Source: Escherichia coli (GTDB lineage Bacteria > Pseudomonadota > Gammaproteobacteria > Enterobacterales > Enterobacteriaceae). Taken from it: 50,632 nt of DNA. Positions 1 to 50,632 of the stretch are shown here, one piece after another. The translations under genes and the position numbers were made by a program. How positions within the stretch are numbered: position 1 is the stretch's first letter; each line of letters begins with the position of its first letter. The notes beneath the pieces are model-generated. The model searched no databases, had not been told where the DNA came from, and saw nothing but the letters and a program-made list of their open reading frames with translations. The stretch lies in assembly GCF_003334315.1 (NCBI RefSeq), contig NZ_QOWR01000031.1; one strand, 5' to 3'.

Positions 1-149
1 GGTTGAGAAGCGGTGTAAGTGAACTGCAGTTGCCATGTTTTACGGCAGTGAGAGCAGAGATAGCGCTGATGTCCGGCGGTGCTTTTGCCGTTACGCACCA
101 CCCCGTCAGTAGCTGAACAGGAGGGACAGCTGATAGAAACAGAAGCCAC
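1..149 (-). CDS. insA: IS1 InsA, N-terminal part (5' partial in window, GTG start at 147..149 on minus strand)
   Basis: Minus-strand translation from 149 gives [50 protein letters not shown], the InsA N-terminus with its CxxC...CxxC zinc-finger motif. Confidence 0.85.
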
Positions 150-204
150 TGGAGCACCTCAAAAACACCATCATACACTAAATCAGTAAGTTGGCATCAT
201 CACC
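1..204 (-). mobile_element. IS1 insertion sequence, partial (IRL-proximal 204 bp; rest lies left of the window)
   Basis: Reverse complement of 1..204 reads as the IS1 left end as I recall it: terminal inverted repeat GGTGATG(A/C)TGCCAACTTACTGATTTAGTGTATGATGG at 182..204, followed by the start of insA. One base in the IR differs from the canonical sequence I remember. Confidence 0.9.
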
Positions 205-2238
<2,034 letters not shown>

Positions 2239-2249
2239 CGCGTGAACGT

Positions 2250-2792
2250 ATGAAGAAAAAAACGATATTTCAGTGCGTTATCTTGTTCTTTAGCATTCTT
2301 AACATCCATGTCGGGATGGCTGGGCCTGAACAAGTTAGTATGCATATTTATGGGAATGTGGTCGATCAGGGCTGTGATGTCGCCACCAAAAGTGCATTAC
2401 AAAATATTCATATTGGTGATTTTAATATCAGTGATTTTCAGGCCGCGAATACCGTAAGCACTGCTGCTGATTTGAATATCGATATCACCGGTTGTGCCGC
2501 TGGTATTACTGGCGCGGACGTCCTTTTTAGCGGCGAGGCTGACACCCTTGCGCCGACACTGCTCAAACTAACTGACACAGGCGGAAGCGGTGGTATGGCA
2601 ACGGGGATTGTCGTGCAAATTCTTGATGCGCAAAGTCAGCAAGAAATCCCGCTCAATCAGGTCCAGCCTCTTACGCCCTTAAAAGCCGGGGATAACACAC
2701 TCAAATATCAACTTCGTTATAAGTCCACAAAGGCGGGAGCAACGGGCGGTAATGCGACGGCGGTTCTCTATTTTGATCTGGTTTACCAGTGA
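2250..2792 (+). CDS. ycbU: Fimbrial subunit-like protein YcbU
   Basis: 180-aa ORF with N-terminal signal peptide (MKKKTIFQCVILFFSILNIHVGMA); fimbrial minor subunit by position. Confidence 0.8.
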   Translation: MKKKTIFQCVILFFSILNIHVGMAGPEQVSMHIYGNVVDQGCDVATKSALQNIHIGDFNISDFQAANTVSTAADLNIDITGCAAGITGADVLFSGEADTLAPTLLKLTDTGGSGGMATGIVVQILDAQSQQEIPLNQVQPLTPLKAGDNTLKYQLRYKSTKAGATGGNATAVLYFDLVYQ

Positions 2793-2799
2793 AGGAGTG

Positions 2800-3315
2800 A
2801 TGTTGAAACGGATAATCTGGATTCTGTTCTTATTGGGATTAACGTGGGGCTGTGAGCTATTTGCCCATGATGGCACGGTCAACATTAGCGGATCGTTTCG
2901 CCGTAATACATGCGTGCTGGCACAGGATAGCAAGCAAATCAATGTGCAGTTAGGCGATGTCTCGCTGACACGTTTTTCTCATGGGAATTATGGCCCGGAG
3001 AAATCTTTCATCATTAATTTGCAGGATTGCGGAACAGATGTCAGCACGGTTGACGTCACCTTTTCAGGAACCCCCGACGGAGTGCAGAGCGAAATGTTGT
3101 CCATTGAAAGTGGTACGGATGCAGCCAGCGGGCTGGCAATTGCGATTCTGGATGATGCGAAGATATTGATTCCGCTTAACCAGGCGAGTAAAGACTACAG
3201 CCTACATAGCGGTAAGGTGCCATTAACTTTTTATGCGCAATTGCGACCTGTCAATAGCGATGTGCAGTCGGGTAAAGTGAATGCCAGCGCGACATTTGTA
3301 CTTCATTATGACTAA
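2800..3315 (+). CDS. ycbV: Fimbrial subunit-like protein YcbV
   Basis: Track ORF 2752..3315 trimmed to the ATG at 2800, preceded by SD AAGGAG (2792..2797); gives a 171-aa protein with a signal peptide. Confidence 0.75.
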   Translation: MLKRIIWILFLLGLTWGCELFAHDGTVNISGSFRRNTCVLAQDSKQINVQLGDVSLTRFSHGNYGPEKSFIINLQDCGTDVSTVDVTFSGTPDGVQSEMLSIESGTDAASGLAIAILDDAKILIPLNQASKDYSLHSGKVPLTFYAQLRPVNSDVQSGKVNASATFVLHYD

Positions 3316-4018
3316 TACGTGGAACAGATTGGCGCTCTTGATTTTCGCCGTTTTATCGCTGCTGGTGGCGGGTGAATTGCAGGCAGGAGTGGTGGTCGGC
3401 GGAACGCGATTTATCTTTCCGGCAGACAGAGAATCGATATCTATTTTACTGACTAATACCAGTCAGGAATCCTGGCTTATTAACAGTAAAATCAACCGCC
3501 CAACGCGTTGGGCCGGGGGGGAAGCGTCGACAGTGCCAGCACCATTACTGGCCGCTCCGCCACTTATTCTCCTGAAGCCCGGTACGACAGGCACGTTGCG
3601 CTTGCTGAGAACGGAAAGCGACATCTTGCCTGTGGATCGCGAAACGCTATTTGAGTTAAGCATTGCCAGCGTGCCATCCGGCAAAGTTGAAAATCAGAGC
3701 GTAAAAGTGGCGATGCGCTCGGTATTTAAACTGTTCTGGCGACCCGAAGGTTTGCCGGGCGACCCGCTGGAAGCTTATCAACAATTACGCTGGACACGGA
3801 ATTCGCAGGGTGTACAACTCACTAACCCAACGCCTTATTACATTAACCTGATTCAGGTGAGTGTAAATGGTAAAGCGTTAAGTAATGTGGGAGTTGTGCC
3901 GCCTAAAAGCCAGCGTCAGACAAGCTGGTGTCAGGCAATCGCACCGTGTCATGTCGCCTGGCGGGCGATAAATGATTACGGCGGGTTGAGTGCAAAGAAG
4001 GAGCAAAATCTGCCCTGA
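3308..4018 (+). CDS. ycbF: Periplasmic fimbrial chaperone YcbF (PapD-like)
   Basis: Track ORF 3281..4018 trimmed to the ATG at 3308 (MTNTWNRLALLIFAVLSLL signal peptide); start overlaps the ycbV stop (ATGACTAA). Confidence 0.75.
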   Translation: MTNTWNRLALLIFAVLSLLVAGELQAGVVVGGTRFIFPADRESISILLTNTSQESWLINSKINRPTRWAGGEASTVPAPLLAAPPLILLKPGTTGTLRLLRTESDILPVDRETLFELSIASVPSGKVENQSVKVAMRSVFKLFWRPEGLPGDPLEAYQQLRWTRNSQGVQLTNPTPYYINLIQVSVNGKALSNVGVVPPKSQRQTSWCQAIAPCHVAWRAINDYGGLSAKKEQNLP

Positions 4019-4128
4019 AACAGGTTCGGAAAACGTTTGCGTTTTTTTTGCCGCAGGTCAATTCCCTTTTGGTCCGAACTCGCACATAATACGCCCCCGG
4101 TTTGCACACCGGGAATCCAGGAGAGTTC

Positions 4129-5139
4129 ATGTACTACCCCTTCGTTCGTAAAGCCCTTTTCCAGCTCGATCCAGAGCGCGCTCATGAGTTTACTTTTCAG
4201 CAATTACGCCGTATTACAGGAACGCCGTTTGAAGCACTGGTGCGGCAGAAAGTGCCTGCGAAACCTGTTAACTGCATGGGCCTGACGTTTAAAAATCCGC
4301 TTGGTCTGGCAGCCGGTCTTGATAAAGACGGGGAGTGCATTGACGCGTTAGGCGCGATGGGATTTGGATCGATCGAGATCGGTACCGTCACGCCACGTCC
4401 ACAGCCAGGTAATGACAAGCCGCGTCTCTTTCGTCTGGTAGATGCCGAAGGTTTGATCAACCGTATGGGCTTTAATAATCTTGGCGTTGATAACCTCGTA
4501 GAGAACGTAAAAAAGGCCCATTATGACGGCGTCCTGGGTATTAACATCGGCAAAAATAAAGATACGCCAGTGGAGCAGGGCAAAGATGACTATCTGATTT
4601 GTATGGAAAAAATCTATGCCTATGCGGGATATATCGCCATCAATATTTCATCGCCGAATACCCCAGGATTACGCACGCTGCAATATGGTGAAGCGCTGGA
4701 TGATCTCTTAACCGCGATTAAAAATAAGCAAAATGATTTGCAAGCGATGCACCATAAATATGTGCCGATCGCAGTGAAGATCGCGCCGGATCTTTCTGAA
4801 GAAGAATTGATCCAGGTTGCCGATAGTTTAGTTCGCCATAATATTGATGGCGTTATTGCAACCAATACCACACTCGATCGTTCTCTTGTTCAGGGAATGA
4901 AAAATTGCGATCAAACCGGTGGCTTAAGTGGTCGTCCGCTTCAGTTAAAAAGCACCGAAATTATTCGCCGCTTGTCACTGGAATTAAACGGTCGCTTACC
5001 GATCATCGGTGTTGGCGGCATCGACTCGGTTATCGCTGCGCGTGAAAAGATTGCTGCGGGTGCCTCACTGGTGCAAATTTATTCTGGTTTTATTTTTAAA
5101 GGTCCGCCGCTGATTAAAGAAATCGTTACCCATATCTAA
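4129..5139 (+). CDS. pyrD: Dihydroorotate dehydrogenase (quinone), class 2
   Basis: Translation [21 protein letters not shown]... matches PyrD; ATG at 4129 preceded by SD AGGAGA. The track ORF start at 4102 is an upstream TTG extension. Confidence 0.95.
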
Positions 5140-5171
5140 TTATTTCTTCGAATTCCTCTTTATAAGATAAT

Positions 5172-5201
5172 CAGGGCTTTATTTTCAGCCCTGGTTGTTT
5201 T
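5172..5201 (+). terminator. Rho-independent terminator downstream of pyrD
   Basis: Hairpin CAGGGCT-N-AGCCCTG followed by GTTGTTTT. Confidence 0.6.
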
Positions 5202-5312
5202 ATATTCATCGCTGTTGCTTATTTAGACATTTTGTACTTTTATTGTTGAGGTTATTAAGCGAAGCGACAATGGATTGTGTTGCTGCGGTTTTATAGGGTA
5301 GGGGAGAGGCAG

Positions 5313-5855
5313 ATGCGAATTAAACCAGACGATAACTGGCGTTGGTATTACGATGAAGAGCACGATCGAATGATGCTCGATTTAGCCAATGGTATGCTAT
5401 TTCGCTCACGTTTTGCGCGCAAGATGTTGACTCCAGATGCCTTTTCTCCCGCAGGCTTTTGCGTTGACGACGCCGCGCTCTATTTCTCTTTTGAAGAAAA
5501 GTGCCGCGATTTTAATTTATCTAAAGAACAAAAAGCCGAACTGGTGCTGAATGCACTGGTAGCAATTCGCTATCTCAAACCGCAAATGCCGAAAAGCTGG
5601 CATTTTGTTTCCCATGGTGAAATGTGGGTGCCCATGCCGGGCGATGCGGCCTGCGTTTGGTTGAGCGATACTCACGAGCAGGTCAATTTGCTGGTCGTTG
5701 AATCTGGCGAAAATGCCGCACTATGCCTGCTGGCACAACCCTGCGTTGTTATTGCGGGTCGCGCGATGCAGTTGGGCGACGCCATTAAAATCATGAACGA
5801 CAGGCTGAAACCGCAGGTTAATGTTGACAGCTTCAGCCTCGAACAGGCAGTCTAA
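5313..5855 (+). CDS. zapC: Cell division protein ZapC
   Basis: Track ORF 5277..5855 trimmed to the ATG at 5313 ([24 protein letters not shown]...), 180 aa. Confidence 0.9.
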
Positions 5856-6961
5856 CGCGCCAACTTAAGTGCAGTCTTCGGTACACAGCTACAGCAAAGA
5901 ATGGTGCCATCATCGCCCATTGCTGATTTTTTCAGCGGCGTGACTTCGCCTTCTAAAAGCTGAACACGGCAACTTCCACAAATGCCCGCGCGGCAAGAAT
6001 AAGGGATACGAATTCCCTGATTTTCTAATTGCTCCAGCAACACCTGTTGGTTATTTCCACGAAATGCCTGTCCCTGCCAGTCAATATCTACATTTGCGTC
6101 CGGTTGTTGCGTGATGTTGGCGGTATCATCAGCGGCAGCTGCGCCGTAAATTTTTGCCGGAGCCGTTGCCAGAATTTCCACCTCATCGCCAACGCGAATC
6201 ACGCCGCTATTACGGGCAATTAAATTCTGACCAAAATCGACATCGCCGTTATCCTGGGCAGTGCGGAAAGATTGCAATGTTTTTAATGGTTCGCCTGCCG
6301 GATGTTTTTGCCCTTTTTCTGGGCTGACGGTGGTGAAAATACAGCGGCTACAAGGTTTAACCACATCAAACACCACATCACCAATGCGAATCACTTTCCA
6401 GCGATCTTCTTCCCAGGCTGACGCGCCGGAAACCACCAGATTGGGGCGGAATTGCTCCATTTTTACACTGGCCGGACAACGTTGTTGGAGATCACGTAAC
6501 GAGGCTTCGTTAGCAAGAAGGTAAGGATAGCCATCAGCAAATGACAGAGGTACAGTGTTGTGGCGTTTCACGCGCCGGGTCATTTGTGGCCCCACCCAGC
6601 GTAATTGCACTTCGCGGGAGAAAAATCCACTTAGCCATTTGTTGATCGCGTCTGGCGCAATTCGCGCGGTAAAATGTGTGCCCCAAACTTCGGTTGGTGC
6701 GTCTTGTGTGGCGAAATCAGCAAAACGAACATATGCGCTACTGCCATCTGGTGCGGTGAGATGCAAGCCATCATGCACAGGTGAAGGAGTAAACCGTACC
6801 ATCTGGGGAAACTGGCGAGCGGTAATAAACGTACCGTCAGGTTCCGTGATCATAAAGATGCGATCGAAGGCCAGACCACTGACATCTGCCAGAGCATGTG
6901 TAAGACCAATGCCGCGCATCGATTTAACAGGATGAATAAAAAGCCGGATTAATGTCGCCAC
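5852..6961 (-). CDS. ycbX: MOSC-domain / 2Fe-2S ferredoxin-domain protein YcbX
   Basis: 369-aa ORF; C-terminal cysteine cluster ([11 protein letters not shown]...CCSC) typical of a plant-type ferredoxin domain. Converges on zapC with overlapping stop codons. Confidence 0.9.
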
Positions 6962-7204
6962 GGTGCGGTCCTCAAATGAAAATAAGCCCTCAACTTTATG
7001 ACATGACGCGCTTATTAGCTATAATGCGCAACAATTTTCTTAGCGCCTGTCCCATTAGGCTATTTTATTTGTCAGTTTGGCCCTGGGTTATGCTCGAAAT
7101 CCTCACGTACTTGTGTACGCTCCGGTTTCTCCGCGCTGTCCATGTCCAGACTGACTGCAACAATTACGCCTACTGCGGTAGGCTCTTAGAGTAAAAGTGA
7201 CGAT

Positions 7205-9313
7205 ATGAATTCTCTGTTTGCCAGTACGGCCCGTGGGCTGGAAGAGCTGTTAAAAACTGAACTGGAAAACCTGGGGGCCGTTGAATGCCAGGTGGTTCAG
7301 GGTGGGGTCCATTTCAAGGGCGACACACGGCTTGTTTACCAGAGCCTGATGTGGAGCCGCCTGGCCTCGCGTATTATGTTGCCGCTGGGCGAGTGTAAGG
7401 TTTACAGCGATTTAGACCTCTATCTCGGTGTTCAGGCGATCAACTGGACAGAGATGTTTAATCCTGGCGCGACCATCGCTGTCCACTTCAGTGGTTTGAA
7501 TGACACCATCCGCAACAGTCAGTACGGCGCGATGAAAGTGAAAGACGCGATCGTCGATGCTTTCACGCGGAAAAATCTGCCGCGTCCAAATGTTGATCGC
7601 GATGCGCCGGATATCCGCGTTAACGTCTGGCTGCATAAAGAAACCGCCAGTATCGCTCTTGATCTGAGTGGTGATGGTTTACATCTGCGTGGCTATCGCG
7701 ATCGTGCTGGTATTGCGCCGATCAAAGAAACCCTGGCAGCCGCTATTGTGATGCGATCCGGCTGGCAGCCAGGAACACCGCTGCTCGATCCGATGTGTGG
7801 TTCCGGTACGTTGCTGATTGAAGCAGCGATGCTGGCGACCGATCGCGCACCAGGCTTGCACCGTGGGCGTTGGGGCTTTAGCGGCTGGGCGCAGCATGAT
7901 GAAGCTATCTGGCAGGAAGTGAAAGCGGAAGCGCAAACTCGCGCCCGTAAAGGCCTGGCTGAGTATAGCTCTCATTTTTACGGTTCGGACAGCGACGCAC
8001 GGGTGATTCAACGTGCACGCACTAACGCCCGTCTTGCGGGGATTGGTGAACTGATCACCTTTGAGGTGAAAGATGTCGCGCAACTGACCAATCCGCTGCC
8101 GAAAGGGCCGTACGGCACAGTGTTGAGCAACCCGCCATACGGGGAACGTCTGGACAGCGAACCGGCGCTGATTGCGCTGCATAGCCTGCTGGGTCGGATC
8201 ATGAAAAACCAGTTTGGTGGCTGGAATCTCTCTTTGTTTAGTGCCTCGCCGGATCTGCTAAGCTGCTTGCAGCTGCGTGCAGACAAACAGTACAAGGCGA
8301 AAAACGGCCCGCTGGACTGCGTACAGAAAAATTACCACGTTGCCGAAAGCACTCCAGACAGCAAACCGGCGATGGTAGCGGAAGACTACACCAACCGCCT
8401 GCGTAAGAACCTCAAAAAATTCGAGAAGTGGGCTCGCCAGGAAGGGATTGAATGTTACCGCCTGTATGACGCCGATCTGCCAGAATATAACGTTGCCGTT
8501 GACCGTTATGCCGACTGGGTGGTGGTGCAGGAGTATGCGCCGCCAAAAACTATTGATGCTCACAAAGCGCGTCAGCGTCTGTTCGATATTATCGCTGCAA
8601 CCATTTCGGTACTGGGGATTGCGCCAAACAAACTGGTGCTGAAAACCCGTGAACGCCAGAAGGGCAAAAACCAATACCAGAAACTGGGCGAGAAGGGCGA
8701 GTTTCTTGAAGTTACCGAATATAACGCTCACTTGTGGGTGAACCTGACGGATTATCTCGATACTGGTCTGTTCCTCGATCACCGCATCGCCCGTCGTATG
8801 CTCGGTCAGATGAGCAAAGGCAAAGATTTCCTCAACCTGTTCTCTTATACCGGCAGCGCCACCGTGCATGCGGGATTAGGCGGTGCACGCAGCACCACCA
8901 CCGTGGATATGTCGCGTACTTATCTGGAATGGGCAGAACGCAACCTGCGTCTGAATGGCCTGACCGGGCGTGCGCATCGCCTGATTCAGGCCGATTGCCT
9001 GGCGTGGCTGCGTGAGGCAAATGAACAGTTCGATCTGATCTTTATCGATCCGCCAACCTTCTCTAACTCAAAACGAATGGAAGATGCGTTTGATGTTCAG
9101 CGCGATCATCTGGCGCTGATGAAAGATTTGAAACGTCTGCTGCGTGCAGGTGGGACGATCATGTTCTCGAACAACAAACGTGGCTTCCGTATGGATCTCG
9201 ACGGCCTGGCAAAACTGGGACTGAAAGCACAAGAAATTACGCAAAAAACGCTCTCCCAGGATTTCGCCCGTAACCGCCAGATCCACAACTGCTGGCTGAT
9301 TACCGCAGCCTGA
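7205..9313 (+). CDS. rlmL: Bifunctional 23S rRNA methyltransferase RlmKL (m2G2445 / m7G2069)
   Basis: 702-aa ORF with two SAM-methyltransferase signatures ([14 protein letters not shown] and NPPYGERL). Confidence 0.92.
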
Positions 9314-9324
9314 AAGGAATAGTA

Positions 9325-11232
9325 ATGTCATTAATCAGTATGCATGGCGCATGGCTGTCGTTCAGCGACGCGCCGCTTCTCGATAACGCAGAACTGCATA
9401 TCGAAGATAACGAACGTGTTTGTCTGGTGGGCCGCAACGGCGCAGGCAAATCGACGTTAATGAAAATCCTCAACCGTGAACAAGGGCTGGATGACGGTCG
9501 CATTATTTACGAGCAAGATTTGATTGTAGCGCGTCTGCAACAGGATCCGCCGCGTAACGTTGAGGGTAGCGTTTATGATTTCGTTGCCGAAGGCATTGAA
9601 GAACAAGCGGAATATCTGAAACGCTATCACGATATTTCGCGCCTGGTGATGAACGACCCGAGCGAGAAAAATCTCAACGAACTGGCGAAGGTTCAGGAAC
9701 AGCTGGATCACCACAACCTGTGGCAGCTGGAAAACCGCATCAACGAAGTGCTGGCGCAACTGGGGTTAGATCCTAACGTTGCGCTGTCGTCGCTTTCCGG
9801 CGGCTGGTTGCGTAAAGCGGCATTAGGACGCGCGCTGGTGAGTAATCCGCGCGTGCTGTTGCTTGATGAACCGACAAACCACCTGGATATTGAAACCATC
9901 GACTGGCTGGAAGGGTTTTTGAAAACTTTCAACGGGACGATTATTTTCATCTCCCACGACCGTTCGTTTATCCGCAATATGGCGACGCGCATTGTTGATC
10001 TCGATCGCGGCAAGCTGGTGACCTATCCAGGGAATTACGACCAGTACCTGCTGGAAAAAGAAGAAGCCCTGCGCGTGGAAGAATTACAAAATGCCGAGTT
10101 CGATCGCAAACTGGCGCAGGAAGAGGTGTGGATCCGCCAGGGGATCAAAGCACGCCGTACCCGTAATGAAGGCCGCGTACGCGCCCTGAAAGCGATGCGT
10201 CGCGAACGTGGTGAACGTCGCGAAGTGATGGGTACCGCAAAGATGCAGGTGGAAGAGGCCAGCCGCTCCGGTAAAATCGTTTTCGAAATGGAAGACGTTT
10301 GCTACCAGGTTAACGGTAAGCAACTGGTGAAAGATTTTTCTGCCCAGGTTCTACGTGGCGACAAAATTGCCCTGATTGGTCCGAATGGGTGCGGCAAAAC
10401 CACGCTGCTAAAACTGATGCTCGGTCAGCTTCAAGCGGACAGCGGGCGTATTCACGTTGGCACCAAACTGGAAGTGGCTTATTTCGATCAGCACCGCGCG
10501 GAACTGGATCCCGATAAAACGGTGATGGATAACCTTGCCGAAGGTAAGCAAGAGGTGATGGTTAACGGCAAGCCACGCCACGTATTGGGCTATTTGCAGG
10601 ACTTTCTGTTCCATCCGAAACGGGCGATGACGCCGGTACGTGCGCTTTCTGGCGGTGAGCGGAACCGCTTGCTGCTGGCGCGTTTGTTCCTCAAACCAAG
10701 CAACTTATTGATTCTTGACGAACCGACCAACGATCTTGATGTCGAAACGCTGGAACTGCTGGAAGAACTGATCGACAGCTATCAGGGCACGGTATTGCTG
10801 GTTAGCCACGATCGTCAGTTTGTCGATAACACCGTTACAGAATGTTGGATCTTCGAAGGCGGCGGTAAAATTGGTCGTTATGTCGGCGGTTATCATGATG
10901 CCCGTGGTCAGCAAGAGCAGTATGTGGCGCTCAAACAGCCTGCGGTGAAAAAAACCGAAGAAGCCGCCGCGGCAAAAGCAGAAACTGTAAAACGCAGCAG
11001 TAGCAAACTAAGCTATAAATTGCAGCGCGAACTGGAGCAGCTACCGCAATTGCTCGAAGATCTGGAGGCGAAGCTGGAAGCCCTACAGACGCAAGTGGCG
11101 GATGCTTCCTTTTTCAGTCAGCCGCATGAGCAGACGCAAAAAGTGCTTGCTGATATGGCTGCTGCAGAGCAGGAGCTGGAGCAAGCCTTTGAACGCTGGG
11201 AGTATCTTGAAGCGTTAAAAAATGGTGGCTGA
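9325..11232 (+). CDS. uup: ABC-F family ATPase Uup
   Basis: 635 aa; two ABC domains with Walker A motifs (GRNGAGKST, GPNGCGKTT) and LSGG signature motifs; coiled-coil C-terminal tail. Confidence 0.95.
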   Translation: MSLISMHGAWLSFSDAPLLDNAELHIEDNERVCLVGRNGAGKSTLMKILNREQGLDDGRIIYEQDLIVARLQQDPPRNVEGSVYDFVAEGIEEQAEYLKRYHDISRLVMNDPSEKNLNELAKVQEQLDHHNLWQLENRINEVLAQLGLDPNVALSSLSGGWLRKAALGRALVSNPRVLLLDEPTNHLDIETIDWLEGFLKTFNGTIIFISHDRSFIRNMATRIVDLDRGKLVTYPGNYDQYLLEKEEALRVEELQNAEFDRKLAQEEVWIRQGIKARRTRNEGRVRALKAMRRERGERREVMGTAKMQVEEASRSGKIVFEMEDVCYQVNGKQLVKDFSAQVLRGDKIALIGPNGCGKTTLLKLMLGQLQADSGRIHVGTKLEVAYFDQHRAELDPDKTVMDNLAEGKQEVMVNGKPRHVLGYLQDFLFHPKRAMTPVRALSGGERNRLLLARLFLKPSNLLILDEPTNDLDVETLELLEELIDSYQGTVLLVSHDRQFVDNTVTECWIFEGGGKIGRYVGGYHDARGQQEQYVALKQPAVKKTEEAAAAKAETVKRSSSKLSYKLQRELEQLPQLLEDLEAKLEALQTQVADASFFSQPHEQTQKVLADMAAAEQELEQAFERWEYLEALKNGG

Positions 11233-11361
11233 TCGCAAAATAGTCGATTTAAACAGAGACAGCTGACAACGGTAAAATTGCCTGATGAACTGGGTTTATC
11301 AGGCATGAAAACCAACACTTTGTTAGTCATCTGTAAAATAGCGCATCATTAAGGAGTACCA

Positions 11362-12615
11362 ATGTGCGAACATCATCATGCCGCGAAGCACATCCTGTGC
11401 TCGCAGTGTGACATGCTGGTGGCGTTACCGCGCCTTGAGCATGGTCAGAAAGCGGCATGTCCCCGGTGTGGCACAACGTTAACCGTGGCGTGGGATGCCC
11501 CTCGGCAGCGTCCCACCGCCTATGCGTTGGCTGCACTGTTCATGCTGTTGCTGTCCAACTTGTTTCCTTTTGTGAATATGAACGTTGCAGGAGTTACCAG
11601 TGAAATTACATTACTGGAAATTCCCGGCGTGCTTTTTTCTGAGGACTACGCCAGCCTCGGCACCTTTTTCCTGTTGTTTGTGCAACTGGTTCCCGCGTTT
11701 TGTCTGATAACCATTCTGTTACTGGTGAATCGCGCGGAATTACCGGTCCGTTTAAAAGAGCAACTGGCACGGGTGCTTTTTCAACTCAAAACCTGGGGAA
11801 TGGCGGAGATTTTCCTCGCTGGTGTGCTGGTCAGTTTCGTTAAACTGATGGCTTACGGCAGCATTGGGGTAGGCAGCAGCTTTCTCCCCTGGTGTTTATT
11901 TTGTGTCCTGCAACTGCGCGCTTTTCAGTGCGTTGATCGTCGCTGGTTATGGGACGACATCGCCCCGATGCCAGAACTGCGCCAGCCGCTAAAACCAGGC
12001 GTCACGGGGATACGTCAGGGGCTGCGTTCGTGCTCCTGTTGTACGGCAATCCTTCCTGCTGATGAACCCGTGTGCCCGCGTTGTAGTACCAAAGGGTACG
12101 TTCGGCGTAGAAACAGCCTGCAGTGGACACTCGCGCTGCTTGTAACGTCCATCATGCTGTATCTTCCGGCTAATATTTTGCCCATCATGGTGACGGATTT
12201 ATTAGGCTCGAAGATGCCGTCGACGATTCTCGCTGGGGTCATTCTGTTATGGAGCGAAGGCTCTTATCCCGTCGCTGCGGTGATCTTTCTGGCCAGTATT
12301 ATGGTGCCAACGTTAAAGATGATCGCCATCGCGTGGCTGTGTTGGGATGCCAAAGGGCATGGCAAGCGCGACAGTGAAAGAATGCATTTGATTTATGAAG
12401 TTGTTGAGTTTGTAGGCCGCTGGTCGATGATTGACGTTTTCGTTATCGCGGTGCTCTCGGCGCTGGTGCGTATGGGAGGTTTAATGAGTATTTATCCGGC
12501 AATGGGTGCATTAATGTTTGCTTTAGTCGTCATAATGACAATGTTTTCTGCTATGACGTTTGACCCGCGTTTGTCGTGGGATCGTCAACCTGAATCAGAG
12601 CATGAGGAGTCCTGA
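11362..12615 (+). CDS. pqiA: Paraquat-inducible inner-membrane protein PqiA
   Basis: 417 aa, CxxC-containing N-terminus and multiple TM segments; followed by pqiB and pqiC. Confidence 0.92.
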   Translation: MCEHHHAAKHILCSQCDMLVALPRLEHGQKAACPRCGTTLTVAWDAPRQRPTAYALAALFMLLLSNLFPFVNMNVAGVTSEITLLEIPGVLFSEDYASLGTFFLLFVQLVPAFCLITILLLVNRAELPVRLKEQLARVLFQLKTWGMAEIFLAGVLVSFVKLMAYGSIGVGSSFLPWCLFCVLQLRAFQCVDRRWLWDDIAPMPELRQPLKPGVTGIRQGLRSCSCCTAILPADEPVCPRCSTKGYVRRRNSLQWTLALLVTSIMLYLPANILPIMVTDLLGSKMPSTILAGVILLWSEGSYPVAAVIFLASIMVPTLKMIAIAWLCWDAKGHGKRDSERMHLIYEVVEFVGRWSMIDVFVIAVLSALVRMGGLMSIYPAMGALMFALVVIMTMFSAMTFDPRLSWDRQPESEHEES

Positions 12616-12619
12616 CAGT

Positions 12620-14260
12620 ATGGAATCTAATAATGGGGAAGCCAAAATCCAGAAAGTGAAGAACTGGTCTCCCGTGTGGATATTTCCTATCGTCACGGCG
12701 CTCATTGGGGCCTGGGTTCTTTTTTATCATTACAGCCATCAGGGACCGGAAGTGACCCTGATCACCGCGAATGCGGAAGGAATTGAAGGTGGCAAAACCA
12801 CCATTAAAAGCCGTAGCGTTGACGTCGGCGTGGTTGAAAGCGCCACACTGGCTGATGATTTGACGCACGTTGAAATCAAAGCGCGGCTGAATTCCGGTAT
12901 GGAAAAATTGCTGCATAAAGACACCGTCTTTTGGGTGGTGAAACCGCAGATTGGTCGCGAAGGGATTAGCGGCCTGGGAACGCTGCTGTCTGGAGTTTAT
13001 ATCGAACTGCAGCCAGGCGCGAAAGGCAGCAAAATGGATAAATACGATTTGCTGGACTCGCCACCGTTGGCCCCGCCTGATGCGAAAGGTATCCGTGTGA
13101 TTCTCGATAGCAAAAAAGCCGGGCAGCTCTCGCCAGGAGATCCGGTGCTGTTCCGTGGCTATCGGGTAGGTTCGGTTGAAACCAGCACCTTCGATACACA
13201 AAAACGCAATATCAGCTATCAACTGTTCATCAATGCACCTTATGACCGACTGGTGACCAACAATGTTCGCTTCTGGAAAGATAGTGGCATTGCGGTTGAT
13301 CTGACGTCAGCAGGGATGCGTGTGGAGATGGGCTCATTGACAACGCTGCTGAGTGGCGGTGTCAGCTTTGATGTGCCGGAAGGTCTGGATTTAGGGCAGC
13401 CAGTGGCACCGAAAACAGCTTTCGTTTTGTATGATGATCAGAAGAGCATTCAGGATTCGTTGTACACCGATCACATTGATTATCTGATGTTCTTTAAAGA
13501 TTCGGTACGCGGTCTGCAACCGGGAGCTCCGGTAGAGTTCCGGGGTATTCGCCTGGGTACCGTAAGCAAAGTGCCATTCTTTGCGCCGAATATGCGTCAG
13601 ACATTTAACGATGATTACCGTATTCCGGTACTGATTCGTATCGAGCCAGAGCGGCTGAAAATGCAGCTTGGCGAAAATGCGGATGTTGTTGAGCACCTTG
13701 GCGAATTGTTGAAACGTGGTTTACGCGGATCGCTGAAAACCGGAAACCTGGTCACTGGTGCACTGTATGTTGATCTCGATTTCTATCCAAATACGCCTGC
13801 AATAACCGGTATTCGTGAATTTAATGGTTATCAGATTATCCCGACCGTTAGCGGCGGCCTGGCGCAAATCCAGCAACGACTGATGGAAGCGTTGGATAAG
13901 ATCAACAAACTGCCATTGAATCCGATGATTGAACAGGCAACCAGTACGCTTTCTGAAAGTCAGCGCACAATGAAAAACCTGCAAACGACGCTGGATAGCA
14001 TGAACAAGATCCTCGCTAGCCAGTCGATGCAGCAGTTGCCGACGGATATGCAGTCAACGTTGCGTGAATTGAATCGCAGCATGCAGGGCTTCCAGCCTGG
14101 CTCCGCAGCCTACAACAAGATGGTGGCGGATATGCAGCGCCTTGATCAGGTGTTGCGAGAACTGCAACCGGTGCTGAAAACGCTCAATGAGAAGAGTAAC
14201 GCGCTGGTATTTGAAGCGAAGGACAAAAAAGATCCAGAGCCGAAGAGGGCGAAACAATGA
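12620..14260 (+). CDS. pqiB: MCE-domain protein PqiB
   Basis: Track ORF 12560..14260 trimmed to the ATG at 12620 (MESNNGEAKIQK...), 546 aa; begins 5 nt after the pqiA stop. Confidence 0.9.
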   Translation: MESNNGEAKIQKVKNWSPVWIFPIVTALIGAWVLFYHYSHQGPEVTLITANAEGIEGGKTTIKSRSVDVGVVESATLADDLTHVEIKARLNSGMEKLLHKDTVFWVVKPQIGREGISGLGTLLSGVYIELQPGAKGSKMDKYDLLDSPPLAPPDAKGIRVILDSKKAGQLSPGDPVLFRGYRVGSVETSTFDTQKRNISYQLFINAPYDRLVTNNVRFWKDSGIAVDLTSAGMRVEMGSLTTLLSGGVSFDVPEGLDLGQPVAPKTAFVLYDDQKSIQDSLYTDHIDYLMFFKDSVRGLQPGAPVEFRGIRLGTVSKVPFFAPNMRQTFNDDYRIPVLIRIEPERLKMQLGENADVVEHLGELLKRGLRGSLKTGNLVTGALYVDLDFYPNTPAITGIREFNGYQIIPTVSGGLAQIQQRLMEALDKINKLPLNPMIEQATSTLSESQRTMKNLQTTLDSMNKILASQSMQQLPTDMQSTLRELNRSMQGFQPGSAAYNKMVADMQRLDQVLRELQPVLKTLNEKSNALVFEAKDKKDPEPKRAKQ

Positions 14261-14820
14261 AAAAGTGGCTAGTGACGATTGCAGCACTGTGGCTGGCCGG
14301 ATGCAGCTCCGGCGAAATTAATAAAAACTATTACCAGTTACCTGTGGTGCAGAGCGGTACACAAAGTACCGCCAGCCAGGGCAATCGTCTGTTATGGGTA
14401 GAGCAGGTCACTGTTCCTGACTATCTGGCGGGGAATGGTGTGGTTTATCAAACCAGTGATGTGAAGTATGTGATTGCCAACAACAACTTGTGGGCCAGCC
14501 CGTTGGATCAACAGTTGCGCAACACCCTGGTTGCCAACCTGAGTACGCAACTGCCCGGCTGGGTGGTTGCCTCCCAGCCTCTGGGAAGCGCCCAGGACAC
14601 GCTCAATGTTACCGTAACGGAGTTTAACGGTCGCTATGATGGCAAGGTCATTGTCAGTGGTGAGTGGCTGTTGAACCACCAGGGACAACTGATCAAACGT
14701 CCGTTCCGTCTGGAAGGATTGCAAACTCAGGATGGTTACGATGAGATGGTTAAAGTGCTGGCCGGTGTCTGGAGTCAGGAAGCCGCTTCTATTGCACAAG
14801 AGATAAAGCGTCTACCTTAA
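14257..14820 (+). CDS. pqiC: Lipoprotein PqiC (YmbA)
   Basis: 187 aa with lipobox LAGC near the N-terminus; 4-nt overlap with pqiB. Confidence 0.9.
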   Translation: MKKWLVTIAALWLAGCSSGEINKNYYQLPVVQSGTQSTASQGNRLLWVEQVTVPDYLAGNGVVYQTSDVKYVIANNNLWASPLDQQLRNTLVANLSTQLPGWVVASQPLGSAQDTLNVTVTEFNGRYDGKVIVSGEWLLNHQGQLIKRPFRLEGLQTQDGYDEMVKVLAGVWSQEAASIAQEIKRLP

Positions 14821-15075
14821 TTATAAAGATTTGTAAATATAACCGTCTCCGGTATGTTGCCTGAGGCGGTTTTTTTGTCTCTAACGTGCGGAAAAATTTG
14901 TTCCTCTTCACATTTTTTGTACAACCGACATGCCCGTGTAGCTCACAAATATGACAGTGGCGTGAATTTTGCGCATTGACGGCAGTTATGATTCGCGGTA
15001 TTGCTTAACTGTGATTGCACATTTAGTAATCACTGTTTTCTTTTCCACCAGAAACCAGTATGAGGGAAACGAGGC

Positions 15076-15243
15076 ATGAAGAGACAAAAACGAGATCGCC
15101 TGGAACGGGCACATCAACGTGGTTATCAGGCCGGCATCGCCGGACGCTCAAAAGAAATGTGTCCCTATCAGACGCTGAATCAAAGGTCACAATGGCTGGG
15201 AGGCTGGCGAGAAGCCATGGCGGACAGGGTAGTAATGGCCTGA
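15076..15243 (+). CDS. rmf: Ribosome modulation factor (55 aa)
   Basis: ATG at 15076 translates as MKRQKRDRLERAHQRGYQAGIAGRSKEMCPYQTLNQRSQWLGGWREAMADRVVMA. Below the 60-aa cutoff, so absent from the track; the listed ORF 15060..15257 is in a different frame. Confidence 0.93.
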   Translation: MKRQKRDRLERAHQRGYQAGIAGRSKEMCPYQTLNQRSQWLGGWREAMADRVVMA

Positions 15244-15260
15244 TTCTGTCTCTTTAAAAA

Positions 15261-15291
15261 GAAACCTCCGCATTGCGGAGGTTTCGCCTTT
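15261..15291. terminator. Bidirectional rho-independent terminator between convergent rmf and fabA
   Basis: Hairpin AAACCTCCGC-ATT-GCGGAGGTTT with T-runs on both strands. Confidence 0.7.
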
Positions 15292-15312
15292 TGATACTCT
15301 GTCTGATTATAA

Positions 15313-15831
15313 TCAGAAGGCAGACGTATCCTGGAACAGACCGACTTTCAGGTCGCTGGCGGTATAGATCAGACGACCATCAACCAGCACTTCGCCATCC
15401 GCCAGGCCCATAATCAGACGACGGTTAACAATGCGTTTAAAGTGAATACGGTAGGTCACTTTTTTCGCTGTCGGCAGTACCTGACCAGTGAATTTCACTT
15501 CGCCAACGCCCAGCGCGCGGCCTTTACCTTCGCCGCCCAGCCAGCCGAGGTAGAACCCTACCAGCTGCCACATTGCGTCCAGGCCCAGGCATCCCGGCAT
15601 AACCGGATCGCCAATAAAGTGGCATCCGAAGAACCACAGATCCGGATTGATATCCAGTTCTGCTTCAACATACCCTTTGTCGAAGTTACCACCCGTTTCG
15701 GTCATTTTGACCACACGGTCCATCATCAGCATGTTCGGTGCTGGCAATTGCGGGCCTTTAGCGCCAAACAGTTCACCGCGACCAGAGGCAAGAAGGTCTT
15801 CTTTTGTATAGGATTCGCGTTTATCTACCAT
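15313..15831 (-). CDS. fabA: 3-hydroxydecanoyl-ACP dehydratase/isomerase FabA
   Basis: Track ORF 15313..16029 trimmed to the ATG at 15831 ([30 protein letters not shown]...), 172 aa. Confidence 0.95.
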
Positions 15832-15869
15832 GTTCTCTGTAAGCCTTATTTTATTGAAGCACGCAGGAT

Positions 15870-15905
15870 AGCTAACACGTGTACGCTGAACAAGTCCGAT
15901 CAGTT
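15870..15905 (-). promoter_or_regulatory. fabA promoter operators: FabR palindrome and adjacent FadR box
   Basis: Minus strand reads AACTGATCGGACTTGTTC (FadR-like box) followed by AGCGTACACGTGTTAGCT (FabR palindrome), matching the fabA promoter as I recall it. The block abuts the ycbZ stop codon. Confidence 0.65.
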
Positions 15906-17660
15906 CGGAATAAACCAGTTCAGCCAACGTAATGGCCATGGAAAACGGTGACGTCCTTCCTGTTGCGATGCTTGCGCGATACGTTCCTGGATGGTTTGCA
16001 TCAGCGTCGTTTGGCCTTCGCCATCCCACACCAGATTTAATAATAACGGCAGTGCGTCAGTCACATCGTCTACTGCCCAGATGGTGAATTTGCCTTCTTC
16101 TACCGCTTTCACCAGTTCACTGTGAATACTTAAATGGCGAACGTTAGCTGTGGGGATAATGACACCTTGTTTCCCGGTTAACTCACGTTGCTGGCAAATA
16201 GCAAAGAAGCCTTCGATTTTCTCATTTAAACCACCGACCGGCTGGGCGCGACCGAACTGATCGACTGAACCTGTGATAGCGATACTCTGATTCACCGGCA
16301 CATCGGCGAGGGCGCTTATCAGGGCGCAGAGTTCAGCCATCGAGGCACTATCTCCATCAACTTCACTGTATGACTGCTCAAATGTCAGCGATGCTGAGAA
16401 GGGGATCTGTTGCTCAAGCTGTAGTTCCGACATCAGGAACGCTTGCATGATCATCATCCCTTTCGCATGGATATTGCCGCCAAGCTCCGCTTTGCGTTCG
16501 ATGTCGGTGAATTCACCATCGCCAATATGCACAACGCAGCTAATGCGAGAAGGTTCGCCAAAAGCGCGTGGATGACCCGGAAATTCAATGACCGAAAGGG
16601 CGTTAATTTGCCCGATGCGTTCGCCTTCGGTTTCAATCAGGATTTGCTCCTGAAGGATCTCATCCTGCATACGTTCAGCGAGGAAACCTTCGCGCCATTC
16701 ACGCTGCTGCAGCATTAAGTTTAGCTGCTCGCCGGAGAAGGTGTCGCCATCACACAGGGAGGCGACCTCTTTACACTGGCGGAGGATCCACTGCGGGCTA
16801 AGCGGAAGTGTTTCTTGTTCACCGGTGTAGCGTGCTGCTTCGCGGATAAGTATCGGCCAGGCATCCGCTCCCGGTGCAGGTAAGTGATTATGTCTGGCGG
16901 TAAATGTCACCCAGCGACACCACTGGGTTACTGACTCCGCATCGACAATCTGCAGAGTATCTTCAAATTCGCTATAAATAGCCTGCTCTGAAAGCTCTGG
17001 CTCCATCTCCTGGAAATCAGCCAATGATTCGCGTTCGCCTACCAGAATGACTTTCAGCTTCAATGGCATCGAAGGCACAGAGACGGGGAGAGGGCGCGAC
17101 TCATCAAACGCAACCCAGTCAAAACGCTCGCGGTTAACGATATTTTTCAGCCGCATCCACAGCAGAGGTTGCGCCAGCAGTGTACGCAAAGAGATGATGA
17201 GAATACCGCCATTTGCCTGATGCACCAGACCAGGCTGCAGGGTAATGTCGCCATTAAACTGGCGCAGGCAGCCAAAGAGTTGCTCCGCTTCTACCCAGTC
17301 GGCAGCGACAACTTGCGTTAAAGTCGCAAAATTATCATCTGCACTCACTGCGTGACGTAAGCGGATGGAGTGGCCGGAAACCTCATAGTGACCGCCCACC
17401 AGTTGGCCTGCATCGCTTTGTAGCGTACGCGCGGCATTGGCAATAAGATTCAGATACTCAGACTCTTCCGGGGCCTTCGCCAGCATAAAAGAGGAGGATG
17501 CTCGCGTATGCAGCAACTGCTCCAGCGCAAATTGCAGCCGCGGTTGAGTATCACTGAATAAAGGATCGTTTTCGTCAATCAAATGTGGCTGAGCAAATAT
17601 TTCCTGATAGCTATCGGTATCAGGAACCAGGTCACGCCATGCAAGTTTCGTAATGGTCAA
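15900..17660 (-). CDS. ycbZ: Lon-like protease homologue YcbZ (LonH)
   Basis: 586 aa; C-terminal Lon proteolytic-domain signature around GDSASMAE; no Walker A motif found by eye. Confidence 0.88.
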
Positions 17661-17845
17661 AGTTGATGTTTTTTAGTCTGTTGTCAAAGCCGCGATTATA
17701 CCGTAACCGGCACTACAGCACACGTAGAAAGCACCGACAATACTCCTGGCATGGGCGTTAAAGCTCACAGGATGGAGATTCTTTTCTTCACTGGCCTAAA
17801 AAGCTGATATTCTGTAAAGAGTTACACGGTAACATTGAGATCGCT

Positions 17846-18298
17846 ATGAAATATCAACAACTTGAAAATCTTGAAAGCGGTTGGAAATGGAAGTATCTGG
17901 TTAAGAAGCATCGCGAAGGGGAGTTAATCACCCGTTACATAGAAGCCAGTGCCGCCCAGGAAGCCGTCGATGTGTTGCTCTCGCTGGAAAATGAACCCGT
18001 GCTGGTAAATGGCTGGATTGACAAGCATATGAATCCGGAACTGGTCAATCGCATGAAGCAAACCATTCGGGCAAGACGAAAGCGCCATTTTAATGCGGAA
18101 CACCAGCATACGCGCAAAAAATCGATCGATCTGGAATTTATTGTCTGGCAACGTCTGGCTGGTCTTGCGCAGCGTCGCGGTAAAACGCTTTCTGAAACGA
18201 TTGTTCAGCTGATTGAAGATGCGGAAAACAAAGAGAAATACGCGAATAAAATGTCTTCTCTGAAGCAGGATCTGCAGGCATTGCTGGGTAAGGAATAA
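17846..18298 (+). CDS. matP: Macrodomain Ter protein MatP
   Basis: 150-aa [38 protein letters not shown]... matching MatP. Confidence 0.92.
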
Positions 18299-18328
18299 CT
18301 GACGAAAGTCAGTTCAATTTACTAAAGG

Positions 18329-18358
18329 CAAAAAAAACCCCGCAGCAGCGGGGTTTTT
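18329..18358. terminator. Bidirectional rho-independent terminator between convergent matP and ompA
   Basis: A-run, hairpin CCCCGC-AGCA-GCGGGG, T-run. Confidence 0.8.
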
Positions 18359-18373
18359 CTACCAGACGAGAAC

Positions 18374-19414
18374 TTAAGCCTGCGGCTGAGTTACAACGTC
18401 TTTGATACCTTTAACTTCGATCTCTACGCGACGATCCGGAGCCAGGCAGTCGATCAGTGCAGCACGCTGTTTCACGTTGTCACAGGTGTTGCCAGTAACC
18501 GGGTTGGATTCGCCCATACCACGTGCGGAGATCTTGTCTGCCGGGATACCTTTGGAGATCAGGTAATCAACAACAGACTGAGCACGGCGCTCGGACAGAC
18601 CCTGGTTGTAAGCGTCAGAACCGATGCGGTCGGTGTAACCCAGAACAACTACGGAACCGTCTTTCGGATCCAGGTTGCTCAGCTGGCTGTACAGCTGATC
18701 CAGAGCAGCCTGACCTTCCGGTTTCAGGGTTGCTTTGTTGAAGTTGAACAGAACGTCAGACTTCAGAGTGAAGTGCTTGGTCTGTACTTCCGGTGCCGGA
18801 GCTGGAGCCGGAGCAACTACTGGAGCTGCTTCGCCCTGACCGAAACGGTAGGAAACACCCAGGCTCAGCATGCCGTTGTCCGGACGAGTGCCGATGGTGT
18901 GTGCGTCACCGATGTTGTTGGTCCACTGGTATTCCAGACGGGTAGCGATTTCAGGAGTGATCGCGTACTCAACACCGCCAGCGAAGACCGGAGAAACGCC
19001 GGTGTCGTGGTTTTTACCATAAACGTTGGATTTAGTGTCTGCACGCCATACCATGCCACCCAGACGAGTGTAGATGTCCAGGTCGTCAGTGATTGGGTAA
19101 CCCAGTTTAGCGGTCAGTTGAACGCCCTGAGCTTTGTATGCACCGTTTTCAACGCTGCCTTTGTACGGCATACGACCTAACCAGTCGTAACCCATTTCAA
19201 AGCCAACATACGGGTTAACCTGGTAACCACCAAAAGCACCAGCGCCCAGTTGGTTTTCATGGGTCGGGCCATTGTTGTTGATGAAACCAGTGTCATGGTA
19301 CTGGGACCAGCCCAGTTTAGCACCAGTGTACCAGGTGTTATCTTTCGGAGCGGCCTGCGCTACGGTAGCGAAACCAGCCAGTGCCACTGCAATCGCGATA
19401 GCTGTCTTTTTCAT
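18374..19414 (-). CDS. ompA: Outer membrane protein A
   Basis: Track ORF trimmed to the ATG at 19414 ([21 protein letters not shown] signal peptide); APAPAPAP hinge and C-terminal OmpA domain; 346 aa. Confidence 0.97.
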
Positions 19415-19770
19415 TTTTTGCGCCTCGTTATCATCCAAAATACGCCATGAATATCTCCAACGAGATAACACGGTTAAATCCTTCACCGGGGGATCTGCTC
19501 AATATTAACTCTACCGATATCTTCGGCTTATGCCGAGCACCCCTGGCGATGTAAAGTCTACAACGTAGTTGAAAACTTACAAGTGTGAACTCCGTCAGGC
19601 ATATGAAAAAAAAGTCTTGTATAAGGTATGTTTAATCTTTTTTGTCAGCGACAATTTACAGAAGAGAATCGCGGAAACCGCTTCAGACAAGCCTCCGCAA
19701 GGAAAATTAGTCACGACTGAAAGCATTGGCTGGGCGACAAAAAAAGTTCCAGGATTAATCCTAAATTTAC

Positions 19771-20280
19771 TTAATGATACAAATTAGAGTGAATTTTTAG
19801 CTCGGAAAGTTGTCTCGTGGCGTGAGAGGATGCGCTTACCGGACGCATAATAAACCCCATAGCGTTACCTTCATTTGCCGCATCAACAAGTTCAGCATGC
19901 TCTTCTTCAGTCAAATCATCTGCCAACCAACCGATCACCACACTGTAATTGCCCGTGCGTAAAGCGCGAACCATTGACTCCACAGTGTGGCAAGGGGAGA
20001 GCTGGCTAATCTGCATTACTTTCGTTAAGGGTAGCCCAGATGCCTGAACCCATTCCCGACTCAGTTTTTGTTGCGGTGTTAACCAGAGTTGCCAGCGCGA
20101 TTGCTGACCGAGTTGCTGTAACAATGGCAACAGTAGAAGTTGCGTCATCATGGGCTGATCTTCGCGATAGACAACTTCACTGATAAGCCCGGCTGTAGTG
20201 TTTTCCGTAGAGACACGCGCAATTTTACTTGCTGCGGATGAGAACGACGAAGAACGATGTGCATAGCCTGAAGTGTACAT
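19771..20280 (-). CDS. sulA: SOS cell-division inhibitor SulA
   Basis: Translation [54 protein letters not shown]...; LexA box immediately upstream. Confidence 0.95.
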
Positions 20281-20303
20281 AATCAATCCAGCCCCTGTGA
20301 GTT

Positions 20304-20323
20304 ACTGTATGGATGTACAGTAC
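20304..20323 (-). promoter_or_regulatory. LexA operator (SOS box) of sulA
   Basis: TACTGTATGGATGTACAGTA: perfect CTGT-N8-ACAG palindrome 24 nt upstream of the sulA start. Confidence 0.85.
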
Positions 20324-20498
20324 ATCCAGTGACAACAAAGATCAACCCTATTTTCGGAAAGAGCCTCGCAAATTTTGTCGTTGGTGACGGGAAAACATAA
20401 ATTAATCTTGCCCCTTAAGAATAAGTTGCCTATTTTCGTAGTTAACGGATCCGTTAATGTGAATCATTCTTTTATGTTATGATTTTAAAAGGAATTTT

Positions 20499-21128
20499 AT
20501 GAAAAGCCTCTCCTATAAGCGGATCTATAAATCACAAGAATACCTGGCAACGTTGGGCACAATTGAATACCGATCATTGTTTGGCAGTTACAGCCTGACC
20601 GTTGACGACACGGTGTTTGCGATGGTTTCTGATGGTGAGTTGTATCTTCGGGCTTGTGAGCAAAGTGCACAGTACTGTGTAAAACATCCGCCTGTCTGGC
20701 TGACATATAAAAAGTGTGGCCGATCCGTTACCCTCAATTACTATCGGGTTGATGAAAGTCTATGGCGAAATCAACTGAAGCTGGTGCGTCTGTCGAAATA
20801 TTCTCTCGATGCAGCGCTGAAAGAGAAAAGCACGCGCAATACCCGGGAAAGACTGAAAGATTTGCCCAATATGTCTTTTCATCTGGAAGCGATTCTCGGG
20901 GAGGTGGGGATTAAGGATGTACGGGCGTTACGTATACTTGGGGCAAAAATGTGTTGGTTGCGACTGCGGCAGCAAAACAGTCTGGTGACAGAAAAGATTC
21001 TGTTTATGCTTGAAGGTGCCATTATCGGCATTCATGAAGCTGCGCTCCCGGTGGCACGCCGCCAGGAGCTTGCAGAATGGGCTGACTCTCTTACGCCGAA
21101 ACAGGAGTTTCCTGCGGAACTTGAGTAA
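20499..21128 (+). CDS. sxy: Competence regulator Sxy (TfoX)
   Basis: 209-aa ORF divergent from sulA; sequence matches Sxy/TfoX as recalled. Confidence 0.88.
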   Translation: MKSLSYKRIYKSQEYLATLGTIEYRSLFGSYSLTVDDTVFAMVSDGELYLRACEQSAQYCVKHPPVWLTYKKCGRSVTLNYYRVDESLWRNQLKLVRLSKYSLDAALKEKSTRNTRERLKDLPNMSFHLEAILGEVGIKDVRALRILGAKMCWLRLRQQNSLVTEKILFMLEGAIIGIHEAALPVARRQELAEWADSLTPKQEFPAELE

Positions 21129-23244
21129 TCTGGCGTTGCAGACGACCAATCTCAGGCAGTAATGCAATCAATAATCCAACTTGTTGTACGACCAGAGGTT
21201 CTTTGCTGTCTGCCCGTGGTTCAAGTTGCTGCATCCGCTGTTTCAGGCTAGCTAATGCCTCATTGACGCGTTCTTCATCAGCAGGTTGATGATGTAACGC
21301 GTCATCAACATAGCAAACTGCGTCATCAAGAAACGCCAGAATTTCAGGATTAGTTAACTGCTCCCGGTGAGCACCGAGGGCTGAGATATAGCTGGTAAAC
21401 GTATGGTTAAGGCACAGCAACCGAAACGCGGCTTCGCGAATTTGCGGGGTAACGTTCGGCTCGCTGGACATATTTGATACCACCGACGCCAGCTCAGCAT
21501 CACGGTTGTGTGCATCGCGGCGGGCAATACGATACGCCAGACGGTTATCACGCCCCTGATGGTATTGCTCCAGTATGGCATCGAGATACCGACAGTTGGC
21601 CTCTGTGGCGCGTTCGAGCATGCGCGGCAGATTGCGAAACTGCCAGTCAGGCCAGATGTAGCTCACTGCCGCCCACGCAATGGCACAACCAATCAGCGTA
21701 TCGATTACGCGAGGTAACGCTACTTCAAAACCTTCACCCAGTAAGTTAAAACACAGTAGCACCAAAAGTGTGATGAACATCGTTGCATGAGCGTATTGCA
21801 CGTTACGGAAGGCAAAAAAGAGCACGCCGGTAATAACCAGCAGCACCAGCTGCCCTTCCAGTGATGGCACAAACCACAGCACAGGAATGCCAATGGCGAT
21901 ACCTACCAGCGTACCAATAATCCTTAACTTCAGGCGGTGGCGCGTGGCGTTATAGTTTGGCTGGCAGACAAACAAACTTGTCAGCAAGATCCAATACCCG
22001 TGATGCATTCCGGTTATCTGAATGATGGCGTAGCCGAAGCACAACACCAGCGACATTCTTACCGCATGACGGAAGAGGGCGGATTCCGGCGTGAAGTGAC
22101 GGCTAAGACGCAGCCAGATATCACTCAACCCGTGCGGGCTGTCATCAGCGAGCTCATTTTCGTCATTATTATGGGGTAGTGCCTGGGCCTGTTCTGATTC
22201 AATTGTTGCCAGTTGGGCATCAATGGCGCGTAAATTGTTCAGCAAAAATCCCAGTGTTTTGAGTAAATCGGCGGGTGCGCCGTTATCGCGCATCCGCTCC
22301 AGCGCAGCATCAATATGCGTAAAAGCGCGCTCAAAATGCGGATCATGTTGATAAGGCTGACGCAACAAAATACAGCGTGACAGTTGCTGGCACGCCTGGC
22401 CCTGCATCGACATCAGCCGCTGAAAACGGAACAGCACGTCGCTGTGGCGAAAATGTTCACGCAATGTTTGATACTGAATATGAGAAGAGCTGGCACGCTC
22501 GTGAATATCCTGTGCGACAAAGTAATAATGCAGCGTGCGACGCGTTCCCCGTTGACCACGATCGCCACGTAAGCGGGTCAGCAGCGAGAGTTTCGTCTGA
22601 TTCAATGTCGCCATCAGCAGACCGTTGGCGAGAGCCAAATCGTACAGCGGTGCCTGGCTTTGATCTTCAATATCAGGATCAAACATGCGCGACTTGAGCT
22701 CAAGATAACGCGCCAGTTGTTCATAGCAACGCGCCAGGTTGTCCTGCAGCGGGCGGACCGGGAACAGCAGATGACCAATAAGTGTCAGGACGTTGTACCA
22801 GACGGCACCGGCCAGCAGATACATCGGCTGCTGATACCAGTGCTCATACAGTGATGTTCCCAACATAGTGTAAATGGCGATCAGCAATGCACCGAAGGCA
22901 ATTGTTGCATAGCGTTGACCCAGACCGCCGAGCAAAATGAAGCCGCTGGTAGAGAGCGTTAAGCCAATCGCAAATAGCCAGGGCCAGGGAAACAGCAATT
23001 CTACTGAGGCCGAGGCGATAAAAAAGCAGAACAGCGTAATGATGAGGTTACGCAAACGTCCCGCCAGTCGGTCATCGAGATCGGTCAGCGCCGCTGCCAC
23101 CATCCCCAGCGTTAGCGGAATCGTCAGTTTTACATCACCCAGCCACCACGGAAACGCTGTGGTTCCACAAAGCGCAATAAAAATACGCGCGTAATACAGC
23201 CAGGCGCTGTTCCAGGTATAGCGTTTGAGCAAAGGACTTAGCAT
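21091..23244 (-). CDS. yccS: Inner membrane protein YccS (putative transporter/efflux family)
   Basis: About 717 aa with two blocks of TM helices separated by a soluble region. Start may be 23253 (ATG three codons upstream); 3' end overlaps the sxy 3' end. Confidence 0.85.
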   Translation of the reverse strand: MLSPLLKRYTWNSAWLYYARIFIALCGTTAFPWWLGDVKLTIPLTLGMVAAALTDLDDRLAGRLRNLIITLFCFFIASASVELLFPWPWLFAIGLTLSTSGFILLGGLGQRYATIAFGALLIAIYTMLGTSLYEHWYQQPMYLLAGAVWYNVLTLIGHLLFPVRPLQDNLARCYEQLARYLELKSRMFDPDIEDQSQAPLYDLALANGLLMATLNQTKLSLLTRLRGDRGQRGTRRTLHYYFVAQDIHERASSSHIQYQTLREHFRHSDVLFRFQRLMSMQGQACQQLSRCILLRQPYQHDPHFERAFTHIDAALERMRDNGAPADLLKTLGFLLNNLRAIDAQLATIESEQAQALPHNNDENELADDSPHGLSDIWLRLSRHFTPESALFRHAVRMSLVLCFGYAIIQITGMHHGYWILLTSLFVCQPNYNATRHRLKLRIIGTLVGIAIGIPVLWFVPSLEGQLVLLVITGVLFFAFRNVQYAHATMFITLLVLLCFNLLGEGFEVALPRVIDTLIGCAIAWAAVSYIWPDWQFRNLPRMLERATEANCRYLDAILEQYHQGRDNRLAYRIARRDAHNRDAELASVVSNMSSEPNVTPQIREAAFRLLCLNHTFTSYISALGAHREQLTNPEILAFLDDAVCYVDDALHHQPADEERVNEALASLKQRMQQLEPRADSKEPLVVQQVGLLIALLPEIGRLQRQITQVPQETPVSA

Positions 23245-23262
23245 AAAGGCCATATTAGTGGA

Positions 23263-23709
23263 TTATTCAAAACGACGACGTGCATTGGCTTCACGCGCAG
23301 CTTGCGCTGTTTCTACCGATACCACGCGACGACCAACCGGCCATAGTGCAATAGCGGCAATTTTAAAGTTCGCAATGCCGACAGGAATGCCAATGATTGA
23401 AATACATTGTGCGATGCCCGTTGCAATGTGCATCAGGCATAACCACCAGCCAAAGAAAATCAGCCAGAAAATATTCAATACCGTACCGCCAGTATTCAGC
23501 AGCACATTTTTGCCAGCCGGGTTCAGTTCATCGACATGAATAGCTTCATTGCCATAAGGCACCAGAGACAGTTTAGTGATCTCCCAGCAGGATCGTGTCA
23601 GCGGTAAGGTAAAAATCAGCACAATACTGACCAGAGTCGCCAACAGCCAGCCCAGAGTGGTGGCAAATCCGCCAAGCACAAAGTTCAGAATGTTCAAAAC
23701 GGTACGCAT
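23263..23709 (-). CDS. yccF: Inner membrane protein YccF
   Basis: 148-aa hydrophobic ORF immediately upstream of yccS on the same strand. Confidence 0.85.
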   Translation of the reverse strand: MRTVLNILNFVLGGFATTLGWLLATLVSIVLIFTLPLTRSCWEITKLSLVPYGNEAIHVDELNPAGKNVLLNTGGTVLNIFWLIFFGWWLCLMHIATGIAQCISIIGIPVGIANFKIAAIALWPVGRRVVSVETAQAAREANARRRFE

Positions 23710-23831
23710 AAAACCTCGCTTTACTGTGGTTTTCAGTAATGGGCGGCAATTGTAACGTTTTTTTGGGCTGGAGCACGTTTTCTCTGACGGTTACACTGAT
23801 AAGAAATAATTTCGTGTGGATCTACAGAGTC

Positions 23832-25886
23832 ATGGAACTGAAAGCGACAACGCTTGGAAAACGTCTGGCACAGCACCCTTACGATCGGGCGGTGATCCTC
23901 AATGCCGGGATTAAAGTCTCCGGCGATCGCCACGAATACCTTATTCCTTTCAATCAATTACTGGCGATTCACTGTAAGCGCGGTCTGGTATGGGGCGAGC
24001 TGGAATTTGTACTGCCGGACGAAAAAGTGGTGCGTCTGCACGGCACCGAATGGGGCGAGACGCAGCGTTTTTACCATCATCTTGATGCTCACTGGCGGCG
24101 GTGGAGTGACGAGATGAGCGAAATTGCGTCTGGTGTTTTACGCCAGCAACTGGATTTGATTGCCACGCGCACTGGGGAAAATAAATGGCTGACGCGTGAG
24201 CAAACCTCTGGCGTGCAGCAACAAATCCGCCAGGCTTTGTCGGCGTTGCCGTTGCCGGTTAACCGACTGGAAGAATTCGATAACTGCCGTGAGGCGTGGC
24301 GTAAATGTCAGGCCTGGTTGAAAGATATTGAAAGCGCTCGGTTGCAGCATAACCAGGCGTATACCGAAGCCATGCTTACCGAGTATGCGGATTTTTTCCG
24401 CCAGGTCGAGTCTTCACCGCTGAATCCGGCGCAGGCCCGGGCAGTCGTTAATGGCGAGCATTCTCTGTTAGTGCTGGCAGGTGCAGGAAGCGGAAAAACG
24501 TCGGTGCTGGTGGCCCGTGCAGGCTGGTTGCTGGCGCGTGGTGAAGCGTCCCCTGAGCAAATTTTATTGCTGGCGTTTGGTCGCAAAGCCGCTGAAGAGA
24601 TGGACGAGCGGATTCGCGAACGGCTACATACCGAAGACATTACCGCACGCACGTTTCATGCGCTGGCGCTGCATATTATTCAGCAGGGCAGCAAAAAAGT
24701 TCCGATAGTCAGCAAACTGGAAAATGATACCGCTGCCCGTCATGAACTCTTTATTGCTGAGTGGCGCAAGCAATGCAGCGAAAAGAAAGCGCAGGCGAAG
24801 GGCTGGCGGCAATGGCTGACGGAAGAAATGCAGTGGTCAGTGCCAGAAGGTAACTTCTGGGATGATGAAAAATTACAGCGTCGCCTTGCCTCTCGCCTCG
24901 ATCGCTGGGTAAGTCTGATGCGGATGCACGGTGGTGCACAGGCAGAAATGATTGCCAGTGCACCCGAAGAGATTCGCGATCTGTTCAGTAAACGTATCAA
25001 GTTGATGGCCCCGTTATTAAAAGCCTGGAAAGGTGCGCTGAAGGCAGAAAACGCTGTCGATTTTTCGGGCCTTATTCATCAGGCGATTGTGATTCTGGAG
25101 AAAGGTCGCTTTATCAGCCCGTGGAAGCATATTCTGGTTGATGAATTTCAGGATATCTCGCCGCAGCGGGCAGCGTTGTTAGCGGCATTACGCAAGCAAA
25201 ACAGTCAGACGACGTTGTTCGCTGTTGGTGATGACTGGCAGGCGATTTACCGATTCAGCGGTGCGCAAATGTCGCTCACCACCGCTTTCCATGAAAACTT
25301 TGGTGAAGGCGAACGCTGTGATTTAGACACGACTTACCGTTTTAACAGTCGTATCGGTGAGGTGGCAAACCGGTTTATTCAGCAGAACCCAGGCCAGCTG
25401 AAAAAGCCGCTAAACAGCTTAACCAATGGAGACAAAAAAGCCGTCACGTTATTGGATGAGAGTCAACTTGACGCTTTGCTGGATAAGCTCTCTGGTTATG
25501 CCAAACCGGAAGAGCGCATTCTGATCCTGGCGCGTTACCATCACATGAGGCCTGCCAGCCTGGAAAAAGCGGCAACACGCTGGCCGAAGTTGCAAATCGA
25601 CTTTATGACCATTCATGCCAGCAAAGGGCAACAGGCGGATTACGTCATCATCGTTGGCTTGCAGGAGGGAAGTGATGGTTTTCCGGCTGCGGCGCGGGAG
25701 TCGATTATGGAAGAGGCGCTACTGCCACCGGTTGAGGATTTCCCGGACGCTGAAGAACGGCGGTTAATGTACGTGGCGCTGACCCGGGCACGCCATCGGG
25801 TATGGGCACTGTTTAACAAAGAGAATCCCTCTCCCTTTGTGGAAATACTGAAAAATCTGGATGTGCCGGTGGCGAGAAAACCGTAA
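23832..25886 (+). CDS. helD: DNA helicase IV
   Basis: Track ORF trimmed to the ATG at 23832 (MELKATTLGKRLAQHPYDRAVILNAGIKVSG...); UvrD-like Walker A GAGSGKTS; 684 aa. Confidence 0.93.
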   Translation: MELKATTLGKRLAQHPYDRAVILNAGIKVSGDRHEYLIPFNQLLAIHCKRGLVWGELEFVLPDEKVVRLHGTEWGETQRFYHHLDAHWRRWSDEMSEIASGVLRQQLDLIATRTGENKWLTREQTSGVQQQIRQALSALPLPVNRLEEFDNCREAWRKCQAWLKDIESARLQHNQAYTEAMLTEYADFFRQVESSPLNPAQARAVVNGEHSLLVLAGAGSGKTSVLVARAGWLLARGEASPEQILLLAFGRKAAEEMDERIRERLHTEDITARTFHALALHIIQQGSKKVPIVSKLENDTAARHELFIAEWRKQCSEKKAQAKGWRQWLTEEMQWSVPEGNFWDDEKLQRRLASRLDRWVSLMRMHGGAQAEMIASAPEEIRDLFSKRIKLMAPLLKAWKGALKAENAVDFSGLIHQAIVILEKGRFISPWKHILVDEFQDISPQRAALLAALRKQNSQTTLFAVGDDWQAIYRFSGAQMSLTTAFHENFGEGERCDLDTTYRFNSRIGEVANRFIQQNPGQLKKPLNSLTNGDKKAVTLLDESQLDALLDKLSGYAKPEERILILARYHHMRPASLEKAATRWPKLQIDFMTIHASKGQQADYVIIVGLQEGSDGFPAAARESIMEEALLPPVEDFPDAEERRLMYVALTRARHRVWALFNKENPSPFVEILKNLDVPVARKP

Positions 25887-25888
25887 GA

Positions 25889-25912
25889 AACAGGTGGCGT
25901 TTGCCACCTGTG
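25889..25912. terminator. Hairpin / putative terminator between convergent helD and mgsA
   Basis: Perfect inverted repeat ACAGGTGGC-GTTT-GCCACCTGT; flanking U-runs are weak. Confidence 0.5.
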
Positions 25913-25917
25913 CAATA

Positions 25918-26376
25918 TTACTTCAGACGGTCCGCGAGATAACGCTGATAATCGGGGATCAGAATATCGACCGCGTCGTTGAAATGCGGCGACTGGATTA
26001 TGAAGTCTGCCGTTGCCACGTTGGTGGCGACCGGAATGTTCCATACCGTCGCCAGACGCAGCAAGGCTTTCACGTCAGGATCGTGCGGCACGGCATTTAG
26101 TGGATCCCAGAAGAAAATCAATACATCAATTTTCCCTTCTGAGATCAATGCGCCAACCTGCTGGTCACCCCCCATTGGGCCACTCAACATCGCGTTGACG
26201 TTCATGCCGGTCGCGCGGGAAATTAAGTTACCGGTAGTGCCTGTTGCATACAGTACGTGTTGTTCCAGTAACGGTTGATGCCGTTCCACCCAGCTCATCA
26301 GCATTTGTTTGCAGTGATCGTGTGCCACCAGCGCAATATGTTTCCGCGCAGGTAAAGTGCGAGTCGTCAGTTCCAT
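25918..26376 (-). CDS. mgsA: Methylglyoxal synthase
   Basis: Translation [37 protein letters not shown]...; 152 aa. Confidence 0.95.
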
Positions 26377-26471
26377 AATGTACATCCGTAGTTAACTTTC
26401 CTACAGATTACTGTAAGCACTTATCGCTGCAAGATAAAGACCGAAAAAGCCTGCGCACAGGCACAAAAATC

Positions 26472-27134
26472 TCAGGAAGATGGTTGTTTTTCCGCCCACT
26501 GCAGGAAAGTATTTCGCGTTTGTGGGTCAGCCAGTTTAAACCAATACTTCAGCCGTTGTTCTGTGAGCACCTGAGACTGCGGTGGAATAGCATCCAGCTC
26601 GGAAACACCCGAAAGCAGCGTACTGTCATCTGCCATCATCGTGGCAAATTGCGGTAGTGAAGCGCGTTTCGCGGATTTGTTATAGCGTTCAACCTCGACC
26701 TCATAATCAATCGTTTTTGCCGTTGAGGTAATGGCGAGAATATCCAGCTTTACCGGAATCGGCGTCGCATCGCCATCCAACAATTCAAGGCGCGGCGCGG
26801 CATCAAAATGGTTAGCTTCCCGCTCATTCTCCAGGCGAGGCAGGCGAAAATTGACCTGGTTGATGAGCTGGGTATTAAAACTGACCACCAGCGGTGGGGA
26901 GATATACAGCCGTTCTTCACTATTGGAAAGATGAATCGTCTTCTCAACGCGAAACACTAACTGATGCGGTCCATTATCCAGTTCAATGCTGTCCGCACCG
27001 CGCAGCAGAGAGCTGGAAACCTTCTTGCCGTCGAGTACCAGAAGATCGACATCGGTTGAAAGCCGCAGCGTGGTGGCAAAAACGGATACCGGCAAACATA
27101 ATGCAATCAAGGTGGTCACGATGCCGGTTTTCAT
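26472..27134 (-). CDS. yccT: UPF0319 periplasmic protein YccT
   Basis: 220 aa with N-terminal signal peptide ([20 protein letters not shown]). Confidence 0.85.
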
Positions 27135-27306
27135 AGGTAGCTCCTGTCAAAAGACCGCCCGAATAATAATGTGTCAAAATTTTTCTTTAATCATACTTAC
27201 TAACATATAGACATATTTCCCGCTTTTGCTCTCATTCATTCGTATTAGCTGCATGGTTGGCATGTCGGCTTTGTCGTACACTTTGTTAAACAGTCTGGAG
27301 GAAATA

Positions 27307-27720
27307 ATGAAAGAAACCGATATTGCAGGCATTTTAACGTCCACTCACACCATTGCGCTGGTGGGGGCAAGCGACAAACCCGATCGTCCCAGCTATCGCG
27401 TGATGAAATATCTACTCGACCAGGGGTATCACGTCATTCCGGTTTCGCCAAAAGTTGCCGGCAAAACGCTGCTGGGCCAGAAGGGGTATGGCACGCTGGC
27501 AGACGTTCCGGAAAAAGTCGATATGGTCGATGTTTTCCGTAATTCAGAAGCGGCGTGGGGCGTGGCACAGGAAGCTATTGCCATTGGCGCGAAAACCCTC
27601 TGGATGCAACTGGGGGTGATTAATGAGCAAGCGGCAGTACTGGCACGGGATGCCGGGTTAAATGTGGTGATGGATCGCTGCCCGGCTATTGAGATCCCTC
27701 GCCTGGGCCTGGCCAAATAA
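27307..27720 (+). CDS. yccU: CoA-binding domain protein YccU
   Basis: Track ORF trimmed to the ATG at 27307 ([30 protein letters not shown]...); 137 aa. Confidence 0.88.
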
Positions 27721-27723
27721 AAA

Positions 27724-27756
27724 ATCCCCGGAAGGCAAAAACCTTCCGGGGATTTG
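27724..27756. terminator. Bidirectional terminator between convergent yccU and hspQ
   Basis: Hairpin TCCCCGGAAGG-CAAAAA-CCTTCCGGGGA flanked by A-run and T-rich sequence. Confidence 0.75.
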
Positions 27757-27764
27757 TTCAGGGA

Positions 27765-28139
<375 letters not shown>

Positions 28140-29330
28140 TTACATGACGCGACAGGCAAACCCTTTCAGATATAGCCCTTCCGGATAGGTAGCGATCACC
28201 GGATGATCGGCTGCCTGACGGAACTGCTCTATAAATTGTACATCACGACCGGCATCAATTGCGGCATCCGCGATGATTTTCTGAAATAAATCGCTGGTCA
28301 TCAGACCGGAACAGGAGAAAGTCAGGAGAATACCGCCTTCATTCAGCAGCTGAATCGCCAGCATGTTGATGTCTTTATAACCACGACACGCGCCCATCAA
28401 CTGGCTTTTATTCTCAACAAACTTCGGCGGGTCCATCACGATAACGTCAAATTTTTCACCGCGATCGCGATAAGTACGCAGCAATTTAAAGACATCATCA
28501 CGGACAAACTCAGCCTTGCTCAGATCCAGTTTGTTCAGCTCAACGTTCTGCCGTGCAATATCCAGCGCTTCCTGGGAGGTATCAACGCTGACAACCTGGC
28601 TGCAACCGCCCATCAGTGCCGATACGGCGAAACCACCGGTATAGGAGAAACAGTTCAGCACACGTTTATTTTCAACGTAGCGGCGGGTAGCCAGGCGGCT
28701 ATCACGCTGGTCCAGGTAGTAGCCCGTTTTGTGTCCGTGCTGAATATCCACCAGCAGTTTCATTCCGTGTTCTTCAATCGGCAGCAGGGCAGGTGGCAAC
28801 TCGCCGGTGACGGGGCCCTGGGTCAGCTCCATTCCTTCTTTTTTACGTACCGCGACGTCGCTGCGATCGTAAATCGAACATTCCGGGTACAGCGTTTGCA
28901 GGGCACTAATTAATGCCGCGCGCTGATATTCTGCCCCAGCACTCAGCAGTTGCAGCACCAGAAAATTACCGAAACGATCGATAGTAATACCCGGCAGGCC
29001 ATCAGATTCTCCGGCGATTAAACGATAGCTGTCGAGGCCATCTTTTTGCGCCAGCCAGTCACGCCATTTTTGTGCTTGTTGCAAACGGCGGGAAAAAAAA
29101 GCAATGTCGATAGACTCAGACGGGTCAAACGTCCAGACGCGCGCCCGGATTTGCGAAGCTGGCGAATAAGCGCCGCGTGCTAACCATTTTCCCTGATGAT
29201 CAACAATATCGATGGTTTCACCGAGGCTGGCTTTACCTTCCATGCGGGCAACGGCCCCGGAAAAGACCCACGGATGGCGACGAAGTAATGATTTTTCGCG
29301 CCCTTTGGCTAACACTAAACGTACACTCAT
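28140..29330 (-). CDS. rlmI: 23S rRNA m5C1962 methyltransferase RlmI
   Basis: 396-aa [30 protein letters not shown]... with PUA-like N-terminus and SAM-MTase core. Confidence 0.92.
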
Positions 29331-29424
29331 AATTTACTTTTCTGTCGATGCAAAGAAATGGGCGTCATTGTCCGGAGTTTTCCATGGATTTGCAACGCGT
29401 CCATTAAGGATAAGGAGAGCAGCA

Positions 29425-29703
29425 ATGTCGAAAGTCTGCATAATTGCCTGGGTTTACGGGCGAGTTCAGGGCGTAGGATTTCGCTACACCACACAGTACG
29501 AAGCGAAAAGACTGGGTTTAACCGGGTACGCCAAAAATCTTGACGATGGCAGCGTGGAAGTGGTTGCTTGCGGTGAAGAAGGGCAGGTGGAAAAATTAAT
29601 GCAGTGGTTAAAGAGTGGCGGCCCGCGTTCTGCGCGTGTAGAACGGGTGCTCAGCGAGCCGCATCATCCCTCGGGGGAATTAACCGATTTTCGTATCCGT
29701 TAA
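29425..29703 (+). CDS. yccX: Acylphosphatase
   Basis: ATG at 29425; 92 aa with acylphosphatase signature [11 protein letters not shown]. The track ORF 29212..29703 is a long upstream extension. Confidence 0.9.
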
Positions 29704-30029
29704 ATACATTTTACCGGTTTTGGCAGGCCAGCAATTTTGGTGGCTTGCTTAGCCGGACCTTTCGGAAACAGTCGGTATAAATAGCGGCTGTTACCTTTTT
29801 CTTCGCCAAATTTATTCGCCATCGCTTTTACCAGCATACGAATCGCCGGAGAAGTATTGAATTCCAGATAGAAATCACGCACAAAACGCACCACTTCCCA
29901 GTGTTCCGGTGACAGCGAAATCCCTTCGTTCTCTGCAATCACCACAGCCAGCGGCTCACTCCACTGGCTGCTTTCTTTGAGATAGCCTTCGGTATCCGTT
30001 TCTATCTCTTTACCTTCGAAGATCAGCAT
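29700..30029 (-). CDS. tusE: Sulfurtransferase TusE (DsrC-like)
   Basis: Track ORF trimmed to the ATG at 30029 ([23 protein letters not shown]...); conserved C-terminal Cys (…PVKCI); 109 aa. Confidence 0.9.
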
Positions 30030-30119
30030 AATTATTACTACCTTAATCAGACTGGCGGCAGTGTAACAAAAAACAAAGCCCCGCATAAAGCGAGGCTATG
30101 AAAGTGTTAGCGGGTGAGA

Positions 30120-30779
30120 TTAATCGCGGCTAGCGAAGCCCAGAATGCTCAGCAGGCTGACGAAGATGTTGTACAGCGAAACATACAGGCTAACCGTGGC
30201 ACGAATATAGTTCGTCTCACCGCCATGAATGATGTTGCTGGTTTCAAACAAGATAGCGCCAGAGGAGATCAGAATGAAGACCGCGCTGATCGCCAGATGC
30301 AGAGCAGGCAGCTGCAGGAAGATATTCGCAACCATACCAATCAGCACCACCACAATACCCGCCATCAGCATACCGCCGAGGAACGACATATCTTTGCGGG
30401 TGGTCAGCACATATGCAGAGCAGCAGAAGAACACTAACGCCGTTCCGCCCAGTGCCATAGCGATTACGTCACCCATTCCGGCAGACAGATAGGTGTTCAG
30501 AATAGGTCCGAGGATATAACCCAGAAAACCGGTAAAGGCGAATGCGGAGATAATCCCGGTCGGCTTATTCGCCGTTTTATAGGTCAGGAACATCAAACCA
30601 TACATACCCACCAGCGTCAGAATCAGACCCGGAGATGGCAGCATCAGCACCGTACTGGCAGTTGCGGTAATCGCCGAAAAGGCCAGCGTCAGGCTCAGAA
30701 GAAAATAGGTATTACGCAGCACCTTATGGGTGCTAAGCAGTGATGTACGGTCATGTGAAGAACTAACAATACGATCCAT
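30120..30779 (-). CDS. yccA: BAX-inhibitor family inner membrane protein YccA (FtsH modulator)
   Basis: 219 aa, 7 predicted TM helices; sequence matches YccA as recalled. Confidence 0.92.
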
Positions 30780-30942
30780 TGAGTCACTCTCTATGACAGA
30801 TGTAATTAATTAAGCAGCATAATGATAATGCGTAAGGGCACCCAGAAGTTTTACCCATCTTTACGCATTTGATCTGGAACAGGTTTAACAGCGGATTATC
30901 AGGTCATTAAGCAAATATAACGCCCTGAGAATTTCGACAGGC

Positions 30943-30977
30943 AAAAGAAAAAGGGGTTAGCATTTAGCTAACCCCTT
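30943..30977 (-). terminator. Rho-independent terminator of serT
   Basis: On the minus strand: hairpin AGGGGTTAGC-TAAAT-GCTAACCCCT followed by TTTTCTTTT, directly after the tRNA 3' end. Confidence 0.8.
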
Positions 30978-30985
30978 ATCTTATT

Positions 30986-31073
30986 TGGCGGAAGCGCAGA
31001 GATTCGAACTCTGGAACCCTTTCGGGTCGCCGGTTTTCAAGACCGGTGCCTTCAACCGCTCGGCCACACTTCC
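30986..31073 (-). tRNA. serT: tRNA-Ser (anticodon UGA)
   Basis: Minus strand reads GGAAGTGTGGCCGAGCGGTTGAAGGCACCGGTCTTGAAAACCGGCGACCCGAAAGGGTTCCAGAGTTCGAATCTCTGCGCTTCCGCCA: 88 nt with long variable arm, TGA anticodon, T-loop GGTTCGAATCC-type and encoded CCA. Confidence 0.95.
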
Positions 31074-31499
31074 GGAATGACGCGCACTATAAACATCCCG
31101 ATGCGGCGTGTAAACCCCTAATTTGTTTGTTTGCCTGAAAAACAGCCAAAAGTGCATTGATAGCGTGAAATAACAGCAGATTGATCATTTCATCACCATG
31201 AATTCCTTCTCTTTTACTCGTTTAGCAACCGGCTAAACATCCCCACCGCCCGGCCAAAAGAAAAATAGGTCCATTTTTATCGCTAAAAGATAAATCCACA
31301 CAGTTTGTATTGTTTTGTGCAAAAGTTTCACTACGCTTTATTAACAATACTTTCTGGCGACGTGCGCCAGTGCAGAAGGATGAGCTTTCGTTTTCAGCAT
31401 CTCACGTGAAGCGATGGTTTGCCTTGCTACAGGGACGTCGCTTGCCGACCATAAGCGCCCGGTGTCCTGCCGGTGTCGCAAGGAGGAGAGACGTGCGAT

Positions 31500-32618
31500 A
31501 TGAATAACGAGGAAACATTTTACCAGGCCATGCGGCGTCAGGGCGTTACCCGGCGCAGCTTTCTCAAATATTGTAGTCTGGCTGCCACGTCGCTGGGATT
31601 AGGCGCGGGAATGGCACCAAAGATTGCCTGGGCGCTGGAGAACAAACCGCGCATTCCGGTGGTATGGATCCACGGTCTGGAATGCACCTGCTGTACCGAA
31701 TCTTTTATCCGCTCCGCTCACCCACTGGCGAAGGACGTCATCCTTTCCCTGATTTCCCTCGATTACGACGATACTTTGATGGCTGCCGCCGGAACCCAGG
31801 CGGAAGAAGTCTTTGAAGACATCATCACGCAATACAATGGCAAATATATCCTCGCAGTAGAAGGTAATCCGCCGCTGGGCGAGCAGGGGATGTTCTGTAT
31901 CAGCAGCGGTCGACCGTTTATTGAGAAACTCAAACGTGCCGCTGCCGGAGCCAGCGCGATTATCGCCTGGGGAACCTGCGCGTCCTGGGGCTGCGTGCAG
32001 GCCGCGCGACCCAATCCGACGCAGGCAACGCCTATCGACAAAGTCATCACCGACAAACCCATTATCAAAGTACCTGGCTGCCCGCCGATCCCGGATGTGA
32101 TGAGCGCCATCATTACTTACATGGTGACCTTTGATCGCTTGCCAGATGTCGACAGAATGGGCCGTCCGCTGATGTTCTATGGTCAGCGAATCCACGATAA
32201 ATGCTATCGCCGCGCCCACTTCGACGCCGGAGAGTTCGTCCAGAGTTGGGATGATGACGCTGCCCGCAAAGGTTACTGCCTGTACAAAATGGGCTGCAAA
32301 GGGCCTACCACCTATAACGCCTGTTCCTCCACACGCTGGAATGATGGCGTTTCTTTCCCAATCCAGTCTGGTCACGGCTGCCTGGGCTGTGCGGAAAATG
32401 GTTTCTGGGATCGCGGTTCGTTCTACAGCCGCGTGGTCGATATTCCGCAAATGGGTACTCATTCCACCGCCGATACCGTCGGTTTAACCGCGCTTGGCGT
32501 GGTGGCTGCGGCTGTTGGTGTGCACGCAGTCGCCAGCGCCGTTGACCAGCGCAGACGTCATAACCAGCAACCTACAGAAACCGAACATCAGCCAGGCAAT
32601 GAGGATAAACAGGCATGA
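31500..32618 (+). CDS. hyaA: Hydrogenase-1 small subunit (NiFe)
   Basis: ATG at 31500 ([37 protein letters not shown]...): twin-arginine (Tat) signal RRSFLK; Fe-S cysteine ligands; 372 aa. Confidence 0.95.
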
Positions 32619-34408
32619 GCACTCAGTACGAAACTCAGGGATACACCATCAATAATGCCGGACGCCGCCTGGTGGTCGACCCGATTACGCGCATCGAAGG
32701 CCACATGCGCTGCGAAGTGAATATTAACGATCAGAATGTGATCACCAATGCCGTCTCCTGCGGCACCATGTTTCGCGGGCTGGAGATCATCCTACAAGGG
32801 CGCGACCCGCGCGATGCGTGGGCGTTCGTTGAACGTATCTGCGGCGTCTGTACTGGCGTACACGCCCTGGCTTCGGTTTACGCCATCGAAGATGCTATCG
32901 GTATTAAAGTGCCGGACAACGCCAATATCATCCGCAACATTATGCTGGCAACGCTCTGGTGCCACGATCATCTGGTGCACTTCTATCAGCTTGCCGGGAT
33001 GGACTGGATCGATGTGTTAGATGCGCTGAAAGCCGACCCGCGGAAAACCTCCGAACTGGCGCAAAGTCTCTCCTCTTGGCCGAAATCATCCCCTGGCTAT
33101 TTCTTCGACGTACAAAACCGCCTGAAAAAATTTGTTGAAGGCGGGCAGTTGGGGATCTTCCGCAATGGCTACTGGGGGCACCCGCAGTACAAACTGCCGC
33201 CAGAAGCTAACCTGATGGGCTTTGCCCACTATCTCGAAGCTCTCGATTTCCAGCGTGAAATTGTCAAAATCCACGCGGTCTTTGGCGGTAAAAACCCGCA
33301 TCCAAACTGGATTGTCGGCGGGATGCCTTGCGCCATCAACATTGACGAAAGCGGCGCGGTCGGGGCAGTCAATATGGAACGCCTGAACCTGGTGCAGTCA
33401 ATTATCACCCGCACGGCGGACTTCATTAACAACGTGATGATCCCCGACGCCTTAGCCATCGGTCAGTTCAACAAACCGTGGAGCGAAATCGGCACTGGTC
33501 TTTCTGATAAATGCGTTCTCAGCTACGGCGCATTCCCGGATATTGCCAACGACTTTGGCGAGAAAAGTCTGCTGATGCCTGGCGGCGCGGTGATTAACGG
33601 CGACTTCAACAATGTGCTGCCAGTGGATTTGGTTGATCCGCAGCAGGTGCAGGAGTTTGTCGACCACGCCTGGTATCGATATCCCAACGATCAGGTCGGG
33701 CGTCATCCGTTCGATGGCATCACCGACCCGTGGTACAACCCCGGCGATGTCAAAGGCAGCGATACCAACATTCAGCAGCTGAATGAACAGGAACGCTACT
33801 CGTGGATCAAAGCGCCACGCTGGCGCGGTAACGCGATGGAAGTGGGGCCGCTGGCGCGCACGTTAATCGCTTATCACAAAGGCGATGCTGCGACCGTTGA
33901 GTCGGTCGATCGCATGATGTCGGCGTTGAACCTGCCGCTTTCCGGTATCCAGTCAACGTTAGGCCGCATTTTGTGCCGCGCGCACGAAGCGCAGTGGGCC
34001 GCAGGTAAGTTGCAGTATTTCTTCGACAAGCTGATGACCAACCTGAAAAACGGCAATCTCGCCACTGCTTCCACGGAAAAATGGGAACCTGCAACCTGGC
34101 CGACAGAGTGCCGTGGTGTCGGTTTTACCGAAGCGCCGCGCGGGGCGTTAGGCCACTGGGCCGCCATTCGCGATGGCAAGATTGATCTCTACCAGTGCGT
34201 GGTGCCGACCACCTGGAACGCCAGCCCGCGCGATCCCAAAGGGCAGATTGGCGCTTATGAAGCGGCGCTGATGAACACCAAAATGGCGATCCCCGAGCAA
34301 CCGCTGGAGATCCTGCGTACTCTGCACAGCTTTGACCCGTGCCTCGCCTGTTCAACACACGTGCTGGGCGACGACGGTAGCGAGCTGATCTCCGTGCAGG
34401 TGCGTTAA
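32615..34408 (+). CDS. hyaB: Hydrogenase-1 large subunit (NiFe)
   Basis: 597 aa; N-terminal [10 protein letters not shown] and C-terminal DPCLACSTH Ni-Fe ligand motifs; ATGA overlap with hyaA. Confidence 0.96.
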
Positions 34409-34426
34409 CAGCGAAGGAGAATCATC

Positions 34427-35134
34427 ATGCAACAGAAAAGCGACAACGTTGTCAGCCACTATGTCTTTGAAGCGCCAGTGCGCATCTGGCACTGGTTGAC
34501 GGTGTTATGCATGGCGGTGTTGATGGTCACCGGATACTTTATCGGCAAGCCGCTACCTTCCGTCAGCGGCGAGGCGACGTATCTGTTCTATATGGGCTAC
34601 ATCAGGTTAATTCACTTCAGCGCCGGGATGGTTTTTACCGTGGTTTTGCTGATGCGGATCTACTGGGCTTTTGTTGGCAATCGATACTCCCGCGAGCTGT
34701 TTATCGTGCCGGTATGGCGTAAAAGCTGGTGGCAGGGCGTGTGGTATGAAATCCGCTGGTATCTGTTTCTGGCAAAACGTCCGAGTGCCGATATAGGCCA
34801 TAATCCCATCGCCCAGGCGGCGATGTTCGGCTATTTCCTGATGTCGGTCTTTATGATCATCACTGGTTTTGCGCTGTACAGCGAACACAGCCAGTACGCT
34901 ATTTTTGCGCCGTTCCGTTATGTGGTGGAATTTTTCTACTGGACGGGTGGCAACTCAATGGACATTCACAGCTGGCATCGGCTGGGGATGTGGCTGATTG
35001 GCGCGTTTGTGATCGGTCATGTCTACATGGCGCTGCGTGAAGACATCATGTCCGACGACACGGTGATCTCCACCATGGTCAACGGCTACCGTAGCCACAA
35101 ATTTGGCAAAATAAGTAACAAGGAGCGTTCATGA
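34427..35134 (+). CDS. hyaC: Hydrogenase-1 cytochrome b subunit
   Basis: 235-aa hydrophobic ORF following hyaB. Confidence 0.93.
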
Positions 35135-35718
35135 GCGAGCAACGCGTGGTGGTCATGGGGCTGGGCAACCTGCTGTGGGCCGATGAAGGCTTCGGCGTGC
35201 GGGTGGCGGAACGGCTGTATGCCCATTACCACTGGCCCGAGTATGTGGAGATTGTCGATGGCGGTACTCAGGGACTGAACTTGCTGGGGTATGTCGAAAG
35301 CGCCAGCCATCTGTTGATTCTCGATGCCATTGACTACGGGCTGGAACCTGGAACGCTGCGAACCTATGCCGGAGAACGCATTCCGGCTTATCTCAGCGCG
35401 AAGAAAATGAGCCTGCATCAGAACAGTTTCTCCGAAGTGTTGGCGCTGGCGGATATCCGCGGACATCTGCCAGCACATATTGCCCTCGTCGGTCTGCAAC
35501 CCGCAATGCTCGACGACTACGGCGGTAGCCTGAGCGAACTGGCACGGGAGCAACTGCCCGCTGCGGAACAGGCGGCGCTGGCGCAGCTTGCTGCGTGGGG
35601 AATTGTGCCGCAACCGGCTAATGAATCGCGCTGTCTCAATTATGACTGTCTGTCGATGGAAAATTACGAAGGCGTTCGCTTGCGCCAGTACCGGATGACA
35701 CAGGAGGAGCAGGGATGA
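35131..35718 (+). CDS. hyaD: Hydrogenase-1 maturation endopeptidase
   Basis: 195 aa, 4-nt overlap with hyaC; HybD/HyaD family by sequence and position. Confidence 0.92.
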
Positions 35719-36113
35719 GCAACGACACGCCATTTGATGCGTTGTGGCAACGAATGCTGGCGCGCGGCTGGACGCCAGTCAGTGAATCCCGTCTTGACGA
35801 CTGGCTTACGCAAGCGCCAGACGGCGTGGTGTTATTAAGCAGTGACCCGAAACGCACGCCAGAGGTCAGCGATAATCCGGTAATGATTGGCGAATTACTG
35901 CGCGAGTTTCCCGACTATACATGGCAGGTGGCGATTGCTGACCTTGAGCAGAGCGAAGCCATCGGCGATCGCTTTGGCGTCTTTCGCTTTCCTGCCACTT
36001 TAGTGTTTACCGGCGGAAACTATCGCGGCGTGCTGAATGGTATTCACCCGTGGGCGGAACTGATAAACCTGATGCGCGGGCTTGTCGAACCGCAGCAGGA
36101 GCGTGCCTCATGA
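35715..36113 (+). CDS. hyaE: Hydrogenase-1 operon protein HyaE
   Basis: 132 aa, translationally coupled (4-nt overlaps on both sides). Confidence 0.9.
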
Positions 36114-36967
36114 GCGAAACTTTTTTCCATCTGCTGGGGCCAGGAACGCAACCGAACGATGACAGTTTCAGCATGAATCCACTGCCGATCACCTGTCAGG
36201 TGAATGATGAACCGAGTATGGCGGCCCTGGAGCAATGTGCTCACAGCCCGCAGGTGATTGCGCTGTTAAACGAGTTACAACATCAACTAAGCGAACGCCA
36301 ACCGCCGTTGGGCGAGGTGCTGGCAGTCGATCTGTTAAATCTCAACGCCGACGATCGTCACTTTATCAATACGCTTCTCGGGGAAGGGGAAGTGTCAGTG
36401 CGCATTCAGCAGGCTGACGACAGTGAAAGTGAAATACAGGAGGCGATCTTCTGCGGATTATGGCGGGTGCGCAGACGTCGCGGCGAAAAGTTGCTGGAGG
36501 ACAAACTGGAGGCTGGCTGCGCGCCGCTGGCGTTGTGGCAGGCGGCAACGCAAAATCTCTTGCCGACAGATTCGCTGTTACCGCCGCCCATTGATGGCCT
36601 GATGAATGGCCTACCGTTGGCGCATGAGTTACTGGCACATGTACGTAACCCCGACGCGCAGCCGCACAGCATTAATCTGACGCAATTACCCATCAGCGAG
36701 GCTGATCGGCTTTTTCTCTCACGTCTCTGTGGGCCGGGAAATATTCAGATTCGTACCATTGGCTATGGCGAGAGCTATATCAACGCCACGGGGTTACGCC
36801 ATGTCTGGCATTTACGCTGTACGGACACCTTAAAAGGCCCGTTACTGGAAAGTTATGAAATCTGCCCAATACCGGAAGTGGTGCTGGCAGCGCCAGAAGA
36901 TTTGGTCGACTCTGCGCAGCGGCTTAGCGAGGTATGTCAGTGGCTGGCGGAAGCTGCACCGACGTAA
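36110..36967 (+). CDS. hyaF: Hydrogenase-1 operon protein HyaF
   Basis: ATG at 36110 ([30 protein letters not shown]...); 285 aa. Confidence 0.9.
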
Positions 36968-37100
36968 AAAGACGGTAAGTATCGCTTTCAGTCTTATGAA
37001 TATCGCAATCGGCGAATACCTCTGGTCGTAGAGTTTCAGGATAAAGAGGGAGATCTACCATTATCGGGTTATTTTTCTCTCTTCGCCTACAGGAGTGCGC

Positions 37101-38645
37101 ATGTGGGATGTCATTGATTTATCGCGCTGGCAGTTTGCTCTGACCGCGCTGTATCACTTTTTATTTGTACCCCTTACCCTGGGGCTGATTTTTTTGCTGG
37201 CTATTATGGAAACCATTTACGTGGTCACCGGCAAAACAATCTACCGCGATATGACGCGCTTCTGGGGTAAGCTCTTCGGTATCAATTTTGCTCTTGGCGT
37301 GGCTACCGGCCTGACCATGGAGTTTCAGTTTGGTACTAACTGGTCATTCTATTCCAACTATGTGGGCGATATTTTTGGCGCACCGCTGGCGATGGAAGCA
37401 TTAATGGCCTTCTTCCTCGAATCCACCTTTGTCGGGCTGTTCTTCTTCGGCTGGCAACGGCTGAATAAATACCAGCACCTGCTGGTGACGTGGCTGGTGG
37501 CGTTCGGTTCAAATCTCTCTGCGTTGTGGATATTGAATGCCAACGGTTGGATGCAATACCCGACCGGTGCGCATTTTGATATCGACACCCTGCGTATGGA
37601 GATGACCAGCTTCAGCGAGCTGGTCTTTAATCCGGTCAGCCAGGTGAAATTTGTGCACACCGTAATGGCGGGCTACGTGACCGGGGCCATGTTTATTATG
37701 GCGATCAGCGCCTGGTATTTACTGCGCGGACGGGAGCGCGATGTCGCATTACGCTCGTTTGCCATCGGTTCCGTCTTCGGTACTCTGGCGATTATCGGTA
37801 CCCTGCAACTCGGAGACAGTTCTGCGTATGAAGTCGCGCAAGTACAACCGGTAAAACTGGCGGCGATGGAAGGGGAGTGGCAAACGGAACCTGCACCTGC
37901 ACCGTTCCATGTGGTTGCCTGGCCGGAACAGGATCAAGAGCGTAACGCCTTTGCCCTCAAAATTCCCGCGCTGCTAGGGATCCTCGCCACTCACTCATTA
38001 GATAAACCCGTGCCGGGTCTGAAGAATTTGATGGCTGAAACCTACCCACGCTTGCAACGCGGACGTATGGCCTGGCTGTTAATGCAGGAAATATCGCAAG
38101 GCAATCGTGAGCCGCATGTGTTGCAGGCATTCCGGGGACTGGAAGGTGACCTGGGCTACGGCATGTTGCTCTCCCGCTATGCGCCGGATATGAATCATGT
38201 CACAGCCGCACAGTACCAGGCGGCGATGCGTGGCGCGATACCTCAGGTTGCGCCGGTATTCTGGAGTTTCCGCATCATGGTGGGCTGTGGTTCCCTGCTG
38301 CTACTGGTGATGCTGATTGCGCTTGTCCAGACGCTGCGTGGCAAAATCGACCAGCATCGCTGGGTGCTGAAAATGGCGCTCTGGAGTTTGCCGTTGCCGT
38401 GGATTGCGATTGAAGCCGGGTGGTTTATGACCGAGTTTGGTCGTCAGCCGTGGGCGATACAGGACATCTTACCGACATACTCCGCGCACTCCGCTTTAAC
38501 CACAGGACAACTGGCTTTCTCACTGATCATGATCGTAGGGCTTTACACCCTGTTCTTAATCGCCGAAGTCTACCTGATGCAGAAATATGCCCGTCTGGGG
38601 CCGAGCGCGATGCAGAGTGAACAACCGACGCAGCAACAGGGGTAA
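37101..38645 (+). CDS. appC: Cytochrome bd-II ubiquinol oxidase subunit I
   Basis: About 514 aa polytopic membrane protein ([28 protein letters not shown]...), CydA homologue. Confidence 0.93.
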
Positions 38646-38656
38646 AGGAGAAAATC

Positions 38657-39793
38657 ATGTTTGATTATGAAACATTGCGCTTCATCTGGTGGCTGCTGAT
38701 TGGCGTGATCCTGGTGGTCTTTATGATCTCCGACGGATTTGACATGGGGATCGGCTGTCTGCTGCCGCTGGTGGCGCGTAATGATGATGAACGCCGGATA
38801 GTGATAAACAGCGTTGGTGCACACTGGGAAGGCAACCAGGTCTGGTTGATCCTCGCTGGTGGGGCATTATTTGCCGCCTGGCCCAGAGTGTATGCAGCGG
38901 CGTTTTCCGGCTTTTATGTGGCGATGATCCTGGTGCTGTGCTCACTGTTCTTCCGCCCGCTGGCCTTTGATTATCGCGGAAAAATCGCCGATGCACGCTG
39001 GCGTAAAATGTGGGACGCCGGTCTGGTCATCGGCAGTCTGGTGCCGCCGGTAGTCTTCGGTATCGCCTTCGGCAACTTGTTGCTCGGCGTGCCGTTTGCC
39101 TTCACACCGCAATTACGCGTGGAGTATCTCGGCAGCTTCTGGCAACTGCTGACGCCATTCCCTTTATTGTGCGGATTGCTCAGCCTTGGGATGGTGATTT
39201 TGCAAGGTGGCGTCTGGTTACAACTGAAAACTGTTGGTGTGATTCATCTGCGTTCACAGCTGGCGACCAAACGCGCTGCACTGTTGGTGATGCTGTGCTT
39301 TTTGCTGGCGGGTTACTGGCTGTGGGTCGGTATTGATGGCTTTGTACTGCTCGCCCAGGATGCTAACGGTCCTTCCAATCCGTTAATGAAACTGGTGGCA
39401 GTGCTACCTGGTGCCTGGATGAATAATTTTGTCGAGTCGCCCGTTTTGTGGATCTTCCCGCTGCTGGGATTCTTCTGCCCATTGCTGACGGTGATGGCGA
39501 TTTATCGTGGTCGCCCGGGTTGGGGATTTTTGATGGCATCATTGATGCAATTTGGCGTGATTTTCACGGCAGGCATCACGCTGTTCCCCTTTGTCATGCC
39601 GTCAAGCGTGAGTCCGATCTCCAGCCTGACGTTGTGGGACAGTACTTCCAGTCAGCTGACGCTGAGCATTATGTTGGTAATCGTGCTGATATTTTTGCCC
39701 ATTGTGTTGCTCTACACTCTCTGGAGCTACTACAAAATGTGGGGGCGCATGACAACAGAAACTCTCCGCCGTAACGAAAACGAGTTGTACTAA
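38657..39793 (+). CDS. appB: Cytochrome bd-II ubiquinol oxidase subunit II
   Basis: 378 aa, CydB homologue immediately after appC. Confidence 0.93.
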
Positions 39794-39805
39794 GGAGCAG
39801 AAACA

Positions 39806-39898
39806 ATGTGGTATTTACTTTGGTTCGTCGGCATTTTGTTGATGTGTTCGCTCTCCACCCTTGTGTTGGTATGGCTGGACCCGCGTCTGAAAAGTTAA
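39806..39898 (+). CDS. appX: Cytochrome bd-II small subunit AppX (30 aa)
   Basis: ATG at 39806 behind SD AAGGAG; translates as MWYLLWFVGILLMCSLSTLVLVWLDPRLKS, a single-TM CydX-like peptide. Below the track size cutoff. Confidence 0.85.
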   Translation: MWYLLWFVGILLMCSLSTLVLVWLDPRLKS

Positions 39899-39903
39899 CG
39901 AAC

Positions 39904-39939
39904 GTAGGCCTGATGCGGCGCATTAGCATCGCATCAGGC
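39904..39939. repeat. REP-like palindromic element between appX and appA
   Basis: GTAGGCCTGATGCGGCGC...GCATCGCATCAGGC: GCCTGATGCG / CGCATCAGGC arms typical of REP sequences. Confidence 0.7.
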
Positions 39940-39977
39940 AATCAATAATGTCAGATATGAAAAGCGGAAACATATCG

Positions 39978-41276
39978 ATGAAAGCGATCTTAATCCCATT
40001 TTTATCTCTTCTGATTCCGTTAACCCCGCAATCTGCATTCGCTCAGAGTGAGCCGGAGCTGAAGCTGGAAAGTGTGGTGATTGTCAGTCGTCATGGTGTG
40101 CGTGCTCCAACCAAGGCCACGCAACTGATGCAGGATGTCACCCCAGACGCATGGCCAACCTGGCCGGTAAAACTGGGTTGGCTGACACCGCGCGGTGGTG
40201 AGCTAATCGCCTATCTCGGACATTACCAACGCCAGCGTCTGGTAGCCGACGGATTGCTGGCGAAAAAGGGCTGCCCGCAGTCTGGTCAGGTCGCGATTAT
40301 TGCTGATGTCGACGAGCGTACCCGTAAAACAGGCGAAGCCTTCGCCGCCGGGCTGGCACCTGACTGTGCAATAACCGTACATACCCAGGCAGATACGTCC
40401 AGTCCCGATCCGTTATTTAATCCTCTAAAAACTGGCGTTTGCCAACTGGATAACGCGAACGTGACTGACGCGATCCTCAGCAGGGCAGGAGGGTCAATTG
40501 CTGACTTTACCGGGCATCGGCAAACGGCGTTTCGCGAACTGGAACGGGTGCTTAATTTTCCGCAATCAAACTTGTGCCTTAAACGTGAGAAACAGGACGA
40601 AAGCTGTTCATTAACGCAGGCATTACCATCGGAACTCAAGGTGAGCGCCGACAATGTCTCATTAACCGGTGCGGTAAGCCTCGCATCAATGCTGACGGAG
40701 ATATTTCTCCTGCAACAAGCACAGGGAATGCCGGAGCCGGGGTGGGGAAGGATCACCGATTCACACCAGTGGAACACCTTGCTAAGTTTGCATAACGCGC
40801 AATTTTATTTGCTACAACGCACGCCAGAGGTTGCCCGCAGCCGCGCCACCCCGTTATTAGATTTGATCAAGACAGCGTTGACGCCCCATCCACCGCAAAA
40901 ACAGGCGTATGGTGTGACATTACCCACTTCAGTGCTGTTTATCGCCGGACACGATACTAATCTGGCAAATCTCGGCGGCGCACTGGAGCTCAACTGGACG
41001 CTTCCCGGTCAGCCGGATAACACGCCGCCAGGTGGTGAACTGGTGTTTGAACGCTGGCGTCGGCTAAGCGATAACAGCCAGTGGATTCAGGTTTCGCTGG
41101 TCTTCCAGACTTTACAGCAGATGCGTGATAAAACGCCGCTGTCATTAAATACGCCGCCCGGAGAGGTGAAACTGACCCTGGCAGGATGTGAAGAGCGAAA
41201 TGCGCAGGGCATGTGTTCGTTGGCAGGTTTTACGCAAATCGTGAATGAAGCACGCATACCGGCGTGCAGTTTGTAA
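39978..41276 (+). CDS. appA: Periplasmic phytase / acid phosphatase (histidine acid phosphatase family)
   Basis: ATG at 39978 (MKAILIPFLSLLIPLTPQSAFA signal peptide); active-site motif RHGVRAP; 432 aa. Confidence 0.95.
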   Translation: MKAILIPFLSLLIPLTPQSAFAQSEPELKLESVVIVSRHGVRAPTKATQLMQDVTPDAWPTWPVKLGWLTPRGGELIAYLGHYQRQRLVADGLLAKKGCPQSGQVAIIADVDERTRKTGEAFAAGLAPDCAITVHTQADTSSPDPLFNPLKTGVCQLDNANVTDAILSRAGGSIADFTGHRQTAFRELERVLNFPQSNLCLKREKQDESCSLTQALPSELKVSADNVSLTGAVSLASMLTEIFLLQQAQGMPEPGWGRITDSHQWNTLLSLHNAQFYLLQRTPEVARSRATPLLDLIKTALTPHPPQKQAYGVTLPTSVLFIAGHDTNLANLGGALELNWTLPGQPDNTPPGGELVFERWRRLSDNSQWIQVSLVFQTLQQMRDKTPLSLNTPPGEVKLTLAGCEERNAQGMCSLAGFTQIVNEARIPACSL

Positions 41277-41287
41277 TGCATAAAAAA

Positions 41288-41312
41288 GAGCATTCAGTTA
41301 CCTGAATGCTCT
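41288..41312. terminator. Hairpin terminator between convergent appA and etk
   Basis: AGAGCATTCAG-TTACC-CTGAATGCTCT hairpin preceded by an A6 run (a U-run when read on the minus strand). Confidence 0.6.
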
Positions 41313-41344
41313 GAGGCTGATGACAAACGAAGAACTGTCTAATG

Positions 41345-41381
41345 CGTAGACCGGAAAAGGCGTTCACGCCGCATCCGGCCA
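41345..41381. repeat. REP element
   Basis: Minus strand reads GGCCGGATGCGGCGTGAACGCCTTTTCCGG, a canonical REP core. Confidence 0.75.
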
Positions 41382-41390
41382 CTTTCAGTT

Positions 41391-43571
41391 TTACTCTTTC
41401 TCGGAGTAACTATAACCGTAATAGTTATAGCCGTAACTGTAAGCGGTGCTGGCGCGTTTAATCACACCATTGAGGATAGCGCCTTTAATATTGACGCCTG
41501 CCTGTTCCAGACGCTGCATTGACAAACTCACCTCTTTGGCGGTGTTCAAGCCAAAACGCGCAACCAGCAGGCTGGTGCCAACAGAACGCCCCACGACCGC
41601 GGCATCACTCACCGCCAGCATCGGCGGCGTATCGACAATCACCAGATCGTAATGGTCGTTCGCCCATTCCAGTAATTGACGCATCCGATCGCGCATCAGC
41701 AGTTCAGACGGGTTAGGTGGCACCTGACCGCGAGTAATCACATCAAAGCCTCCTTTGCCAAAATGCTGGATCACTTTGTTGAGCTCATCTTTACCTGCCA
41801 GATATTCCGACAAGCCATGTTCATTACTCACGGTAAACAGGTTATGCGAATAACCACGGCGTAAGTCGGCATCAATAAATAACACTTTTTGATCGGACTG
41901 GGCGATCACCGCTGCCAGAGTTGAACTGACAAACGTTTTACCACCGTCTGGCGTCGCACCGGTGATCATCAGAATGTTATTCTCCGTCTCCATCATAGCG
42001 AAATGCAGACTGGTTCGTAGCGCACGTACGGCTTCCACAGCAGAATCCGCCGGGTTATCCACCGCCAGGAAGGGGATATTTTTAGTACGATGGCGCTGCT
42101 GATTAGAAAATAAATTTTTCTTACGCAGACGGGTGCGTTTATCCAGCCACTCGGACATTGGGATAGTGGCATAAACGCTGATGCCGTGCTCTTCCAGTTG
42201 TTCCGGTGCTTCTACACCACGACGCAACATCGCACGCGCCAGCACGGCACCCACCGAAATAAACAGGCCAAGAATAAAACCAAGCACCACGTTCAACGCT
42301 TTTTTCGGTTTCACTGGCTGCGGCTGAGTGACTGCCGGGTCGATAATCCGCACGTTACCAATGGCACTGGATTTCGAAATACTCAACTCCTGCTGGCGGT
42401 TAAGTAATTGCAGATATACCGCACGGCCCGCTTCTACGTCACGACTTAAACGCAACACTTCCTGTTGGGTGGAAGGCATAGCCGATACCCGCTTATTCAG
42501 GCGTTTGCGTTCTTGCTCCAGCGTCTGGCGTTTTTCCAGCAGCGCACGATAAGTTGGGTGATCTTTCTTATACAGCTGGGAGATCTCTGCCTCGCGGAAG
42601 GTCAGCTCATTGAGTTGATTATCAACGTTAACAATCTGCTCAAGAACGGCTTTGGCTTCCAGGTTAAGGTCAACCGAATCGCGCTGCTGGCGATAAACGT
42701 TGAGTTTTTCTTCCGCCTGGTCCAGCTCGCTGCGCACTTCAGGCAGCTGGCGCTGTAAGAATTCAAGGCTTTGTGAATCCTGCGCCGCCTGGCGAGCGAT
42801 ATTCTGTTGCAAATAGTTGTTAGCGATGCTGTTCAGAATACGAGTAATCAACTGGGGATCATCACCCGTCATGGTAAGTTCCAGCATCCCGCTTTCTTTA
42901 CTGCGTTCGCTAACGGTAAAGGTTTCCTGCAACGCGTTAATCGCTTCCAGTTCGGTACGCTGGCTCAGGACAAACTGTGTTCCTGGTTTGGCCTTAATAT
43001 CCGCGATAGTCAGCGCAACGCCATCTTTTTCCAGACGCTGGCCGACCATACCATTGACGGTGAACTCTTCACCTTCCAGCGTATAGTGGCCGTTTTCCCC
43101 AACCGTGAGTGTCAGTTGCTGATCCTGACCATTCAGTTGTGGAATATGCATCCAGCTGATCGCCAGCTCACCTGGTTTTTCTTTGGTTAATCTCGCCCAG
43201 CCGCGACCCACAATCGGAAAATACTTCTGCTCAACCATGTCGCGCAGATTCAGTTCAGCAATGGTTTTACCGAGAATCATGCGCGATTGCAGCAGTTGGA
43301 TCTCCGGTGCAGATTCGGGCGATGAGTTAGGGATCATATCGCTCAGGCCGCTGAGAATGGCGTTGCCCTGTTTCTGCTCAACCTGGACCAGAGTATCTGC
43401 CTGATAAATTGGTGTGCTTAACAGCGAGTAAGCGACAGCGATCAGCGTGAATAACGCGGTCACGCTGATAATAAACTTACGGTGATCCCATAACTCGCCG
43501 ACCAGACGAAGCAGATCGATCTCATTTTCCTGAGTGCTGCCTGGTGGCGTATTCATATTTTTAGTTGTCAT
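41391..43571 (-). CDS. etk: BY-kinase (tyrosine autokinase) Etk, Wzc paralogue
   Basis: 726 aa; N-terminal TM/periplasmic/coiled-coil region, cytoplasmic Walker A-like P-loop (GATPDGGKT) and C-terminal tyrosine cluster (YSYGYNYYGYSY). Confidence 0.93.
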   Translation of the reverse strand: MTTKNMNTPPGSTQENEIDLLRLVGELWDHRKFIISVTALFTLIAVAYSLLSTPIYQADTLVQVEQKQGNAILSGLSDMIPNSSPESAPEIQLLQSRMILGKTIAELNLRDMVEQKYFPIVGRGWARLTKEKPGELAISWMHIPQLNGQDQQLTLTVGENGHYTLEGEEFTVNGMVGQRLEKDGVALTIADIKAKPGTQFVLSQRTELEAINALQETFTVSERSKESGMLELTMTGDDPQLITRILNSIANNYLQQNIARQAAQDSQSLEFLQRQLPEVRSELDQAEEKLNVYRQQRDSVDLNLEAKAVLEQIVNVDNQLNELTFREAEISQLYKKDHPTYRALLEKRQTLEQERKRLNKRVSAMPSTQQEVLRLSRDVEAGRAVYLQLLNRQQELSISKSSAIGNVRIIDPAVTQPQPVKPKKALNVVLGFILGLFISVGAVLARAMLRRGVEAPEQLEEHGISVYATIPMSEWLDKRTRLRKKNLFSNQQRHRTKNIPFLAVDNPADSAVEAVRALRTSLHFAMMETENNILMITGATPDGGKTFVSSTLAAVIAQSDQKVLFIDADLRRGYSHNLFTVSNEHGLSEYLAGKDELNKVIQHFGKGGFDVITRGQVPPNPSELLMRDRMRQLLEWANDHYDLVIVDTPPMLAVSDAAVVGRSVGTSLLVARFGLNTAKEVSLSMQRLEQAGVNIKGAILNGVIKRASTAYSYGYNYYGYSYSEKE

Positions 43572-43590
43572 CGTATTTTATAAACTCAAA

Positions 43591-44037
43591 TTACCGGCTG
43601 AGGCGCTTCGCCCATTCCTGACTGGCGCGCTCCAACATACCGTAGACATGTTCAAATGCGTCCTGACTTTTACGATAGGGATCCGGGATCTCTTTCTGTT
43701 CCAGCCATTGCCCAAACAGCATTGTCTTCCCGCGGACCTCGGGAGCGATTGCGGTAACCTGAGCAATATGTTCCGACTCCATTGCCAGAATCAGATCGTA
43801 ATTTCGTGCCATCTCAGCAGTGAGCTTACGTCCGGCATGTCCTTCAAGAGATACGCCATGATTAGCGGCAACATCTGCCGCTGTCGCATCTGCAGGGTGT
43901 TTTACCAGACCATGAACACCTGCCGAATTGACTTTTACGCCCGGCAGACGTTTACGCAGCAAGCGCTCGCCAATGGGCGAACGGCAAATGTTGCCGGTAC
44001 AAACCACCAGGATTGAGTTAAATTTTAGTTGGGCCAT
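43591..44037 (-). CDS. etp: Low-molecular-weight protein-tyrosine phosphatase Etp
   Basis: Track ORF trimmed to the ATG at 44037 ([21 protein letters not shown]...): CX5R LMW-PTP active-site loop; 148 aa. Confidence 0.9.
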
Positions 44038-45164
44038 GTTTGAATCCACCGTGAAGTCTCTGTCAGGTCATGCACCCCGGAAATCGTCGGTACCAGCAGA
44101 GAAATCACACGGTTCCAACGAGCCAGCGGCGCGGTAGTGACATAAACAATGTCGTAAGGTTCAAGCTGGAATTCCGTTCCGAGTATCATTGCCGATGCGT
44201 CCTTCGCATTCAGCTGATAAATATTGGCGATTTTGCCATTCTGCTTGTTTTGCGTTGCACGAATAACAAAAATCCCCGTCGCATCAGCGACATCCTGATT
44301 CATACCCTCAGCGTTACCCAGCGCTTCCGCCAGGGTCATACCGCTGCGGTCCATTTTCAGCGTGCTCTGTTTACCCACTTCACCCATCACGAAGACTTTC
44401 AGATCATCGTTGCGCGGAATAAATAAAATATCGCCCGGGTGCAGCAGTTTGTTCTGGCGCAAGTCGCCACGCTGCATCAGCGCATAGAGGTTCACTTTGG
44501 TCTTTACGCCATTCTGGGTGAGCACCACGTTGCGCCAGTCTGCATCTGCGGTCAGACCGCCCGCGGCGTTAATCGCATCCATGATGGTCAGAGGAATATT
44601 GGTAATCGGCTGCTGACCCGATTTGCTGACTTCGCCGGTGACGTACGCTTTTTGCGAGCGGAACGCCGCGACGCTGACATCGACTTGCGGGCTTTCAATG
44701 ACTGAATCCAGACGCGCTGTAATCTCGTTGCGTACCTGGGTAAGTGTTTTCCCGGCCACTTTCAGGCGACCAATATAGGGGTAGAAAATCGCACCATCGG
44801 CGTTAACCCAGTTGCCGGTATCACTGGCGCTACGGTATTGCCCTGCGGGGGTGGTTAGTTCCGGGTGATCCCAGACCGTAACCATCAACACATCACCAAT
44901 GCCGATACGATATTCATAGTTCGCGATTTGCTGCTCCAGCTCCGGGTTAGCCTGCGACATAATCGGTTTGGCGCGCAGCTGATCAATCAATCCTGGCGTG
45001 ACGGGATAGATATTGACCATTTTGTCCAGGTCATACTGATTGTCAGGTAGTTCAATGACATCCTTGTTACTGGTCGATAAATTCTGACCAGGAACAAGGG
45101 TACATGCTGTCAAAGACAGAACAGCCAATGTCAGTACCGAAAACTTAAAAATGTTCTTTTTCAT
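44025..45164 (-). CDS. gfcE: Wza-like outer-membrane polysaccharide export lipoprotein GfcE
   Basis: Track ORF trimmed to the ATG at 45164 ([23 protein letters not shown]... lipobox LTAC); 379 aa; overlaps the etp start by 13 nt. Confidence 0.9.
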
Positions 45165-45209
45165 TGGTTTATATTTATCAGTCAATGTAATGTTATGAAT
45201 TACGTCAGG

Positions 45210-47306
45210 TTATTGTCCAACCGGTACTTCTCGCTCTGCCGTCATTGGATAGAGCTGGTATTTGCGTGACAGCATTTGTCCACCATCACGCGTCAATGGT
45301 GTCCACGAAACCACCGCGCGGTTGCGGTTAGGTCCAATGGTCATCAAGTCGAACGGAATCGAGATATAAAAACCTTTACTAAAGCCGCCTTCGCCGTAGT
45401 CATCTTTAGATACGTTACTGATTGCCGCCCATACCCCTACCGCCACGCCGCTGTCAAAGCGTTTGGCGACATCGATCGTTGCGCCTTTATCTTTTGCCAG
45501 ATATTGCCCAACGCTAAGTTTCATCAGTATGCCATTGAGCGTCGGCGGGTTCCAGTAAGCCGTCACGAAACCAGTTGGCGTGGAATAATCGGTGAAGCGC
45601 ATCATGTTGTCCCAGTCACGCTGCTTCACGTAGTTAACGTCCACACCCAGCGCCCAGCTGGCATCTAGCGGGCGATAAAGCAGCTCGGAACCGACACCGG
45701 CATACATCGTTTCCAGATAACCGCCATACACCTGGCCATAGAAACCATTGCCTAAGTCGGCAAAGTAGTTCGCCTGCAAGTTGTTGAGATAAACGTCATT
45801 GCGAACGTAATCACGGATATGCGTGCGCACGCGGGGCAGGGTAGAGTCCGCGGGTAATAGCGAAGACTTAAACTTGTCGTAGTTATTGTAAATATTGGTG
45901 AAAATACCGCCATCAAGCAGCAGGTGGTCAGTAAACCAGTAGCGGGCGCTGGACATCAGCCCCAACTGGAACATATAGAAATCTTCCGGGCCGCCCAGCG
46001 ATTGTGAAAGTGTTGGGTTGAAAGAGTAGCTAAAGCGATCTTCACGAATACGGTAGCCCCGACCAAAGGCAGAAAGATCTTCTGCTTCAACACGTTGTTG
46101 TTGCAGTTGCTCTGATTTACCAGGCGCTGTACCAGCCAGCTTTTTGCGCAGGCTGGCTACGTCGGTTTCGGTAGTCACCATCGCCATATGCTCGCGCTTT
46201 TGCGTCACGCTAATCTTCTCAACGCCTTGCGGCAGGTTATTCACCAGAATCCGGTTGGCACGATCGACCGCTTCACGAGAGTCACGGTATTTGTATTGCT
46301 GACCAGACATATACAGTGTCTTATCGCGTAGCTGAATTTCTGGCGCGTCAAAGCCCGCGTTATACTTCAGGGCGGTAAGTTGGTTTGCTACCGTGGTGTA
46401 CTGCAATCCTTCAGATTCAGGCGCAGGTTGATATGCCGGTTTTGGCGTATCGCGCAGGGCAGGGCGCAGATCGTTGAAATTGGTCCGTAACGTGAAGCCA
46501 AACATCAACGTGTTACCGCGTTCATAACTCAGGTTGAGATCTGCCCAGCTGGCAGCGCGATAAACTGCGCCGACGTTGAAATGGCTTGCCTGAGGCAGTT
46601 TGCCAGCGAAATCATTCTGGTAATTGTTTCCATCGTATTCGAGTTTCAGACGCAGGGGATTCCACGGCGTTTGATACTCAATGCCGCCAAAGATGGAGGC
46701 TGGGCCACGAAAGATATCGCTAAAGCTGATATCGCCCGCATCGTGAGACTCTGCGCGATGACAATATTTATCGCTCACCCGGCAAAACGGGTTGGTAATA
46801 TTGCCCGCATTACCGGCGTAGCCCCATGCCATCCCGAGGGTGAAATCAAATGGCCCCGCTTGCTTGCTGGCCACCAGATACTCACTGTCAAACCGACCCG
46901 TACCAGCAATATCACGTTTACCAAACGCCACTTGCGGTAGCCAGTAACCTTCTTCCCACAGGCGAAGTTTAAAATCGAATGATTTGTCTTTGTATGACTG
47001 ATCGCCGCTGAAATCTTCCCACTGGCTATATTTGCGTGTGCGCACATCCGTATAACGAATGGTGCCTTCCAGCCATGGGAACAGCGCCACGGAGGTGGAG
47101 TAGAACCGGTATTGATCGTTATCCCGGTAGTTGACGCTGAATTCACCTTCCGGTGCGATGCGCGCATTTGGCATCTGCAACAATCCTGTGCCGCCAAAGT
47201 CCGATTGCGACGAACCCTGCGGATCCGGGTAGGTTAATACTTCAGCATGACAGGCACTGGAGACGGCAATGGCCAGGCAGCTTAAAAGATATGAATTCTT
47301 CTTCAT
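45210..47306 (-). CDS. gfcD: Outer-membrane beta-barrel protein GfcD (YmcA, YjbH family)
   Basis: 698 aa with signal peptide; sequence and position match gfcD. Confidence 0.9.
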
Positions 47307-48052
47307 CAGTCAGGAACACGTTGCGTTAAAACAGACACAATCTGGTCATTTAAATCAGCATATTTTTCGGGCAGTACATGCGCAGAAAAGCCCAACCAAA
47401 GCTGGCTGCCAGGCGGTGGTTCCACATGTCTTTTATTCCACAGGGCAACAGGGGCGACGACAGTCTCACCCTCAGGCGTAATCACCATAACGTTATTCTT
47501 GTCCGCGCCTGCAAGACGGGGGCGATCTTGCAGATAATCGGTAACGCTACGGCCTGCCTGCCAGGGCAATTGCCCAGCCCCAGAAACCGCACCCAGCAGA
47601 GTAATAGTCACCGGACGCTGTACGGTATAGAGCGTATAGTCCCCGACCAGCGGGGGATTGCTGTTCTCATCCACTCGTACAAAATCAGGGTCCAGTTTGA
47701 CCGGTAAGCGACCAGTGATATTGAGATTGAGTAACTGCTGGCGCACGGATTTAATCGTTGCCACCACATCGTCGTCAGCTTCTGCTTCCCAGGAAGCAAG
47801 CTGTGCCATGACATGTTGGTAGTCTTTAAGCGCTTTAGCTTTCGCCGCAGAGTCGGTCAGCAAGGCACCAGGCCACCAGAGGCGATCGCGCAGTTGCGGT
47901 TGTGTCACCAACTGGACAACATTTTCCACGGGGCCAACGGAAAGTGTCTGTTGTTCGCCAGGCAGATAAATAGTCACCGTTCCTTGCGCAAAGGCATGGT
48001 GTGTCATTACGTAAAGTACGCTGGCAATGAAATACGACTGTAATTTATTCAT
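47306..48052 (-). CDS. gfcC: Periplasmic protein GfcC (YmcB)
   Basis: 248 aa with signal peptide; stop overlaps the gfcD start by 1 nt (TGATG). Confidence 0.88.
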
Positions 48053-48693
48053 GGTGCGGGTTTAAGAAACGTCATTTCTACGGGAATAACCCCTGCGCCT
48101 AACATTTGCCGACTTTGACGAACCTGGCCAGTAGCCGAATCGACCCAGAATGTGTTTTGCCACTGTTTTTCTGGCAGCGTGGAAGTCACCTCTTCCTGCC
48201 AGACATTACACAGCACATTGCGACCCGCAATATTCAGCGTCTCTAATCCAGCAAAGGAAAAAGTAGAACTCAGGGTCGCAGAGCGAAAATGGTTGTCTTC
48301 ACTCCAGAGAATATCGCGCGTCCAGCGGCTGCCATCTTTTATTGCCAGCGCGTTACGCAGAGGGTCCTGCCCGGAATTTGTCACTTCCAGCAGATTATTA
48401 TTAAGTTTGACGGTTTTTAAAAGACGTCCATTGTGGGTAACCAGCATGGCGTTATCCTGGGATAACCATTTGCTTTGTTCTTGTTCTATATATCCCAGTA
48501 CCACAAAGATTCGTTGCCCTTCATTAAGGCGTAAATACATCGTGGAATAAGGCAACGCCTGGATCTGCTGATCCGCTACGGTGATATCCTGATTATCGAA
48601 AAGGCTGGCGCGAAATGTATCGACCATACTTTGCTGGCTGTGCGTACATCCCGCAAGAAATAGTGCGAAAATCGATAAAATAAGAGGGCGCAC
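48049..48693 (-). CDS. gfcB: Lipoprotein GfcB (YmcC)
   Basis: 214 aa with lipobox LAGC (MRPLILSIFALFLAGCTHS). Confidence 0.88.
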   Translation of the reverse strand: MRPLILSIFALFLAGCTHSQQSMVDTFRASLFDNQDITVADQQIQALPYSTMYLRLNEGQRIFVVLGYIEQEQSKWLSQDNAMLVTHNGRLLKTVKLNNNLLEVTNSGQDPLRNALAIKDGSRWTRDILWSEDNHFRSATLSSTFSFAGLETLNIAGRNVLCNVWQEEVTSTLPEKQWQNTFWVDSATGQVRQSRQMLGAGVIPVEMTFLKPAP

Positions 48694-48799
48694 CTTTAAT
48701 CCTTGAAAGGTTAATTAAAAAAATGCAAATCTCTAAAGCCCGGTACGAATATCGCAACCGGGTATCATTTAACTTTAATTTCGACGCGTTAAAGCAGTA

Positions 48800-49105
48800 T
48801 TAGTGTGTAGTGGACGTGGTGGTTGAGGTGTTATGAGAACCGCCATCGCCACTGTCATTTGCTGCAACAACTGCCAACGTCGCCACACCAACAGCCGTTG
48901 CCACACCGACAACTGTCGCCGTGCCGACAGCGCCAGCAGCCACGCCACCAGTGGTAGTAGCAGTCGTGGTTGCGCCGGTAGTGGTCGTTGTGGTGCCAGT
49001 AGTACCCGTCGTTGCCTCGGTCCCGTTTGTTGCTTCAGGGGCAGCAAACGCAGCTGGCGTCGTCAACATGAAGGCCATAAGGATTGCAGAAAGCTTGTGT
49101 TTCAT
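48800..49105 (-). CDS. gfcA: Threonine-rich small secreted protein GfcA (YmcD)
   Basis: ATG at 49105 (MKHKLSAILMAFMLTTPAAFA signal peptide) followed by a T/G/A-rich low-complexity region; 101 aa. Confidence 0.85.
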   Translation of the reverse strand: MKHKLSAILMAFMLTTPAAFAAPEATNGTEATTGTTGTTTTTTGATTTATTTGGVAAGAVGTATVVGVATAVGVATLAVVAANDSGDGGSHNTSTTTSTTH

Positions 49106-49546
49106 AACTTTTCCTTTATTCATCGCATGGACAATACGTACGCTTGAGATCAAGATTGTCTACTTTGAGTATAACATCCTTGTGAAATCTCCCTTTCCTC
49201 ATACCGCTTGCACTATATACTGCGGGTAGGAAAGGCGCGCAGAGGGAAATATAAGATTGTTAACTATCCCCCTCTGGAAATACGACTTGTGAGCATAAGA
49301 TAAATCTTAGCAAAATACAAATTAAAGATAAGGAAATTGTTACGAAAGCTATTAATTATTGTTGGTAATATAGTTTCAAGTGGTACTATAACTGGCTGTT
49401 AAATGGCATTTATAACTATTAGGTGCAGAGATATTCGCTTAAATGGATTAGTTTCTTTGTGGAAAAGTAACTGATGTTATAATGTATGATGTTGACTATT
49501 GCACTATTCCAATAAAACCAGTCAGCTTTAAACAAGCAGCGTCATA
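49106..49546 (-). promoter_or_regulatory. AT-rich gfc operon upstream/promoter region, uninterrupted by IS
   Basis: 441 bp AT-rich intergenic region between the gfcA start and cspH stop with no IS1 sequence (no IS1 inverted repeats or insA/insB reading frames). The promoter itself is not mapped. Confidence 0.5.
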
Positions 49547-49759
49547 TTAAGAGAGATAAACATTTGCCGCTGTTGGTCCTCGCAGGCCATTTACGCGGCA
49601 AAATTCCACACGTAATCCTGGTATAAGCACTTCTGCGTCGCGGGGAGTGAATGCGGAAATATGGACCTGAACTTCTTTACGACCGTCAGAGGGGATAATG
49701 AATCCTTTGCCGCTTTTGCGATCAAAGGTTTTGACAATTCCTGTCATTTTACGGGACAA
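49547..49759 (-). CDS. cspH: Cold-shock-domain protein CspH
   Basis: 70-aa [40 protein letters not shown]... with cold-shock domain. Confidence 0.92.
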
Positions 49760-50044
49760 ACAAATTCCTTACTGAAAATACTGCGCTGCACTATACGGGG
49801 TTAATAAAATAAAGCCAGCGATATTTAAGACCGCCGGACGGCTAAAATAAAATTTGCTTAATCTCAATTATCATGCGTTAATAGCTGCGTCGGTTTGAAA
49901 GACAGACAGCATACAAAGTAGTTTACTAAAGCAGTTCTCATTATCAGGCATTATCCCCTTCTTTTGAGTCTCTCTCCTGAACACTAAGTAGTTTCTGTAT
50001 TAAAGCCCTGTTTGCCGAAAGGCCCAAAATGAAGGAAGTAAAAT

Positions 50045-50179
50045 ATGTCTAATAAAATGACTGGTTTAGTAAAATGGTTTAACGCAGATAAAGGTTTTGG
50101 CTTTATCACTCCTGATGATGGCAGCAAAGACGTTTTCGTCCATTTCACTGCCATCCAGAGCAATGAATTCCGCACGCTG
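50045..50179 (+). pseudogene. cspG: Cold-shock protein CspG, N-terminal 45 codons only; truncated by IS1 at 50179/50180
   Basis: Translation [45 protein letters not shown] matches the CspG N-terminus (RNP1 KGFGFI, RNP2 VFVHF). The reading frame then runs into the IS1 inverted repeat (track ORF 50045..50260); the expected C-terminal ~25 aa are missing. Confidence 0.88.
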
Positions 50180-50632
50180 GGTAATGACTCCAACTTATTG
50201 ATAGTGTTTTATGTTCAGATAATGCCCGATGACTTTGTCATGCAGCTCCACCGATTTTGAGAACGACAGCGACTTCCGTCCCAGCCGTGCCAGGTGCTGC
50301 CTCAGATTCAGGTTATGCCGCTCAATTCGCTGCGTATATCGCTTGCTGATTACGTGCAGCTTTCCCTTCAGGCGGGATTCATACAGCGGCCAGCCATCCG
50401 TCATCCATATCACCACGTCAAAGGGTGACAGCAGGCTCATAAGACGCCCCAGCGTCGCCATAGTGCGTTCACCGAATACGTGCGCAACAACCGTCTTCCG
50501 GAGACTGTCATACGCGTAAAACAGCCAGCGCTGGCGCGATTTAGCCCCGACATAGCCCCACTGTTCGTCCATTTCCGCGCAGACGATGACGTCACTGCCC
50601 GGCTGTATGCGCGAGGTTACCGACTGCGGCCT
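50180..50632 (-). mobile_element. IS1 insertion sequence, partial (IRR-proximal 453 bp; rest lies right of the window)
   Basis: 50180 onward reads GGTAATGACTCCAACTTATTGATAGTG..., the reverse complement of the IS1 right end as I recall it, continuing as antisense insB to the window edge. Confidence 0.93.
50195..50632 (-). CDS. insB: IS1 transposase InsB region (C-terminal part; 5' end beyond window)
   Basis: Minus-strand translation ...[68 protein letters not shown]...[15 protein letters not shown] with stop at 50195..50197. Confidence 0.92.

Follow-up and report, generated by a model that had tools for sequence, protein, structure and literature searches.

Two annotated small genes, rmf and appX, beneath the 60-aa cut-off of an open reading frame track, and a very probably accidental 65-aa frame over rmf

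Two real, annotated small genes, rmf and appX, lie under the 60-aa cut-off of the open reading frame (ORF) track of the Escherichia coli DNA analysed here (50,632 nucleotides, hereafter the window), and the 65-aa ORF drawn across rmf is an accidental reading frame and not a gene, a reading to which we assign a probability of roughly 0.97. Annotations and solved structures exist for both genes, and the finding is in that sense already known; their omission from the track is no more than the usual cost of filtering ORFs by length. The sequence-only reading had held that the track misses both genes and reports an out-of-frame ORF in place of rmf, and this proved correct, as at the default cut-off of 60 aa the track shows only the out-of-frame ORF at that locus. 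Lowering the cut-off to 20 aa exposed the 55-aa ORF as well.

Results

The window and its reference genome

The window is a segment of the E. coli chromosome that is 99.8% identical to strain MG1655 from position 1,000,640 onward. Window positions 199..49138 aligned to MG1655 1,000,837..1,049,777 with 99.83% identity over 48.9 kb and with identical numbering, and all 47 of the MG1655 protein genes checked in the aligned range were intact in the window (elfC, cut by the window start, was left out). Of the 195 ORFs in the window that reach 60 aa, 149 have no stop codon in common with any annotated gene.

Copies of IS1 in the same orientation stand at both window ends (1..204 and 50180..50632), bracketing the 50-kb segment as direct copies. 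The left copy interrupts elfC, and the right copy breaks cspG after codon 45, creating a 71-aa fusion ORF (50045..50260). The IS1D element found in MG1655 between gfcA and cspH is absent from the window strain and, taken with the arrangement of the IS1 copies, its absence indicates that the strain is not K-12. Rfam matches comprised the PyrD leader upstream of pyrD (4061..4134, plus strand, 97.9 bits), a cspA-type thermoregulator (49889..50209, plus strand), which is the cspG leader and is cut here by the IS1 insertion, and a tRNA-Ser; at the gathering threshold, Rfam returned nothing at rmf or appX.

Identity and conservation of rmf

The features of the rmf locus are as follows.

15076..15243, plus strand: rmf, coding sequence of the ribosome modulation factor, 55 codons plus TGA
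15062..15066, plus strand: Shine-Dalgarno (SD) sequence of rmf, GAGGG, found by direct reading, 9 nt before the ATG
15011..15033, plus strand: conserved leader hairpin of rmf (5' end), GTGATTGC..GTAATCAC
15261..15285, no single strand: bidirectional intrinsic terminator of the convergent rmf and fabA, 11-bp G+C-rich stem with T runs on both strands
15060..15257, plus strand: shadow ORF of 65 aa (+2 frame of rmf), the sole ORF of at least 60 aa over the locus

The real gene had been placed at 15076..15243 as a 55-codon rmf, and a translation that failed to match Rmf in a database search had been named as the outcome that would overturn this. The product did match. The 55-aa translation, MKRQKRDRLERAHQRGYQAGIAGRSKEMCPYQTLNQRSQWLGGWREAMADRVVMA, is identical at 55/55 residues to the ribosome-bound E. 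coli RMF chain in PDB 6h4n_v, a small basic protein of ~55 aa, and PDB 4v8g_AV matches it over residues 1-55. Against the NCBIfam RMF equivalog (NF011162) it scored 92.1 bits (E = 1.4e-26), well clear of the cut-off of 40, and the RefSeq coordinates of MG1655 rmf (b0953) are the same. The surrounding 1.2-kb region was found in all 5426 of 5426 complete E. coli genomes, and the best 10 matches listed all carry the rmf annotation in the order pqiC, rmf, fabA.

We fetched 80 rmf loci from ~40 genera of Enterobacterales, ranging from Escherichia to Pantoea, Erwinia, Dickeya and Pectobacterium. The rmf ORF was intact and of the same length in each of the 79 loci where the region aligned. Nei-Gojobori counts of 78 orthologues against the window sequence gave a pN/pS of 0.20 in the rmf frame, indicating purifying selection, and variable alignment columns fell on rmf codon positions 1, 2 and 3 in the proportions 23/19/50.

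RMF attaches to the 30S subunit close to where 16S rRNA has its 3' end, and there it blocks the anti-Shine-Dalgarno region. It promotes dimerisation of 70S ribosomes in stationary phase, and HPF completes the hibernating 100S ribosomes. By family knowledge and the solved 100S and 70S-RMF structures, the window protein would have the same role (PMC8778775): rmf would yield the 55-aa RMF which, once bound to 30S and blocking the anti-SD, would lead through 70S dimers to hibernating 100S particles in stationary phase.

Leader, Shine-Dalgarno sequence and terminator of rmf

The rmf SD is predicted to form an anti-SD duplex of -6.1 kcal/mol, close to the -5.8 that is the median among annotated genes in the window. 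It lies in a segment, ATGAGGGAA, that is nearly invariant across 25 genera, and the region from ~-135 to -1 of rmf (window 14940..15075) is conserved more than the third codon positions of rmf in Enterobacterales. The stem-loop at 15011..15033 shows compensatory changes across genera (one pair, for example, is GC in 11, AU in 6 and GU in 4), and the folding of the leader alone was no better than that of shuffled sequences (z = -1.3). [quoted passage not shown] An invariant UUUCC (~15042..15046) pairs in the predicted fold with GGGAA of the SD segment; such pairing could sequester the SD. The terminator shared with fabA is highly conserved.

The published transcription start of rmf lies 58 nt before its ATG (PMC6134199), which puts ATG 15060, the start of the 65-aa ORF, inside the transcribed leader, and which would land within the leader hairpin. 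A simple sigma-70 scan upstream of rmf found no promoter; a conserved TTGACG at 14976 is a candidate -35 element only.

Identity of appX

The features of the second small gene are as follows.

39806..39898, plus strand: appX (cbdX), coding sequence of the accessory subunit of cytochrome bd-II, 30 codons plus TAA
39791..39797, plus strand: SD sequence of appX, TAAGGAG, overlapping the appB stop TAA, 8 nt before the ATG

The sequence-only reading had described a 30-codon, single-transmembrane AppX between appB and appA with its own SD, and each element of this description held. The gene sits between the end of appB (39793) and the start of appA (39978), directly following appC and appB on their strand, and its RefSeq coordinates (b4592) are 39806..39898. 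Its translation, MWYLLWFVGILLMCSLSTLVLVWLDPRLKS, is identical at 30/30 residues to chain C of PDB 7ose and also identical to 7oy2_X, from cryo-EM of bd-II, and it scored 80.8 bits against the NCBIfam CbdX equivalog (NF011333, cut-off 57). The best 19-residue hydropathy mean, 2.49 over residues 4-22, is consistent with one membrane-spanning helix. In the bd-II quinol oxidase, AppC and AppB are joined by AppX as a third, single-helix subunit, which is a paralogue of CydX. Within the appCBXA operon, appX would be translated from its own SD to give the 30-aa single-transmembrane-helix subunit of AppC-AppB-AppX.

The anti-SD duplex of appX was predicted at -8.3 kcal/mol. The gene is listed among AUGUG starts with the SD UAAGGAG and no predicted frame ambiguity (PMC9841429, Table 2). 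This AUGUG start also holds a GTG at 39808 that opens a 46-aa ORF in the +2 frame, running to 39948, and a start there is formally possible. Over appX, the 60-aa track shows a 90-aa antisense ORF (39669..39941, minus strand). Between appX and appA, an inverted repeat (GCCTGATGCG at 39908..39917 and CGCATCAGGC at 39930..39939) has the appearance of a REP element.

Published initiation profiling

Ribosome profiling had been proposed as a check on the small genes. Stringer et al. reanalysed retapamulin ribosome profiling (Ribo-RET) of E. coli BL21 (bioRxiv 10.1101/2021.07.02.450978), and the portion of their Table S1 considered here covers the plus strand to ~1.13 Mb in growing cells, in which rmf is poorly expressed. 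BL21 coordinates were taken as MG1655 +5089, judged from the sequences in Table S1. In that portion of the table, an initiation peak (IERF) of 16.4 RPM stands at the rmf ATG and one of 4.76 RPM at the appX ATG (bioRxiv 10.1101/2021.07.02.450978), and the latter is listed against both the appX ATG and GTG 39808. The ATG 16 nt upstream of rmf is paired with none of the peaks in this portion, the lowest of which are given at 0.64 RPM.

The same portion of Table S1 contains other initiation signals in the window. Near the 3' end of pqiA, in-frame internal starts at 12472, 12484 and 12514 have 12.7, 7.1 and 6.8 RPM; a protein begun at the first (12472..12615, plus strand) would be a hydrophobic C-terminal isoform of 47 aa, MGGLMSIYPAMGALMFALVVIMTMFSAMTFDPRLSWDRQPESEHEES. 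Within pqiC, the 'start-stop' ATGTGA at 14468..14473 (plus strand), which is out of frame, has a strong peak of 40.3 RPM, compared with 23.3 RPM at the pqiC start, and a second ATGTGA occurs 9 nt upstream, at 14459.

Intergenic scan for further small genes

The sequence-only reading had cautioned that micro-ORFs might be hidden in intergenic regions that it had not searched exhaustively (for example 17661..17845, 19415..19770 and 31074..31499). The caution was reasonable, and a scan found nothing convincing to fill these regions. All ORFs of at least 8 codons that start in intergenic regions were collected and scored for an SD, and ORF intactness across the 80 loci was assessed for the 5-25 kb portion of the window (5076..25243). 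This gave 298 start-to-stop ORFs, 22 of them with an SD-like sequence. No candidate combined an SD (scored in all intergenic regions) with a conserved frame and a codon-like substitution pattern (cross-species, 5-25 kb).

Between ycbZ and matP (17661..17845), we found only SD-less ORFs that are intact in a minority of loci. The ompA-sulA spacer (19415..19770) likewise holds only SD-less ORFs: two of them, 19418..19450 and 19602..19558 (minus strand), are intact in most aligned loci and follow the conservation of the ompA leader and promoter, as does the conservation of the others. For the serT-hyaA spacer (31074..31499), SD scoring of the single sequence left two short ORFs whose signals are weak and one 33-aa ORF that lies over the serT promoter. 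The 33-aa ORF (31188..31087, minus strand) has its SD 15 nt away and overlaps the serT promoter TTTACA-17-TATAGT.

Several other candidates were rejected. The apparent SDs of 14875..14979 and 15291..15413 are 3' arms of the pqiC or rmf terminator hairpin. For an 18-aa ORF with a good SD (30963..30907, minus strand), both the SD and the ATG belong to the stem-loop of the serT terminator (30977..30951). That hairpin, AAGGGGTTAGC-TAAAT-GCTAACCCCTT, mimics an SD followed by an ATG and so produces a false ORF. ORF 20398..20348 (minus strand) has an SD spacing of 12 nt and is not conserved. A 12-codon ORF with a TTG start (7034..6996, minus strand) scored as 'intact' in 62/67 loci, but it consists of two invariant blocks round a fully variable 8-nt spacer, a pattern that is not codon-like. 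These blocks, AAAATTGTTGCGCATTATAGCTAATA and ATGTCATAAAGTTGA, belong to a segment upstream of ycbX (6991..7041, minus strand) and are near-invariant in ~60 Enterobacterales sequences, and the remainder of the ycbX-rlmL spacer is unalignable. To judge from this pattern, the segment looks like a conserved ycbX promoter or operator.

It is therefore improbable, in our estimate, that further functional intergenic genes of less than 60 aa have been missed by both the track and the annotation. The number of ORFs scanned, with 22 SD-like sequences among them, leaves some room for such genes, as does the scope of the data, since the cross-species comparison spanned 5076..25243 only and the Ribo-RET portion the plus strand only. 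Against this, the curated MG1655 annotation, which includes small proteins validated by ribosome profiling, has only rmf (b0953) and appX (b4592) below 60 aa in this range, and the 5-25 kb region yielded no ORF with the three properties together. The best-looking candidates (14875, 15291 and 30963) turned out to be terminator hairpins, with 31188 overlapping a promoter, and intergenic plus-strand peaks in the Ribo-RET portion are absent or below 2 RPM.

The 65-aa reading frame over rmf

The claim that the 65-aa track ORF is in the wrong frame was borne out by conservation, by the substitution pattern and by the published initiation profiling. It lies on the same strand as rmf in a different frame (15060 mod 3 = 0, 15076 mod 3 = 1), with starts 16 nt apart. 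Inside rmf, the frame is free of stops in 33 of the 80 Enterobacterales loci (those of E. coli and E. albertii and a further 31), and it is interrupted in the remaining 47. Stops fall at at least nine different positions (offsets 17, 26, 68, 74, 101, 107, 113, 143 and 149, and others), and so many different offsets indicate that they were gained independently. The pN/pS of the 65-aa frame is 1.56, in contrast to 0.20 in the rmf frame, and most of the variation hits the first positions of its codons; the frame thus showed no purifying selection. The product matched no NCBIfam family, and upstream of ATG 15060 there is no SD, with a duplex of 0.2 kcal/mol (about 0). Given the 149 comparable unannotated ORFs in the window, the 65-aa ORF represents background, no more than would be expected by chance.

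The one feature of this ORF that is well conserved is its start, as ATG 15060 is kept in 73/80 loci. These three bases are the first of ATGAGGGAA, and the ATG is conserved because that near-invariant leader segment, with its SD, contains it. In Erwinia and Biostraticola, AAG or GAG replaces the ATG while GAGGG is retained, and from these sequences constraint appears to act on the SD and not on an upstream start. On this reading, the 65-aa ORF lies in the +2 frame of rmf and is free of stops by accident, its ATG forming part of the leader/SD segment ATGAGGG. As a caveat to this verdict, the ATG is conserved and, if transcription starts at -58, lies in the leader, so that translation from it is possible.

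Three ways in which the ATG or its frame could matter were weighed. The AUG might be a regulatory start from which out-of-frame ribosomes pass the rmf start and lower RMF synthesis, as its retention in Enterobacterales and the conservation of the leader beyond that of rmf third codon positions would allow; we hold this to be very unlikely, since no SD precedes the AUG, no IERF is given for it in the BL21 Ribo-RET portion, and the Erwinia and Biostraticola loci keep the SD and not the AUG. We are just as sceptical that the AUG is used out of frame in other conditions, such as stationary phase, where it would tune RMF or yield an Escherichia-specific 65-aa basic peptide. Least credible of all is a real overlapping gene through which the rmf mRNA would yield a second protein, for although its frame is open in 33 loci, its ATG is kept within the transcribed leader and its exact product has been deposited on three GenBank contigs, the scattered stops, the pN/pS above 1, the missing SD and family match, the lack of a Ribo-RET peak in a table portion with peaks down to 0.64 RPM, and the explanation of the ATG by the leader segment all speak against it, and the deposits are automatic calls.

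In GenBank, the exact 65-aa wrong-frame product is found on 3 contigs, against at least 1000 contigs with the true Rmf. One of these entries, ACT70914.1 from E. coli O157:H7 TW14359, is mislabelled, carrying the 65-aa product under the name "ribosome modulation factor".

Implications

Our results leave knowledge of rmf and appX unchanged; their value is one of quality control. A track with a 60-aa cut-off hides a ribosome hibernation gene and the gene for an oxidase subunit, showing a wrong-frame ORF for the one and an antisense ORF over the other. As the wrong-frame product has entered GenBank, once labelled as the true gene, users of such tracks should check any short ORF with a good ribosome-binding site.

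Comparison with known systems

The Rmf protein is the same in the window strain as in MG1655, and over 48.9 kb (99.83% identity) no more than scattered SNPs separate the two strains. The neighbours of E. coli rmf b0953 are the same as in the window (pqiC upstream and the convergent fabA), and its SD, conserved leader and common terminator are likewise as described here. AppX corresponds in full to AppX/CbdX of bd-II as solved in 7ose and 7oy2, with an identical 30-aa sequence, the same place after appC-appB and before appA and a single hydrophobic helix, and no differences between the two were detected. CydX, the small subunit of bd-I (YbgT family, TIGR02106), has its gene immediately behind those of the two large subunits of its oxidase, as does AppX, and AppX, a paralogous single-helix subunit, aligns with it over residues 1-24. 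The window AppX scored 18.9 bits against TIGR02106, below its cut-off of 31.6, which marks it as the bd-II paralogue and not CydX. Finally, the 65-aa ORF resembles other shadow ORFs in its position on the same strand in a shifted frame, its lack of an SD, its unconserved frame and its pN/pS above 1; it differs from them in having an unusually conserved ATG, which lies in the rmf leader, and in the occasional deposit of its product as a protein in GenBank.

Follow-up and report, generated by a model that had tools for sequence, protein, structure and literature searches.

YcbZ of Escherichia coli, a probable LonC-type, ATP-independent Lon-like protease with degenerate nucleotide-binding motifs

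The window analysed here, a stretch of 50,632 nucleotides from Escherichia coli (contig NZ_QOWR01000031.1 of assembly GCF_003334315.1), encodes a Lon-like protein whose RefSeq product name is 'AAA family ATPase', and raises the question of whether this protein has a nucleotide-hydrolysing site at all and, if not, what kind of protease it is. A sequence-only reading of the locus had found a Lon signature near the C-terminus of the product and no canonical Walker A motif in its N-terminal part, and had proposed an ATP-independent or partner-dependent Lon homologue.

The ycbZ gene and its proteolytic domain

15900 to 17660, minus strand: ycbZ coding sequence, 586 codons plus TGA, with a TTG start (from the open reading frame list and translation)
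15313 to 15831, minus strand: fabA, 68 nt downstream of ycbZ on the same strand

The open reading frame is the E. coli K-12 gene ycbZ, located between fabA and the divergent matP. The RefSeq coding sequence (ycbZ, WP_000156518.1) has identical coordinates in a 100% identical chromosome, and the 2.2-kb region around it matches several E. coli chromosomes at 100%. We considered and rejected the idea that ycbZ is a pseudogene or an annotation artefact, as every one of the 5426 complete E. coli genomes carries the frame intact and the catalytic residues do not vary; a homologue kept in a 0.59-Mb endosymbiont genome speaks against it too. An in-frame stop lies 5 codons upstream of the TTG in the window, and this start is probably right because homologues align from residues 1-5. 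No obvious Shine-Dalgarno sequence was seen in the 20 nt upstream of it (CAGACTAAAAAACATCAACT; window positions 17660-17700), which, together with the TTG codon, suggests a weak initiation of ycbZ translation. A promoter scan returned no sigma-70 consensus between positions 15750 and 17900, and a terminator scan gave only two sites, both within the ycbZ coding sequence and at chance level. There was likewise no sign that YcbZ belongs to a defence system, PADLOC giving only a marginal match to CARF_LON (E 0.0034).

16020 to 16631, minus strand: Lon (S16) proteolytic domain, about residues 344-547
16347 to 16349, minus strand: catalytic Ser438 in D-G-D-S-A, invariant in a 57-sequence alignment
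16218 to 16220, minus strand: catalytic Lys481 in G-G-L-N-E-K (residues 476-481), invariant in the same alignment
16173 to 16196, minus strand: LonC-type insertion 1, C489-QQR-EL-T-G496, aligned without gaps to CKALGLSG of Meiothermus taiwanensis LonC (MtaLonC)

The Lon signature, which bears out the first claim of the sequence-only reading for this 586-aa product, corresponds to residues 435-450, and Pfam places Lon_C at residues 435-539. YcbZ thus carries what is expected of the Lon family (MEROPS S16), a C-terminal Lon domain with a Ser-Lys dyad and, N-terminal to it in the same chain, an AAA+ module, although the motifs of the latter are dead. The Ser438/Lys481 dyad and the DGDSA and NEK motifs around it are invariant across relatives that are 29-88% identical, a pattern that, as read from the alignment, is a signature of selection on catalysis. 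The domain also contains both of the insertions that distinguish LonC proteases: the first, defined with the consensus CX3GLX(G/E) (PMC3391209), reads CQQRELTG (489-496) in YcbZ, with a glutamate at the consensus glycine, and the second is LVKAV (516-520), which aligns without gaps to VLEAV of MtaLonC.

The degenerate AAA+ module

16641 to 17546, minus strand: degenerate AAA+-fold module, about residues 39-340, with an alpha/beta subdomain and a helical lid and without the helical-hairpin extension
17451 to 17474, minus strand: Walker A (P-loop) remnant A63-P-E-E-S-E-Y-L70, placed by hhalign opposite G-P-S-G-T-G-K-T of the long relative P0199
17187 to 17210, minus strand: Walker B remnant G151-G-I-L-I-I-S-L158, aligned to GGYLlLDA of long forms

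Regular-expression scans of the whole YcbZ protein gave no match to GxxxxGK[ST], [AG]xxxxGK[ST], GxxGxGK or GK[ST]. That a rare motif is missing would say little on its own; here it is meaningful because the homologous P-loop position could be located by profile-profile alignment. For this, the 57-sequence alignment (A1), which comprises short (YcbZ-length) and mid-length relatives, was compared with 40 long forms using hhalign (probability 100%, 565 columns). In the YcbZ stretch compared, residues 58-70, the strand FMLAK pairs with NVYVM of P0199, and the loop that follows has Tyr69 at the position of the Walker lysine, Leu70 at that of the serine or threonine, and three glutamates. The P-loop position is degenerate and without Gly-Lys in all 57 sequences of A1, where the consensus is roughly hhhhK(A/G)(P/E)(E/D)xxEY. 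In the Walker B segment, which should read hhhhDE in an ATP-dependent Lon (LonA or LonB) or an AAA family ATPase and reads ILIISL in YcbZ, the aspartate position is occupied by Ser157 and the glutamate position by Leu158; the aspartate column of A1 is mostly serine, proline or glycine. The claim that a canonical Walker A is missing therefore stands, both over the whole protein by regular expression and at the aligned P-loop position, and a functional Walker A as found in the ATP-dependent Lons is replaced by APEESEYL.

The fold itself has outlived its motifs. An AlphaFold2 model of YcbZ built from the 57-sequence alignment (pLDDT 90, pTM 0.85) places the APEESEYL loop between the strand 58-62 and the helix 67-80, that is, at the position of a P-loop, and in this model the AAA+ fold is retained, with both the alpha/beta subdomain and the lid. 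The profile-HMM and structure-prediction checks proposed with the sequence-only reading agree with this picture: Pfam finds Lon_C and also AAA_32 ('LonB-like AAA domain', residues 140-225), and structure prediction gives an AAA+ fold whose P-loop is without Gly-Lys. We initially considered the unmatched positions 1-34 of the AAA_32 model as the P-loop and dropped this after scanning P0199, where AAA_32 matches no more of the alpha/beta subdomain than the half that follows the extension (residues 324-456), and generic families, AAA_16 and AAA_22 among them, match the P-loop instead. Searched alone by sequence against the PDB, the N-terminal 142 residues of YcbZ gave nothing (the best match, to an arginine kinase at E 1.2, is noise). 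The P-loop remnant was revealed only by profile-profile alignment together with fold comparison.

To place these observations, we searched 1.84 billion cluster representatives, which gave 3087 matches, and counted motifs in the 137 near-full-length relatives among the best 150 of these. By size, they comprise 38 short (530-610 aa), 35 mid-length (611-730 aa) and 64 long (>730 aa) forms; the short forms align to YcbZ from its N-terminus, and the long ones are LonC-like. Gly-Lys is present at the P-loop in none of the 38 short forms, 10 of the 35 mid-length forms and 40 of the 64 long ones, with a canonical GxxxxGK[ST] in five long forms, and the lone [AG]xxxxGK match among the short forms (P0130, residue 144) falls outside the P-loop position. 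At Walker B, neither Asp-Glu nor Asp-Asp occurs in any of the 137. The hhalign comparison further shows that YcbZ is missing about 220 residues that the long forms have after the P-loop helix and before the next strand. The start of this stretch in P0199 (residues 89-122) matches the Pfam family LonC_helical (PF20437), for which a Pfam search of YcbZ gave no match.

A 583-aa homologue, 49% identical to YcbZ, is encoded in the insect symbiont Candidatus Dasytiphilus stammeri (GCA_041942865.1, L002 5001-6752), on a contig of 585,967 bp, where it adjoins ompA and not fabA. Retention in a genome so reduced argues for a housekeeping role of YcbZ.

Likeness to LonC and alternative explanations

The closest solved relative of YcbZ is LonC, represented by MtaLonC of M. 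taiwanensis ('TTC1975 peptidase'; PDB 4FW9, 4FWD, 8K8V), which is MEROPS S16.007 as cited in PMC9569914. It is the best match among solved structures (E 2e-57, residues 140-547 of YcbZ to 296-691 of LonC), and structure-based alignments give an identity of 25-28% with the LonC homologue. LonC was set up in 2012 as a third Lon subfamily, one that shows no ATPase activity and breaks down unfolded substrates in a processive manner, independently of ATP. Its counterparts of Walker A and Walker B read GPPSLGKHE and GYLILDA, and its protease domain is marked by two diagnostic insertions; its clade takes in Lon-like proteins from Klebsiella, Salmonella, Vibrio and Yersinia, and Lon proteins of more than one subfamily occur in E. 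coli (PMC3391209). By cryo-EM, the LonC P-loop was found in 2024 to still bind a phosphate ion, and only phosphate, while the chaperone activity of MtaLonC was attributed to the heptameric form and to the helical-hairpin extension (PMC13069640).

YcbZ shares with this subfamily the AAA-like module devoid of ATP-hydrolysis residues, and departs from it in several respects: 1) it has 586 residues, against 719-732 in LonC; 2) it is without the helical-hairpin extension of the alpha/beta subdomain that defines LonC; 3) the phosphate-binding Gly-Lys of MtaLonC (GPPSLGKHE) is gone, the corresponding stretch reading AKAPEESEY; 4) the Walker B aspartate of GYLILDA is likewise gone from GILIISL; 5) it has an aromatic and basic C-terminal tail that long LonC-like forms do not; and 6) it comes from a mesophile, unlike MtaLonC. 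YcbZ is thus best described, as far as its sequence indicates, as LonC-like but not a canonical LonC, more reduced than the prototype in having neither the extension nor Gly-Lys.

The other Lon types are further away. Archaeal LonB (TonLonB of Thermococcus onnurineus, PDB 3K1J) has intact Walker A and B motifs, neither of which YcbZ retains, and a transmembrane insertion in the alpha/beta subdomain; in the hhalign comparison YcbZ has no insertion between Walker A and B, and the NCBIfam LonB model scores it at 85.6 bits against a cut-off of 516.6, the Lon models being sub-threshold as well. LonA (E. coli Lon, or protease La) has a homologous proteolytic domain with a Ser-Lys dyad (E ~1e-4 against YcbZ), but unlike YcbZ it has a large N-terminal substrate-binding domain and an active AAA+ motor, the residue before its catalytic serine is proline where YcbZ has aspartate, and the full-length TM-score between the two is 0.3-0.4.

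Taken together, we consider it highly probable that YcbZ is a LonC-type Lon-like serine protease in which every nucleotide motif that could be located has been destroyed and which would act independently of ATP. The homology to LonC supports the ATP-independent branch of the sequence-only proposal. By analogy with MtaLonC, YcbZ would assemble into a ring, probably a hexamer, in which the dead AAA ring would serve as a structural scaffold and an entry gate atop the proteolytic chamber, and it would cleave polypeptides whose unfolded or intrinsically disordered state lets them into the chamber with no ATP-driven unfolding. This transfer from LonC may be incomplete, as YcbZ is without the LonC substrate-recognition extension. 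In LonC, the helical hairpins form a basket that catches substrates and carries the chaperone activity (PMC13069640); YcbZ has neither this basket nor the phosphate-binding Gly-Lys, and what determines its choice of substrates must therefore be sought elsewhere: in the N-terminal 56 residues, in the C-terminal tail or in its cellular localisation.

Three other explanations can be weighed against this one. That YcbZ is a true ATP-dependent protease, hydrolysing ATP at a non-canonical AAA+ site, would agree with the full retention of the AAA+ fold and with the RefSeq, UniProt-style and JGI names, which say ATPase or ATP-dependent. Yet the protein contains no GK[ST] and has a tyrosine for the Walker lysine, glutamates in the loop and a serine for the Walker B aspartate; the catalytic Walker B glutamate is found in 0 of 137 relatives, even the Gly-Lys-keeping LonC has no ATPase activity (PMC3391209), and the names were probably propagated from the Pfam AAA_32 match, which misses the P-loop. 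We regard this explanation as very improbable. Hardly more probable is that YcbZ is mainly non-proteolytic, a ring-shaped chaperone or scaffold like heptameric LonC. The chaperone activity that MtaLonC exhibits as a heptamer lends it some appeal (PMC13069640), but that activity is also ascribed to the very extension that YcbZ is missing, and the conservation of the Ser-Lys dyad, DGDSA and NEK down to 29% identity is at odds with a loss of proteolysis.

A partner-dependent protease, to which an unfoldase, an adaptor or the ribosome delivers substrates in place of the lost ATPase and extension, is the least improbable of the three, although still unlikely. It would make sense of a protein that has neither a motor nor the substrate-catching extension of LonC, and is in line with the genetic links to translation that have been reported and with a two-hybrid screen that suggests a contact with RNase E (PMC13232886). 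This contact, however, was seen by two-hybrid only, with membrane-tethered baits and a bias towards membrane proteins suspected by the authors themselves (PMC13232886), and across seven divergent loci the genes conserved around ycbZ are matP, fabA and rmf, with no ATPase or adaptor among them. Partner dependence is in any case compatible with the preferred reading of YcbZ as a LonC-type, ATP-independent protease, and the two are not exclusive.

The C-terminal tail, the fabA junction and the role of YcbZ

15903 to 15968, minus strand: aromatic and basic C-terminal tail, residues 565-586, specific to the short subfamily
15889 to 15905, minus strand: FadR-type box AACTGATCGGACTTGTT of the fabA promoter, a pattern match
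15870 to 15887, no strand assigned: FabR-type palindrome AGCTAACACGTGTACGCT, a pattern match

The tail of YcbZ is predicted at low confidence (AlphaFold pLDDT ~55); an amphipathic tail of this aromatic and basic kind sets the short forms apart. Of 37 short forms, 78% combine at least two Trp/Phe residues with a net positive charge over the final 16 residues; the same holds for 17% of mid-length forms and 0 of 62 long ones. The hydrophobic moment of the tail is greater in the short forms than in the long (p = 7e-6). It includes PLRWLNWF in E. coli, and FLKRMFKQLMGKK, SLFRFFKRMVKK and GWFTRLFR in other short forms. In sequence, it resembles the membrane-targeting helices of MinD, FtsA and RNase E, a likeness we put forward only as a hypothesis. 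The tail coincides with two previously described elements, a two-hybrid prey and a ribosome-arresting nascent peptide. The former is the fragment 565-586, which scored in a bacterial two-hybrid with membrane-tethered RNase E (PMC13232886). As to the latter, a ribosome stall that ranks among the strongest in E. coli occurs at Pro585/Asn586; reporter assays, tRNA sequencing and cryo-EM have confirmed it, with the Asn586 codon in the A-site and tRNA-Asn accommodation at this AAC codon as the limiting step (PMC8848927).

Queuosine modifies a set of tRNAs that includes tRNA-Asn. A link between queuosine, tRNA-Asn and the ycbZ stall (Pro585-Asn586 codons, 15903-15908) is possible; YcbZ protein is reported to be up about 2-fold in a tgt (queuosine-less) mutant (PMC9508795).

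The codons at which the ribosome stalls lie at the junction with fabA. By their likeness to the consensus sequences, we take the two boxes found there to be putative sites for FadR and FabR. The first 6 nt of the FadR-type box are the AAC (Asn586) codon and the TGA stop of ycbZ, and the FabR-type palindrome begins 12 nt past the stop, so that the earlier statement that the 3' end of the gene abuts the FadR/FabR operators of fabA was right and slightly understated, the box overlapping the last codon and the stop. The same offset is seen in Vibrio nigripulchritudo, whose homologue (~39% identical) ends, at L003 2401-2440, in CAT AAC TGA followed by TCCGACTTGTT. A box resembling that of FabR lies 12 nt past this stop, and L007 likewise has a similar box beyond its stop codon. 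The terminator scan of the window gave no terminator-like site between ycbZ and fabA, and RNA-seq work has described a ycbZ-fabA operon (PMC4161252). Among seven divergent homologues, five (L003, L005, L006, L007 and L008) have ycbZ followed by fabA on one strand, 64-124 nt apart; matP lies divergently upstream in three of the seven loci and rmf beyond fabA in two. We know of no functional link between a Lon-like protease and the synthesis of unsaturated fatty acids.

In the window, rmf (ribosome modulation factor) converges on fabA and ycbZ; the 168-nt RefSeq gene rmf is overlapped by a 65-aa open reading frame at 15060-15257.

YcbZ-type proteins have so far been found in Enterobacterales, a Vibrio, Pasteurellaceae and Celerinatantimonas, with related mid-length forms in Aeromonadaceae. 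A speculative and rather unlikely idea is that they form a minimal LonC branch, in which the basket and the phosphate loop were exchanged for an amphipathic membrane-targeting tail, resulting in a peripheral-membrane, ATP-independent protease that is co-operonic with fabA across these orders. If this were true, YcbZ would be a functional analogue of the membrane-anchored LonB. And since the tail is the stalling peptide, and its asparagine codon and stop lie within the FadR box of fabA, arrest, membrane targeting and the architecture of the fabA promoter could be coupled.

The published genetics points to a role of YcbZ near translation. Two independent evolution studies found that erythromycin selects ycbZ loss-of-function alleles, and a reconstructed ycbZ inactivation mutant is resistant to erythromycin (PMC4079197, PMC7686311). 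Loss of ycbZ is reported to raise stop-codon readthrough, the work of Gagarinova et al. (2016) being cited to this effect in two later papers (PMC8848927, PMC9508795). In a ycbZ knock-out, DgcE turnover is unaffected (PMC6510439), and the amount of SecA^N, a truncated form of SecA, does not change either. A search of the literature returned nothing on YcbZ together with YhbY, nor on P75867.

That the P-loop is missing is not new: the LonC literature has implied it since 2012, and it was made explicit for YcbZ in 2019, when a paper referred in passing to a Lon homolog which 'lacks ATPase activity' (PMC6510439). The product names have nonetheless not followed. Both 'AAA family ATPase' in RefSeq and 'putative ATP-dependent protease' in several papers are misleading, being contradicted by the sequence as we read it; they were probably propagated from the Pfam AAA_32 match, which leaves the P-loop out. 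What remains of modest value is the correction of this name, the question of substrates and the features specific to the short subfamily. In practical terms, YcbZ should be read as a LonC-like, probably ATP-independent protease.

Follow-up and report, generated by a model that had tools for sequence, protein, structure and literature searches.

The sulA and sxy (tfoX) genes of Escherichia coli lie back to back, one encoding the SOS cell-division inhibitor and the other the co-activator of the CRP-S regulon, and this raises the question of how the short stretch between them serves both genes, and whether it governs them jointly or separately. We addressed this question in a 50,632-bp stretch of E. 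coli chromosome (hereafter the window), whose numbering is used throughout. Many complete E. coli genomes match the 1.5 kb around the gap between the two genes at 100% identity; the RefSeq annotation of this identical DNA names sulA, sxy and yccS, and the same gene order, ompA–sulA–sxy–yccS, is found in K-12 MG1655. The two genes that flank the gap are as follows.

19771 to 20280, minus strand: sulA coding sequence, an open reading frame of 169 amino acids for the SOS cell-division inhibitor, named by the RefSeq annotation of identical DNA.
20499 to 21128, plus strand: sxy (tfoX) coding sequence, an open reading frame of 209 amino acids for the CRP-S regulon co-activator, named by the RefSeq annotation.

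The sulA product matches the equivalog family NCBIfam NF007892 ("cell division inhibitor SulA") over its full length with an E value of 2.4e-82, and homologues of Sxy carry the Pfam domains TfoX_N and TfoX_C. The gene identities and the divergent layout given in the original prediction are borne out by the open reading frames, the NCBIfam match and the RefSeq annotation. The sulA ATG lies at 20280 (minus strand) and the sxy ATG at 20499 (plus strand), so that the gap runs from 20281 to 20498 and measures exactly 218 bp, the length that had been predicted. RefSeq annotates no features inside 20281–20498, and a search against Rfam at E ≤ 1 returned two sub-threshold chance matches only (snoZ168 and a plastid UTR). 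The gap was found in every one of 5426 complete E. coli genomes, three of which have no single match spanning at least 80% of it. At the far side of sxy, the convergent 3′ ends of sxy (plus strand) and yccS (minus strand) share 38 bp (21091–21128).

For comparison across species, a profile of 13 Sxy proteins was used to retrieve 80 Enterobacteriaceae genome loci, and the gaps of 77 species, those in which the gene starts are clean, were aligned. sulA is divergently upstream of sxy in 80 of the 80 loci, and in the 77 species the gap stays between 215 and 220 bp although identity falls to about 55% for Sxy and to about 64–70% for SulA. On the sulA side of the gap, the following elements were located.

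20281 to 20310, minus strand: sulA 5′ untranslated region of 30 nt, from the transcription start at 20310 (Kim 2012); a nearly invariant block in the 77 species.
20303 to 20322, both strands: LexA (SOS) box TACTGTATGGATGTACAGTA, covering −12 to +8 of the sulA promoter, PsulA.
20317 to 20322, minus strand: PsulA −10 element TACTGT, inside the LexA box at −12 to −7 of the start at 20310; invariant in the alignment.
20340 to 20345, minus strand: PsulA −35 element TTGATC, which holds a GATC, with a 17-nt spacer to the −10 element.

The start of sulA transcription could be placed at 20310 without any coordinate arithmetic, because the 51-nt upstream string printed for sulA in the Kim 2012 table (PMC3415461; start 1020172 on the minus strand, 5′ untranslated region of 30 nt) matches the reverse complement of 20310–20360 exactly. 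With the start mapped there, the LexA box occupies −12 to +8, the classic geometry for occlusion. A LexA box in the gap had been predicted at 20304–20323; the box is present, but the canonical 20-mer TACTGTATGGATGTACAGTA lies at 20303–20322, and the predicted coordinates are therefore off by one base to the right. The CTG-N10-CAG core, at 20305–20320, falls within both intervals. The box differs from TACTG(TA)5CAGTA at three positions and is the sole site with three or fewer mismatches in the 50,632 bp, while no such site arose in any of 100 shuffled sequences. We also built a position weight matrix from 25 E. coli SOS boxes, leaving out that of sulA (training scores 12.9–26.7 bits, median 20.4). 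These training boxes come from the literature, and 16 of the 25 agree with the table of PMC3009722; recN and lexA each contributed two boxes, one of which is the single box printed there for the gene. The matrix scan, which the original prediction had proposed as its check, gave a significant match of 22.3 bits at the sulA box, against 10.6 for the runner-up in the window and 20.3 for the best of 100 Markov resamples. The site thus shows what is expected of a gammaproteobacterial LexA box: the core palindrome, a score within the matrix range, and overlap with the core promoter and the start. Read on the sulA strand, it is TACTGTACATCCATACAGTA, the sequence printed for the sulA box in the table of PMC3009722, a UV tiling-array study in which sulA is induced by UV.

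Could this LexA-like palindrome nonetheless be a chance match, with sulA controlled in some other way? We found nothing in favor of this, although the bare core CTGT-N8-ACAG, taken by itself, arises by chance in 43 of 100 shuffles. Both the matrix score, which exceeds the resample maximum and the next site in the window, and the empty count of shuffled sites within three mismatches of the consensus speak against it, as do the presence of the box at a fixed distance in 77 of 77 species, its position over the mapped −10 element and +1, and its listing as an SOS box. This reading is effectively refuted, and we consider it next to impossible. In the alignment the box has the consensus TACTGTATGnATATACAGTA and stands 21–23 nt from the sulA ATG in all 77 orthologous gaps. 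The block AAAGATCAAC at the sulA −35 element is likewise invariant in the 77 species, and the spacer between the −35 and −10 elements is free in sequence and fixed in length.

On the other side of the gap, the original prediction had placed the promoter and leader of sxy, and both were found there.

20408 to 20413, plus strand: −35 element TTGCCC of the sxy promoter, Psxy; CTTGCC is conserved, at a constant distance from the −10 block in nearly all 77 gaps.
20431 to 20436, plus strand: Psxy −10 element TATTTT, at −13 to −8 of the transcription start; the block CCTATtTTC is nearly invariant.
20444 to 20498, plus strand: sxy 5′ leader of 55 nt, from the start at 20444 (an A), mapped by Kim 2012 and by Cappable-seq.

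As for sulA, the 51-nt sxy upstream string of Kim 2012 (PMC3415461; start 1020306 on the plus strand, 5′ untranslated region of 55 nt) is identical to 20394–20444, which sets the start at 20444. Cappable-seq (PMC4782308), an independent dataset, reports the same plus-strand start with a score of 58.6, together with a minor start at 20490, and the RpoD genomic SELEX paper PMC3946193 assigns the same promoter, TTGCCC-17-TATTTT. A consensus scan of 20150–20650 for promoters and terminators at a threshold of 9 of 12 positions returned no matches; both real promoters fit only 7–8 of the 12 positions, so the empty scan is uninformative. The starts at 20310 (minus strand) and 20444 (plus strand) are 134 bp apart, and the −35 and −10 hexamers of the two promoters do not overlap. 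Opposite-strand starts with a short non-transcribed region between them make this a back-to-back divergent promoter pair.

Between the two promoters, the original prediction had suspected a CRP-S-type site for sxy, and such a site could be located.

20352 to 20373, both strands: CRP-S 22-mer TTTCGGAAAGAGCCTCGCAAAT, centered at 20362.5; assigned from published half-sites and conservation.

Sondberg et al. 2019 (PMC6728893) describe the CRP-S site of Psxy as a conserved TGCGA half that is promoter-proximal and a non-conserved TTCCG half that is distal. In their Psxy reporters, swaps or duplications of the half-sites alter the dependence on Sxy (the DD variant has no activity and the PP variant does not need Sxy), and Psxy-lacZ and Psxy-yfp fusions are inactive in crp or cyaA mutants. 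These published half-sites map uniquely in the gap, as the sole exact match there: CGGAA at 20355–20359 (TTCCG, distal) and TCGCA at 20366–20370 (TGCGA, proximal), giving CGGAA-AGAGCC-TCGCA at 20355–20370. On the minus strand, TGCGA-GGCTCT-TTCCG (20370–20355) agrees with the E. coli pattern quoted in PMC6728893 at 9 of 10 positions. The pattern alone has two exact matches in the window, and at one or fewer mismatches its count equals chance; a call from pattern statistics alone was therefore dropped, and the identification rests on the published mutagenesis together with conservation. The site has the anatomy of a 22-bp CRP-type site, with a TGCGA half (C at position 6) and, 6 bp away, a second half of the kind that in E. 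coli is only weakly conserved (TTCCA-like), and is a poor match to canonical CRP halves, CGGAA agreeing with TGTGA at 2 of 5 positions and TCGCA with TCACA at 4 of 5 (direct reading). Low affinity of CRP-S sites in the absence of Sxy is reported in PMC1635313, and RegulonDB v12 records a CRP-Sxy complex and its asymmetric DNA-binding site. In one of the three genomes without a single match to 80% of the gap, E. coli NH-21 (NZ_CP148034.1), which we inspected, an IS1 element (1748..2445, locus L092) has entered the gap some 77 bp from its edge, near window position 20357, where it interrupts the distal CRP-S half and parts the sulA promoter from Psxy. An exact 10-bp direct repeat, CCTATTTTCG, occurs at 20347–20356 and 20429–20438, 82 bp apart, one copy flanking the distal CRP-S half-site and the other containing the Psxy −10 element; only in E. 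coli are the two copies exactly identical, and an ATTTTC core is conserved at both places. A second repeat of 16 nt, with 81% identity, pairs 20281–20296 with 20400–20415.

The center of the CRP-S site lies at −81.5 of Psxy, a distance that rests on genome-wide start data taken without Sxy induction, and at −52.5 of PsulA. The class I position for CRP is −82.5, within a base of the distance to Psxy. Is 20444, then, the start that matters for induced transcription? The literature conflicts on this point (−55 versus −115): Sinha & Redfield 2012 (PMC3330819, Discussion, data not shown) give the sxy start as a G 115 bp before the ATG, which is window position 20384 and conflicts with 20444, and say that the resulting long leader folds in the manner of the H. 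influenzae and V. cholerae leaders. On that reading, the main or inducible transcript would begin at 20384 and carry a translation-limiting stem-loop of the kind present in H. influenzae sxy and V. cholerae tfoX. Besides the published statement, a 25-nt imperfect inverted repeat (20394–20418 with 20454–20478) would fit such a leader. However, Kim 2012 lists no start nearby, the plus-strand list of Cappable-seq goes from 1019721 straight to 1020306, and a start at 20384 would center the CRP-S site at −21.5, inside the core promoter and incompatible with activation; moreover, 20377–20397 is the least conserved stretch of the gap. The long leader fares no better as RNA, since the 145-nt RNA folds no better than shuffled sequences (z = −0.01; the other leader fold gave z = −1.45) and RNAalifold predicted no consensus pairs in 46 species, with no consensus structure for either the 55-nt or the 115-nt sxy leader. 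Comparative support for the proposed stem-loop is thus lacking, and a translational stem of the H. influenzae or V. cholerae type in the sxy/tfoX 5′ untranslated region was not found here. We regard a main start at 20384 as very improbable and retain 20444. A study by Jaskolska & Gerdes in 2015, which reportedly defined the Psxy CRP-S site, may have mapped the sxy start as well.

Taken across the 77 gaps, the conserved blocks are the sulA 5′ untranslated region, the LexA box, AAAGATCAAC, the CRP-S halves, the sxy −35 CTTGCC and the −10 CCTATtTTC. Both CRP-S half-sites are conserved and the 6 bp between them are free; the promoter spacers and the 35 bp from the CRP-S site to the sxy −35 element are free in sequence but constant in length. 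As a pattern of aligned sequence, this amounts to a textbook phylogenetic footprint. More distant relatives, drawn from a representative search, mostly retain the divergent sulA/sxy pair. In Tatumella, Yersinia ruckeri and Edwardsiella the LexA box, the sulA −35 element and the CRP-S site are all present with unchanged spacing, and Providencia retains the LexA box and the CRP-S site with a −35 element that differs. Rosenbergiella keeps sulA and its LexA box and lacks the TCGCA half-site, and in Plesiomonas ompA is followed after 671 bp by tfoX, and neither a called sulA nor a LexA box is present; in both genera one side of the pair has been naturally lost. In Frischella, tfoX lies elsewhere, not beside sulA. 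The retention of the pair in Enterobacteriaceae and in most of the more distant relatives indicates that the arrangement is old and order-wide in Enterobacterales.

The original prediction had spoken of SOS and competence regulators sharing one control region. What stands is the physical adjacency of back-to-back promoters with starts 134 bp apart; of cross-regulation between PsulA and Psxy there is no evidence in this analysis or in the literature that could be consulted. The two promoters might nevertheless form a coupled switch, in which the CRP-S site or CRP-Sxy modulates PsulA, or LexA or sulA transcription affects Psxy, by alpha-CTD competition, DNA bending or transcription-driven supercoiling across the 134 bp. 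Several observations would fit such coupling. The distance from the sulA −35 element (GATCAA) to TCGCA is 26 bp in 77 of 77 species and 25–26 bp in Tatumella, Yersinia and Edwardsiella; the divergent pairing persists across five families as Sxy falls to about 55% identity; the CRP-S 22-mer starts 6 bp beyond the sulA −35 element, at the place of an UP element or alpha-CTD; and sbmC, another SOS gene, depends on Sxy and CRP-S (PMC1635313). Against this, only 6 bp separate the sulA −35 element from the CRP-S site, so the fixed 26-bp spacing may merely mean that there is no room for insertions or deletions, and the neighboring ompA–sulA spacer is also fairly stable in length (350–378 bp). The LexA box is centered 131.5 bp upstream of the sxy start. 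CRP activates from positions such as −41.5, −61.5 and −72.5, and the CRP-S site at −52.5 of PsulA is half a turn off these. The UV tiling-array paper (PMC3009722) lists sulA as induced and makes no mention of sxy, and our literature search found sxy, sulA, LexA and CRP together only in a generic network study. Coupling therefore seems very improbable to us, and from the geometry we infer that the controls of sulA and sxy are independent.

We conclude that the gap very probably consists of two back-to-back sigma-70 promoters, with starts 134 bp apart, that are separately controlled and whose compact layout has been kept across Enterobacterales. In this model, PsulA (TTGATC, 17 nt, TACTGT, +1 at 20310) is shut off by a LexA dimer bound at −12 to +8, which, lying over the −10 element and the start point, excludes RNA polymerase. 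DNA damage leads to RecA-stimulated self-cleavage of LexA and so frees PsulA, and the SulA produced blocks FtsZ. The mechanism of LexA repression and cleavage is established, as is LexA footprinting at the sulA operator; the present analysis supplies the sites and their positions. Psxy (TTGCCC, 17 nt, TATTTT, +1 at 20444) would be a weak promoter that cAMP-CRP together with Sxy boosts through the low-affinity CRP-S site at −81.5, a class-I-type position, resulting in positive autoregulation. For Psxy, published reporter experiments (PMC6728893) show that activation depends on Sxy, CRP and cAMP; the location and distance of the site come from this analysis.

Other features have been recorded in and around the gap. 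Genomic SELEX papers report that the TetR-type regulator RcdA (YbjK; box TTGTnnACA) targets the sulA/sxy spacer, with an RcdA footprint in or near sulA and sulA mRNA unaffected, and flag H-NS in this AT-rich spacer, which has 28–31% GC at 20400–20549. Cappable-seq plus-strand starts at 19565, 19663, 19824, 19838 and 19859, the one at 19565 being strong (score 39), are antisense to the ompA–sulA spacer and the sulA coding region. Conway 2014 reports a stationary-phase antisense transcript over all of sulA, which would run towards the sulA/sxy promoters.

The short sxy leader itself holds two further conserved elements.

20442 to 20457, both strands: perfect 16-bp palindrome TTAACGGATCCGTTAA with a central GATC, lying across the sxy +1 at 20444.
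20478 to 20501, plus strand: TGAT (20480–20483), Shine-Dalgarno sequence AGGA (20490–20493) and the start codon, a candidate weak hairpin.

Conservation of the palindrome is symmetric in most of 73 Enterobacteriaceae sequences, and the palindrome is lost in Kosakonia, Kluyvera and Pseudescherichia. The window holds no other close copy of TTAACGGATCCGTTAA, and a full-text literature search for the sequence returned no paper. Near the same place, Edwardsiella has a different small inverted repeat, ACGG-TTTC-CCGT, as does Tatumella, GGCA-GCTA-TGCC; although the cases are far too few, these differing repeats lean towards a hairpin over a fixed dimer operator. Covariation for a 5′ RNA hairpin at the +1 palindrome was nil; for the 5′-terminal hairpin AACG/CGUU the paired share of 77% did not exceed that of shuffled sequences, and the hairpin is not supported. 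Rather tentatively, and as an unlikely reading, TTAACGGATCCGTTAA, with its central Dam site, might be a repressor operator or a methylation-sensitive element that silences sxy in the laboratory, possibly with TGAT alongside.

The TGAT at 20480–20483 is invariant in the 73 sequences. It forms part of a segment, YAUGAU, that pairs with AUYAUG, which includes the start codon, and leaves the Shine-Dalgarno sequence in the loop; this register gives pairing in 91% of cells, against 20–63% when the partner segment is slid. The changes within this hairpin are all one-sided (U·G/C-G and G-C/G·U), so that it is to be read as a hint, not proof. This weak hairpin of 5–6 bp is possible, and would be the sole helix candidate remaining in the leader. 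TATGAT, 7 nt before the minor Cappable-seq start at 20490, could also be the −10 element of that start. Three candidate leader helices showed no covariation above controls. The hairpin AAUCAU/AUGAUU (20462–20467 with 20479–20484) was set aside for its absence of covariation, and so was a long-range helix between GGAUCCGUU in the leader and AGCGGAUCU in codons 7–9, which is 79% paired, the same as in shuffled sequences, and is broken in Kosakonia and Kluyvera. Pairing of the codon-8 segment CGGAUC with GGAUCC of the leader showed no covariation. Of the 73 Arg codons present across species at position 8 of Sxy (20520–20522), 63 are the rare CGG or AGG, and the codon for Arg25 is mostly CGC or CGT. 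We also rejected an upstream open reading frame (ATG at 20479 to TGA at 20502, MILKGIL*) that overlaps the sxy ATG, as no more than 8 of the 77 species have it both in frame and stop-free.

How does this locus compare with known systems? The sulA (sfiA) promoter of E. coli K-12 with its LexA operator was reportedly described by Cole in 1983 and by Mizusawa et al. in 1983, and the promoter in the window is identical to the K-12 one in box sequence, position over the −10 element and +1, 30-nt 5′ untranslated region and transcription start, with no difference of substance. Compared with E. coli Psxy as published (Jaskolska & Gerdes 2015; PMC6728893), we find the same asymmetric site, with TGCGA proximal, TTCCG distal and a 6-bp spacer; the window coordinates, the −81.5 distance to the genome-wide start and the conservation of both half-sites across Enterobacteriaceae go beyond that work. 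The same regulator gene is under CRP control in Vibrio (tfoX, PMC4595672) and H. influenzae (sxy, PMC2248739). However, the Vibrio tfoX promoters carry canonical CRP-N sites rather than CRP-S sites (PMC4595672), and H. influenzae and V. cholerae have a translation-limiting stem in the 5′ untranslated region, whereas no conserved or unusually stable structure was found in the E. coli sxy leader. Finally, sbmC (PMC1635313) also combines LexA-type and CRP-S-type control at one locus, but there both inputs act on one gene, whereas in the sulA/sxy gap each site serves its own divergent promoter.

The original prediction called this a known arrangement, and it is: the sulA LexA operator is textbook material and the Psxy CRP-S site has already been mutated and characterized. 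As stated, then, that observation adds nothing new, and what has been gained is the exact coordinates of every element. All of the sites and spacings are fixed across Enterobacteriaceae and largely so across four further Enterobacterales families, and the gap can therefore serve motif scanners as a clean reference. The two conserved elements of the leader, the palindrome and TGAT, might bear on why sxy stays silent in E. coli.

Follow-up and report, generated by a model that had tools for sequence, protein, structure and literature searches.

Known relatives and the plant channels

Characterised bacterial relatives of the E. coli membrane protein YccS, such as AaeB, MdtO and FusC, are described as components of pumps and not as channels. 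Genes of this type are found in an operon with a membrane-fusion protein, and in MdtNOP also with an outer-membrane factor. In plants, malate and other small organic anions pass through ALMT-type channels, which work as homodimers. ALMT12 is a symmetric dimer whose single electropositive pore lies at the dimer interface, and the ALMT motifs PXWXG and WEP have been defined where the membrane and cytoplasmic layers meet (PMC8890709).

YccS and YhfK are among the large membrane proteins of E. coli that are still orphans. Full-text literature searches found no functional study of YccS or of YccF, the small membrane protein encoded next to it, and no proposed function was found in the literature searched for the widespread and strongly conserved YccF family. 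The database names, "YccS family putative transporter" and "YccF domain-containing protein", fit the original prediction that neither protein has an established function.

The yccFS locus

The window is a stretch of 50,632 nucleotides of E. coli K-12 DNA. The genes concerned, with the region presumed to drive yccFS, are as follows.

20499-21128, plus strand: sxy, a co-activator of the CRP-S regulon (ORF listing and RefSeq annotation of the MG1655 segment)
21091-23253, minus strand: yccS, 720 aa in RefSeq and 717 aa from the conserved start (ORF listing and RefSeq)
23263-23709, minus strand: yccF, 148 aa (ORF listing and RefSeq)
23710-23831, no strand assigned: divergent intergenic region between yccF and helD, 122 bp, presumably containing the yccFS promoter
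23832-25886, plus strand: helD (ORF listing and RefSeq annotation)

The segment is 100% identical to MG1655 and was found in all complete E. coli genomes searched (5426/5426). The presence of the segment in every one of these, together with the curated HMM scores and Pfam domains given below, indicates that yccF and yccS are real genes and not chance ORFs. The ORFs and RefSeq confirm a tandem minus-strand yccF and yccS, divergent from helD and convergent with sxy, and YccF and YccS were correctly described from the start as polytopic membrane proteins, co-oriented and separated by a very short spacer. The annotated genes within 3 kb of yccS in E. coli are sulA, sxy, yccF, helD, mgsA and csgI.

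A simple sigma-70 scan of 23710-23831 found no consensus-like promoter. A fragment from upstream of yccF, cloned to lacZ, gave low activity (175-210 units vs 30-45 for the empty vector) that depended little on FNR (PMC1802558).

The two genes are separated by the following spacer.

23245-23262, minus strand: yccF-yccS spacer, 18 nt when counted to the ATG at 23244, the conserved start (717-aa YccS)

A further in-frame ATG, specific to Escherichia and located at 23253, is the RefSeq start of the 720-aa form and cuts this spacer to 9 nt. Across genera it is the start of the 717-aa form that is conserved, in most of them with 15-19 nt between it and yccF; in the other genera this start aligns to residue 4 of the 720-aa form. 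Thus the gap of 19 bp first given for this locus has to be amended to 9 nt (RefSeq start) or 18 nt (conserved start). A spacer of 9-24 nt is kept in all loci where the start could be placed but one (L043, 52 nt), and a simple consensus scan of the 9-18 nt spacer found no terminator-like or promoter-like site.

Operon mapping by RNA-seq, proposed as a check in the original prediction, had already been published for precisely this region: single-nucleotide RNA-seq shows a single yccFS operon converging on sxy (Conway 2014, PMC4161252, Fig. 2 legend). Two expression studies also handle yccFS as one operon, with yccF and yccS co-regulated in an rpoS comparison (-36/-27 fold) (PMC2907692, PMC8085971). 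By this published mapping, the locus corresponds to the yccF-yccS operon of E. coli K-12, encoding two inner-membrane proteins from one transcript.

YccS and its similarity to ALMT channels

YccS matches TIGR01666 with 1262.4 bits (cut-off 470.75) over residues 11-709 and profile positions 1-705 of 705, and the YccS/YhfK model TIGR01667 with 1165 bits (cut-off 467.8). Pfam places a FUSC-like domain (PF12805) at residues 69-348 (E 2.5e-113), FUSC_2 at residues 408-528 (E 8.6e-29) and FUSC at residues 413-685 (E 6.8e-10). By these HMM and domain matches, YccS is a member of the YccS-YhfK subfamily of the FUSC/ArAE superfamily.

The AlphaFold2 model of YccS, from a shallow 19-sequence alignment, is of moderate confidence (pLDDT 72.5, pTM 0.63). 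In it, a unit of six TM helices plus a helical domain occurs twice, and the corresponding features are as follows.

22765-23208, minus strand: N-terminal transmembrane domain, residues 16-163, six predicted helices (AlphaFold2 model)
22186-22752, minus strand: first cytoplasmic helical domain, residues 168-356
21655-22080, minus strand: C-terminal transmembrane domain, residues 392-533, the part of YccS whose sequence resembles the ALMT pore domain
21643-21654, minus strand: W534-P535-D536-W537, at the position of the ALMT PXWXG linker
21124-21642, minus strand: second cytoplasmic helical domain, residues 538-710 (AlphaFold2 model)
21457-21462, minus strand: invariant E598-P599, in the loop between helices 2 and 3 of the second cytoplasmic domain

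The modelled N-terminal TM helices span residues 16-38, 41-57, 63-86, 91-111, 113-133 and 141-163 (hydropathy peaks were also computed), and the C-terminal ones residues 392-414, 420-429, 438-461, 465-482, 487-504 and 509-533. Helices of the second cytoplasmic domain are modelled at residues 538-566, 568-595, 603-628, 636-654, 657-676 and 685-710, and the tail, residues 713-720, is predicted to be disordered (AlphaFold2 pLDDT <50). By profile, the N- and C-terminal halves are collinear but not significantly similar (hhalign E 0.21), so the picture of YccS as a pseudo-dimer rests on the predicted fold.

A homology and structure search of YccS, also suggested at the outset, led to the FUSC/ArAE family and to structural matches with the ALMTs. 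When the model is compared with the PDB by Foldseek, the six best matches are all AtALMT1 or AtALMT9 (probability 1.00), with target-normalised TM-scores of 0.46-0.64 over ~370 aligned columns and borderline E-values (1e-3 to 1.6e-2); the next match drops to a probability of 0.30. In sequence, the YccS/YhfK profile matches GmALMT12 (E 1.8e-5), with ALMT residues 60-251 aligned to profile positions 393-565 (add about two for residue numbers of the 720-aa form). The Pfam ALMT model (PF11744) does not match YccS significantly (E 0.13, 11.6 bits, residues 417-590 only). The two-layer fold of the ALMT protomer, with six TM helices arranged as hairpins plus a seven-helix cytoplasmic domain, is found in the predicted YccS.

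The residues W534, P535, W537, E598 and P599 are invariant in 19 YccS/YhfK sequences. HMMER aligns the WPDW segment to "FPNWSG" of ALMT12, with F or R at the position of the ALMT G, and E598-P599, in the H2-H3 loop, corresponds in position to the ALMT WEP but is preceded by S instead of W. The PXWXG and WEP motifs are both absent from the N-terminal half of YccS.

The most likely role of YccS is that of an organic-anion channel or exporter. The ALMT link yields a concrete guess: that YccS is an anion channel formed by a single chain, with a small carboxylate as its substrate. YccS would be a covalently fused pseudo-dimer with a single pore between its two halves. It would act as a channel or facilitator through which a cytoplasmic organic anion (carboxylate) exits, and would need no periplasmic adaptor of the kind found with AaeB-type pumps. 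The PhoU-like cytoplasmic helical domains may form a layer that senses the ligand and gates the pore, with the WPDW and EP motifs conserved in the C-terminal half linking it to the membrane layer. Since PhoU itself is soluble and regulates phosphate transport, this resemblance informs the fold and not the function. The description of the characterised bacterial relatives as pump components counts against the channel reading. The reading preferred here joins a yccFS operon, YccS as a pseudo-dimer anion channel, YccF as a possible lineage-specific partner and an incidental overlap with sxy; its probability is put at about 0.6.

YccF and its pairing with YccS

YccF matches NF008739 with 298.3 bits (cut-off 213) across 148/148 residues and carries two Pfam YccF repeats (PF03733), at residues 4-53 and 77-127. 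In its AlphaFold2 model (pLDDT 94.9, pTM 0.86), each repeat forms two helices, of 29 and 18 residues, and a short strand. YccF is thus predicted with confidence to be a two-repeat four-helix membrane bundle; no informative structural relative was found. The YccF/DUF307 family is very widespread, with 2259 cluster representatives at 50% identity.

Within Enterobacterales the pairing of the two genes is constant. yccS lies directly downstream of yccF in 17/17 complete genome loci and 16/16 close metagenome loci, and the adjacency is also seen in Pasteurellaceae-like contigs, there as mgsA-yccF-yccS. Among distant YccFs (35-47% identity), a YccS-like ORF was found nearby at none of 64 loci, 26 of which have at least 1.5 kb of downstream sequence. 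Six further YccF lineages have unrelated neighbours by called genes, with the adjacent gene unidentified on two contigs. None of eight longer YccF fusion proteins examined carries a FUSC domain, and some have zinc-ribbon tails. Conversely, no yccF stands beside the YccS-like gene of L034 or beside yhfK, the E. coli paralog. The pairing is therefore lineage-specific: the original "pair" holds in Enterobacterales and Pasteurellaceae-like genomes, where the two genes are linked, and does not extend across the YccF family.

An obligate two-subunit transporter or channel, in which YccF would be a small gating or assembly subunit of the YccS pore, is unlikely in view of this distribution, although several observations favour it. 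Adjacency and orientation are kept in every Enterobacterales locus examined and in the Pasteurellaceae-like contigs, the spacers, mostly 9-24 nt, are suited to translational coupling, and both genes are co-regulated as yccFS. Purifying selection is also stronger on YccF than on its neighbours; between Brenneria and E. coli, protein identity is 85% for YccF, 70% for YccS, 68% for HelD and 46% for Sxy. Such an arrangement would parallel the small membrane proteins encoded beside other ArAE-family pumps, as in the aaeXAB operon, which likewise begins with a small membrane protein. Against it stand the 64 distant loci, the unrelated neighbours in the further lineages, the longer YccF proteins lacking FUSC, and the two YccS-like genes that do without yccF. 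As the YccF family as a whole is free-standing, a partner role for YccF is at best lineage-specific. Under the preferred reading, YccF, translated directly upstream of YccS in Enterobacterales and Pasteurellaceae-like genomes, may be an accessory or modulatory partner.

Convergent overlap with sxy

At its other end, yccS meets sxy.

21091-21128, no strand assigned: yccS/sxy coding overlap, 38 bp, the last 12 codons and the stop of each gene

The overlap, first estimated at about 38 bp, is exactly 38 bp by the ORFs and the sequence. It makes complementary 3' RNA ends unavoidable, and such ends have already been observed: sxy-yccS is among 165 convergent overlaps listed by ExcludonFinder in 2025, with overlapping transcription in at least 50% of 58 MG1655 transcriptomes (PMC12288877). 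The original prediction went on to propose possible transcriptional interference between sxy and the membrane operon. The overlapping transcription is thus on record, while the regulatory step is weak, because overlaps are common genome-wide, the coding overlap is not conserved, and the overlapped codons encode non-conserved tails of both Sxy and YccS, that of YccS being predicted to be disordered. Overlapping 3' ends occur at 276 of 370 convergent operons in E. coli (Conway 2014, PMC4161252). Convergent overlap is therefore the majority state, and the sxy-yccS pair is not marked out by it.

The sxy neighbourhood is conserved in 30/30 Enterobacterales loci with sequence reaching past the yccS 3' end. 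At 20 of these junctions the genes overlap by 4-88 bp, and at 10 they are separated by 5-50 bp. The conserved overlap length expected of a selected device was not found in these 30 loci; what is conserved is the close convergent juxtaposition. The convergent gene that follows yccS in Pasteurellaceae-like contigs is not sxy but one for an Ldh-family dehydrogenase (mdh-like).

A functional excludon, in which polymerase collision or RNase III cleavage of the duplex lowers the mRNA of the partner and so links competence control to expression of the membrane operon, is improbable. The coding overlap does force complementary 3' ends, a sequence scan found no terminator-like hairpin in or beside 21091-21128, the pair is a listed excludon, and the junction stays tight in all 30 loci, with an 88-bp overlap or a 50-bp gap at most. 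However, most convergent operon pairs of E. coli have overlapping transcription, the overlap varies in length and a third of the loci have no coding overlap, the Pasteurellaceae-like yccS faces a different gene, and no reciprocal-expression data were found in the literature searched. The loci and literature examined gave no sign of a dedicated regulatory role. The 38-bp overlap looks like a by-product of tight convergent packing, with stop codons drifting through non-conserved tails.

Other readings of YccS function

A metabolic role suggested by gene order is quite improbable. The yccFS operon would be what is left of an ancestral mgsA-yccF-yccS unit, and YccS would export something made in the methylglyoxal bypass, for instance D-lactate or a related small carboxylate, or would protect against methylglyoxal stress in another way. 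Pasteurellaceae-like contigs carry csgI(yccT)-mgsA-yccF-yccS on one strand with spacers of 8-22 nt, Enterobacterales keep this gene order with only helD, on the opposite strand, between mgsA and yccF, and the anions conducted by ALMT-type channels are of a fitting kind, malate being one. However, a gene order common to two sister orders may be plain inheritance, and in L034 the YccS-like gene directly follows csgI, without mgsA or yccF. In E. coli, yccT-mgsA and yccFS have been mapped as separate operons (Conway 2014, PMC4161252), and the literature searched yielded no phenotype or metabolite data for such a role.

It is very improbable that YccS is the inner-membrane part of a tripartite or adaptor-dependent efflux pump (AaeAB/MdtNOP type) with partners encoded elsewhere: its FUSC/FUSC_2 domains are common to that group and there is a weak NCBIfam match to MdtO (E 2e-5, 23 bits, cut-off 821), but the 3 kb to each side of the locus in E. 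coli contain no gene for a membrane-fusion protein or an outer-membrane factor, none is among the six named flanking genes of 33 related loci (whose flanks were searched only for the neighbours seen in E. coli), and the whole-unit structural match of YccS is to channels working without partners.

A more elaborate version of the channel reading is highly speculative and of very low probability. In it, YccS would be the single-chain bacterial counterpart of the ALMTs, a gated carboxylate relief valve ancestrally tied to mgsA, with YccF as a small four-helix gating subunit of a new kind; if true, modulating membrane channels would be the general role of the widespread, highly conserved YccF/DUF307 family.

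The yccFS operon and the sxy overlap are already in the literature, and the original prediction as stated adds nothing new to it. What is new is the link between YccS and ALMT, the two-repeat bundle of YccF, the lineage-specific pairing and the variable overlap with sxy. If the guess for YccS or YccF is true, a gap in the E. coli transport inventory would be filled, and a bacterial model for the plant ALMT channels would become available.

Comparison with known systems

The closest relative of YccS in E. coli is the paralog YhfK (TIGR01667), also uncharacterised, which is of the same length class, has an identical Pfam architecture and 25% identity end to end, and shares the invariant WP.W and EP motifs. 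Unlike yccS, yhfK lies downstream of crp on the same strand, without a yccF-like neighbour. The AaeB/MdtO/FusC-type FUSC exporters (ArAE, TC 2.A.85) share with YccS the FUSC and FUSC_2 domains as well as a duplicated layout of 6+6 TM helices. YccS is distinguished from them by its N-terminal FUSC-like domain (PF12805) and by the lack of a membrane-fusion or outer-membrane factor gene nearby. The soluble domain of a COG4129/ArAE_1 membrane protein (PDB 3kmi) and PhoU each match one YccS domain, at 4-9% identity.

For YccF, the comparison is with its own family, YccF/DUF307 (PF03733), of which the E. coli protein is the founding member; its repeats bear the family motif IIGIPxG...FK.A...LxPxG. 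Among the convergent excludons of E. coli, sxy-yccS is on the published list, and here the coding regions themselves overlap. Unlike an excludon with reciprocal regulation, it is known by overlap alone, and the length of the overlap is evolutionarily variable.

The six-TM plus cytoplasmic-domain protomer of the ALMTs (GmALMT12/QUAC1 7w6k, AtALMT1 7vq3, AtALMT9 8hiw) corresponds to the repeated unit of YccS. YccS lacks the G of PXWXG and the W of WEP. The ALMTs are homodimers with subunits of ~400-600 residues, whereas the single YccS chain holds two diverged copies of the unit.

The yccF-yccS locus and the start of yccS

The 4-kb stretch around yccF-yccS is 100% identical to MG1655, the window being E. 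coli K-12 sequence, and it occurs in every complete E. coli genome compared (5426 of 5426). ORF calling and RefSeq give the same genes:

20499-21128, plus strand: sxy
21091-23253, minus strand: yccS
23263-23709, minus strand: yccF
23832-25886, plus strand: helD
21091-21128: coding overlap of yccS and sxy, exactly 38 bp

The overlap matches the approximate 38 bp of the original prediction, which had also given about 717 aa for YccS and a 19-bp gap between yccF and yccS. The RefSeq start of yccS is the ATG at 23253 (720 aa), and an alternative ATG at 23244 yields the predicted 717 aa. The gap was misstated, being 9 nt with the RefSeq start or, a single nucleotide short of the predicted value, 18 nt with the 717-aa start. 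Across genera it is the 717-aa start that is conserved, and in most of these the aligned ATG lies 15-19 nt past the yccF stop. The extra upstream ATG is limited to Escherichia and one metagenome contig ~90% identical to Escherichia. The yccS entries of E. fergusonii are called variously at 717, 721 or 737 aa.

Both ORFs are genuine genes. YccS scores 1262 bits with TIGR01666 and carries the Pfam domains FUSC-like, FUSC_2 and FUSC; YccF scores 298 bits with NF008739 and consists of two YccF repeats. A mechanical helD ORF extends 31 codons further 5' than the annotated gene (715 vs 684 aa, over 23739-23831) and takes up the greater part of the sequence between yccF and helD; every homolog aligns from residue 1 with the protein that begins at the annotated position, 23832.

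Previous reports and expression of yccFS

Both genes and their operon mapping are already known, and the observation behind the original prediction is correct. Operon mapping, which it had proposed as a check, is in print: yccFS was mapped by RNA-seq, and Conway et al. 2014 (PMC4161252) used the sxy/yccFS region for their example figure. In expression studies yccFS is handled as a single unit. It had also been held that neither protein has an established function, and a search of the full-text literature agreed, recovering no functional characterization of YccF or YccS but only incidental mentions in screens.

Changes of -36/-27 fold are reported for yccFS in an O157 rpoS comparison (PMC2907692), the operon being reported as strongly de-repressed in the rpoS background, and Crp repression of yccFS has been predicted (PMC8085971). 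An FNR ChIP peak lies close to yccF/helD, with a promoter fusion little affected (PMC1802558); the reported site maps to 23939-23962, within helD. yccF has been named as an SOS candidate, yet without induction. No more than hints come from a large-scale screen in which YidC depletion mislocalized YccF, a silver screen in which the yccF deletion scored, and a butanol-evolved line that acquired a yccF promoter mutation.

Overlap of sxy and yccS

A terminator scan gave six weak hits, where chance alone would give 4.2, and neither the sxy/yccS junction nor the yccF-yccS spacer contains a terminator-like hairpin. With no such hairpin at the junction, each transcript must enter the partner gene, and published RNA-seq shows the sxy and yccFS transcripts running into one another's gene. 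The sxy-yccS pair is among 165 convergent overlaps that recur in 50% or more of 58 MG1655 transcriptomes (ExcludonFinder, PMC12288877), and complementary 3' ends were reported for 276 of 370 convergent operons, with a mean overlap of 286 nt (Conway et al. 2014, PMC4161252).

The overlap had been taken to imply transcriptional interference. Overlapping transcription stands, but the regulatory reading is weakly supported: some antisense effect may occur, yet the drift in overlap length provides no grounds for setting this pair apart. Across 30 Enterobacterales loci, an overlap of 38 bp is seen only within Escherichia, in most of its loci, with 41 bp in E. albertii; the remaining overlaps measure 4-88 bp, and in 10 of the 30 loci a gap of 5-50 bp separates the two genes. 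The overlapped codons encode the poorly aligned C-terminal tails of YccS and Sxy, the former predicted to be disordered in the structural model. The variable overlap thus looks like stop-codon drift at a tightly packed convergent junction.

Regulatory and RNA elements

A permissive Rfam scan of 19500-24500 found no known RNA element, a snoRNA-like match (E 0.56) being rejected as chance, and a promoter scan of 20300-24100 found no sigma-70 consensus-like promoter. PADLOC returned no defense-system match for YccS or YccF. In a scan of the window there is no LexA box near yccF, the only good box of the region being that of sulA. This 20-nt site, TACTGTATGGATGTACAGTA (20303-20322), is the classical sulA operator, situated on the upstream side of sulA in the interval that separates it from sxy; it is perfect, the sole zero-mismatch match in the 50-kb window.

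The window shows no enrichment of CRP-S-type motifs, and the sxy-yccS-yccF intergenic regions contain none. A CRP ChIP peak without a motif was seen within yccS in an ETEC study (PMC4287617). yccS is convergent with sxy, and the gene of its E. coli paralog, yhfK, comes right after crp in the same orientation (locus L033, 4001-6774). Sxy and CRP work jointly at CRP-S promoters, and each YccS-family paralog of E. coli thus adjoins the gene of one of them on its 3' side. As Sxy and CRP are non-homologous, this placement may be coincidental.

Conservation and distribution of the yccF-yccS pair

Among the proteins of the neighborhood YccF is the best conserved, with 78-93% identity across genera (loci L002-L019), compared to 70-90% for YccS, 66-87% for HelD and 43-69% for Sxy. 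Such conservation is unusual in a small protein without a known role. A genome scan returned 18 close loci, and the order helD / yccF-yccS / sxy / sulA is retained in all 17 complete genome loci (Escherichia, Citrobacter, Klebsiella, Kosakonia, Phytobacter, Yokenella, Brenneria and others). In a metagenome scan with an 8-sequence YccF alignment, YccS directly follows YccF in all 16 close loci. The pair is also retained in a distant lineage, where YccF is ~60% and YccS ~35-40% identical. The nearest named relative of a 99-aa YccS fragment from this Pasteurellaceae-like group is Pasteurella multocida (76% identity); the search with this fragment gave fragments only, placing the lineage without deepening the alignment.

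In the Pasteurellaceae-like loci, csgI(yccT)-mgsA-yccF-yccS lie on one strand with spacers of 8-22 nt (L035 4934-7044, L036, L037 and L020), and what converges on yccS from downstream is not sxy but an mdh-like gene for an Ldh-family dehydrogenase. Enterobacterales share this order, except that helD, in the reverse orientation, separates mgsA from yccF (23263-27134 in the window). The comparison suggests an ancestral mgsA-yccF-yccS unit that helD later interrupted. Such an old connection with mgsA is a low-probability lead, although one worth pursuing.

In 64 more distant YccF loci (35-47% identity), 26 of which have at least 1.5 kb downstream, hmmsearch with an E-value limit of 0.01 recovered no YccS-like ORF. 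Neighbor clustering, which is noisy due to alternative-frame ORFs in high-GC contigs, found no family recurring in more than five of these loci; the small clusters that did form seem to reflect clade-specific synteny, two of them being a DapB-like reductase and an HtpX-like protease (identified by eye) and the rest having no name. Six further YccF lineages with called genes have unrelated neighbors, the adjacent gene being unnamed in two contigs. Certain distant members of the YccF family reach 280-834 aa (P0226, P0255, P0260, P0232 and P0188), far beyond the usual length, through C-terminal extensions that carry repeated CxxC zinc-ribbon-like motifs, large soluble domains or more membrane segments. 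A FUSC domain is absent from all eight longer YccF proteins examined, the C-terminal tails being various, with zinc ribbons in three; thus, they give no gene-fusion support for the pair.

YccS relatives also occur alone. yhfK follows crp with no yccF there, and in locus L034 (6271-9158) a YccS-like gene (37% identity) directly follows a csgI-like gene, with neither mgsA nor yccF between them, and precedes an rnf operon. L034 is a 382-kb NCBI contig (GCA_015473165.1) with many genes split into fragments, possibly from a degrading genome. The unpaired distant YccFs, yhfK and L034 speak against a family-wide YccF-YccS two-component system. As the pair is present in two groups but missing from distant YccF loci, yccF-yccS appears to be an old, lineage-restricted operon.

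Predicted structure of YccS and its likeness to ALMT channels

A homology or structure search of YccS had been proposed, and the fold matches point to one family, the plant ALMT anion channels. There is no solved structure of a close YccS relative among PDB sequences, and single-sequence searches of these gave nothing significant for YccS (ALMT12, E 0.14) or YccF. The matches listed in a YccS/YhfK profile search were all at least 69% identical, so the structure was predicted from an alignment of 19 sequences, orthologs plus the paralog YhfK (pLDDT 72.5, pTM 0.63). In the model, one unit of membrane helices then cytoplasmic helices occurs twice in tandem:

16-163, first copy: six membrane helices
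168-356, first copy: long cytoplasmic helix bundle
392-533, second copy: six membrane helices
538-710, second copy: cytoplasmic helices

Within the membrane helices or beside them lie the conserved arginines R23, R399, R438, R440, R444 and R515.

The six top Foldseek matches in the PDB are all AtALMT1 or AtALMT9 (probability 1.00, target-normalized TM-score 0.46-0.64, ~370 columns); matches below these have a probability of 0.30 or less. Only the profile search, not the single-sequence search, reached GmALMT12, through the C-terminal membrane domain (E 1.8e-5), and the Pfam ALMT model on YccS is below significance (E 0.13). On the predicted model, YccS thus has an ALMT-like fold. The two halves are collinear in hhalign, although at E 0.21 the match falls short of significance, which the shallow alignment probably explains. 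An AaeAB-type pump is argued against by the annotated neighbors of yccS in E. coli, among which there is no membrane-fusion or outer-membrane gene.

ALMT12 is a symmetric dimer with one electropositive pore, in which coupling involves a PXWXG motif between layers and WEP in the loop of cytoplasmic helices 2-3 (PMC8890709). At the aligned positions YccS has W534-P535-D-W537 and S-E598-P599, respectively. W534, P535, W537, E598 and P599 are invariant in the YccS alignment, YhfK included, and in the model the EP pair sits in the loop that joins helix 568-595 to helix 603-628. The N-terminal half of YccS lacks the PXWXG- and WEP-like motifs. In our reading of the model, YccS would be a fused, asymmetric pseudo-dimer of ALMT-like units with one pore for an organic anion; the channel function and the class of substrate are inferred. 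Our best functional guess is that YccS is an ALMT-like organic-anion channel or exporter in a single chain, with YccF as its small lineage-specific companion.

Follow-up and report, generated by a model that had tools for sequence, protein, structure and literature searches.

How do two genes whose coding sequences run into each other tail to tail bring their transcripts to an end, and is such an interlock kept for a purpose or merely tolerated? The question is raised by two gene pairs, yccX/tusE and zapC/ycbX, in the 50,632-nt stretch of Escherichia coli DNA analysed here (contig NZ_QOWR01000031.1 of assembly GCF_003334315.1; hereafter the window). The window was aligned to positions 1,000,640-1,051,271 of the E. 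coli MG1655 chromosome (NC_000913.3), such that a window position equals the MG1655 position minus 1,000,639.

The yccX gene, encoding an acylphosphatase of 92 aa, lies on the plus strand at 29425-29703 and ends in a TAA codon at 29701-29703. The tusE gene, encoding the 109-aa sulfurtransferase TusE, lies on the minus strand at 29700-30029, and its TAA stop codon is the reverse complement of 29700-29702. Both stops are held by a single tetranucleotide, TTAA, at 29700-29703, where the plus strand reads CGT ATC CGT TAA. The region around the junction is 100% identical to that of E. coli K-12 and was matched in all 5,426 complete E. coli genomes. The open reading frames and the RefSeq annotation of MG1655 are in agreement for both genes (yccX, 1030064-1030342; tusE, 1030339-1030668), and NCBIfam equivalog models cover YccX (NF011000, 170.6 bits) and TusE (NF008562, 243.7 bits) end to end. 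In the second pair, zapC (plus strand, 5313-5855) stops at a TAA at 5853-5855, and ycbX (minus strand, 5852-6961), which encodes a MOSC/2Fe-2S protein, stops at a TAG that is the reverse complement of 5852-5854; here the tetranucleotide holding both stops is CTAA at 5852-5855. These calls likewise follow from the sequence and from RefSeq (zapC, 1005952-1006494; ycbX, 1006491-1007600), and orthologues of the two proteins carry the Pfam domains ZapC_N and ZapC_C, and MOSC_N, MOSC and Fer2, respectively. The geometry of the two junctions is identical, with a coding overlap of 4 nt in which 2 nt are common to the two stop codons. A preliminary description of this DNA had placed the yccX and tusE stops on TTAA with a 4-nt overlap, which sequence and annotation bear out. 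It had also located the zapC/ycbX stop overlap correctly at 5852-5855 and given its extent as 2 nt; the coding sequences overlap by 4 nt, a matter of inconsistent counting only.

A TAA or TAG stop codon that follows a pyrimidine forms a YTAR tetranucleotide, which, read on the other strand, holds a second stop codon shifted by one base. Because YTAR is a stop on both strands, a convergent gene read in that frame ends exactly there and the two coding sequences overlap by 4 nt. The four members of this class (CTAA, TTAA, CTAG and TTAG) were named as convergent stop-stop tetramers by Lillo & Krakauer 2007 (PMC2174442), who counted 1,890 convergent overlaps in 58 prokaryotes, 1,218 of them of at least 5 nt and 672 of at most 4 nt, with 58 convergent overlaps in E. 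coli. The same study pointed out that the terminators of such genes must sit within the coding sequence of the partner, and reported Rho-independent terminators predicted inside the partner for approximately 20% of the E. coli genes that take part in such overlaps. Further accounts of this type of overlap cited in that study are Rogozin 2002, Fukuda 2003 and Johnson & Chisholm 2004. Both pairs in the window belong to this class, being genuine tail-to-tail genes with the tetramer in place and the arrangement found at the orthologous positions; in geometry and tetramers they are identical to the published class, with no difference in kind. Both junctions are therefore of the expected modal class of convergent overlap, which is a common arrangement.

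With no intergenic DNA between interlocked stops, any complete mRNA of either gene includes sequence antisense to its neighbor. Transcript 3' ends and Rho-dependent regions were taken from the Term-seq and bicyclomycin (BCM) data of Adams et al. 2021 (PMC7815308; supplementary files 1 and 2). In that study, a tusE 3' end was mapped to MG1655 position 1030253 on the minus strand in LB at OD 0.4, with 60,381 reads, and to 1030252 (minus) in M63. These correspond to window positions 29614 and 29613, and the former is located 86 nt past the tusE stop, inside yccX. The tusE 3' UTR (29614-29699, minus strand) accordingly runs antisense to the final 32% of the yccX coding sequence. For zapC, a Term-seq end supported by 937 reads was reported at MG1655 1006586 on the plus strand (PMC7815308), which places the zapC 3' UTR at 5856-5947 (plus strand), antisense to the 3' end of ycbX and ending 92 nt past the zapC stop.

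Beyond these ends, the BCM data register read-through in both directions at the zapC/ycbX junction (PMC7815308). Read-through from zapC ends in a Rho-dependent termination region at 5948-6008 on the plus strand, whose peak at 6008 (MG1655 1006647, plus) is 153 nt past the stop (Rho score 7.24, p = 1.1e-24). Read-through from ycbX crosses 5851-5401 on the minus strand to a Rho-dependent region with its peak at 5401 (MG1655 1006040, minus; Rho score 4.34, p = 7.4e-8), by which point the transcript has run 451 nt beyond the ycbX stop and crossed almost all of zapC. The published data thus identify Rho-dependent termination, in the sense that BCM raises read-through, for zapC and for ycbX. In the 800-nt-window test of Adams et al. 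2021, neither tusE nor yccX was assigned a Rho region, although this test is blind for tusE because rlmI adjoins downstream on the same strand and masks it. The same Term-seq data list no 3' end for yccX (PMC7815308), and both absences count against the reading favored below.

The expectation in the preliminary description that transcripts must extend antisense into the neighboring gene is consequently upheld for three of the four genes (tusE, zapC and ycbX) by published Term-seq and BCM data, with yccX having no listed end. The opposite outcome, 3' ends lying in the coding regions upstream of the overlaps, was not seen, as no curated ends fall within MG1655 1030300-1030399 or 1006400-1006499 (PMC7815308). 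A consensus scan for intrinsic terminators gave no canonical terminator directly downstream of any of the four stop codons, and an Rfam scan of the whole window gave no match at either junction. The accompanying statement that terminators have no room is right for the intergenic space and fails in a wider sense, since the ends are set by signals within the coding sequence of the partner.

At both mapped ends that signal appears to be an RNA stem. The tusE-sense RNA is predicted to fold into a GC-rich stem-loop at 29618-29662 (minus strand; -20.3 kcal/mol, z = -1.6), and the zapC-sense RNA forms a predicted stem at 5910-5943 (plus strand; -14.2 kcal/mol, z = -2.7). The mapped ends, 29614 for tusE and 5947 for zapC, are each located exactly 4 nt 3' of the stem-loop. 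Across species, the tusE stem retains five of its nine outer pairs, its inner stem is not conserved, and 55% of the cells in the alignment are paired. Adams et al. (PMC7815308) noted that Rho-terminated RNAs are trimmed by 3'-5' exonucleases. Because both ends fall 4 nt 3' of a stem-loop, we infer that the tusE and zapC transcripts are trimmed in this way to the nearest stable stem. The zapC/ycbX pair is like the systems described by Adams et al. 2021 (PMC7815308) and Dar & Sorek 2018 (PMC6061677) in that it combines BCM-sensitive read-through with stable ends just 3' of stem-loops. It should be noted that the Rho part of this likeness comes from zapC/ycbX and not from tusE/yccX, and that the trimming part is deduced from the position of the ends.

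Taken together, these data favor the reading, to which we assign a probability of roughly 75%, that the interlocked stops are a tolerated product of genome compaction, with read-through of each transcript into the partner, termination by Rho and 3' ends at stems encoded by the partner's protein sequence. According to this model, a YTAR stop came to be shared when a convergent gene in the appropriate frame ended there, giving the 4-nt overlap. Once formed, the junction would be frozen, because any insertion or deletion alters both C-termini and the central TA is needed twice; only the outer bases could change, exchanging TAA and TAG. Both C-termini are probably under constraint at these junctions. 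In TusE, the cysteine at position 108 of 109 is presumably the sulfur-accepting residue, as established for TusE/DsrC proteins. Each RNA polymerase would then transcribe antisense into the partner because there is no intergenic DNA, and the RNA would be untranslated once the ribosome leaves at the stop codon. Rho would end such untranslated RNA within approximately 150-450 nt, as BCM sensitivity shows for zapC and ycbX, and exonucleases would then shorten it as far as the nearest stable stem. The outcome is an antisense 3' UTR of 86-92 nt on each mapped transcript. Regulatory cross-talk between the partners is possible within this model.

The conservation of the two junctions was compared with this model. 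In a set of 80 Enterobacteriaceae loci, yccX was convergent to tusE in every case, and the coding overlap was exactly 4 nt in 78 of the 80 species. All four YTAR forms are used (TTAA in 49, CTAA in 12, TTAG in 11 and CTAG in 8), so that the stops toggle between TAA and TAG with the geometry fixed, though YccX identity falls to 60-80%. Both exceptions are small insertions: Entomohabitans has TAATCA, with a gap of 0, and Cedecea colo has a 7-nt tandem duplication, TATTTAG, with a gap of 3. The 4-nt zapC/ycbX overlap is kept, as TTAA or TTAG, in seven of eight other genera (Salmonella, Klebsiella, Citrobacter, Enterobacter, Cronobacter, Cedecea and Kosakonia). In the eighth, Siccibacter, zapC ends in TGA, which is unable to interlock, and zapC and ycbX are 4 nt apart. 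The sites where the interlock has been undone lie at approximately position 1830 of the fetched loci L054 and L057 and at 2043-2048 of L088. Small insertions and a switch to TGA were thus the only routes of separation seen, and the occurrence of separation in rare lineages indicates that it is possible and not lethal. This pattern is what a frozen junction would predict, and selection for antisense regulation would not be required. Selection for antisense cross-talk, rather than constraint, could also account for an overlap this strongly conserved.

An alternative built on that possibility is that each pair is a functional convergent excludon, in which overlapping 3' UTRs are selected and the partners repress each other through head-on RNA polymerase interference, RNase III cleavage of the 86-92 bp duplex, or both; reciprocal expression of tusE and yccX, and of zapC and ycbX, would be predicted. 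The zapC-ycbX, sxy-yccS and yccX-tusE pairs are all among the 165 E. coli convergent excludons reported with ExcludonFinder (PMC12288877), convergent transcript overlaps found in at least 50% of 58 RNA-seq samples. That both transcripts extend into each other is evident from the Term-seq and BCM data for tusE, zapC and ycbX and from this coverage-based listing of the pairs. However, a coding overlap satisfies the ExcludonFinder definition automatically if both genes are expressed. The top list of a RyhB MAPS pull-down contains both yccX and tusE (PMC7154689), a co-purification that Georg et al. 2019 (PMC7154689) ascribed to a duplex of the overlapping UTRs. The extent to which the tusE 3' UTR covers yccX and the very strong conservation of the geometry also speak for an excludon, although constraint alone explains the latter, as indels would damage two proteins, and although two lineages have split yccX/tusE and one has split zapC/ycbX with neither gene lost. 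The partners have no evident functional link, and the literature searched yielded no reciprocal-expression or RNase III data for these pairs. A classical excludon is characterized by mutually exclusive expression through interference or RNase III, and the two pairs resemble it in transcript overlap only. Moreover, their overlap is forced by the geometry of the coding sequences, whereas that of a classical excludon arises from a long regulated UTR. On balance, we consider it unlikely that either pair is a functional excludon. Were they regulatory excludons, tRNA thiolation or cell division would be linked to unrelated neighbors, a proposition that is moderately interesting and currently unsupported.

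A second alternative holds that intrinsic terminators with a dual coding role have been selected inside the partner's coding sequence, namely, for yccX, a hairpin with its U-run (29764-29803) and, for tusE, the stem located at 29618-29662. The frequency of predicted terminators of this type among E. coli convergent overlaps, given above, lends it some general credence, as does the structure of the yccX-sense RNA, which just past the stop folds far better than shuffled sequences (z = -3.6). Two predicted hairpins account for this segment, both antisense to the tusE coding sequence. The first, H1 (29714-29756, plus strand), has a folding energy of -27.7 kcal/mol (z = -4.5), as against -15.6 kcal/mol (z = -1.2) on the opposite strand. 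The second, H2 (29764-29795, plus strand), has -14.4 kcal/mol (z = -3.3), as against -7.3 kcal/mol (z = -0.8), and is followed directly by UUUUUCUU at 29796-29803, making it a terminator-like candidate for yccX. The covariation set consisted of the 80 Enterobacteriaceae tusE loci fetched, for a total of 81 aligned sequences with no gaps in the alignment. In 74 of the 81, H1 folded more stably as yccX-sense RNA.

The same alignment argues against selection for the hairpins as RNA. Among the 81 sequences, none of the 29 pairs displayed compensatory changes, the paired fraction of 86.9% equaled the 87.0% mean of column shuffles, and RNAalifold gave a covariation term of -0.14. Pairing is attributable to first and second codon positions that do not vary in the conserved C-terminal part of TusE. 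In most species the U-run after H2 is interrupted (TTTCTCTT), and no Term-seq end lies within MG1655 1030400-1030499 in three conditions (PMC7815308). The hairpins were accordingly rejected as a selected embedded terminator. They are best read as by-products of the TusE protein sequence, and at most as an opportunistic terminator candidate; a conserved protein sequence is evidently able to mimic a conserved RNA structure, and this calls for caution. The tusE stem fares little better as a selected terminator, given its incomplete pairing across species, the lack of a proper U-tract and an empty consensus scan at that position. It could nevertheless be a weak intrinsic terminator, as CACUCUUUAA follows it, and this is a point against the compaction model. 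Selected terminators within the partner genes are thus a doubtful explanation of the two junctions.

Termination driven by collision was also considered, in which converging RNA polymerases would meet head-on near the junction and nascent stem-loops would set the place of collision and the 3' ends. Wang et al. (bioRxiv 10.1101/2022.10.23.513370) described the ending of convergent pairs by head-on and trailing co-directional collisions with a requirement for a nascent stem-loop, and the stems 4 nt upstream of both mapped ends would be consistent with this. Their model, however, derives from bidirectional terminator elements in intergenic DNA, and neither of our junctions has one. The genes also appear weakly expressed, as exemplified by the low Term-seq read count of zapC, and collisions should therefore be rare, while the BCM-sensitive read-through of zapC and ycbX implicates Rho. 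Neither yccX/tusE nor zapC/ycbX has a bidirectional intrinsic terminator, as the mapped ends of the partners lie at no common hairpin, which also counts against collision. We regard a collision mechanism as quite improbable here.

The difference from a bidirectional intrinsic terminator can be seen within the window itself, where the reference annotation has eight convergent junctions, three of them overlapping. At rmf/fabA, Term-seq 3' ends on both strands, at window positions 15258 and 15288 (MG1655 1015897, minus, and 1015927, plus), surround one GC hairpin, GAAACCTCCGCAATGCGGAGGTTTC. Here a bidirectional intrinsic terminator of the classic type answers the same need as in the overlapping pairs, the ending of two converging transcripts. 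It does so with one hairpin in a 69-nt gap, whereas yccX/tusE and zapC/ycbX have neither intergenic DNA nor such a hairpin. The other spaced junctions are matP/ompA (gap of 75 nt), helD/mgsA (31 nt), yccU/hspQ (44 nt) and appA/etk (114 nt). In addition to the two 4-nt overlaps, the sxy (20499-21128, plus strand) and yccS (21091-23253, minus strand) coding sequences overlap by 38 nt at 21091-21128. This third convergent overlap was missed in the preliminary description and is present in the published E. coli excludon list (PMC12288877).

A more specific proposal is that selection for antisense coupling, and not constraint only, keeps the 4-nt interlock in the Enterobacteriaceae. The 86-nt tusE 3' UTR, abundant in Term-seq, would pair with the last third of the yccX mRNA, so that acylphosphatase expression would run inverse to that of the tRNA-thiolation gene, zapC would likewise oppose ycbX, and the protein-encoded stems would double as elements that define the 3' ends. 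We hold this to be highly unlikely. Finally, an annotation artefact, in which each pair would contain a wrongly called gene or a gene whose true stop is elsewhere, is rejected as having next to no likelihood, since it can draw only on the general frequency of mis-annotated overlaps (PMC2478687), which concerns overlaps of more than 60 nt, whereas stop codons, unlike starts, are unambiguous, curated families match all four proteins along their entire length, and in dozens of genera the orthologues stop at the same place.

The interlocked pairs are real, ordinary and already known, the class, its frequency and its terminator problem having been described in 2007, 3' ends or Rho regions for three of the four genes in 2021 and the excludon listing in 2025. 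Our additions, the conservation of two pairs at the level of lineages and a negative covariation result, are minor. The junctions illustrate a textbook consequence of compaction, in which antisense 3' UTRs are forced and termination signals come to lie within the neighbor's coding sequence; as such they are clean examples that offer little beyond bookkeeping and open no new question.

Several features surround the yccX/tusE junction. An intrinsic terminator of yccA is located at 30071-30097 on the minus strand, with its stem at 30077-30097 and Term-seq ends at MG1655 1030711 and 1030710, approximately 43 nt upstream of the tusE start codon (30029). With this terminator so close upstream, transcription of tusE would have to come either from polymerases that read through it or from a promoter within or immediately after yccA. 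In LB, Term-seq reads at the tusE 3' end number about one quarter of those at the yccA end. Within 28140-30779, yccX is a single plus-strand gene between the minus-strand genes yccA-tusE and rlmI, and read-through from tusE would cross yccX antisense and enter rlmI, a layout like that of a noncontiguous operon. The arrangement tusE-[yccX]-rlmI fits such an operon, yet a strong tusE-sense 3' end lies inside yccX, and tusE-yccX-rlmI is absent from the three noncontiguous operons reported for E. coli (PMC12288877). Elsewhere in the window, the Rfam scan identified, at the gathering threshold, the PyrD leader upstream of pyrD (4061-4134, plus strand), tRNA-Ser (serT; 30989-31073, minus strand) and, near the right end of the window and just past IS1D, a cspA-type thermoregulator 5' UTR (49889-50209, plus strand).

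Follow-up and report, generated by a model that had tools for sequence, protein, structure and literature searches.

The closest described systems are the gfc operons (also g4c, or ymcDCBA-yccZ-etp-etk) of EPEC O127:H6 E2348/69, EHEC O157:H7 and Shigella sonnei, which are flanked by appA and cspH and have an uninterrupted leader. Each gene of the operon is needed for the capsule in EPEC (PMC4368438, PMC8592465). In K-12, though not in pathogenic strains, the promoter region of ymc/gfc contains an IS1 (PMC2516531).

The stretch of DNA analysed here (the window; 50,632 nucleotides of an Escherichia coli contig) carries a seven-gene block, etk, etp, gfcE, gfcD, gfcC, gfcB and gfcA, at 41391..49105 on the minus strand. 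It shares with the three described operons the seven genes, their order, orientation and overlaps, as well as the appA and cspH flanks and the uninterrupted leader. We are confident that 41391-49546 represents a wild-type gfc operon for the export of group 4 (O-antigen) capsule, that it belongs to a phylogroup-A-like E. coli, and that it occupies the normal gfc location, between appA and cspH, with an intact native leader. The features of the locus are as follows.

41391..43571, minus strand: etk, 726 aa, BY-family tyrosine autokinase and polysaccharide co-polymerase
43591..44037, minus strand: etp, 148 aa, low-molecular-weight phosphotyrosine phosphatase
44025..45164, minus strand: gfcE, 379 aa, Wza-like outer-membrane polysaccharide export lipoprotein (OPX)
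45210..47306, minus strand: gfcD, 698 aa, YjbH-family outer-membrane beta-barrel protein, labelled gfcD in all reference records
47306..48052, minus strand: gfcC, 248 aa, full-length periplasmic protein
48049..48693, minus strand: gfcB, 214 aa, GTG start, lipoprotein with lipobox L-A-G-C16
48800..49105, minus strand: gfcA, 101 aa, threonine-rich small protein, first gene of the operon
49106..49546, minus strand: gfcA-cspH spacer, 441 bp, uninterrupted, operon leader and promoter region
49130..49138, no strand assigned: empty target of the K-12 IS1 (GACAATACG), one copy with no insertion, 25-33 nt 5' of the gfcA ATG
49168..49178, minus strand: predicted extended -10 TGtTATACT (within gaTGtTATACT), read from the sequence by eye
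49547..49759, minus strand: cspH, upstream neighbour on the same strand as gfc, labelled cspH in all reference loci

All seven reading frames match their K-12 MG1655 counterparts in length and are colinear with them, with zero gaps or indels and zero internal stops. Comparison with the annotated K-12, O157-like and EPEC loci gave the order gfcA-B-C-D-E-etp-etk, with all genes co-oriented and with cspH and appA on either side. Overlaps of 13 nt (etp/gfcE), 1 nt (gfcD/gfcC) and 4 nt (gfcC/gfcB, ATGA) connect neighbouring genes, and an AAAGGA ribosome-binding motif occurs 9-14 nt 5' of the gfcA ATG. The seven full-length genes with coupled overlaps that the first-pass annotation had described are therefore present, and no frameshift or nonsense codon was found in any gfc gene.

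The residues expected of the products were also found. Etk scores 1594 bits on the NCBIfam equivalog NF007350 (cutoff 1248) and contains the BY-kinase residues, namely the Walker A K545, Y574, R614 and the C-terminal Tyr cluster; its kinase domain differs from that of crystallised Etk (3CIO) solely by S543G. Etp scores 332 bits on the equivalog NF008486 (cutoff 247), and its translation contains the C13-X5-R19 loop, D119 and Y121, including the IPDPY motif; C13, R19 and D119 are important for catalysis and Y121 for regulation (PMC3366997). GfcE scores 703 bits on NF011658 (cutoff 333) and carries the lipobox L-T-A-C21.

The 441-bp spacer is AT-rich (GC 0.34 over 49200-49499) and continuous, as had been proposed from the first reading. 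Three IS-free spacers, those of KTa005, EPEC E2348/69 and an O157-like strain, align with it gap-free, and that of K-12 does so once the IS1 and one copy of the duplication are removed. In K-12 MG1655, a 767-768-bp IS1 lies in the gfcA-cspH spacer with the 9-bp duplication GACAATACG flanking both sides, in agreement with the literature (PMC2516531) and with the statement in the first-pass annotation. The window contains the target once, at 49130-49138, and does not have the K-12-type IS1-interrupted leader. It is thus the exact empty site of the K-12 gfc IS1.

This IS-free leader is the common wild-type state and is not special to the window strain. A probe centred on the K-12 IS1 site was contiguous in 3137 of the 3695 complete E. 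coli genomes carrying the region (85%), and the whole 8156 bp of 41391-49546 is 100% identical in strain CP53. Within the closest 60 alleles, those at least ~99.96% identical are uninterrupted in 50 further genomes besides CP53, and for 53 of the 60 the operon is unbroken and every gene is annotated.

Insertions of IS1 into gfcA or its leader were observed at no fewer than five independent sites in other strains. Eight sampled genomes gave five distinct IS1 sites, three of which fall in a 22-bp stretch that lies after the predicted promoter and before the gfcA start codon.

Transcription most likely begins at a promoter in the conserved 200 bp 5' of gfcA. These proximal 200 bp are nearly invariant, with only 1-6 positions differing from the window, and the predicted extended -10 is identical in K-12, the O157-like strain and EPEC. 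A two-hexamer sigma-70 consensus scan of 48700-50100 gave no match on the gfc strand, so the placement of a candidate promoter at 49168-49178 rests on the extended -10 motif and its conservation. This position would fit the strong SELEX peak (167.2) of K-12 RNA polymerase with sigma38 between insB and cspH (PMC5493296). Part of that signal may stem from the IS1 itself, since another K-12 IS1 end (argF-insB) also has a peak, although a weaker one (25.0; PMC5493296). In S. sonnei, a complementing clone described as having its own promoter begins at a primer matching window positions 49397-49376 (PMC4368438). If the promoter is correctly placed, the K-12 IS1 would lie between the extended -10 and the gfcA ribosome-binding site and would separate the operon from its promoter.

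Read-through into gfc from cspH is also possible, as the terminator scan of 48700-50100 found none between cspH and gfcA. RNA folding gave nothing convincing (z-scores of 0.03 after the cspH stop, -1.13 in the gfcA-gfcB spacer and 0.80 in the predicted 5' UTR), and the Rfam scan of 40500-50632 detected no RNA element in the gfc leader; its sole match was the cspA-type thermoregulator of cspG. Control by RfaH/ops was considered and dropped, as the ops-like string in the leader (aGCGGTAt) is only partial and gfc is absent from the RfaH paper. The literature yielded nothing direct on a mapped gfcA transcription start or a regulator.

According to the established picture from EPEC, EHEC and S. sonnei, GfcE would form a Wza-type outer-membrane channel, whereas Etk would serve as inner-membrane co-polymerase and tyrosine autokinase with Etp as its phosphatase, the two cycling the phosphorylation states. 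GfcA-D would be accessory envelope proteins, and together the seven products would build a capsule layer from O-antigen repeats polymerised by Wzy. The capsule polymer itself is the product of the Wzy-dependent O-antigen cluster, and this cluster is not part of the 50.6-kb window. The analysis shows directly that the genes are intact, that the site is empty and how frequent the IS-free state is among the genomes; the position of the promoter, expression of the window operon and formation of a capsule from it are inferred for this strain.

Of the competing explanations, the one that survives best accepts an intact and functional operon but regards it as silent in most conditions (the AT-rich leader might, for instance, be repressed), so that the absence of IS1 would cause little change of phenotype relative to K-12. 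The low GC content of the leader is in keeping with this, as is the behaviour of EHEC, which is IS-free and yet transcribes gfcA at a level ~30-fold lower than EPEC, with no capsule visible under the same conditions (PMC3853201). The mechanisms of ymc expression have moreover been called unknown (PMC2516531). On the other hand, expression of the operon in EPEC and S. sonnei is driven by this same conserved leader. We therefore regard a mostly silent operon as a real possibility, though one we lean against. Given the low gfcA mRNA in EHEC and the location of the O-antigen cluster outside the window, the description of the locus as uninterrupted and potentially expressible holds for the first term, and for the second only as a necessary condition for the capsule. 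The first-pass annotation had further stated that IS1 silences the operon in K-12. The insertion in the promoter region is confirmed, but silencing is too strong a term because under some conditions etk is argued to remain expressed in K-12 (PMC2516531).

Other explanations concern the allele itself. The operon has 99.3% nucleotide identity to K-12, while the 42 kb upstream diverge by only 0.06%; divergence rises ~15-fold within 41945-48804, which indicates a recombination patch. Sixteen amino acid changes were found among the 62 nucleotide differences from K-12 (overall dN/dS ~0.1). GfcE is 100% identical to the K-12, O157-like and EPEC proteins, whereas Etk differs from K-12 at two residues (I112M and S543G), GfcC at three, and GfcA at one (R101H). 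The changes found only in the window, relative to EPEC, the O157-like strain and K-12, are S543G in Etk, K37N in Etp (the single difference of this protein from each of the three), R101H in GfcA, L30Q, L138R, G141S, Q389K and V593I in GfcD, and P18H, A97V and H177R in GfcC, where P18H lies in the signal peptide. The Etk change is located in the Walker A loop (P-loop), two residues N-terminal to the catalytic K545; as an allele it is in the minority, occurring in 170 of 3480 genomes.

On the branch leading to the window allele, 11 of the private changes are nonsynonymous and 8 synonymous in the comparison with K-12, the O157-like strain and EPEC.

A tentative view, which we hold to be rather doubtful, is that gfcA and its leader are a recurrent and independent IS1 target in K-12-like commensals and that, together with nonsense mutations in sister strains and a ~10-fold raised dN/dS, this would point to group 4 capsule export being repeatedly switched off or relaxed, with the window as one copy, as yet intact, of an allele in decay. 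Another view, which we consider unlikely, holds that the reading frames are intact but that constraint in the lineage of the window allele is relaxed or function already impaired, in which case the word 'complete' would overstate function; the impairing changes would be S543G in the P-loop of Etk, P18H in the signal peptide of GfcC and four to five changes in GfcD. It draws on the dN/dS of ~0.42 on this branch compared to 0.02-0.06 on the other three (Fisher p = 3e-5), on the proximity of the minority S543G to K545, and on close relatives with the same allele that have a nonsense codon in gfcC (L002) or gfcD (L003, L010) or insertions of IS1 or ISKpn15. The counts are however small, at 19 changes and three comparison strains only, and the overall dN/dS against K-12 is ~0.1. 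In addition, the position equivalent to S543 varies among active BY-kinases, being Ala in Wzc of K30, and the 53 uninterrupted alleles with all genes among the closest 60 also speak against this view.

It is highly improbable that the IS-free appearance is an assembly artefact in which a real insertion in the spacer was skipped: both window ends do lie inside IS1, as is typical of a short-read contig broken at repeats, but an IS1 in the spacer would break such a contig rather than be skipped, and base for base the spacer agrees with that of complete long-read genomes such as CP53, the target occurring once.

The features at the two window ends are listed below.

1..204, minus strand: left-hand portion of an IS1 (IS1 positions 1-204), adjoining elfC, 98.5% identical to K-12 IS1 by BLAST
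50045..50179, plus strand: 5' fragment of cspG, first 135 nt, cut by IS1, with the K-12 cspG alignment ending at 50179
50180..50632, minus strand: right-hand portion of an IS1 (approximately IS1 positions 316-768), continuing beyond the window end, 96.7% identical to K-12 IS1 by BLAST

Both fragments have the same orientation, and only one junction is visible for each as the window ends inside each copy. The cspG-side fragment is 99.3% identical to IS1A/B copies by BLAST, and the Rfam match of the cspA thermoregulator spans 49889-50209. On the other side, the K-12 elfC alignment begins at window position 199. As elfC and cspG are both intact in K-12, the window strain differs from K-12 in its IS1 content at three sites, just as had been noted at first sight: the gfc spacer lacks the element, while elfC (1-204) and cspG (50180-50632) carry it. 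The exact cspG::IS1 junction had no single-piece match in 5426 complete genomes. For the elfC::IS1 junction, the sole single-piece matches in the same genomes were TST3 and TBE6; at 96.4% identity and with 10 bp more, these were read as different insertions.

Taken as a wild-type operon with its native leader, the locus matters little in itself. An intact gfc leader is already known, and the state of the window is to be expected because the K-12 IS1 is a published exception. The primary paper on this K-12 insertion is Peleg et al. 2005. The strain keeps the wild-type operon for capsule export; in K-12 the operon is cut off from its promoter, and K-12 is the atypical reference at the gfc locus. 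As annotation, the finding is useful in that an O-antigen capsule is possible if a working O-antigen cluster is also present. The recurrent IS1 hits in gfcA and the excess of amino acid changes in this lineage may be of interest for capsule loss in commensal E. coli.

Among the known systems, the experimentally studied EPEC E2348/69 operon encodes proteins ~97-100% identical to those of the window, which differ at 4 of 726 residues in Etk, 1 of 148 in Etp, 7 of 698 in GfcD, 7 of 248 in GfcC, 1 of 214 in GfcB, 5 of 101 in GfcA and none in GfcE. K-12 MG1655 (gfcA-IS1-cspH) has the same genes with the same lengths, but also the IS1 and the GACAATACG duplication, both absent from the window. More distantly related is wza-wzb-wzc, which exports group 1 capsule and colanic acid and in which Wzc, Wzb and Wza are paralogues of Etk, Etp and GfcE; yjbEFGH contains paralogues grouped with wza-wzb-wzc as a related system. 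Etk scores 1002 bits on the Wzc model and has matches to two solved structures of Wzc, 7NHR and 3LA6, and Etp scores 198 bits on the Wzb model, but both proteins exceed the cutoff only on their own equivalog models. Unlike wza-wzb-wzc, the window locus has gfcABCD upstream and is found at appA-cspH, not in the cps/wca cluster.

A total of seven genes of the group 4 (O-antigen) capsule operon were found in the window, as located from the ORF list and by aligning the window base by base to the annotated MG1655 locus of K-12:

41391-43571, minus strand, etk
43591-44037, minus strand, etp
44025-45164, minus strand, gfcE
45210-47306, minus strand, gfcD
47306-48052, minus strand, gfcC
48049-48693, minus strand, gfcB, with a GTG start
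48800-49105, minus strand, gfcA

All seven genes retain their K-12 lengths, with zero gaps and zero internal stops in the base-level alignment, in agreement with the first-pass annotation, which had described them as full length with coupled overlaps; the overlaps are 13 nt at etp/gfcE, 1 nt at gfcD/gfcC and 4 nt at gfcC/gfcB. The AT-rich region upstream of gfcA, reported there as continuous, is unbroken over 49106-49546 and has a core GC content of 0.34. The 106-nt spacer between gfcA and gfcB (48694-48799) contains a CCCGGU...ACCGGG hairpin with a U-run some distance after it and a folding z-score of only -1.1, and this hairpin may act as a weak attenuator ahead of the downstream genes.

The first-pass annotation placed an IS1 between gfcA and cspH in K-12, and the annotated MG1655 locus does carry it; an IS1 in the promoter region of the K-12 operon, absent from pathogenic strains, is also described in the literature (PMC2516531). 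The BLAST alignment between the window and K-12 splits at window position 49138/49130, where K-12 has an insert of 767-768 bp flanked on both sides by the 9 bp GACAATACG, which places the insertion point 25-33 nt upstream of the gfcA ATG. Once the IS1 and one copy of the duplication are removed, the K-12 gfcA-cspH spacer aligns to 49106-49546 free of gaps and with two mismatches, and therefore the window is the exact empty site of this IS1. The further statement that the IS1 silences the K-12 operon is too absolute, because etk has been argued to be still expressed in K-12 under some conditions (PMC2516531).

The gfc operon was found in 3747 of 5426 complete E. coli genomes, and in most of the genomes lacking it cspH adjoins appA. 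To assess the IS-free state, 501 bp with the K-12 insertion point at their midpoint served as a probe, and a match of at least 80% in one piece was taken as contiguous; 3695 genomes have the probe region, and it is contiguous in 3137 of them. An exact break at the K-12 position was observed in six rows of an evenly spaced 60-row sample of the probe search, four being recognisable laboratory derivatives of K-12 (DHB4, J53-p131, JCL301 and Trp01) and the other two a mouse-associated isolate (IGC_EcoliInv_1.1) and a chicken-meat isolate (SY3626C1). Uninterrupted alleles account for 53 among the best 60 of the matching genomes, and in strain CP53 from pig faeces all 8156 bp of the operon and spacer are 100% identical in one piece. 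The contiguous majority and the closest alleles thus show the IS-free spacer to be the ordinary wild-type state.

A two-hexamer promoter scan gave no match on the gfc strand. A predicted extended -10 element (TGtTATACT) was read from the sequence at 49168-49178 on the minus strand. It falls in a stretch of 200 bp with hardly any differences between the window, K-12, an O157-like strain and enteropathogenic EPEC O127:H6 E2348/69. Genomic SELEX in K-12 placed an RNAP-sigma38 peak of very high intensity (167.2) between insB of the gfcA-cspH IS1 and cspH; the convergent orientation of the genes on either side was the sole reason for classing it as non-promoter, and it was assigned to no gene (PMC5493296). 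Relative to the cspH/cspG peak, it lies at the cspH-side end of the IS1; only one other IS1 end has a SELEX peak, a weaker one (25.0). The 167.2 peak corresponds to approximately 49130-49250 of the window, which in IS-free strains is directly upstream of gfcA, beside the extended -10. Peak and element together probably represent the orphaned native gfc promoter, and we infer that in K-12 the IS1 separates this predicted promoter from the ribosome-binding site, within the 5' UTR. The first primer of a Shigella sonnei complementing clone described as carrying "its own promoter" matches 49397-49376 (PMC4368438), therefore about 290 bp upstream of gfcA should be enough in S. sonnei.

The operon had been called potentially expressible, which stands as far as the IS-free site is concerned. 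In EHEC, the operon is intact and IS-free, yet gfcA transcription is about 30-fold lower than in EPEC and no capsule is seen in the same medium (PMC3853201), and the O-antigen cluster of the window's strain lies outside the 50,632-nt window. An IS1-free leader is therefore a requirement for gfc expression but not enough by itself.

IS1 sites around gfcA were compared between window 48810-49266 and the gfc loci of other E. coli genomes (L001, L002, L003 and L008-L011). In window positions they are:

49121-49130, IS1 site in strain 2017.17.01CC
49117-49125, IS1 site in strain YZ22MPE6
49259-49266, IS1 site in strain EH10-18-47
48810-48819, IS1 site at the 3' end of gfcA in strains cM2a, 13C1065T and L6-21
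49130-49138, IS1 site in K-12

These five distinct sites represent independent insertions, three of them spanning just 22 bp immediately upstream of the gfcA start codon. In several of the IS1-bearing strains, gfcC or gfcD also carries a nonsense codon. Such a pattern could arise from a preferred IS1 target or from selection that silences the operon.

IS1 copies in the same orientation were found at both window ends (1-204 and 50180-50632), matching the insertions in elfC and cspG noted in the first-pass annotation; elfC (2601 nt) is cut near nt 1625 and cspG after nt 135. The latter truncation inactivates the cold-shock gene cspG in the window's strain, as judged from its sequence, and the IS1 directly follows an Rfam cspA thermoregulator match (49889-50209, 116.6 bits) covering the cspG leader and 5' coding region. 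A search of 5426 complete genomes gave no unbroken match to the cspG::IS1 junction, and the elfC junction was matched without a break only in TST3 and TBE6, at 96.4% identity and with 10 bp more, so these two were read as a different insertion. The window is probably a contig breaking at IS1 repeats, and the one junction it shows per terminal copy fits simple insertion and rearrangement alike. At 5774 in zapC, the window has one extra base compared with K-12 record CP025268.1, where zapC is annotated as frameshifted, so it is the K-12 record, rather than the window, that has the lesion.

Divergence from K-12 is about 0.06% over the 42 kb upstream (199-41900; 26 mismatches) and about 0.9% within 41945-48804, where approximately half of the differing sites also vary when the window is compared with the O157-like strain. 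The segment looks like a recombination patch spanning the operon. Compared with K-12, the O157-like strain and EPEC, 19 changes are private to the window allele, 11 of them nonsynonymous and 8 synonymous, which gives a dN/dS of about 0.42 on its branch against 0.02-0.06 on the other three (Fisher p = 3e-5). They include P18H in the GfcC signal peptide, four to five changes in GfcD, and, in the Walker A loop of Etk (GATPDGGKT), S543G (codon 41943-41945), two residues ahead of the catalytic K545. Among 3480 complete genomes with etk, 170 match a 54-bp probe spanning codon 543 at 100% identity and the rest have at least one mismatch, which suggests that G543 is a minority allele. At the equivalent position Wzc K30 carries alanine, so the substitution may well be tolerated.

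Overall, the initial observation is confirmed and its interpretation supported with the above qualifications; this is a known operon in a common state, and the finding is an ordinary one. A systematic survey might be worthwhile only for the recurrent IS1 insertions around gfcA and for the excess of amino-acid changes on the window allele's branch.

Etk and Etp pass the curated NCBIfam cutoffs of their own equivalogs and GfcE that of the polysaccharide export subfamily. Etk carries K545, Y574, R614 and the C-terminal tyrosine cluster, and its kinase domain differs by one residue from crystallised Etk (3CIO). The Etp translation carries the C13-X5-R19 loop, D119 and Y121, residues whose roles are given in PMC3366997. 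All seven genes are needed for the O-antigen capsule in EPEC E2348/69 (PMC4368438, PMC8592465). By homology to that system, GfcE would form the outer-membrane channel, Etk and Etp an inner-membrane kinase/phosphatase pair cycling phosphorylation, and GfcA-D would be accessory envelope proteins, with the polymer supplied by the Wzy-dependent O-antigen pathway, encoded elsewhere. Compared with EPEC E2348/69, GfcE of the window is identical whereas the other six proteins each differ by 1 to 7 residues.

Follow-up and report, generated by a model that had tools for sequence, protein, structure and literature searches.

The systems described so far that lie closest to the locus reported here are the group 4 capsule genes gfcABCD and the yjbEFGH genes, which are regarded as paralogous sets (PMC8592465, PMC11494523, PMC9603273). 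Strains that lose any one of the gfc genes no longer show the capsule phenotype (PMC8592465); in EPEC, deletion of gfcA leaves the cells without a capsule, a defect that a gfcA plasmid complements in trans, and gfcA was the most highly expressed among the surface-structure genes tested (PMC3853201). EPEC/EHEC and Shigella sonnei need gfcA to form their O-antigen capsule, which makes it a gene of some interest. Its product has been described as a 101-residue protein of about 30% Thr, the gene as one that "may encode an inner membrane or secreted protein", and modification of GfcA by O-antigen has been proposed (Larson et al. 2021, PMC8592465); in the words of a 2024 paper, the protein was still "entirely uncharacterized" (PMC11494523). 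On the location of GfcA, the literature speaks only of ‘predicted’ or ‘may encode’, and localisation data were not found there (PMC8592465, PMC11494523). For the paralogous operon, yjbE mRNA has been reported to exceed yjbFGH mRNA (PMC8208086). The Thr richness, the annotation, the capsule requirement and the idea of O-antigen modification are thus already known. The present analysis adds a three-module anatomy, with an invariant 30-residue segment and a Thr tract that is free in length, a transitive link between GfcA and the Pfam family YjbE, and a recurrent hairpin after the small gene; it also raises doubts about the ‘inner membrane’ label, founded on an acidic tail and on a paralogue without a segment of transmembrane length.

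The window, the whole stretch of 50,632 nucleotides of Escherichia coli DNA that was analysed (GCF_003334315.1, contig NZ_QOWR01000031.1), carries on its minus strand an open reading frame (Table 1) that translates to MKHKLSAILMAFMLTTPAAFAAPEATNGTEATTGTTGTTTTTTGATTTATTTGGVAAGAVGTATVVGVATAVGVATLAVVAANDSGDGGSHNTSTTTSTTH*, a protein of 101 aa identical to the one quoted in the initial annotation. The name gfcA given there is right, since near-identical DNA is annotated gfcA and the operon neighbours agree. The coding sequence with 20 nt on either side (346 nt) is 99.7% identical to K-12 (b0987), as is also found with a 601-nt query, and the product is 101 aa in both. Downstream of it on the minus strand lie gfcB (48049-48693), gfcC (47306-48052) and gfcD (45210-47306), together with ORFs at 44025-45185, 43591-44049 and 41391-43571 whose sizes are compatible with gfcE, etp and etk; the upstream neighbour is cspH, and the IS1 found between gfcA and cspH in K-12 is missing from the window. 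Sequence and neighbourhood identify the ORF as gfcA (formerly ymcD), which opens gfcABCDE-etp-etk, the operon of the group 4 (O-antigen) capsule. On E. coli DNA of 99.7-100% identity, in thousands of genomes, the RefSeq product name is "threonine-rich inner membrane protein GfcA".

The window allele differs from the EHEC and EPEC alleles by 3-5 aa, with T26, T50 and H101 in place of the A26, A50 and R101 of the alleles compared; residue 101 is Arg in all other E. coli alleles examined and in other genera. An alternative in-frame ATG lies 18 nt further upstream (MNKGKV...) and has no Shine-Dalgarno-like motif, and the orthologues of other genera begin MKK or MKR. Further ORFs overlie gfcA, on the plus strand at 48833-49147 and 48921-49229 and in the -1 frame at 48775-49047; we set these aside as by-products of stop-poor low-complexity DNA.

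As the initial annotation had stated, a signal peptide is followed by a low-complexity T/G/A/V product. These four residues make up 81% of the 80 residues beyond the predicted A-F-A cleavage site, and the 101-residue protein holds 30 T, 20 A, 13 G and 9 V. Measured against the 77 ATG-initiated ORFs of 80 aa or more that the window contains, the gfcA ORF is an extreme outlier: its Thr fraction is 0.28 (median 0.056) and its sequence entropy 3.22 bits (median 4.03). The low-complexity region is not homogeneous; it consists of three modules, namely a Thr tract, a hydrophobic Gly/Ala/Val segment that is partly made of three imperfect 18-nt (VGxATx) units, and a polar tail which, in the window allele, contains two Asp and neither Lys nor Arg.

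Table 1. Features of gfcA and of the gfcA-gfcB spacer, in positions of the window.
Feature	Position	Strand	Basis
gfcA (ymcD) CDS, 101 codons + TAA stop	48800..49105	-	ORF, translation, RefSeq annotation of near-identical DNA
Shine-Dalgarno-like AAGGA, 6 nt 5' of ATG	49112..49116	-	read from sequence
Predicted Sec signal peptide, codons 1-21, MKHKLSAILMAFMLTTPAAFA, putative cleavage A-F-A↓AP	49043..49105	-	basic n-region, hydrophobic core, AxA
Thr tract, codons 22-52, Thr 18/31	48950..49042	-	composition
Indel hot spot within Thr tract	48971..49004	-	DNA alignment with L001 and L002
Hydrophobic Gly/Ala/Val segment, codons 53-82, GGVAAGAVGTATVVGVATAVGVATLAVVAA	48860..48949	-	hydropathy, repeat family
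Polar C-terminal tail, codons 83-101, NDSGDGGSHNTSTTTSTTH	48803..48859	-	acidic/Gly motif + Thr runs
Hairpin in gfcA-gfcB spacer, CCCGGUUGCGAUAUUCGUACCGGG	48739..48762	-	RNA folding

This anatomy bears on the description of the product as mucin-like in the initial annotation, which suits the Thr tract (codons 22-52) and the short runs of Thr in the tail and fails for codons 53-82, with their hydrophobic Gly/Ala/Val composition. With the mucin-like, Ser/Thr-rich, O-glycosylated regions known from eukaryotic and bacterial proteins, such as the streptococcal S/T-rich IDRs (PMC12041528), GfcA shares a predicted extracytoplasmic position, probable disorder and a predominance of Thr. It departs from them in that its tract is only 31 aa long and has no associated glycosyltransferase; nor does the tract show the Pro/Thr/Ser-rich tandem repeat units of mucins, as it has a single Pro and no repeat unit.

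To place the three modules in a wider context, we compared GfcA with related proteins of other genera. No significant family emerged when GfcA was scanned against Pfam and NCBIfam, and a search of PDB sequences with a GfcA profile returned nothing at E <= 1. The exact GfcA and YjbE sequences are absent from a 15-billion-protein collection; a word-indexed homologue search retrieved mostly frameshifted or truncated E. coli versions, along with E. albertii. An exhaustive search with the GfcA profile yielded 14 matches among 1.84 billion representative proteins, which makes the GfcA type a very narrow family. A genome scan with a GfcB/YjbF alignment gave 21 loci, and in 21 of the 21 a small ORF encoding a signal peptide and a low-complexity region lies directly upstream. 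The same small upstream ORF is present in six further gfc-type operons, five of them reached through GfcD homologues (in Citrobacter freundii, Enterobacter hormaechei, Scandinavium, Klebsiella sp. and Superficieibacter) and the sixth, L031, a metagenomic locus, from P0031, a protein of the GfcA type. Such a small gene is thus placed immediately upstream of YjbF/YjbG/YjbH-family genes in the window and in 27 of the 27 related loci examined.

Conservation is distributed unevenly over the modules. The hydrophobic segment is exactly 30 aa long in all 11 GfcA-type sequences tabulated, and 10 of its 30 positions, GGxAxGAxG included, are invariant in nine orthologues. The tail measures 17-20 aa in the 11 sequences and bears a terminal Thr run, with (A/V/S)-T-R after it in most cases; GfcA-type proteins of other genera keep the motif (N/S/T)D..D(G)S...T-run...T(R). 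The N-terminal tract spans about 7-37 aa across the same 11 sequences, with about 7 aa in Superficieibacter, 15-16 aa in Citrobacter, Scandinavium and Enterobacter sp., 23 aa in E. albertii, 28 aa in E. hormaechei and 31 aa in E. coli; across genera, the E. coli tract is the longest and the richest in Thr. Set against the fixed 30-aa segment and the 17-20-aa tail, the variable tract indicates that the Thr region is a free module and that the other two are constrained. Length therefore does vary between genera, unlike among E. coli strains.

Is GfcA a member of the YjbE family? In direct comparisons, the Pfam YjbE model PF11106, which matches seven YjbE-type members of the same alignment, gave no match to GfcA at E <= 10; BLASTP of GfcA against YjbE returned no alignment; hhalign of GfcA-type against YjbE-type profiles aligned the signal peptide only; and a Smith-Waterman comparison gave z = 2.3, its score being reached by 76 of 3000 shuffles. 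The connection comes through P0031, an intermediate of 86 aa encoded within a complete gfcABCDE-etp-etk-like operon. P0031 matches the GfcA-type profile at E = 2.7e-8 (positions 1-99) and PF11106 at E = 5.7e-5 over the full length of the model (1-79 of 79 positions), and so ties GfcA transitively to YjbE. YjbE also occupies the position of GfcA, 5' of the paralogous B/C/D genes, and the two proteins have in common an AxA↓AP signal peptide (AWA↓AP in YjbE), a low-complexity middle, an AVGVA-LA hydrophobic core, a GDG(S) motif and a C-terminal Thr run, the YjbE counterpart of the GfcA tail motif being GGGDGSNTGTTTTTTT. They differ in that the middle region is Ser/Ala-rich in YjbE and Thr-rich in GfcA, and in that the hydrophobic stretch of YjbE is about 11 aa long (Kyte-Doolittle 1.24) as opposed to 30 aa in GfcA; the yjbEFGH genes, moreover, have no linked wza/wzb/wzc genes. 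From these sequence relationships, GfcA is probably best classed as a divergent member of the YjbE family that escapes the present HMMs, and because they miss it, PGAP names close alleles, including the exact allele of the window (WP_001424190.1), "hypothetical protein".

The invariant segment is the natural candidate for a membrane association. The 19-residue Kyte-Doolittle mean of codons 53-82 is 2.16, and the usual threshold for a transmembrane helix on a 19-residue window is 1.6. Summed on the Hessa scale, the energy of the segment is +0.98 kcal/mol, which is marginal. An AlphaFold model of GfcA alone, built on a 15-sequence alignment, has no helix in the hydrophobic segment; at a mean pLDDT of 41.5 this model is not interpretable. 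A positive-inside bias is likewise missing from the tail, in which the two Asp of the window allele are unaccompanied by Lys or Arg and other alleles have one terminal Arg; an acidic tail without Lys/Arg runs contrary to the positive-inside rule for an N-out/C-in inner-membrane anchor. In addition, the stretch of about 11 residues in YjbE is too short for a transmembrane helix, so that membrane anchoring would not be family-wide. The RefSeq "inner membrane protein" label, whose basis is hydropathy alone, should be read with caution.

Small envelope proteins of the glycine-zipper type, for example SlyB, offer a comparison, as they are, like GfcA, small and exported and have a Gly/Ala-rich hydrophobic segment. 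GfcA also bears a GxxxGxxG pattern (G54, G58, G61). The Gly-zipper_Omp, Gly-zipper_YMGG and Rick_17kDa_Anti models (PF13488, PF13441 and PF05433) gave no match to GfcA at E <= 10, and GfcA, lacking a lipobox Cys, is no lipoprotein.

A hint on stoichiometry comes from the hairpin that follows the small gene. The hairpin between gfcA and gfcB has a folding energy of -14.2 kcal/mol (z = -2.6, folded as RNA) and is conserved in Escherichia. It fails a simple terminator consensus, scanning the surroundings of gfcA for promoter and terminator consensus sequences gave no sites, and folding of the whole gfcA-gfcB spacer against shuffles was not significant (z = -1.1). Unrelated hairpins or terminator-like structures stand in the equivalent place in Enterobacter sp., after K-12 yjbE, in Mixta and in Arsukibacterium. 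The occurrence of a hairpin or terminator-like structure after the small gene in five unrelated lineages, combined with the reported abundance of gfcA and yjbE transcripts, suggests a stoichiometric and not a catalytic role.

Taken together, these observations lead us to a model for GfcA. The product bears the hallmarks of a Sec-exported peptide and contains no domain resembling an enzyme. GfcA would be exported by way of its cleavable Sec signal peptide and act as a small, non-enzymatic envelope protein. Its Thr/Ala/Gly-rich tract, probably disordered, in line with the low AlphaFold pLDDT of GfcA alone (41.5) and of GfcA fused to GfcD (about 20), and loosely constrained in length, would serve as a hydrophilic periplasmic spacer; the invariant 30-residue Gly/Ala/Val segment would most likely keep GfcA within or attached to a membrane; and the C-terminus would consist of a conserved acidic/Gly motif with Thr runs behind it. 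The protein may then work stoichiometrically with the GfcB/C/D outer-membrane module in capsule assembly or retention, a role that is proposed because gfcA and yjbE transcripts are reportedly abundant and because of the hairpin after the small gene. We regard the model as a whole, that of an exported, membrane-held member of the YjbE family with a Thr spacer and a stoichiometric part in capsule formation alongside GfcB/C/D, as somewhat better than an even bet.

A second reading makes GfcA the carrier or anchor of the capsule itself. The exported protein would be O-glycosylated on Thr, possibly with O-antigen, would be passed by GfcB and GfcC to the two-barrel protein GfcD, and would anchor the capsule at the surface. 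The published proposal of O-antigen modification (PMC8592465) is of this kind, as is the O-glycosylation-like modification for which the initial annotation named the region a candidate, and the Thr-rich segments are predicted to be periplasmic. Some capsule is left in a waaL mutant (PMC3853201). The N-terminal barrel of GfcD is similar to the amyloid exporter FapF (PMC9603273), the Thr run of the tail is common to YjbE and distant homologues, and the small gene is apparently produced in excess. Counting against the reading, the operon includes neither a glycosyltransferase nor an oligosaccharyltransferase gene, the N-terminal tract of several genera with complete operons has only 4-6 Thr, and a search of the literature turned up no mass-spectrometric or blotting evidence. 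We also modelled GfcD joined through (GGGGS)8 to mature GfcA with AlphaFold (17 paired and 58 unpaired alignment rows). GfcD was predicted at pLDDT 80-95 and GfcA at about 20, with no secondary structure and no sign of docking, as judged from pLDDT and DSSP of a fused chain with shallow pairing; the model thus lends the carrier role no support but does not refute it. On balance we hold a glycosylated carrier to be unlikely.

A related proposal extends to both paralogues. The GfcA and YjbE peptides would be the cargo or anchor of the GfcB/C/D (YjbF/G/H) outer-membrane module rather than accessory membrane proteins, with their short conserved hydrophobic core inserted or retained at the outer membrane and the conserved C-terminal Thr run carrying or binding polysaccharide; the expanded N-terminal Thr tract of Escherichia would, on this proposal, hold polysaccharide as well. 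If true, it would mean that the capsule is protein-anchored rather than lipid-anchored. We consider it quite unlikely.

Another reading is that of a β-rich protein, in which GfcA would be a secreted amyloid- or silk-like subunit whose Gly/Ala/Val/Thr strands are exported through the GfcD barrels or complement them. In the 30-residue segments of Escherichia, β-branched and small residues alternate with period 2 (a fraction of 0.012-0.059 of shuffles reach the observed power), and the low-confidence AlphaFold model of GfcA contains a weak β hairpin. The 11-residue stretch of YjbE would suffice for a membrane-spanning strand, as it would not for a helix, and the C-terminal barrel of GfcD is odd, with 13 strands and a lateral opening (PMC11494523), in a protein that has FapF-like features (PMC9603273). 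Period 2 is not conserved in the segments of other genera, however, where the shuffle fraction lies above 0.2, and across orthologues the periodicity analysis of the 30-residue segment gave no conserved α or β signature. The GfcD fusion, moreover, shows neither strands in GfcA nor a gain in confidence, and the all-polar tail could not face lipid. A β-rich subunit thus appears very improbable.

Less probable still is that gfcA is a leader ORF or RNA element without a functional protein, whose transcription or translation only regulates gfcBCDE. The hairpin directly 3' of gfcA, the low-complexity product without a confident fold and the lack of any Pfam or NCBIfam model matching GfcA would be in keeping with such an element. 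Complementation from a plasmid nevertheless works in trans (PMC3853201), conservation across genera extends to signal peptide, 30-aa segment and tail motif though the DNA has diverged, every indel is a multiple of three, and a good Shine-Dalgarno sequence is present.

We finally queried how the repetitive DNA of gfcA behaves within E. coli. The initial annotation had described this DNA as imperfectly repetitive, and it is: TRF reports one weak array of 21 nt x 2.3 copies with 74% matches (48956-49003), and a repeat finder delineates a family of three 18-nt copies at 72-83% identity (48878-48931). The longest exact direct repeat within the coding sequence measures 8 nt, and the 30 Thr residues are encoded by a mixture of all four codons (10 ACG, 9 ACC, 7 ACT, 4 ACA). 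Runs of 1-3-nt units, which the repeat tool does not report, were not seen by eye in the sequence, and gfcA has no perfect homopolymer or short tandem tract of the kind found in contingency loci.

The coding sequence with 20 nt on either side is present in 3,608 of 5,426 complete E. coli genomes, at identities of at least 99% in 2,511 copies, 95-99% in 1,074 and 90-95% in 23. In a sample evenly spaced down the ranking, 58 of 59 full-length copies match the query in length and one is 18 nt longer; a second sample, drawn with the 601-nt query, was of equal length save for the upstream IS1 of the K-12 type, one 1-nt difference and one 15-nt deletion. The longer allele (L001, strain F9792) is a perfect in-frame tandem duplication of TACTACTGGCACCACAAC (48987-49004) and encodes 107 aa. 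The shorter allele (L002, isolate GPT21-003) has lost 48971-48985 between ACCAC microhomologies, also in frame, and encodes 96 aa. The hot spot that holds both changes overlaps the sole TRF array. Used as queries, the longer allele is found at 100% identity in five clonal genomes, all of the O169:H41 ETEC type, and the shorter in two genomes, which puts such variants well under 1% of gfcA carriers; this tally draws on sampled rows and identity bands and leaves out 16 other low-identity records.

GfcA length is therefore nearly fixed in E. coli, and the length polymorphism between strains for which the initial annotation had named the region a candidate is very rare, with 58 of 59 copies equal and variants in five and two of about 3,600 genomes. 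The same annotation had held that identical length and sequence across diverse strains would refute its proposal; length is indeed nearly identical, and sequence is not, as 30% of the copies are 95-99% identical. Substitutions between E. coli alleles are mainly exchanges of T and A inside the Thr tract, and also affect the last residue; the tract is the fastest-evolving module. The low-complexity DNA would thus evolve through exchange of T and A and, from time to time, through slippage or duplication that keeps the frame, without acting as a switch. The judgement of the initial annotation that slipped-strand phase variation is unsupported holds, given exact repeats of no more than 8 nt, mixed Thr codons and two length variants that are both in frame. 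That gfcA is a contingency locus, in which repetitive DNA would serve as an on/off switch of the gene and with it of the capsule, or make an exposed epitope differ from strain to strain, is close to refuted: two in-frame length variants have arisen in the Thr tract by tandem duplication or microhomology deletion, public assemblies hold several frameshifted gfcA products and gfcA mutations are reported in gut adaptation (bioRxiv 10.64898/2026.05.27.728231), but the exact repeats are short and the Thr codons mixed, the frequent length change between close strains that marks contingency loci is not seen among the 59 sampled copies, the variants are restricted to five and two genomes, and on/off variation across E. 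coli stems from IS insertions and deletions instead.

Presence or absence of gfcA is a far larger polymorphism than its length. About 1,700 genomes lack the whole region and 3,708 carry gfcB-gfcC, so that about 100 genomes retain gfcBC without gfcA; an IS5 insertion-deletion (L003) provides one example.

A stable hairpin or terminator-like structure lies 3' of the small gene that precedes gfcB/yjbF-type genes, whether this gene is gfcA or resembles its paralogue yjbE, in five lineages, the Escherichia window, an Enterobacter sp., K-12 yjbE, Mixta and Arsukibacterium; the hairpin sequences are unrelated. Such a hairpin may account for the reports that yjbE and gfcA mRNA is more abundant than that of the downstream genes.

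In Arsukibacterium and related Gammaproteobacteria (loci L022–L025), a small protein is encoded about 150–530 nt upstream of the gfcB homologue. It is longer, at 105–129 aa, with a hydrophobic core (AAAVGV..AAAIISNNSG) that is followed by a poly-Pro linker, except in L024, which is without the linker. Next comes a loop of the form Cys-x(9-10)-Cys, and the protein ends in a tail with alternating residues, TVTVTGTGTGT...VTFTYAP. It is a different elaboration at the same gene position as the gfcA/yjbE-type gene.

Among E. coli genomes, gfcA can be lost with gfcB, gfcC and gfcD retained, as observed for NZ_LR536431.1 and about 100 others; in NZ_LR536431.1, IS5 occupies the gfcA site, and just 58 nt of the gfcA 3' end are left. 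The whole gfcABC region is missing from about 1,700 of the 5,426 genomes.

K-12 and strain SW071610, the latter with the same gfcA allele as the window, carry IS1 just upstream of the gfcA start, whereas IS1 is absent from the gfcA–cspH intergenic region of the window; this strain may thus have an undamaged gfc promoter region. Codon 101 of the window allele encodes His, while GfcA ends in Arg in every other allele examined, both within E. coli (EHEC, EPEC and others) and in other genera. His101 is perhaps a rare substitution of a basic residue that is conserved at the C-terminus.

Querying protein collections returned several public 'proteins' (P0008, P0011, P0015 and P0028) in which the GfcA N-terminus is joined to a –1-frame reading (…QRLLVWRRWQLLQQMTVAMAVLITPQPPRPLH…); they represent either gfcA copies with a frameshift or errors of assembly. 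The exact GfcA and YjbE sequences were not found in a 15-billion-protein collection.

At the end of the window, cspG is broken after codon 45. Intact cspG is identical to the window sequence as far as 50179, downstream of which an IS1 end (GGTAATGACTCCAACTTATTGATAG...) possessing an insB fragment continues to the window end. No complete E. coli genome of the collection contained the cspG/IS1 junction as a single contiguous match. The Rfam cspA thermoregulator match (RF01766; 116.6 bits, E = 1.5e-30) spans the 5' UTR of cspG together with the first part of its coding sequence, and the 3' end of the match reaches into the IS1 insertion.

Coordinates of features in the window and in related loci (L handles)
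Feature	Location	Strand
Hairpin/terminator-like structure after gfcA	window 48739-48762	minus
Hairpin/terminator-like structures after the small gene	L007:2889-2911; L004:717-740; L008:2899-2927; L022:2868-2894	
–1-frame reading of gfcA	window 48775-49047	minus
GfcA codon 101	window 48803-48805	
gfcA–cspH intergenic region	window 49106-49546	
cspA thermoregulator (RF01766)	window 49889-50209	plus
Broken cspG with the IS1 end	window 50045-50632	
IS1 end	window 50180 to window end	
insB fragment	window 50195-50572	minus

Follow-up and report, generated by a model that had tools for sequence, protein, structure and literature searches.

Interruption of the cold-shock gene cspG by IS1 in a draft genome of Escherichia coli

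Intact CspG (WP_000066490.1) is a cold-inducible RNA chaperone, one of several such proteins in the CspA family. Of 5,426 complete E. coli genomes, 5,410 carry cspG over at least 80% of the length of the gene. Such near-universal conservation indicates that cspG is under purifying selection, so that its loss may not be entirely neutral, and that the gene is not dispensable in the long term. The quadruple csp mutant is reportedly cspA cspB cspG cspE. A quadruple csp deletion strain is described as cold-sensitive (PMC12562117, its reference 2), while single csp deletions entail no more than a very slight slowdown at low temperature, and CspG made little difference in an assay of rRNA transcription (PMC12562117). 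In view of this redundancy of cold-shock proteins, a mild phenotype at most is to be expected from the loss of cspG.

The disruption of csp genes by IS1 is well precedented, as cspC::IS1 (+9 bp) arose in laboratory-evolved E. coli MG1655 (PMC5460176). The element is the same as in the locus described here, it likewise entered the coding region, of about 70 codons, of a CspA-family gene, and the mutation was read as a loss of function. The two alleles differ in position, nt 51-59 of 210 in cspC against nt 135/136 of 213 in cspG, and in what can be seen of them: the cspC mutation belongs to a laboratory line in which both junctions and the 9-bp duplication are resolved, whereas the cspG allele comes from a natural isolate, with one junction visible. 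The present case, confined to one strain, is nothing out of the ordinary and adds one more allele to a thoroughly familiar type of IS1 disruption.

IS1 copies also occur in other strains in the chromosomal surroundings of cspG. In K-12 (DH1) a copy of IS1D lies between gfcA and cspH. In HS30-1, IS1A joins a truncated gfcE to the region upstream of cspH, gfcA-D being lost, and in KTa005 an IS1 joins a truncated gene of the gnsA/B family to agp, with the loss of yccM through yccE. All three copies are of the same element family as the one reported here and fall within the same 3 kb (gfc operon, cspH, cspG, ymcFE, gns). However, they sit in intergenic DNA or in other genes and leave cspG intact, whereas in the present isolate cspG itself was hit. 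The gfc-cspHG-gns neighbourhood has been struck repeatedly by IS1, with at least four independent events within a few kb, the present one included.

The window, that is, the whole stretch of DNA analysed (50,632 nucleotides), is the entire draft contig QOWR01000031.1 (GCA_003334315.1), both ends of which lie inside IS1 copies. A survey of its features in the region of interest is compiled in Table 1. The gene order gfcE-D-C-B-A, cspH, cspG is the same as in the relatives and supports the assignment of the interrupted gene as the cspG orthologue. No difference from the intact gene and its locus is seen in the first 45 residues, in the 5' UTR, in the promoter region or in the synteny, whereas residues 46-70, which form beta-strands 4 and 5, are swapped for 26 unrelated residues. 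The stretch from gfcA to cspH (48756-49546) contains no IS1, unlike its counterpart in K-12 (DH1).

Table 1. Features at the cspH-cspG locus and at the two contig ends, in positions of the window
Feature	Position	Strand	Remarks
Second IS1, left-end 204 bp	1..204	-	InsA N-terminus; same orientation as the IS1 at 50180
cspH, divergent paralogue	49547..49759	-	intact, 70 aa, TTG start; region identical to relatives annotated WP_000087763.1
Putative cspG promoter	49854..49882	+	-35 TTGCTT at 49854-49859, 17-nt spacer, TGc + -10 GTTAAT at 49877-49882
cspG 5' UTR, cspA-type	49889..50044	+	156 nt, cold-box region at 5' end; 100% identical to intact loci
cspG codons 1-45	50045..50179	+	beta-strands 1-3, RNP1, RNP2; 100% nt identity to intact cspG
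Chimeric 71-codon ORF	50045..50260	+	CspG residues 1-45 + 26 residues from the IS1 end
CGCACGCTG	50171..50179		9 bp adjoining the IS1 end; expected copy of the target-site duplication if simple insertion
IS1 (IS1A type) right end, 453 bp	50180..50632	-	cut by contig end
IS1 right inverted repeat GGTAATGACTCCAACTTATTGAT	50180..50202		read from the sequence
insB, last 145 codons + stop	50195..50632	-	open frame ending ...HYLNIKHYQ, then stop; PF03400 DDE_Tnp_IS1; runs off contig end

The junction of cspG with IS1

Codon 45 of cspG (CTG) occupies 50177-50179, and the base directly 3' of it, 50180, is the terminal base of IS1. After this codon the intact gene continues with AAC GAA AAT CAG, whereas the window continues with GGTAATGACTCCAAC, the right inverted repeat of IS1. 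In an alignment with the intact cspG locus of KTa005, positions 49880-50179 of the window show 100% identity; from 50180 on, the window and that locus bear no relation to each other. An even longer comparison is provided by strain 2017.04.03CC, in which an intact cspG is followed by ymcF, ymcE, gnsA, yccM and torS; here only 3 of 24,180 bases differ over window positions 26000-50179. Since relatives this close keep an intact cspG, the event is recent.

The end of the element was located by aligning nine independent IS1 insertions, namely the window and eight contig-end IS1 copies, each taken from another assembly. All nine have the same sequence through ...GGAGTCATTACC and diverge at the next base. 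Complete genomes contain copies annotated as 'IS1-like element IS1A family transposase' to which the 453 bp of IS1 at this end of the window are 100% identical, and the right repeat matches the reverse complement of window positions 182-204 (GGTGATGATGCCAACTTACTGAT) at 19 of 23 positions. Thus two claims of the first-pass annotation hold: cspG is cut by IS1 after codon 45, as the alignment to the intact gene demonstrates, and the sequence from 50180 on is IS1, as judged from InsB with its PF03400 match, the identity to IS1A and the terminus common to the nine insertions.

One should recall in this context that the window is an unfinished draft contig ending in a repeat, and that the junction is common to no other genome. 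Both points would suit a faulty assembly, produced by a chimeric join or by a minority variant, of a cspG that is really intact. This we hold to be extremely improbable. The switch coincides precisely with the outermost base of the IS1 inverted repeat, which a random misjoin would hit only by coincidence, codons 43-48 of cspG have no similarity to the IS1 end that might mislead an assembler, and the flanks are error-free against the relatives. A break that falls exactly on the terminal base of IS1 argues for a true transposition junction and against a chance misjoin.

Among the 5,426 complete E. coli genomes, the cspG-IS1 junction is contiguous in none. Matches that seemed to cover it in full proved to be two joined pieces, contributed by IS1 copies elsewhere near cspH or cspG. 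The cspG::IS1 allele is rare, and the isolate could serve as a natural knockout of cspG, a gene that nearly all complete E. coli genomes carry intact.

The chimeric reading frame and the incomplete cold-shock domain

Translation from the cspG start would proceed for 26 codons into the IS1 end and then reach a stop, giving a 71-residue product without beta-strands 4 and 5. The in-frame chimeric ORF of 71 codons reported by the first-pass annotation is present, and its C-terminal sequence is exactly as quoted there. RNP1 (KGFGFI, residues 16-21 of the ORF) and RNP2 (VFVHF, residues 30-34) can be read directly, in agreement with the earlier statement that both RNA-binding motifs fall within the 45 residues retained. 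The same applies to the loss of the last beta-strands: the Pfam CSD match (PF00313) on the chimera extends over model positions 1-44 of 66 only, and homology to Csp proteins of solved structure does not go beyond residues 45-49. The C-terminal third of the domain is lost. With its five-stranded cold-shock domain incomplete, cspG here has to be regarded as disrupted and does not count as a functional member of the family.

Structure prediction points in the same direction. Two AlphaFold2 models were computed from single sequences and, having been made without an alignment, count as weak evidence; the intact CspG control displayed five strands (2-13, 18-23, 30-34, 50-56 and 63-65) at a mean pLDDT of 72.5, and the chimera strands 1-3 only at a mean pLDDT of 58.5, its whole tail falling below 50 and being predicted as disordered. 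This agrees with a barrel that would be unable to close and with a chimeric product that would be non-functional. The tail encoded by IS1 is superficially beta-prone and was considered as a possible mimic of strands 4-5; this idea was rejected, as the tail formed no strands and stayed below a pLDDT of 50 when set against the control.

The chimeric ORF is a by-product of read-through, and the 71-residue product is probably unstable. In RefSeq the chimeric protein is WP_165843457.1, 'cold shock domain-containing protein [Escherichia coli]', a singleton cluster from one contig. Its appearance in RefSeq and UniRef as an ordinary protein, and not as a pseudogene, is an annotation artefact. In the isolate cspG is inactivated, whether by simple insertion or by deletion or rearrangement, and the consequences for the cell would be small to mild.

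Simple insertion, rearrangement and the ends of the contig

With regard to the origin of the allele, we consider it probable that a simple insertion of IS1 with a 9-bp duplication inactivated cspG at the cost of a small phenotype. IS1 (IS1A type) would have entered cspG at the boundary of codons 45 and 46, its insAB genes lying on the other strand; a simple insertion flanked by a duplication of CGCACGCTG is the most likely course, and the remaining 25 cspG codons would then be situated just beyond the element, on another contig. We infer both the 9-bp duplication and the presence of this cspG 3' fragment. A simple insertion predicts, on that other contig, the IS1 left end followed by CGCACGCTGAACGAAAAT; the far side would be composed of the IS1 left end, CGCACGCTG and AACGAAAATCAG, and the far junction would take the form ...AAGTTGGCA[G/T]CATCACC then CGCACGCTGAACGAAAATCAG.

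Look-ups by the cut products InsA (49 aa) and InsB (145 aa) led to numerous assemblies and to a single sister contig, QOWR01000004.1; the partner contig carrying the cspG 3' end was not among them. The far junction, as modelled, holds no callable ORF, so that a look-up by exact protein cannot find it.

On the other hand, IS1 is documented to make adjacent deletions and inversions without direct repeats (PMC9330008 section 5.2.1), and in two of the three nearby cases, HS30-1 and KTa005, the IS1 copy is flanked by deletions, which marks adjacent deletion as common around this locus. For these reasons an IS1-mediated rearrangement, by intramolecular transposition or IS1-IS1 recombination, is kept as a serious rival, in which the DNA beyond codon 45 would have been deleted, inverted or moved. 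There would then be no 9-bp duplication, and the cspG 3' end, perhaps along with ymcF-ymcE-gnsA and beyond, would be missing or located elsewhere. The genome has several IS1 copies, and two of them, in direct orientation, bound the contig, which also speaks for such an event. Nevertheless, although the window itself offers no direct argument against it, a rearrangement seems to us rather unlikely: a simple insertion is the commoner outcome a priori, the closest relatives have no nearby IS1 from which a deletion could have started, and the arrival of IS1 at the exact site would still be needed, be it earlier or simultaneously. Simple insertion is thus the reading we prefer.

A full IS1 measures 768 bp, includes insA, the A6C frameshift site and a second inverted repeat, and is flanked by target-site duplications of 8-9 bp, whereas the window displays the right 453 bp of the element and one flank. 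It stops at IS1 base 453, just before the T-run that represents the frameshift site in the full KTa005 copy. Contigs of many unrelated drafts end at precisely this base, which lies 453 bp in from the right end of IS1, a systematic assembler break; the identical 145-aa cut InsB occupies contig ends in many assemblies (177 index blocks), QOWR01000004.1 of GCA_003334315.1 among them. The shared cut point shows that the stop at 50632 is no biological boundary but a place where assemblers generally break off within a multi-copy repeat, and the contig stops 453 bp into IS1 because short-read assemblers fail to resolve multi-copy insertion sequences. More generally, the bounds of features at the contig ends of draft assemblies are set by the assembler and not by biology.

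At the opposite end, the IS1 at 1-204 is joined to the fimbrial usher gene elfC (ycbS) in mid-gene, the truncated gene following from 205; the annotations under the match at the left contig end are elfC/elfG/ycbU. In all top-ranked complete-genome matches, the IS1 and elfC parts are joined as two separate pieces. The left repeat of IS1 at the start of the window carries a variant base, GGTGATGATGCC versus GGTGATGCTGCC in the KTa005 copy. The window as a whole represents a 50-kb chromosomal segment between two direct IS1 copies. With its ends in direct orientation, a circular or amplified form of this IS1-bounded segment was also considered; the verdict on cspG is the same either way.

Promoter, leader and possible transcription towards insB

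The promoter and the long 5' UTR of cspG had been described as intact over 49760..50044. The upstream sequence is indeed identical to that of intact loci, and this part of the claim stands; the interval given, however, spans everything between cspH and cspG, and only 49889-50044 belongs to the UTR proper. The leader matches RF01766 (cspA thermoregulator) with 116.6 bits versus a gathering threshold of 78 and an E value of 7e-31, model position 1 corresponding to 49889. Past about model position 301, i.e., from 50180 on, the match extends over IS1, where the posterior probability is low and 96 positions are deleted. IS1 takes the place of approximately the last 30% of the thermoregulator model. 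As the model extends through the coding region, the cold-sensing cspG mRNA is not wholly intact after the insertion. Upstream of the leader, a plausible cspG promoter, lying 7 nt before the start of the Rfam match, was located by analogy with the cspA promoter; a generic consensus promoter scan did not flag the putative site at 49854-49882.

That transcription from cspG would run antisense to insB, as the first-pass annotation had pointed out, follows from the arrangement of the locus: InsB is open on the minus strand, and the right end of IS1 is turned towards the cspG start. It had further been suggested that the transposase could be affected in the cold. In this scheme the cold-induced cspG promoter and leader would drive RNA antisense to insB and lower the IS1 transposase, or the activity of this copy, at low temperature. 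The promoter region and the 5' UTR are unchanged, and IS1 would be entered from its right end with insB on the opposite strand. Furthermore, cspG mRNA is strongly increased at 15 °C (PMC12562117), and transposases of other insertion sequences are under antisense RNA control (PMC9330008 section 4.5).

Despite these points, we judge such an antisense effect to be quite improbable. The reading frame closes 81 nt inside IS1 (50260), and downstream of this point the RNA is untranslated and richer in C than in G, with a GC skew of -0.07 to -0.22, features that favour termination by Rho. IS1 insertions are strongly polar in both orientations, through Rho. In line with this polarity, transcripts from the cspG promoter into IS1 are probably short. 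The 3' end of insB would be covered first, whereas the known control points, the insA start and the frameshift site, lie more than 450-700 nt further on. The replaced portion of the thermoregulator model may in addition alter the behaviour of the mRNA in the cold, and other IS1 copies in the genome would not be affected in cis.

The comparison with control of the IS10 RNA-OUT type is instructive. There the antisense RNA overlaps the region of translation initiation of the transposase, whereas the transcript from the cspG promoter would enter insB from its 3' end. From this point of entry it is about 710 nt to the insA start, which lies outside the window, and by this geometry the initiation region would not be overlapped. 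An effect on the IS1 transposase in the cold would thus be possible in geometric terms only. Slightly less credible still, and very improbable in our view, is the extension that IS1 expression or transposition is temperature-dependent and reduced in the cold, and that the RNA could act in trans on identical IS1 copies. If it were true, IS1 transposition in this strain would depend on temperature.

The divergent paralogue cspH had rightly been called intact, its 70-aa ORF being identical to the cspH annotated in the relatives. IS1 is able to supply a -35 hexamer, and activation of cspH through a minus-strand promoter created at the junction was considered as well. The consensus scan found no such promoter on the minus strand of the junction, and there is thus no reason to think that cspH is affected. 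Upstream of cspH, within the cspH-cspG intergenic region, a terminator-like hairpin with a T-rich run is located on the minus strand at 49815-49837. With one such hairpin found versus 1.1 expected in the region, it is at chance level and probably not meaningful.
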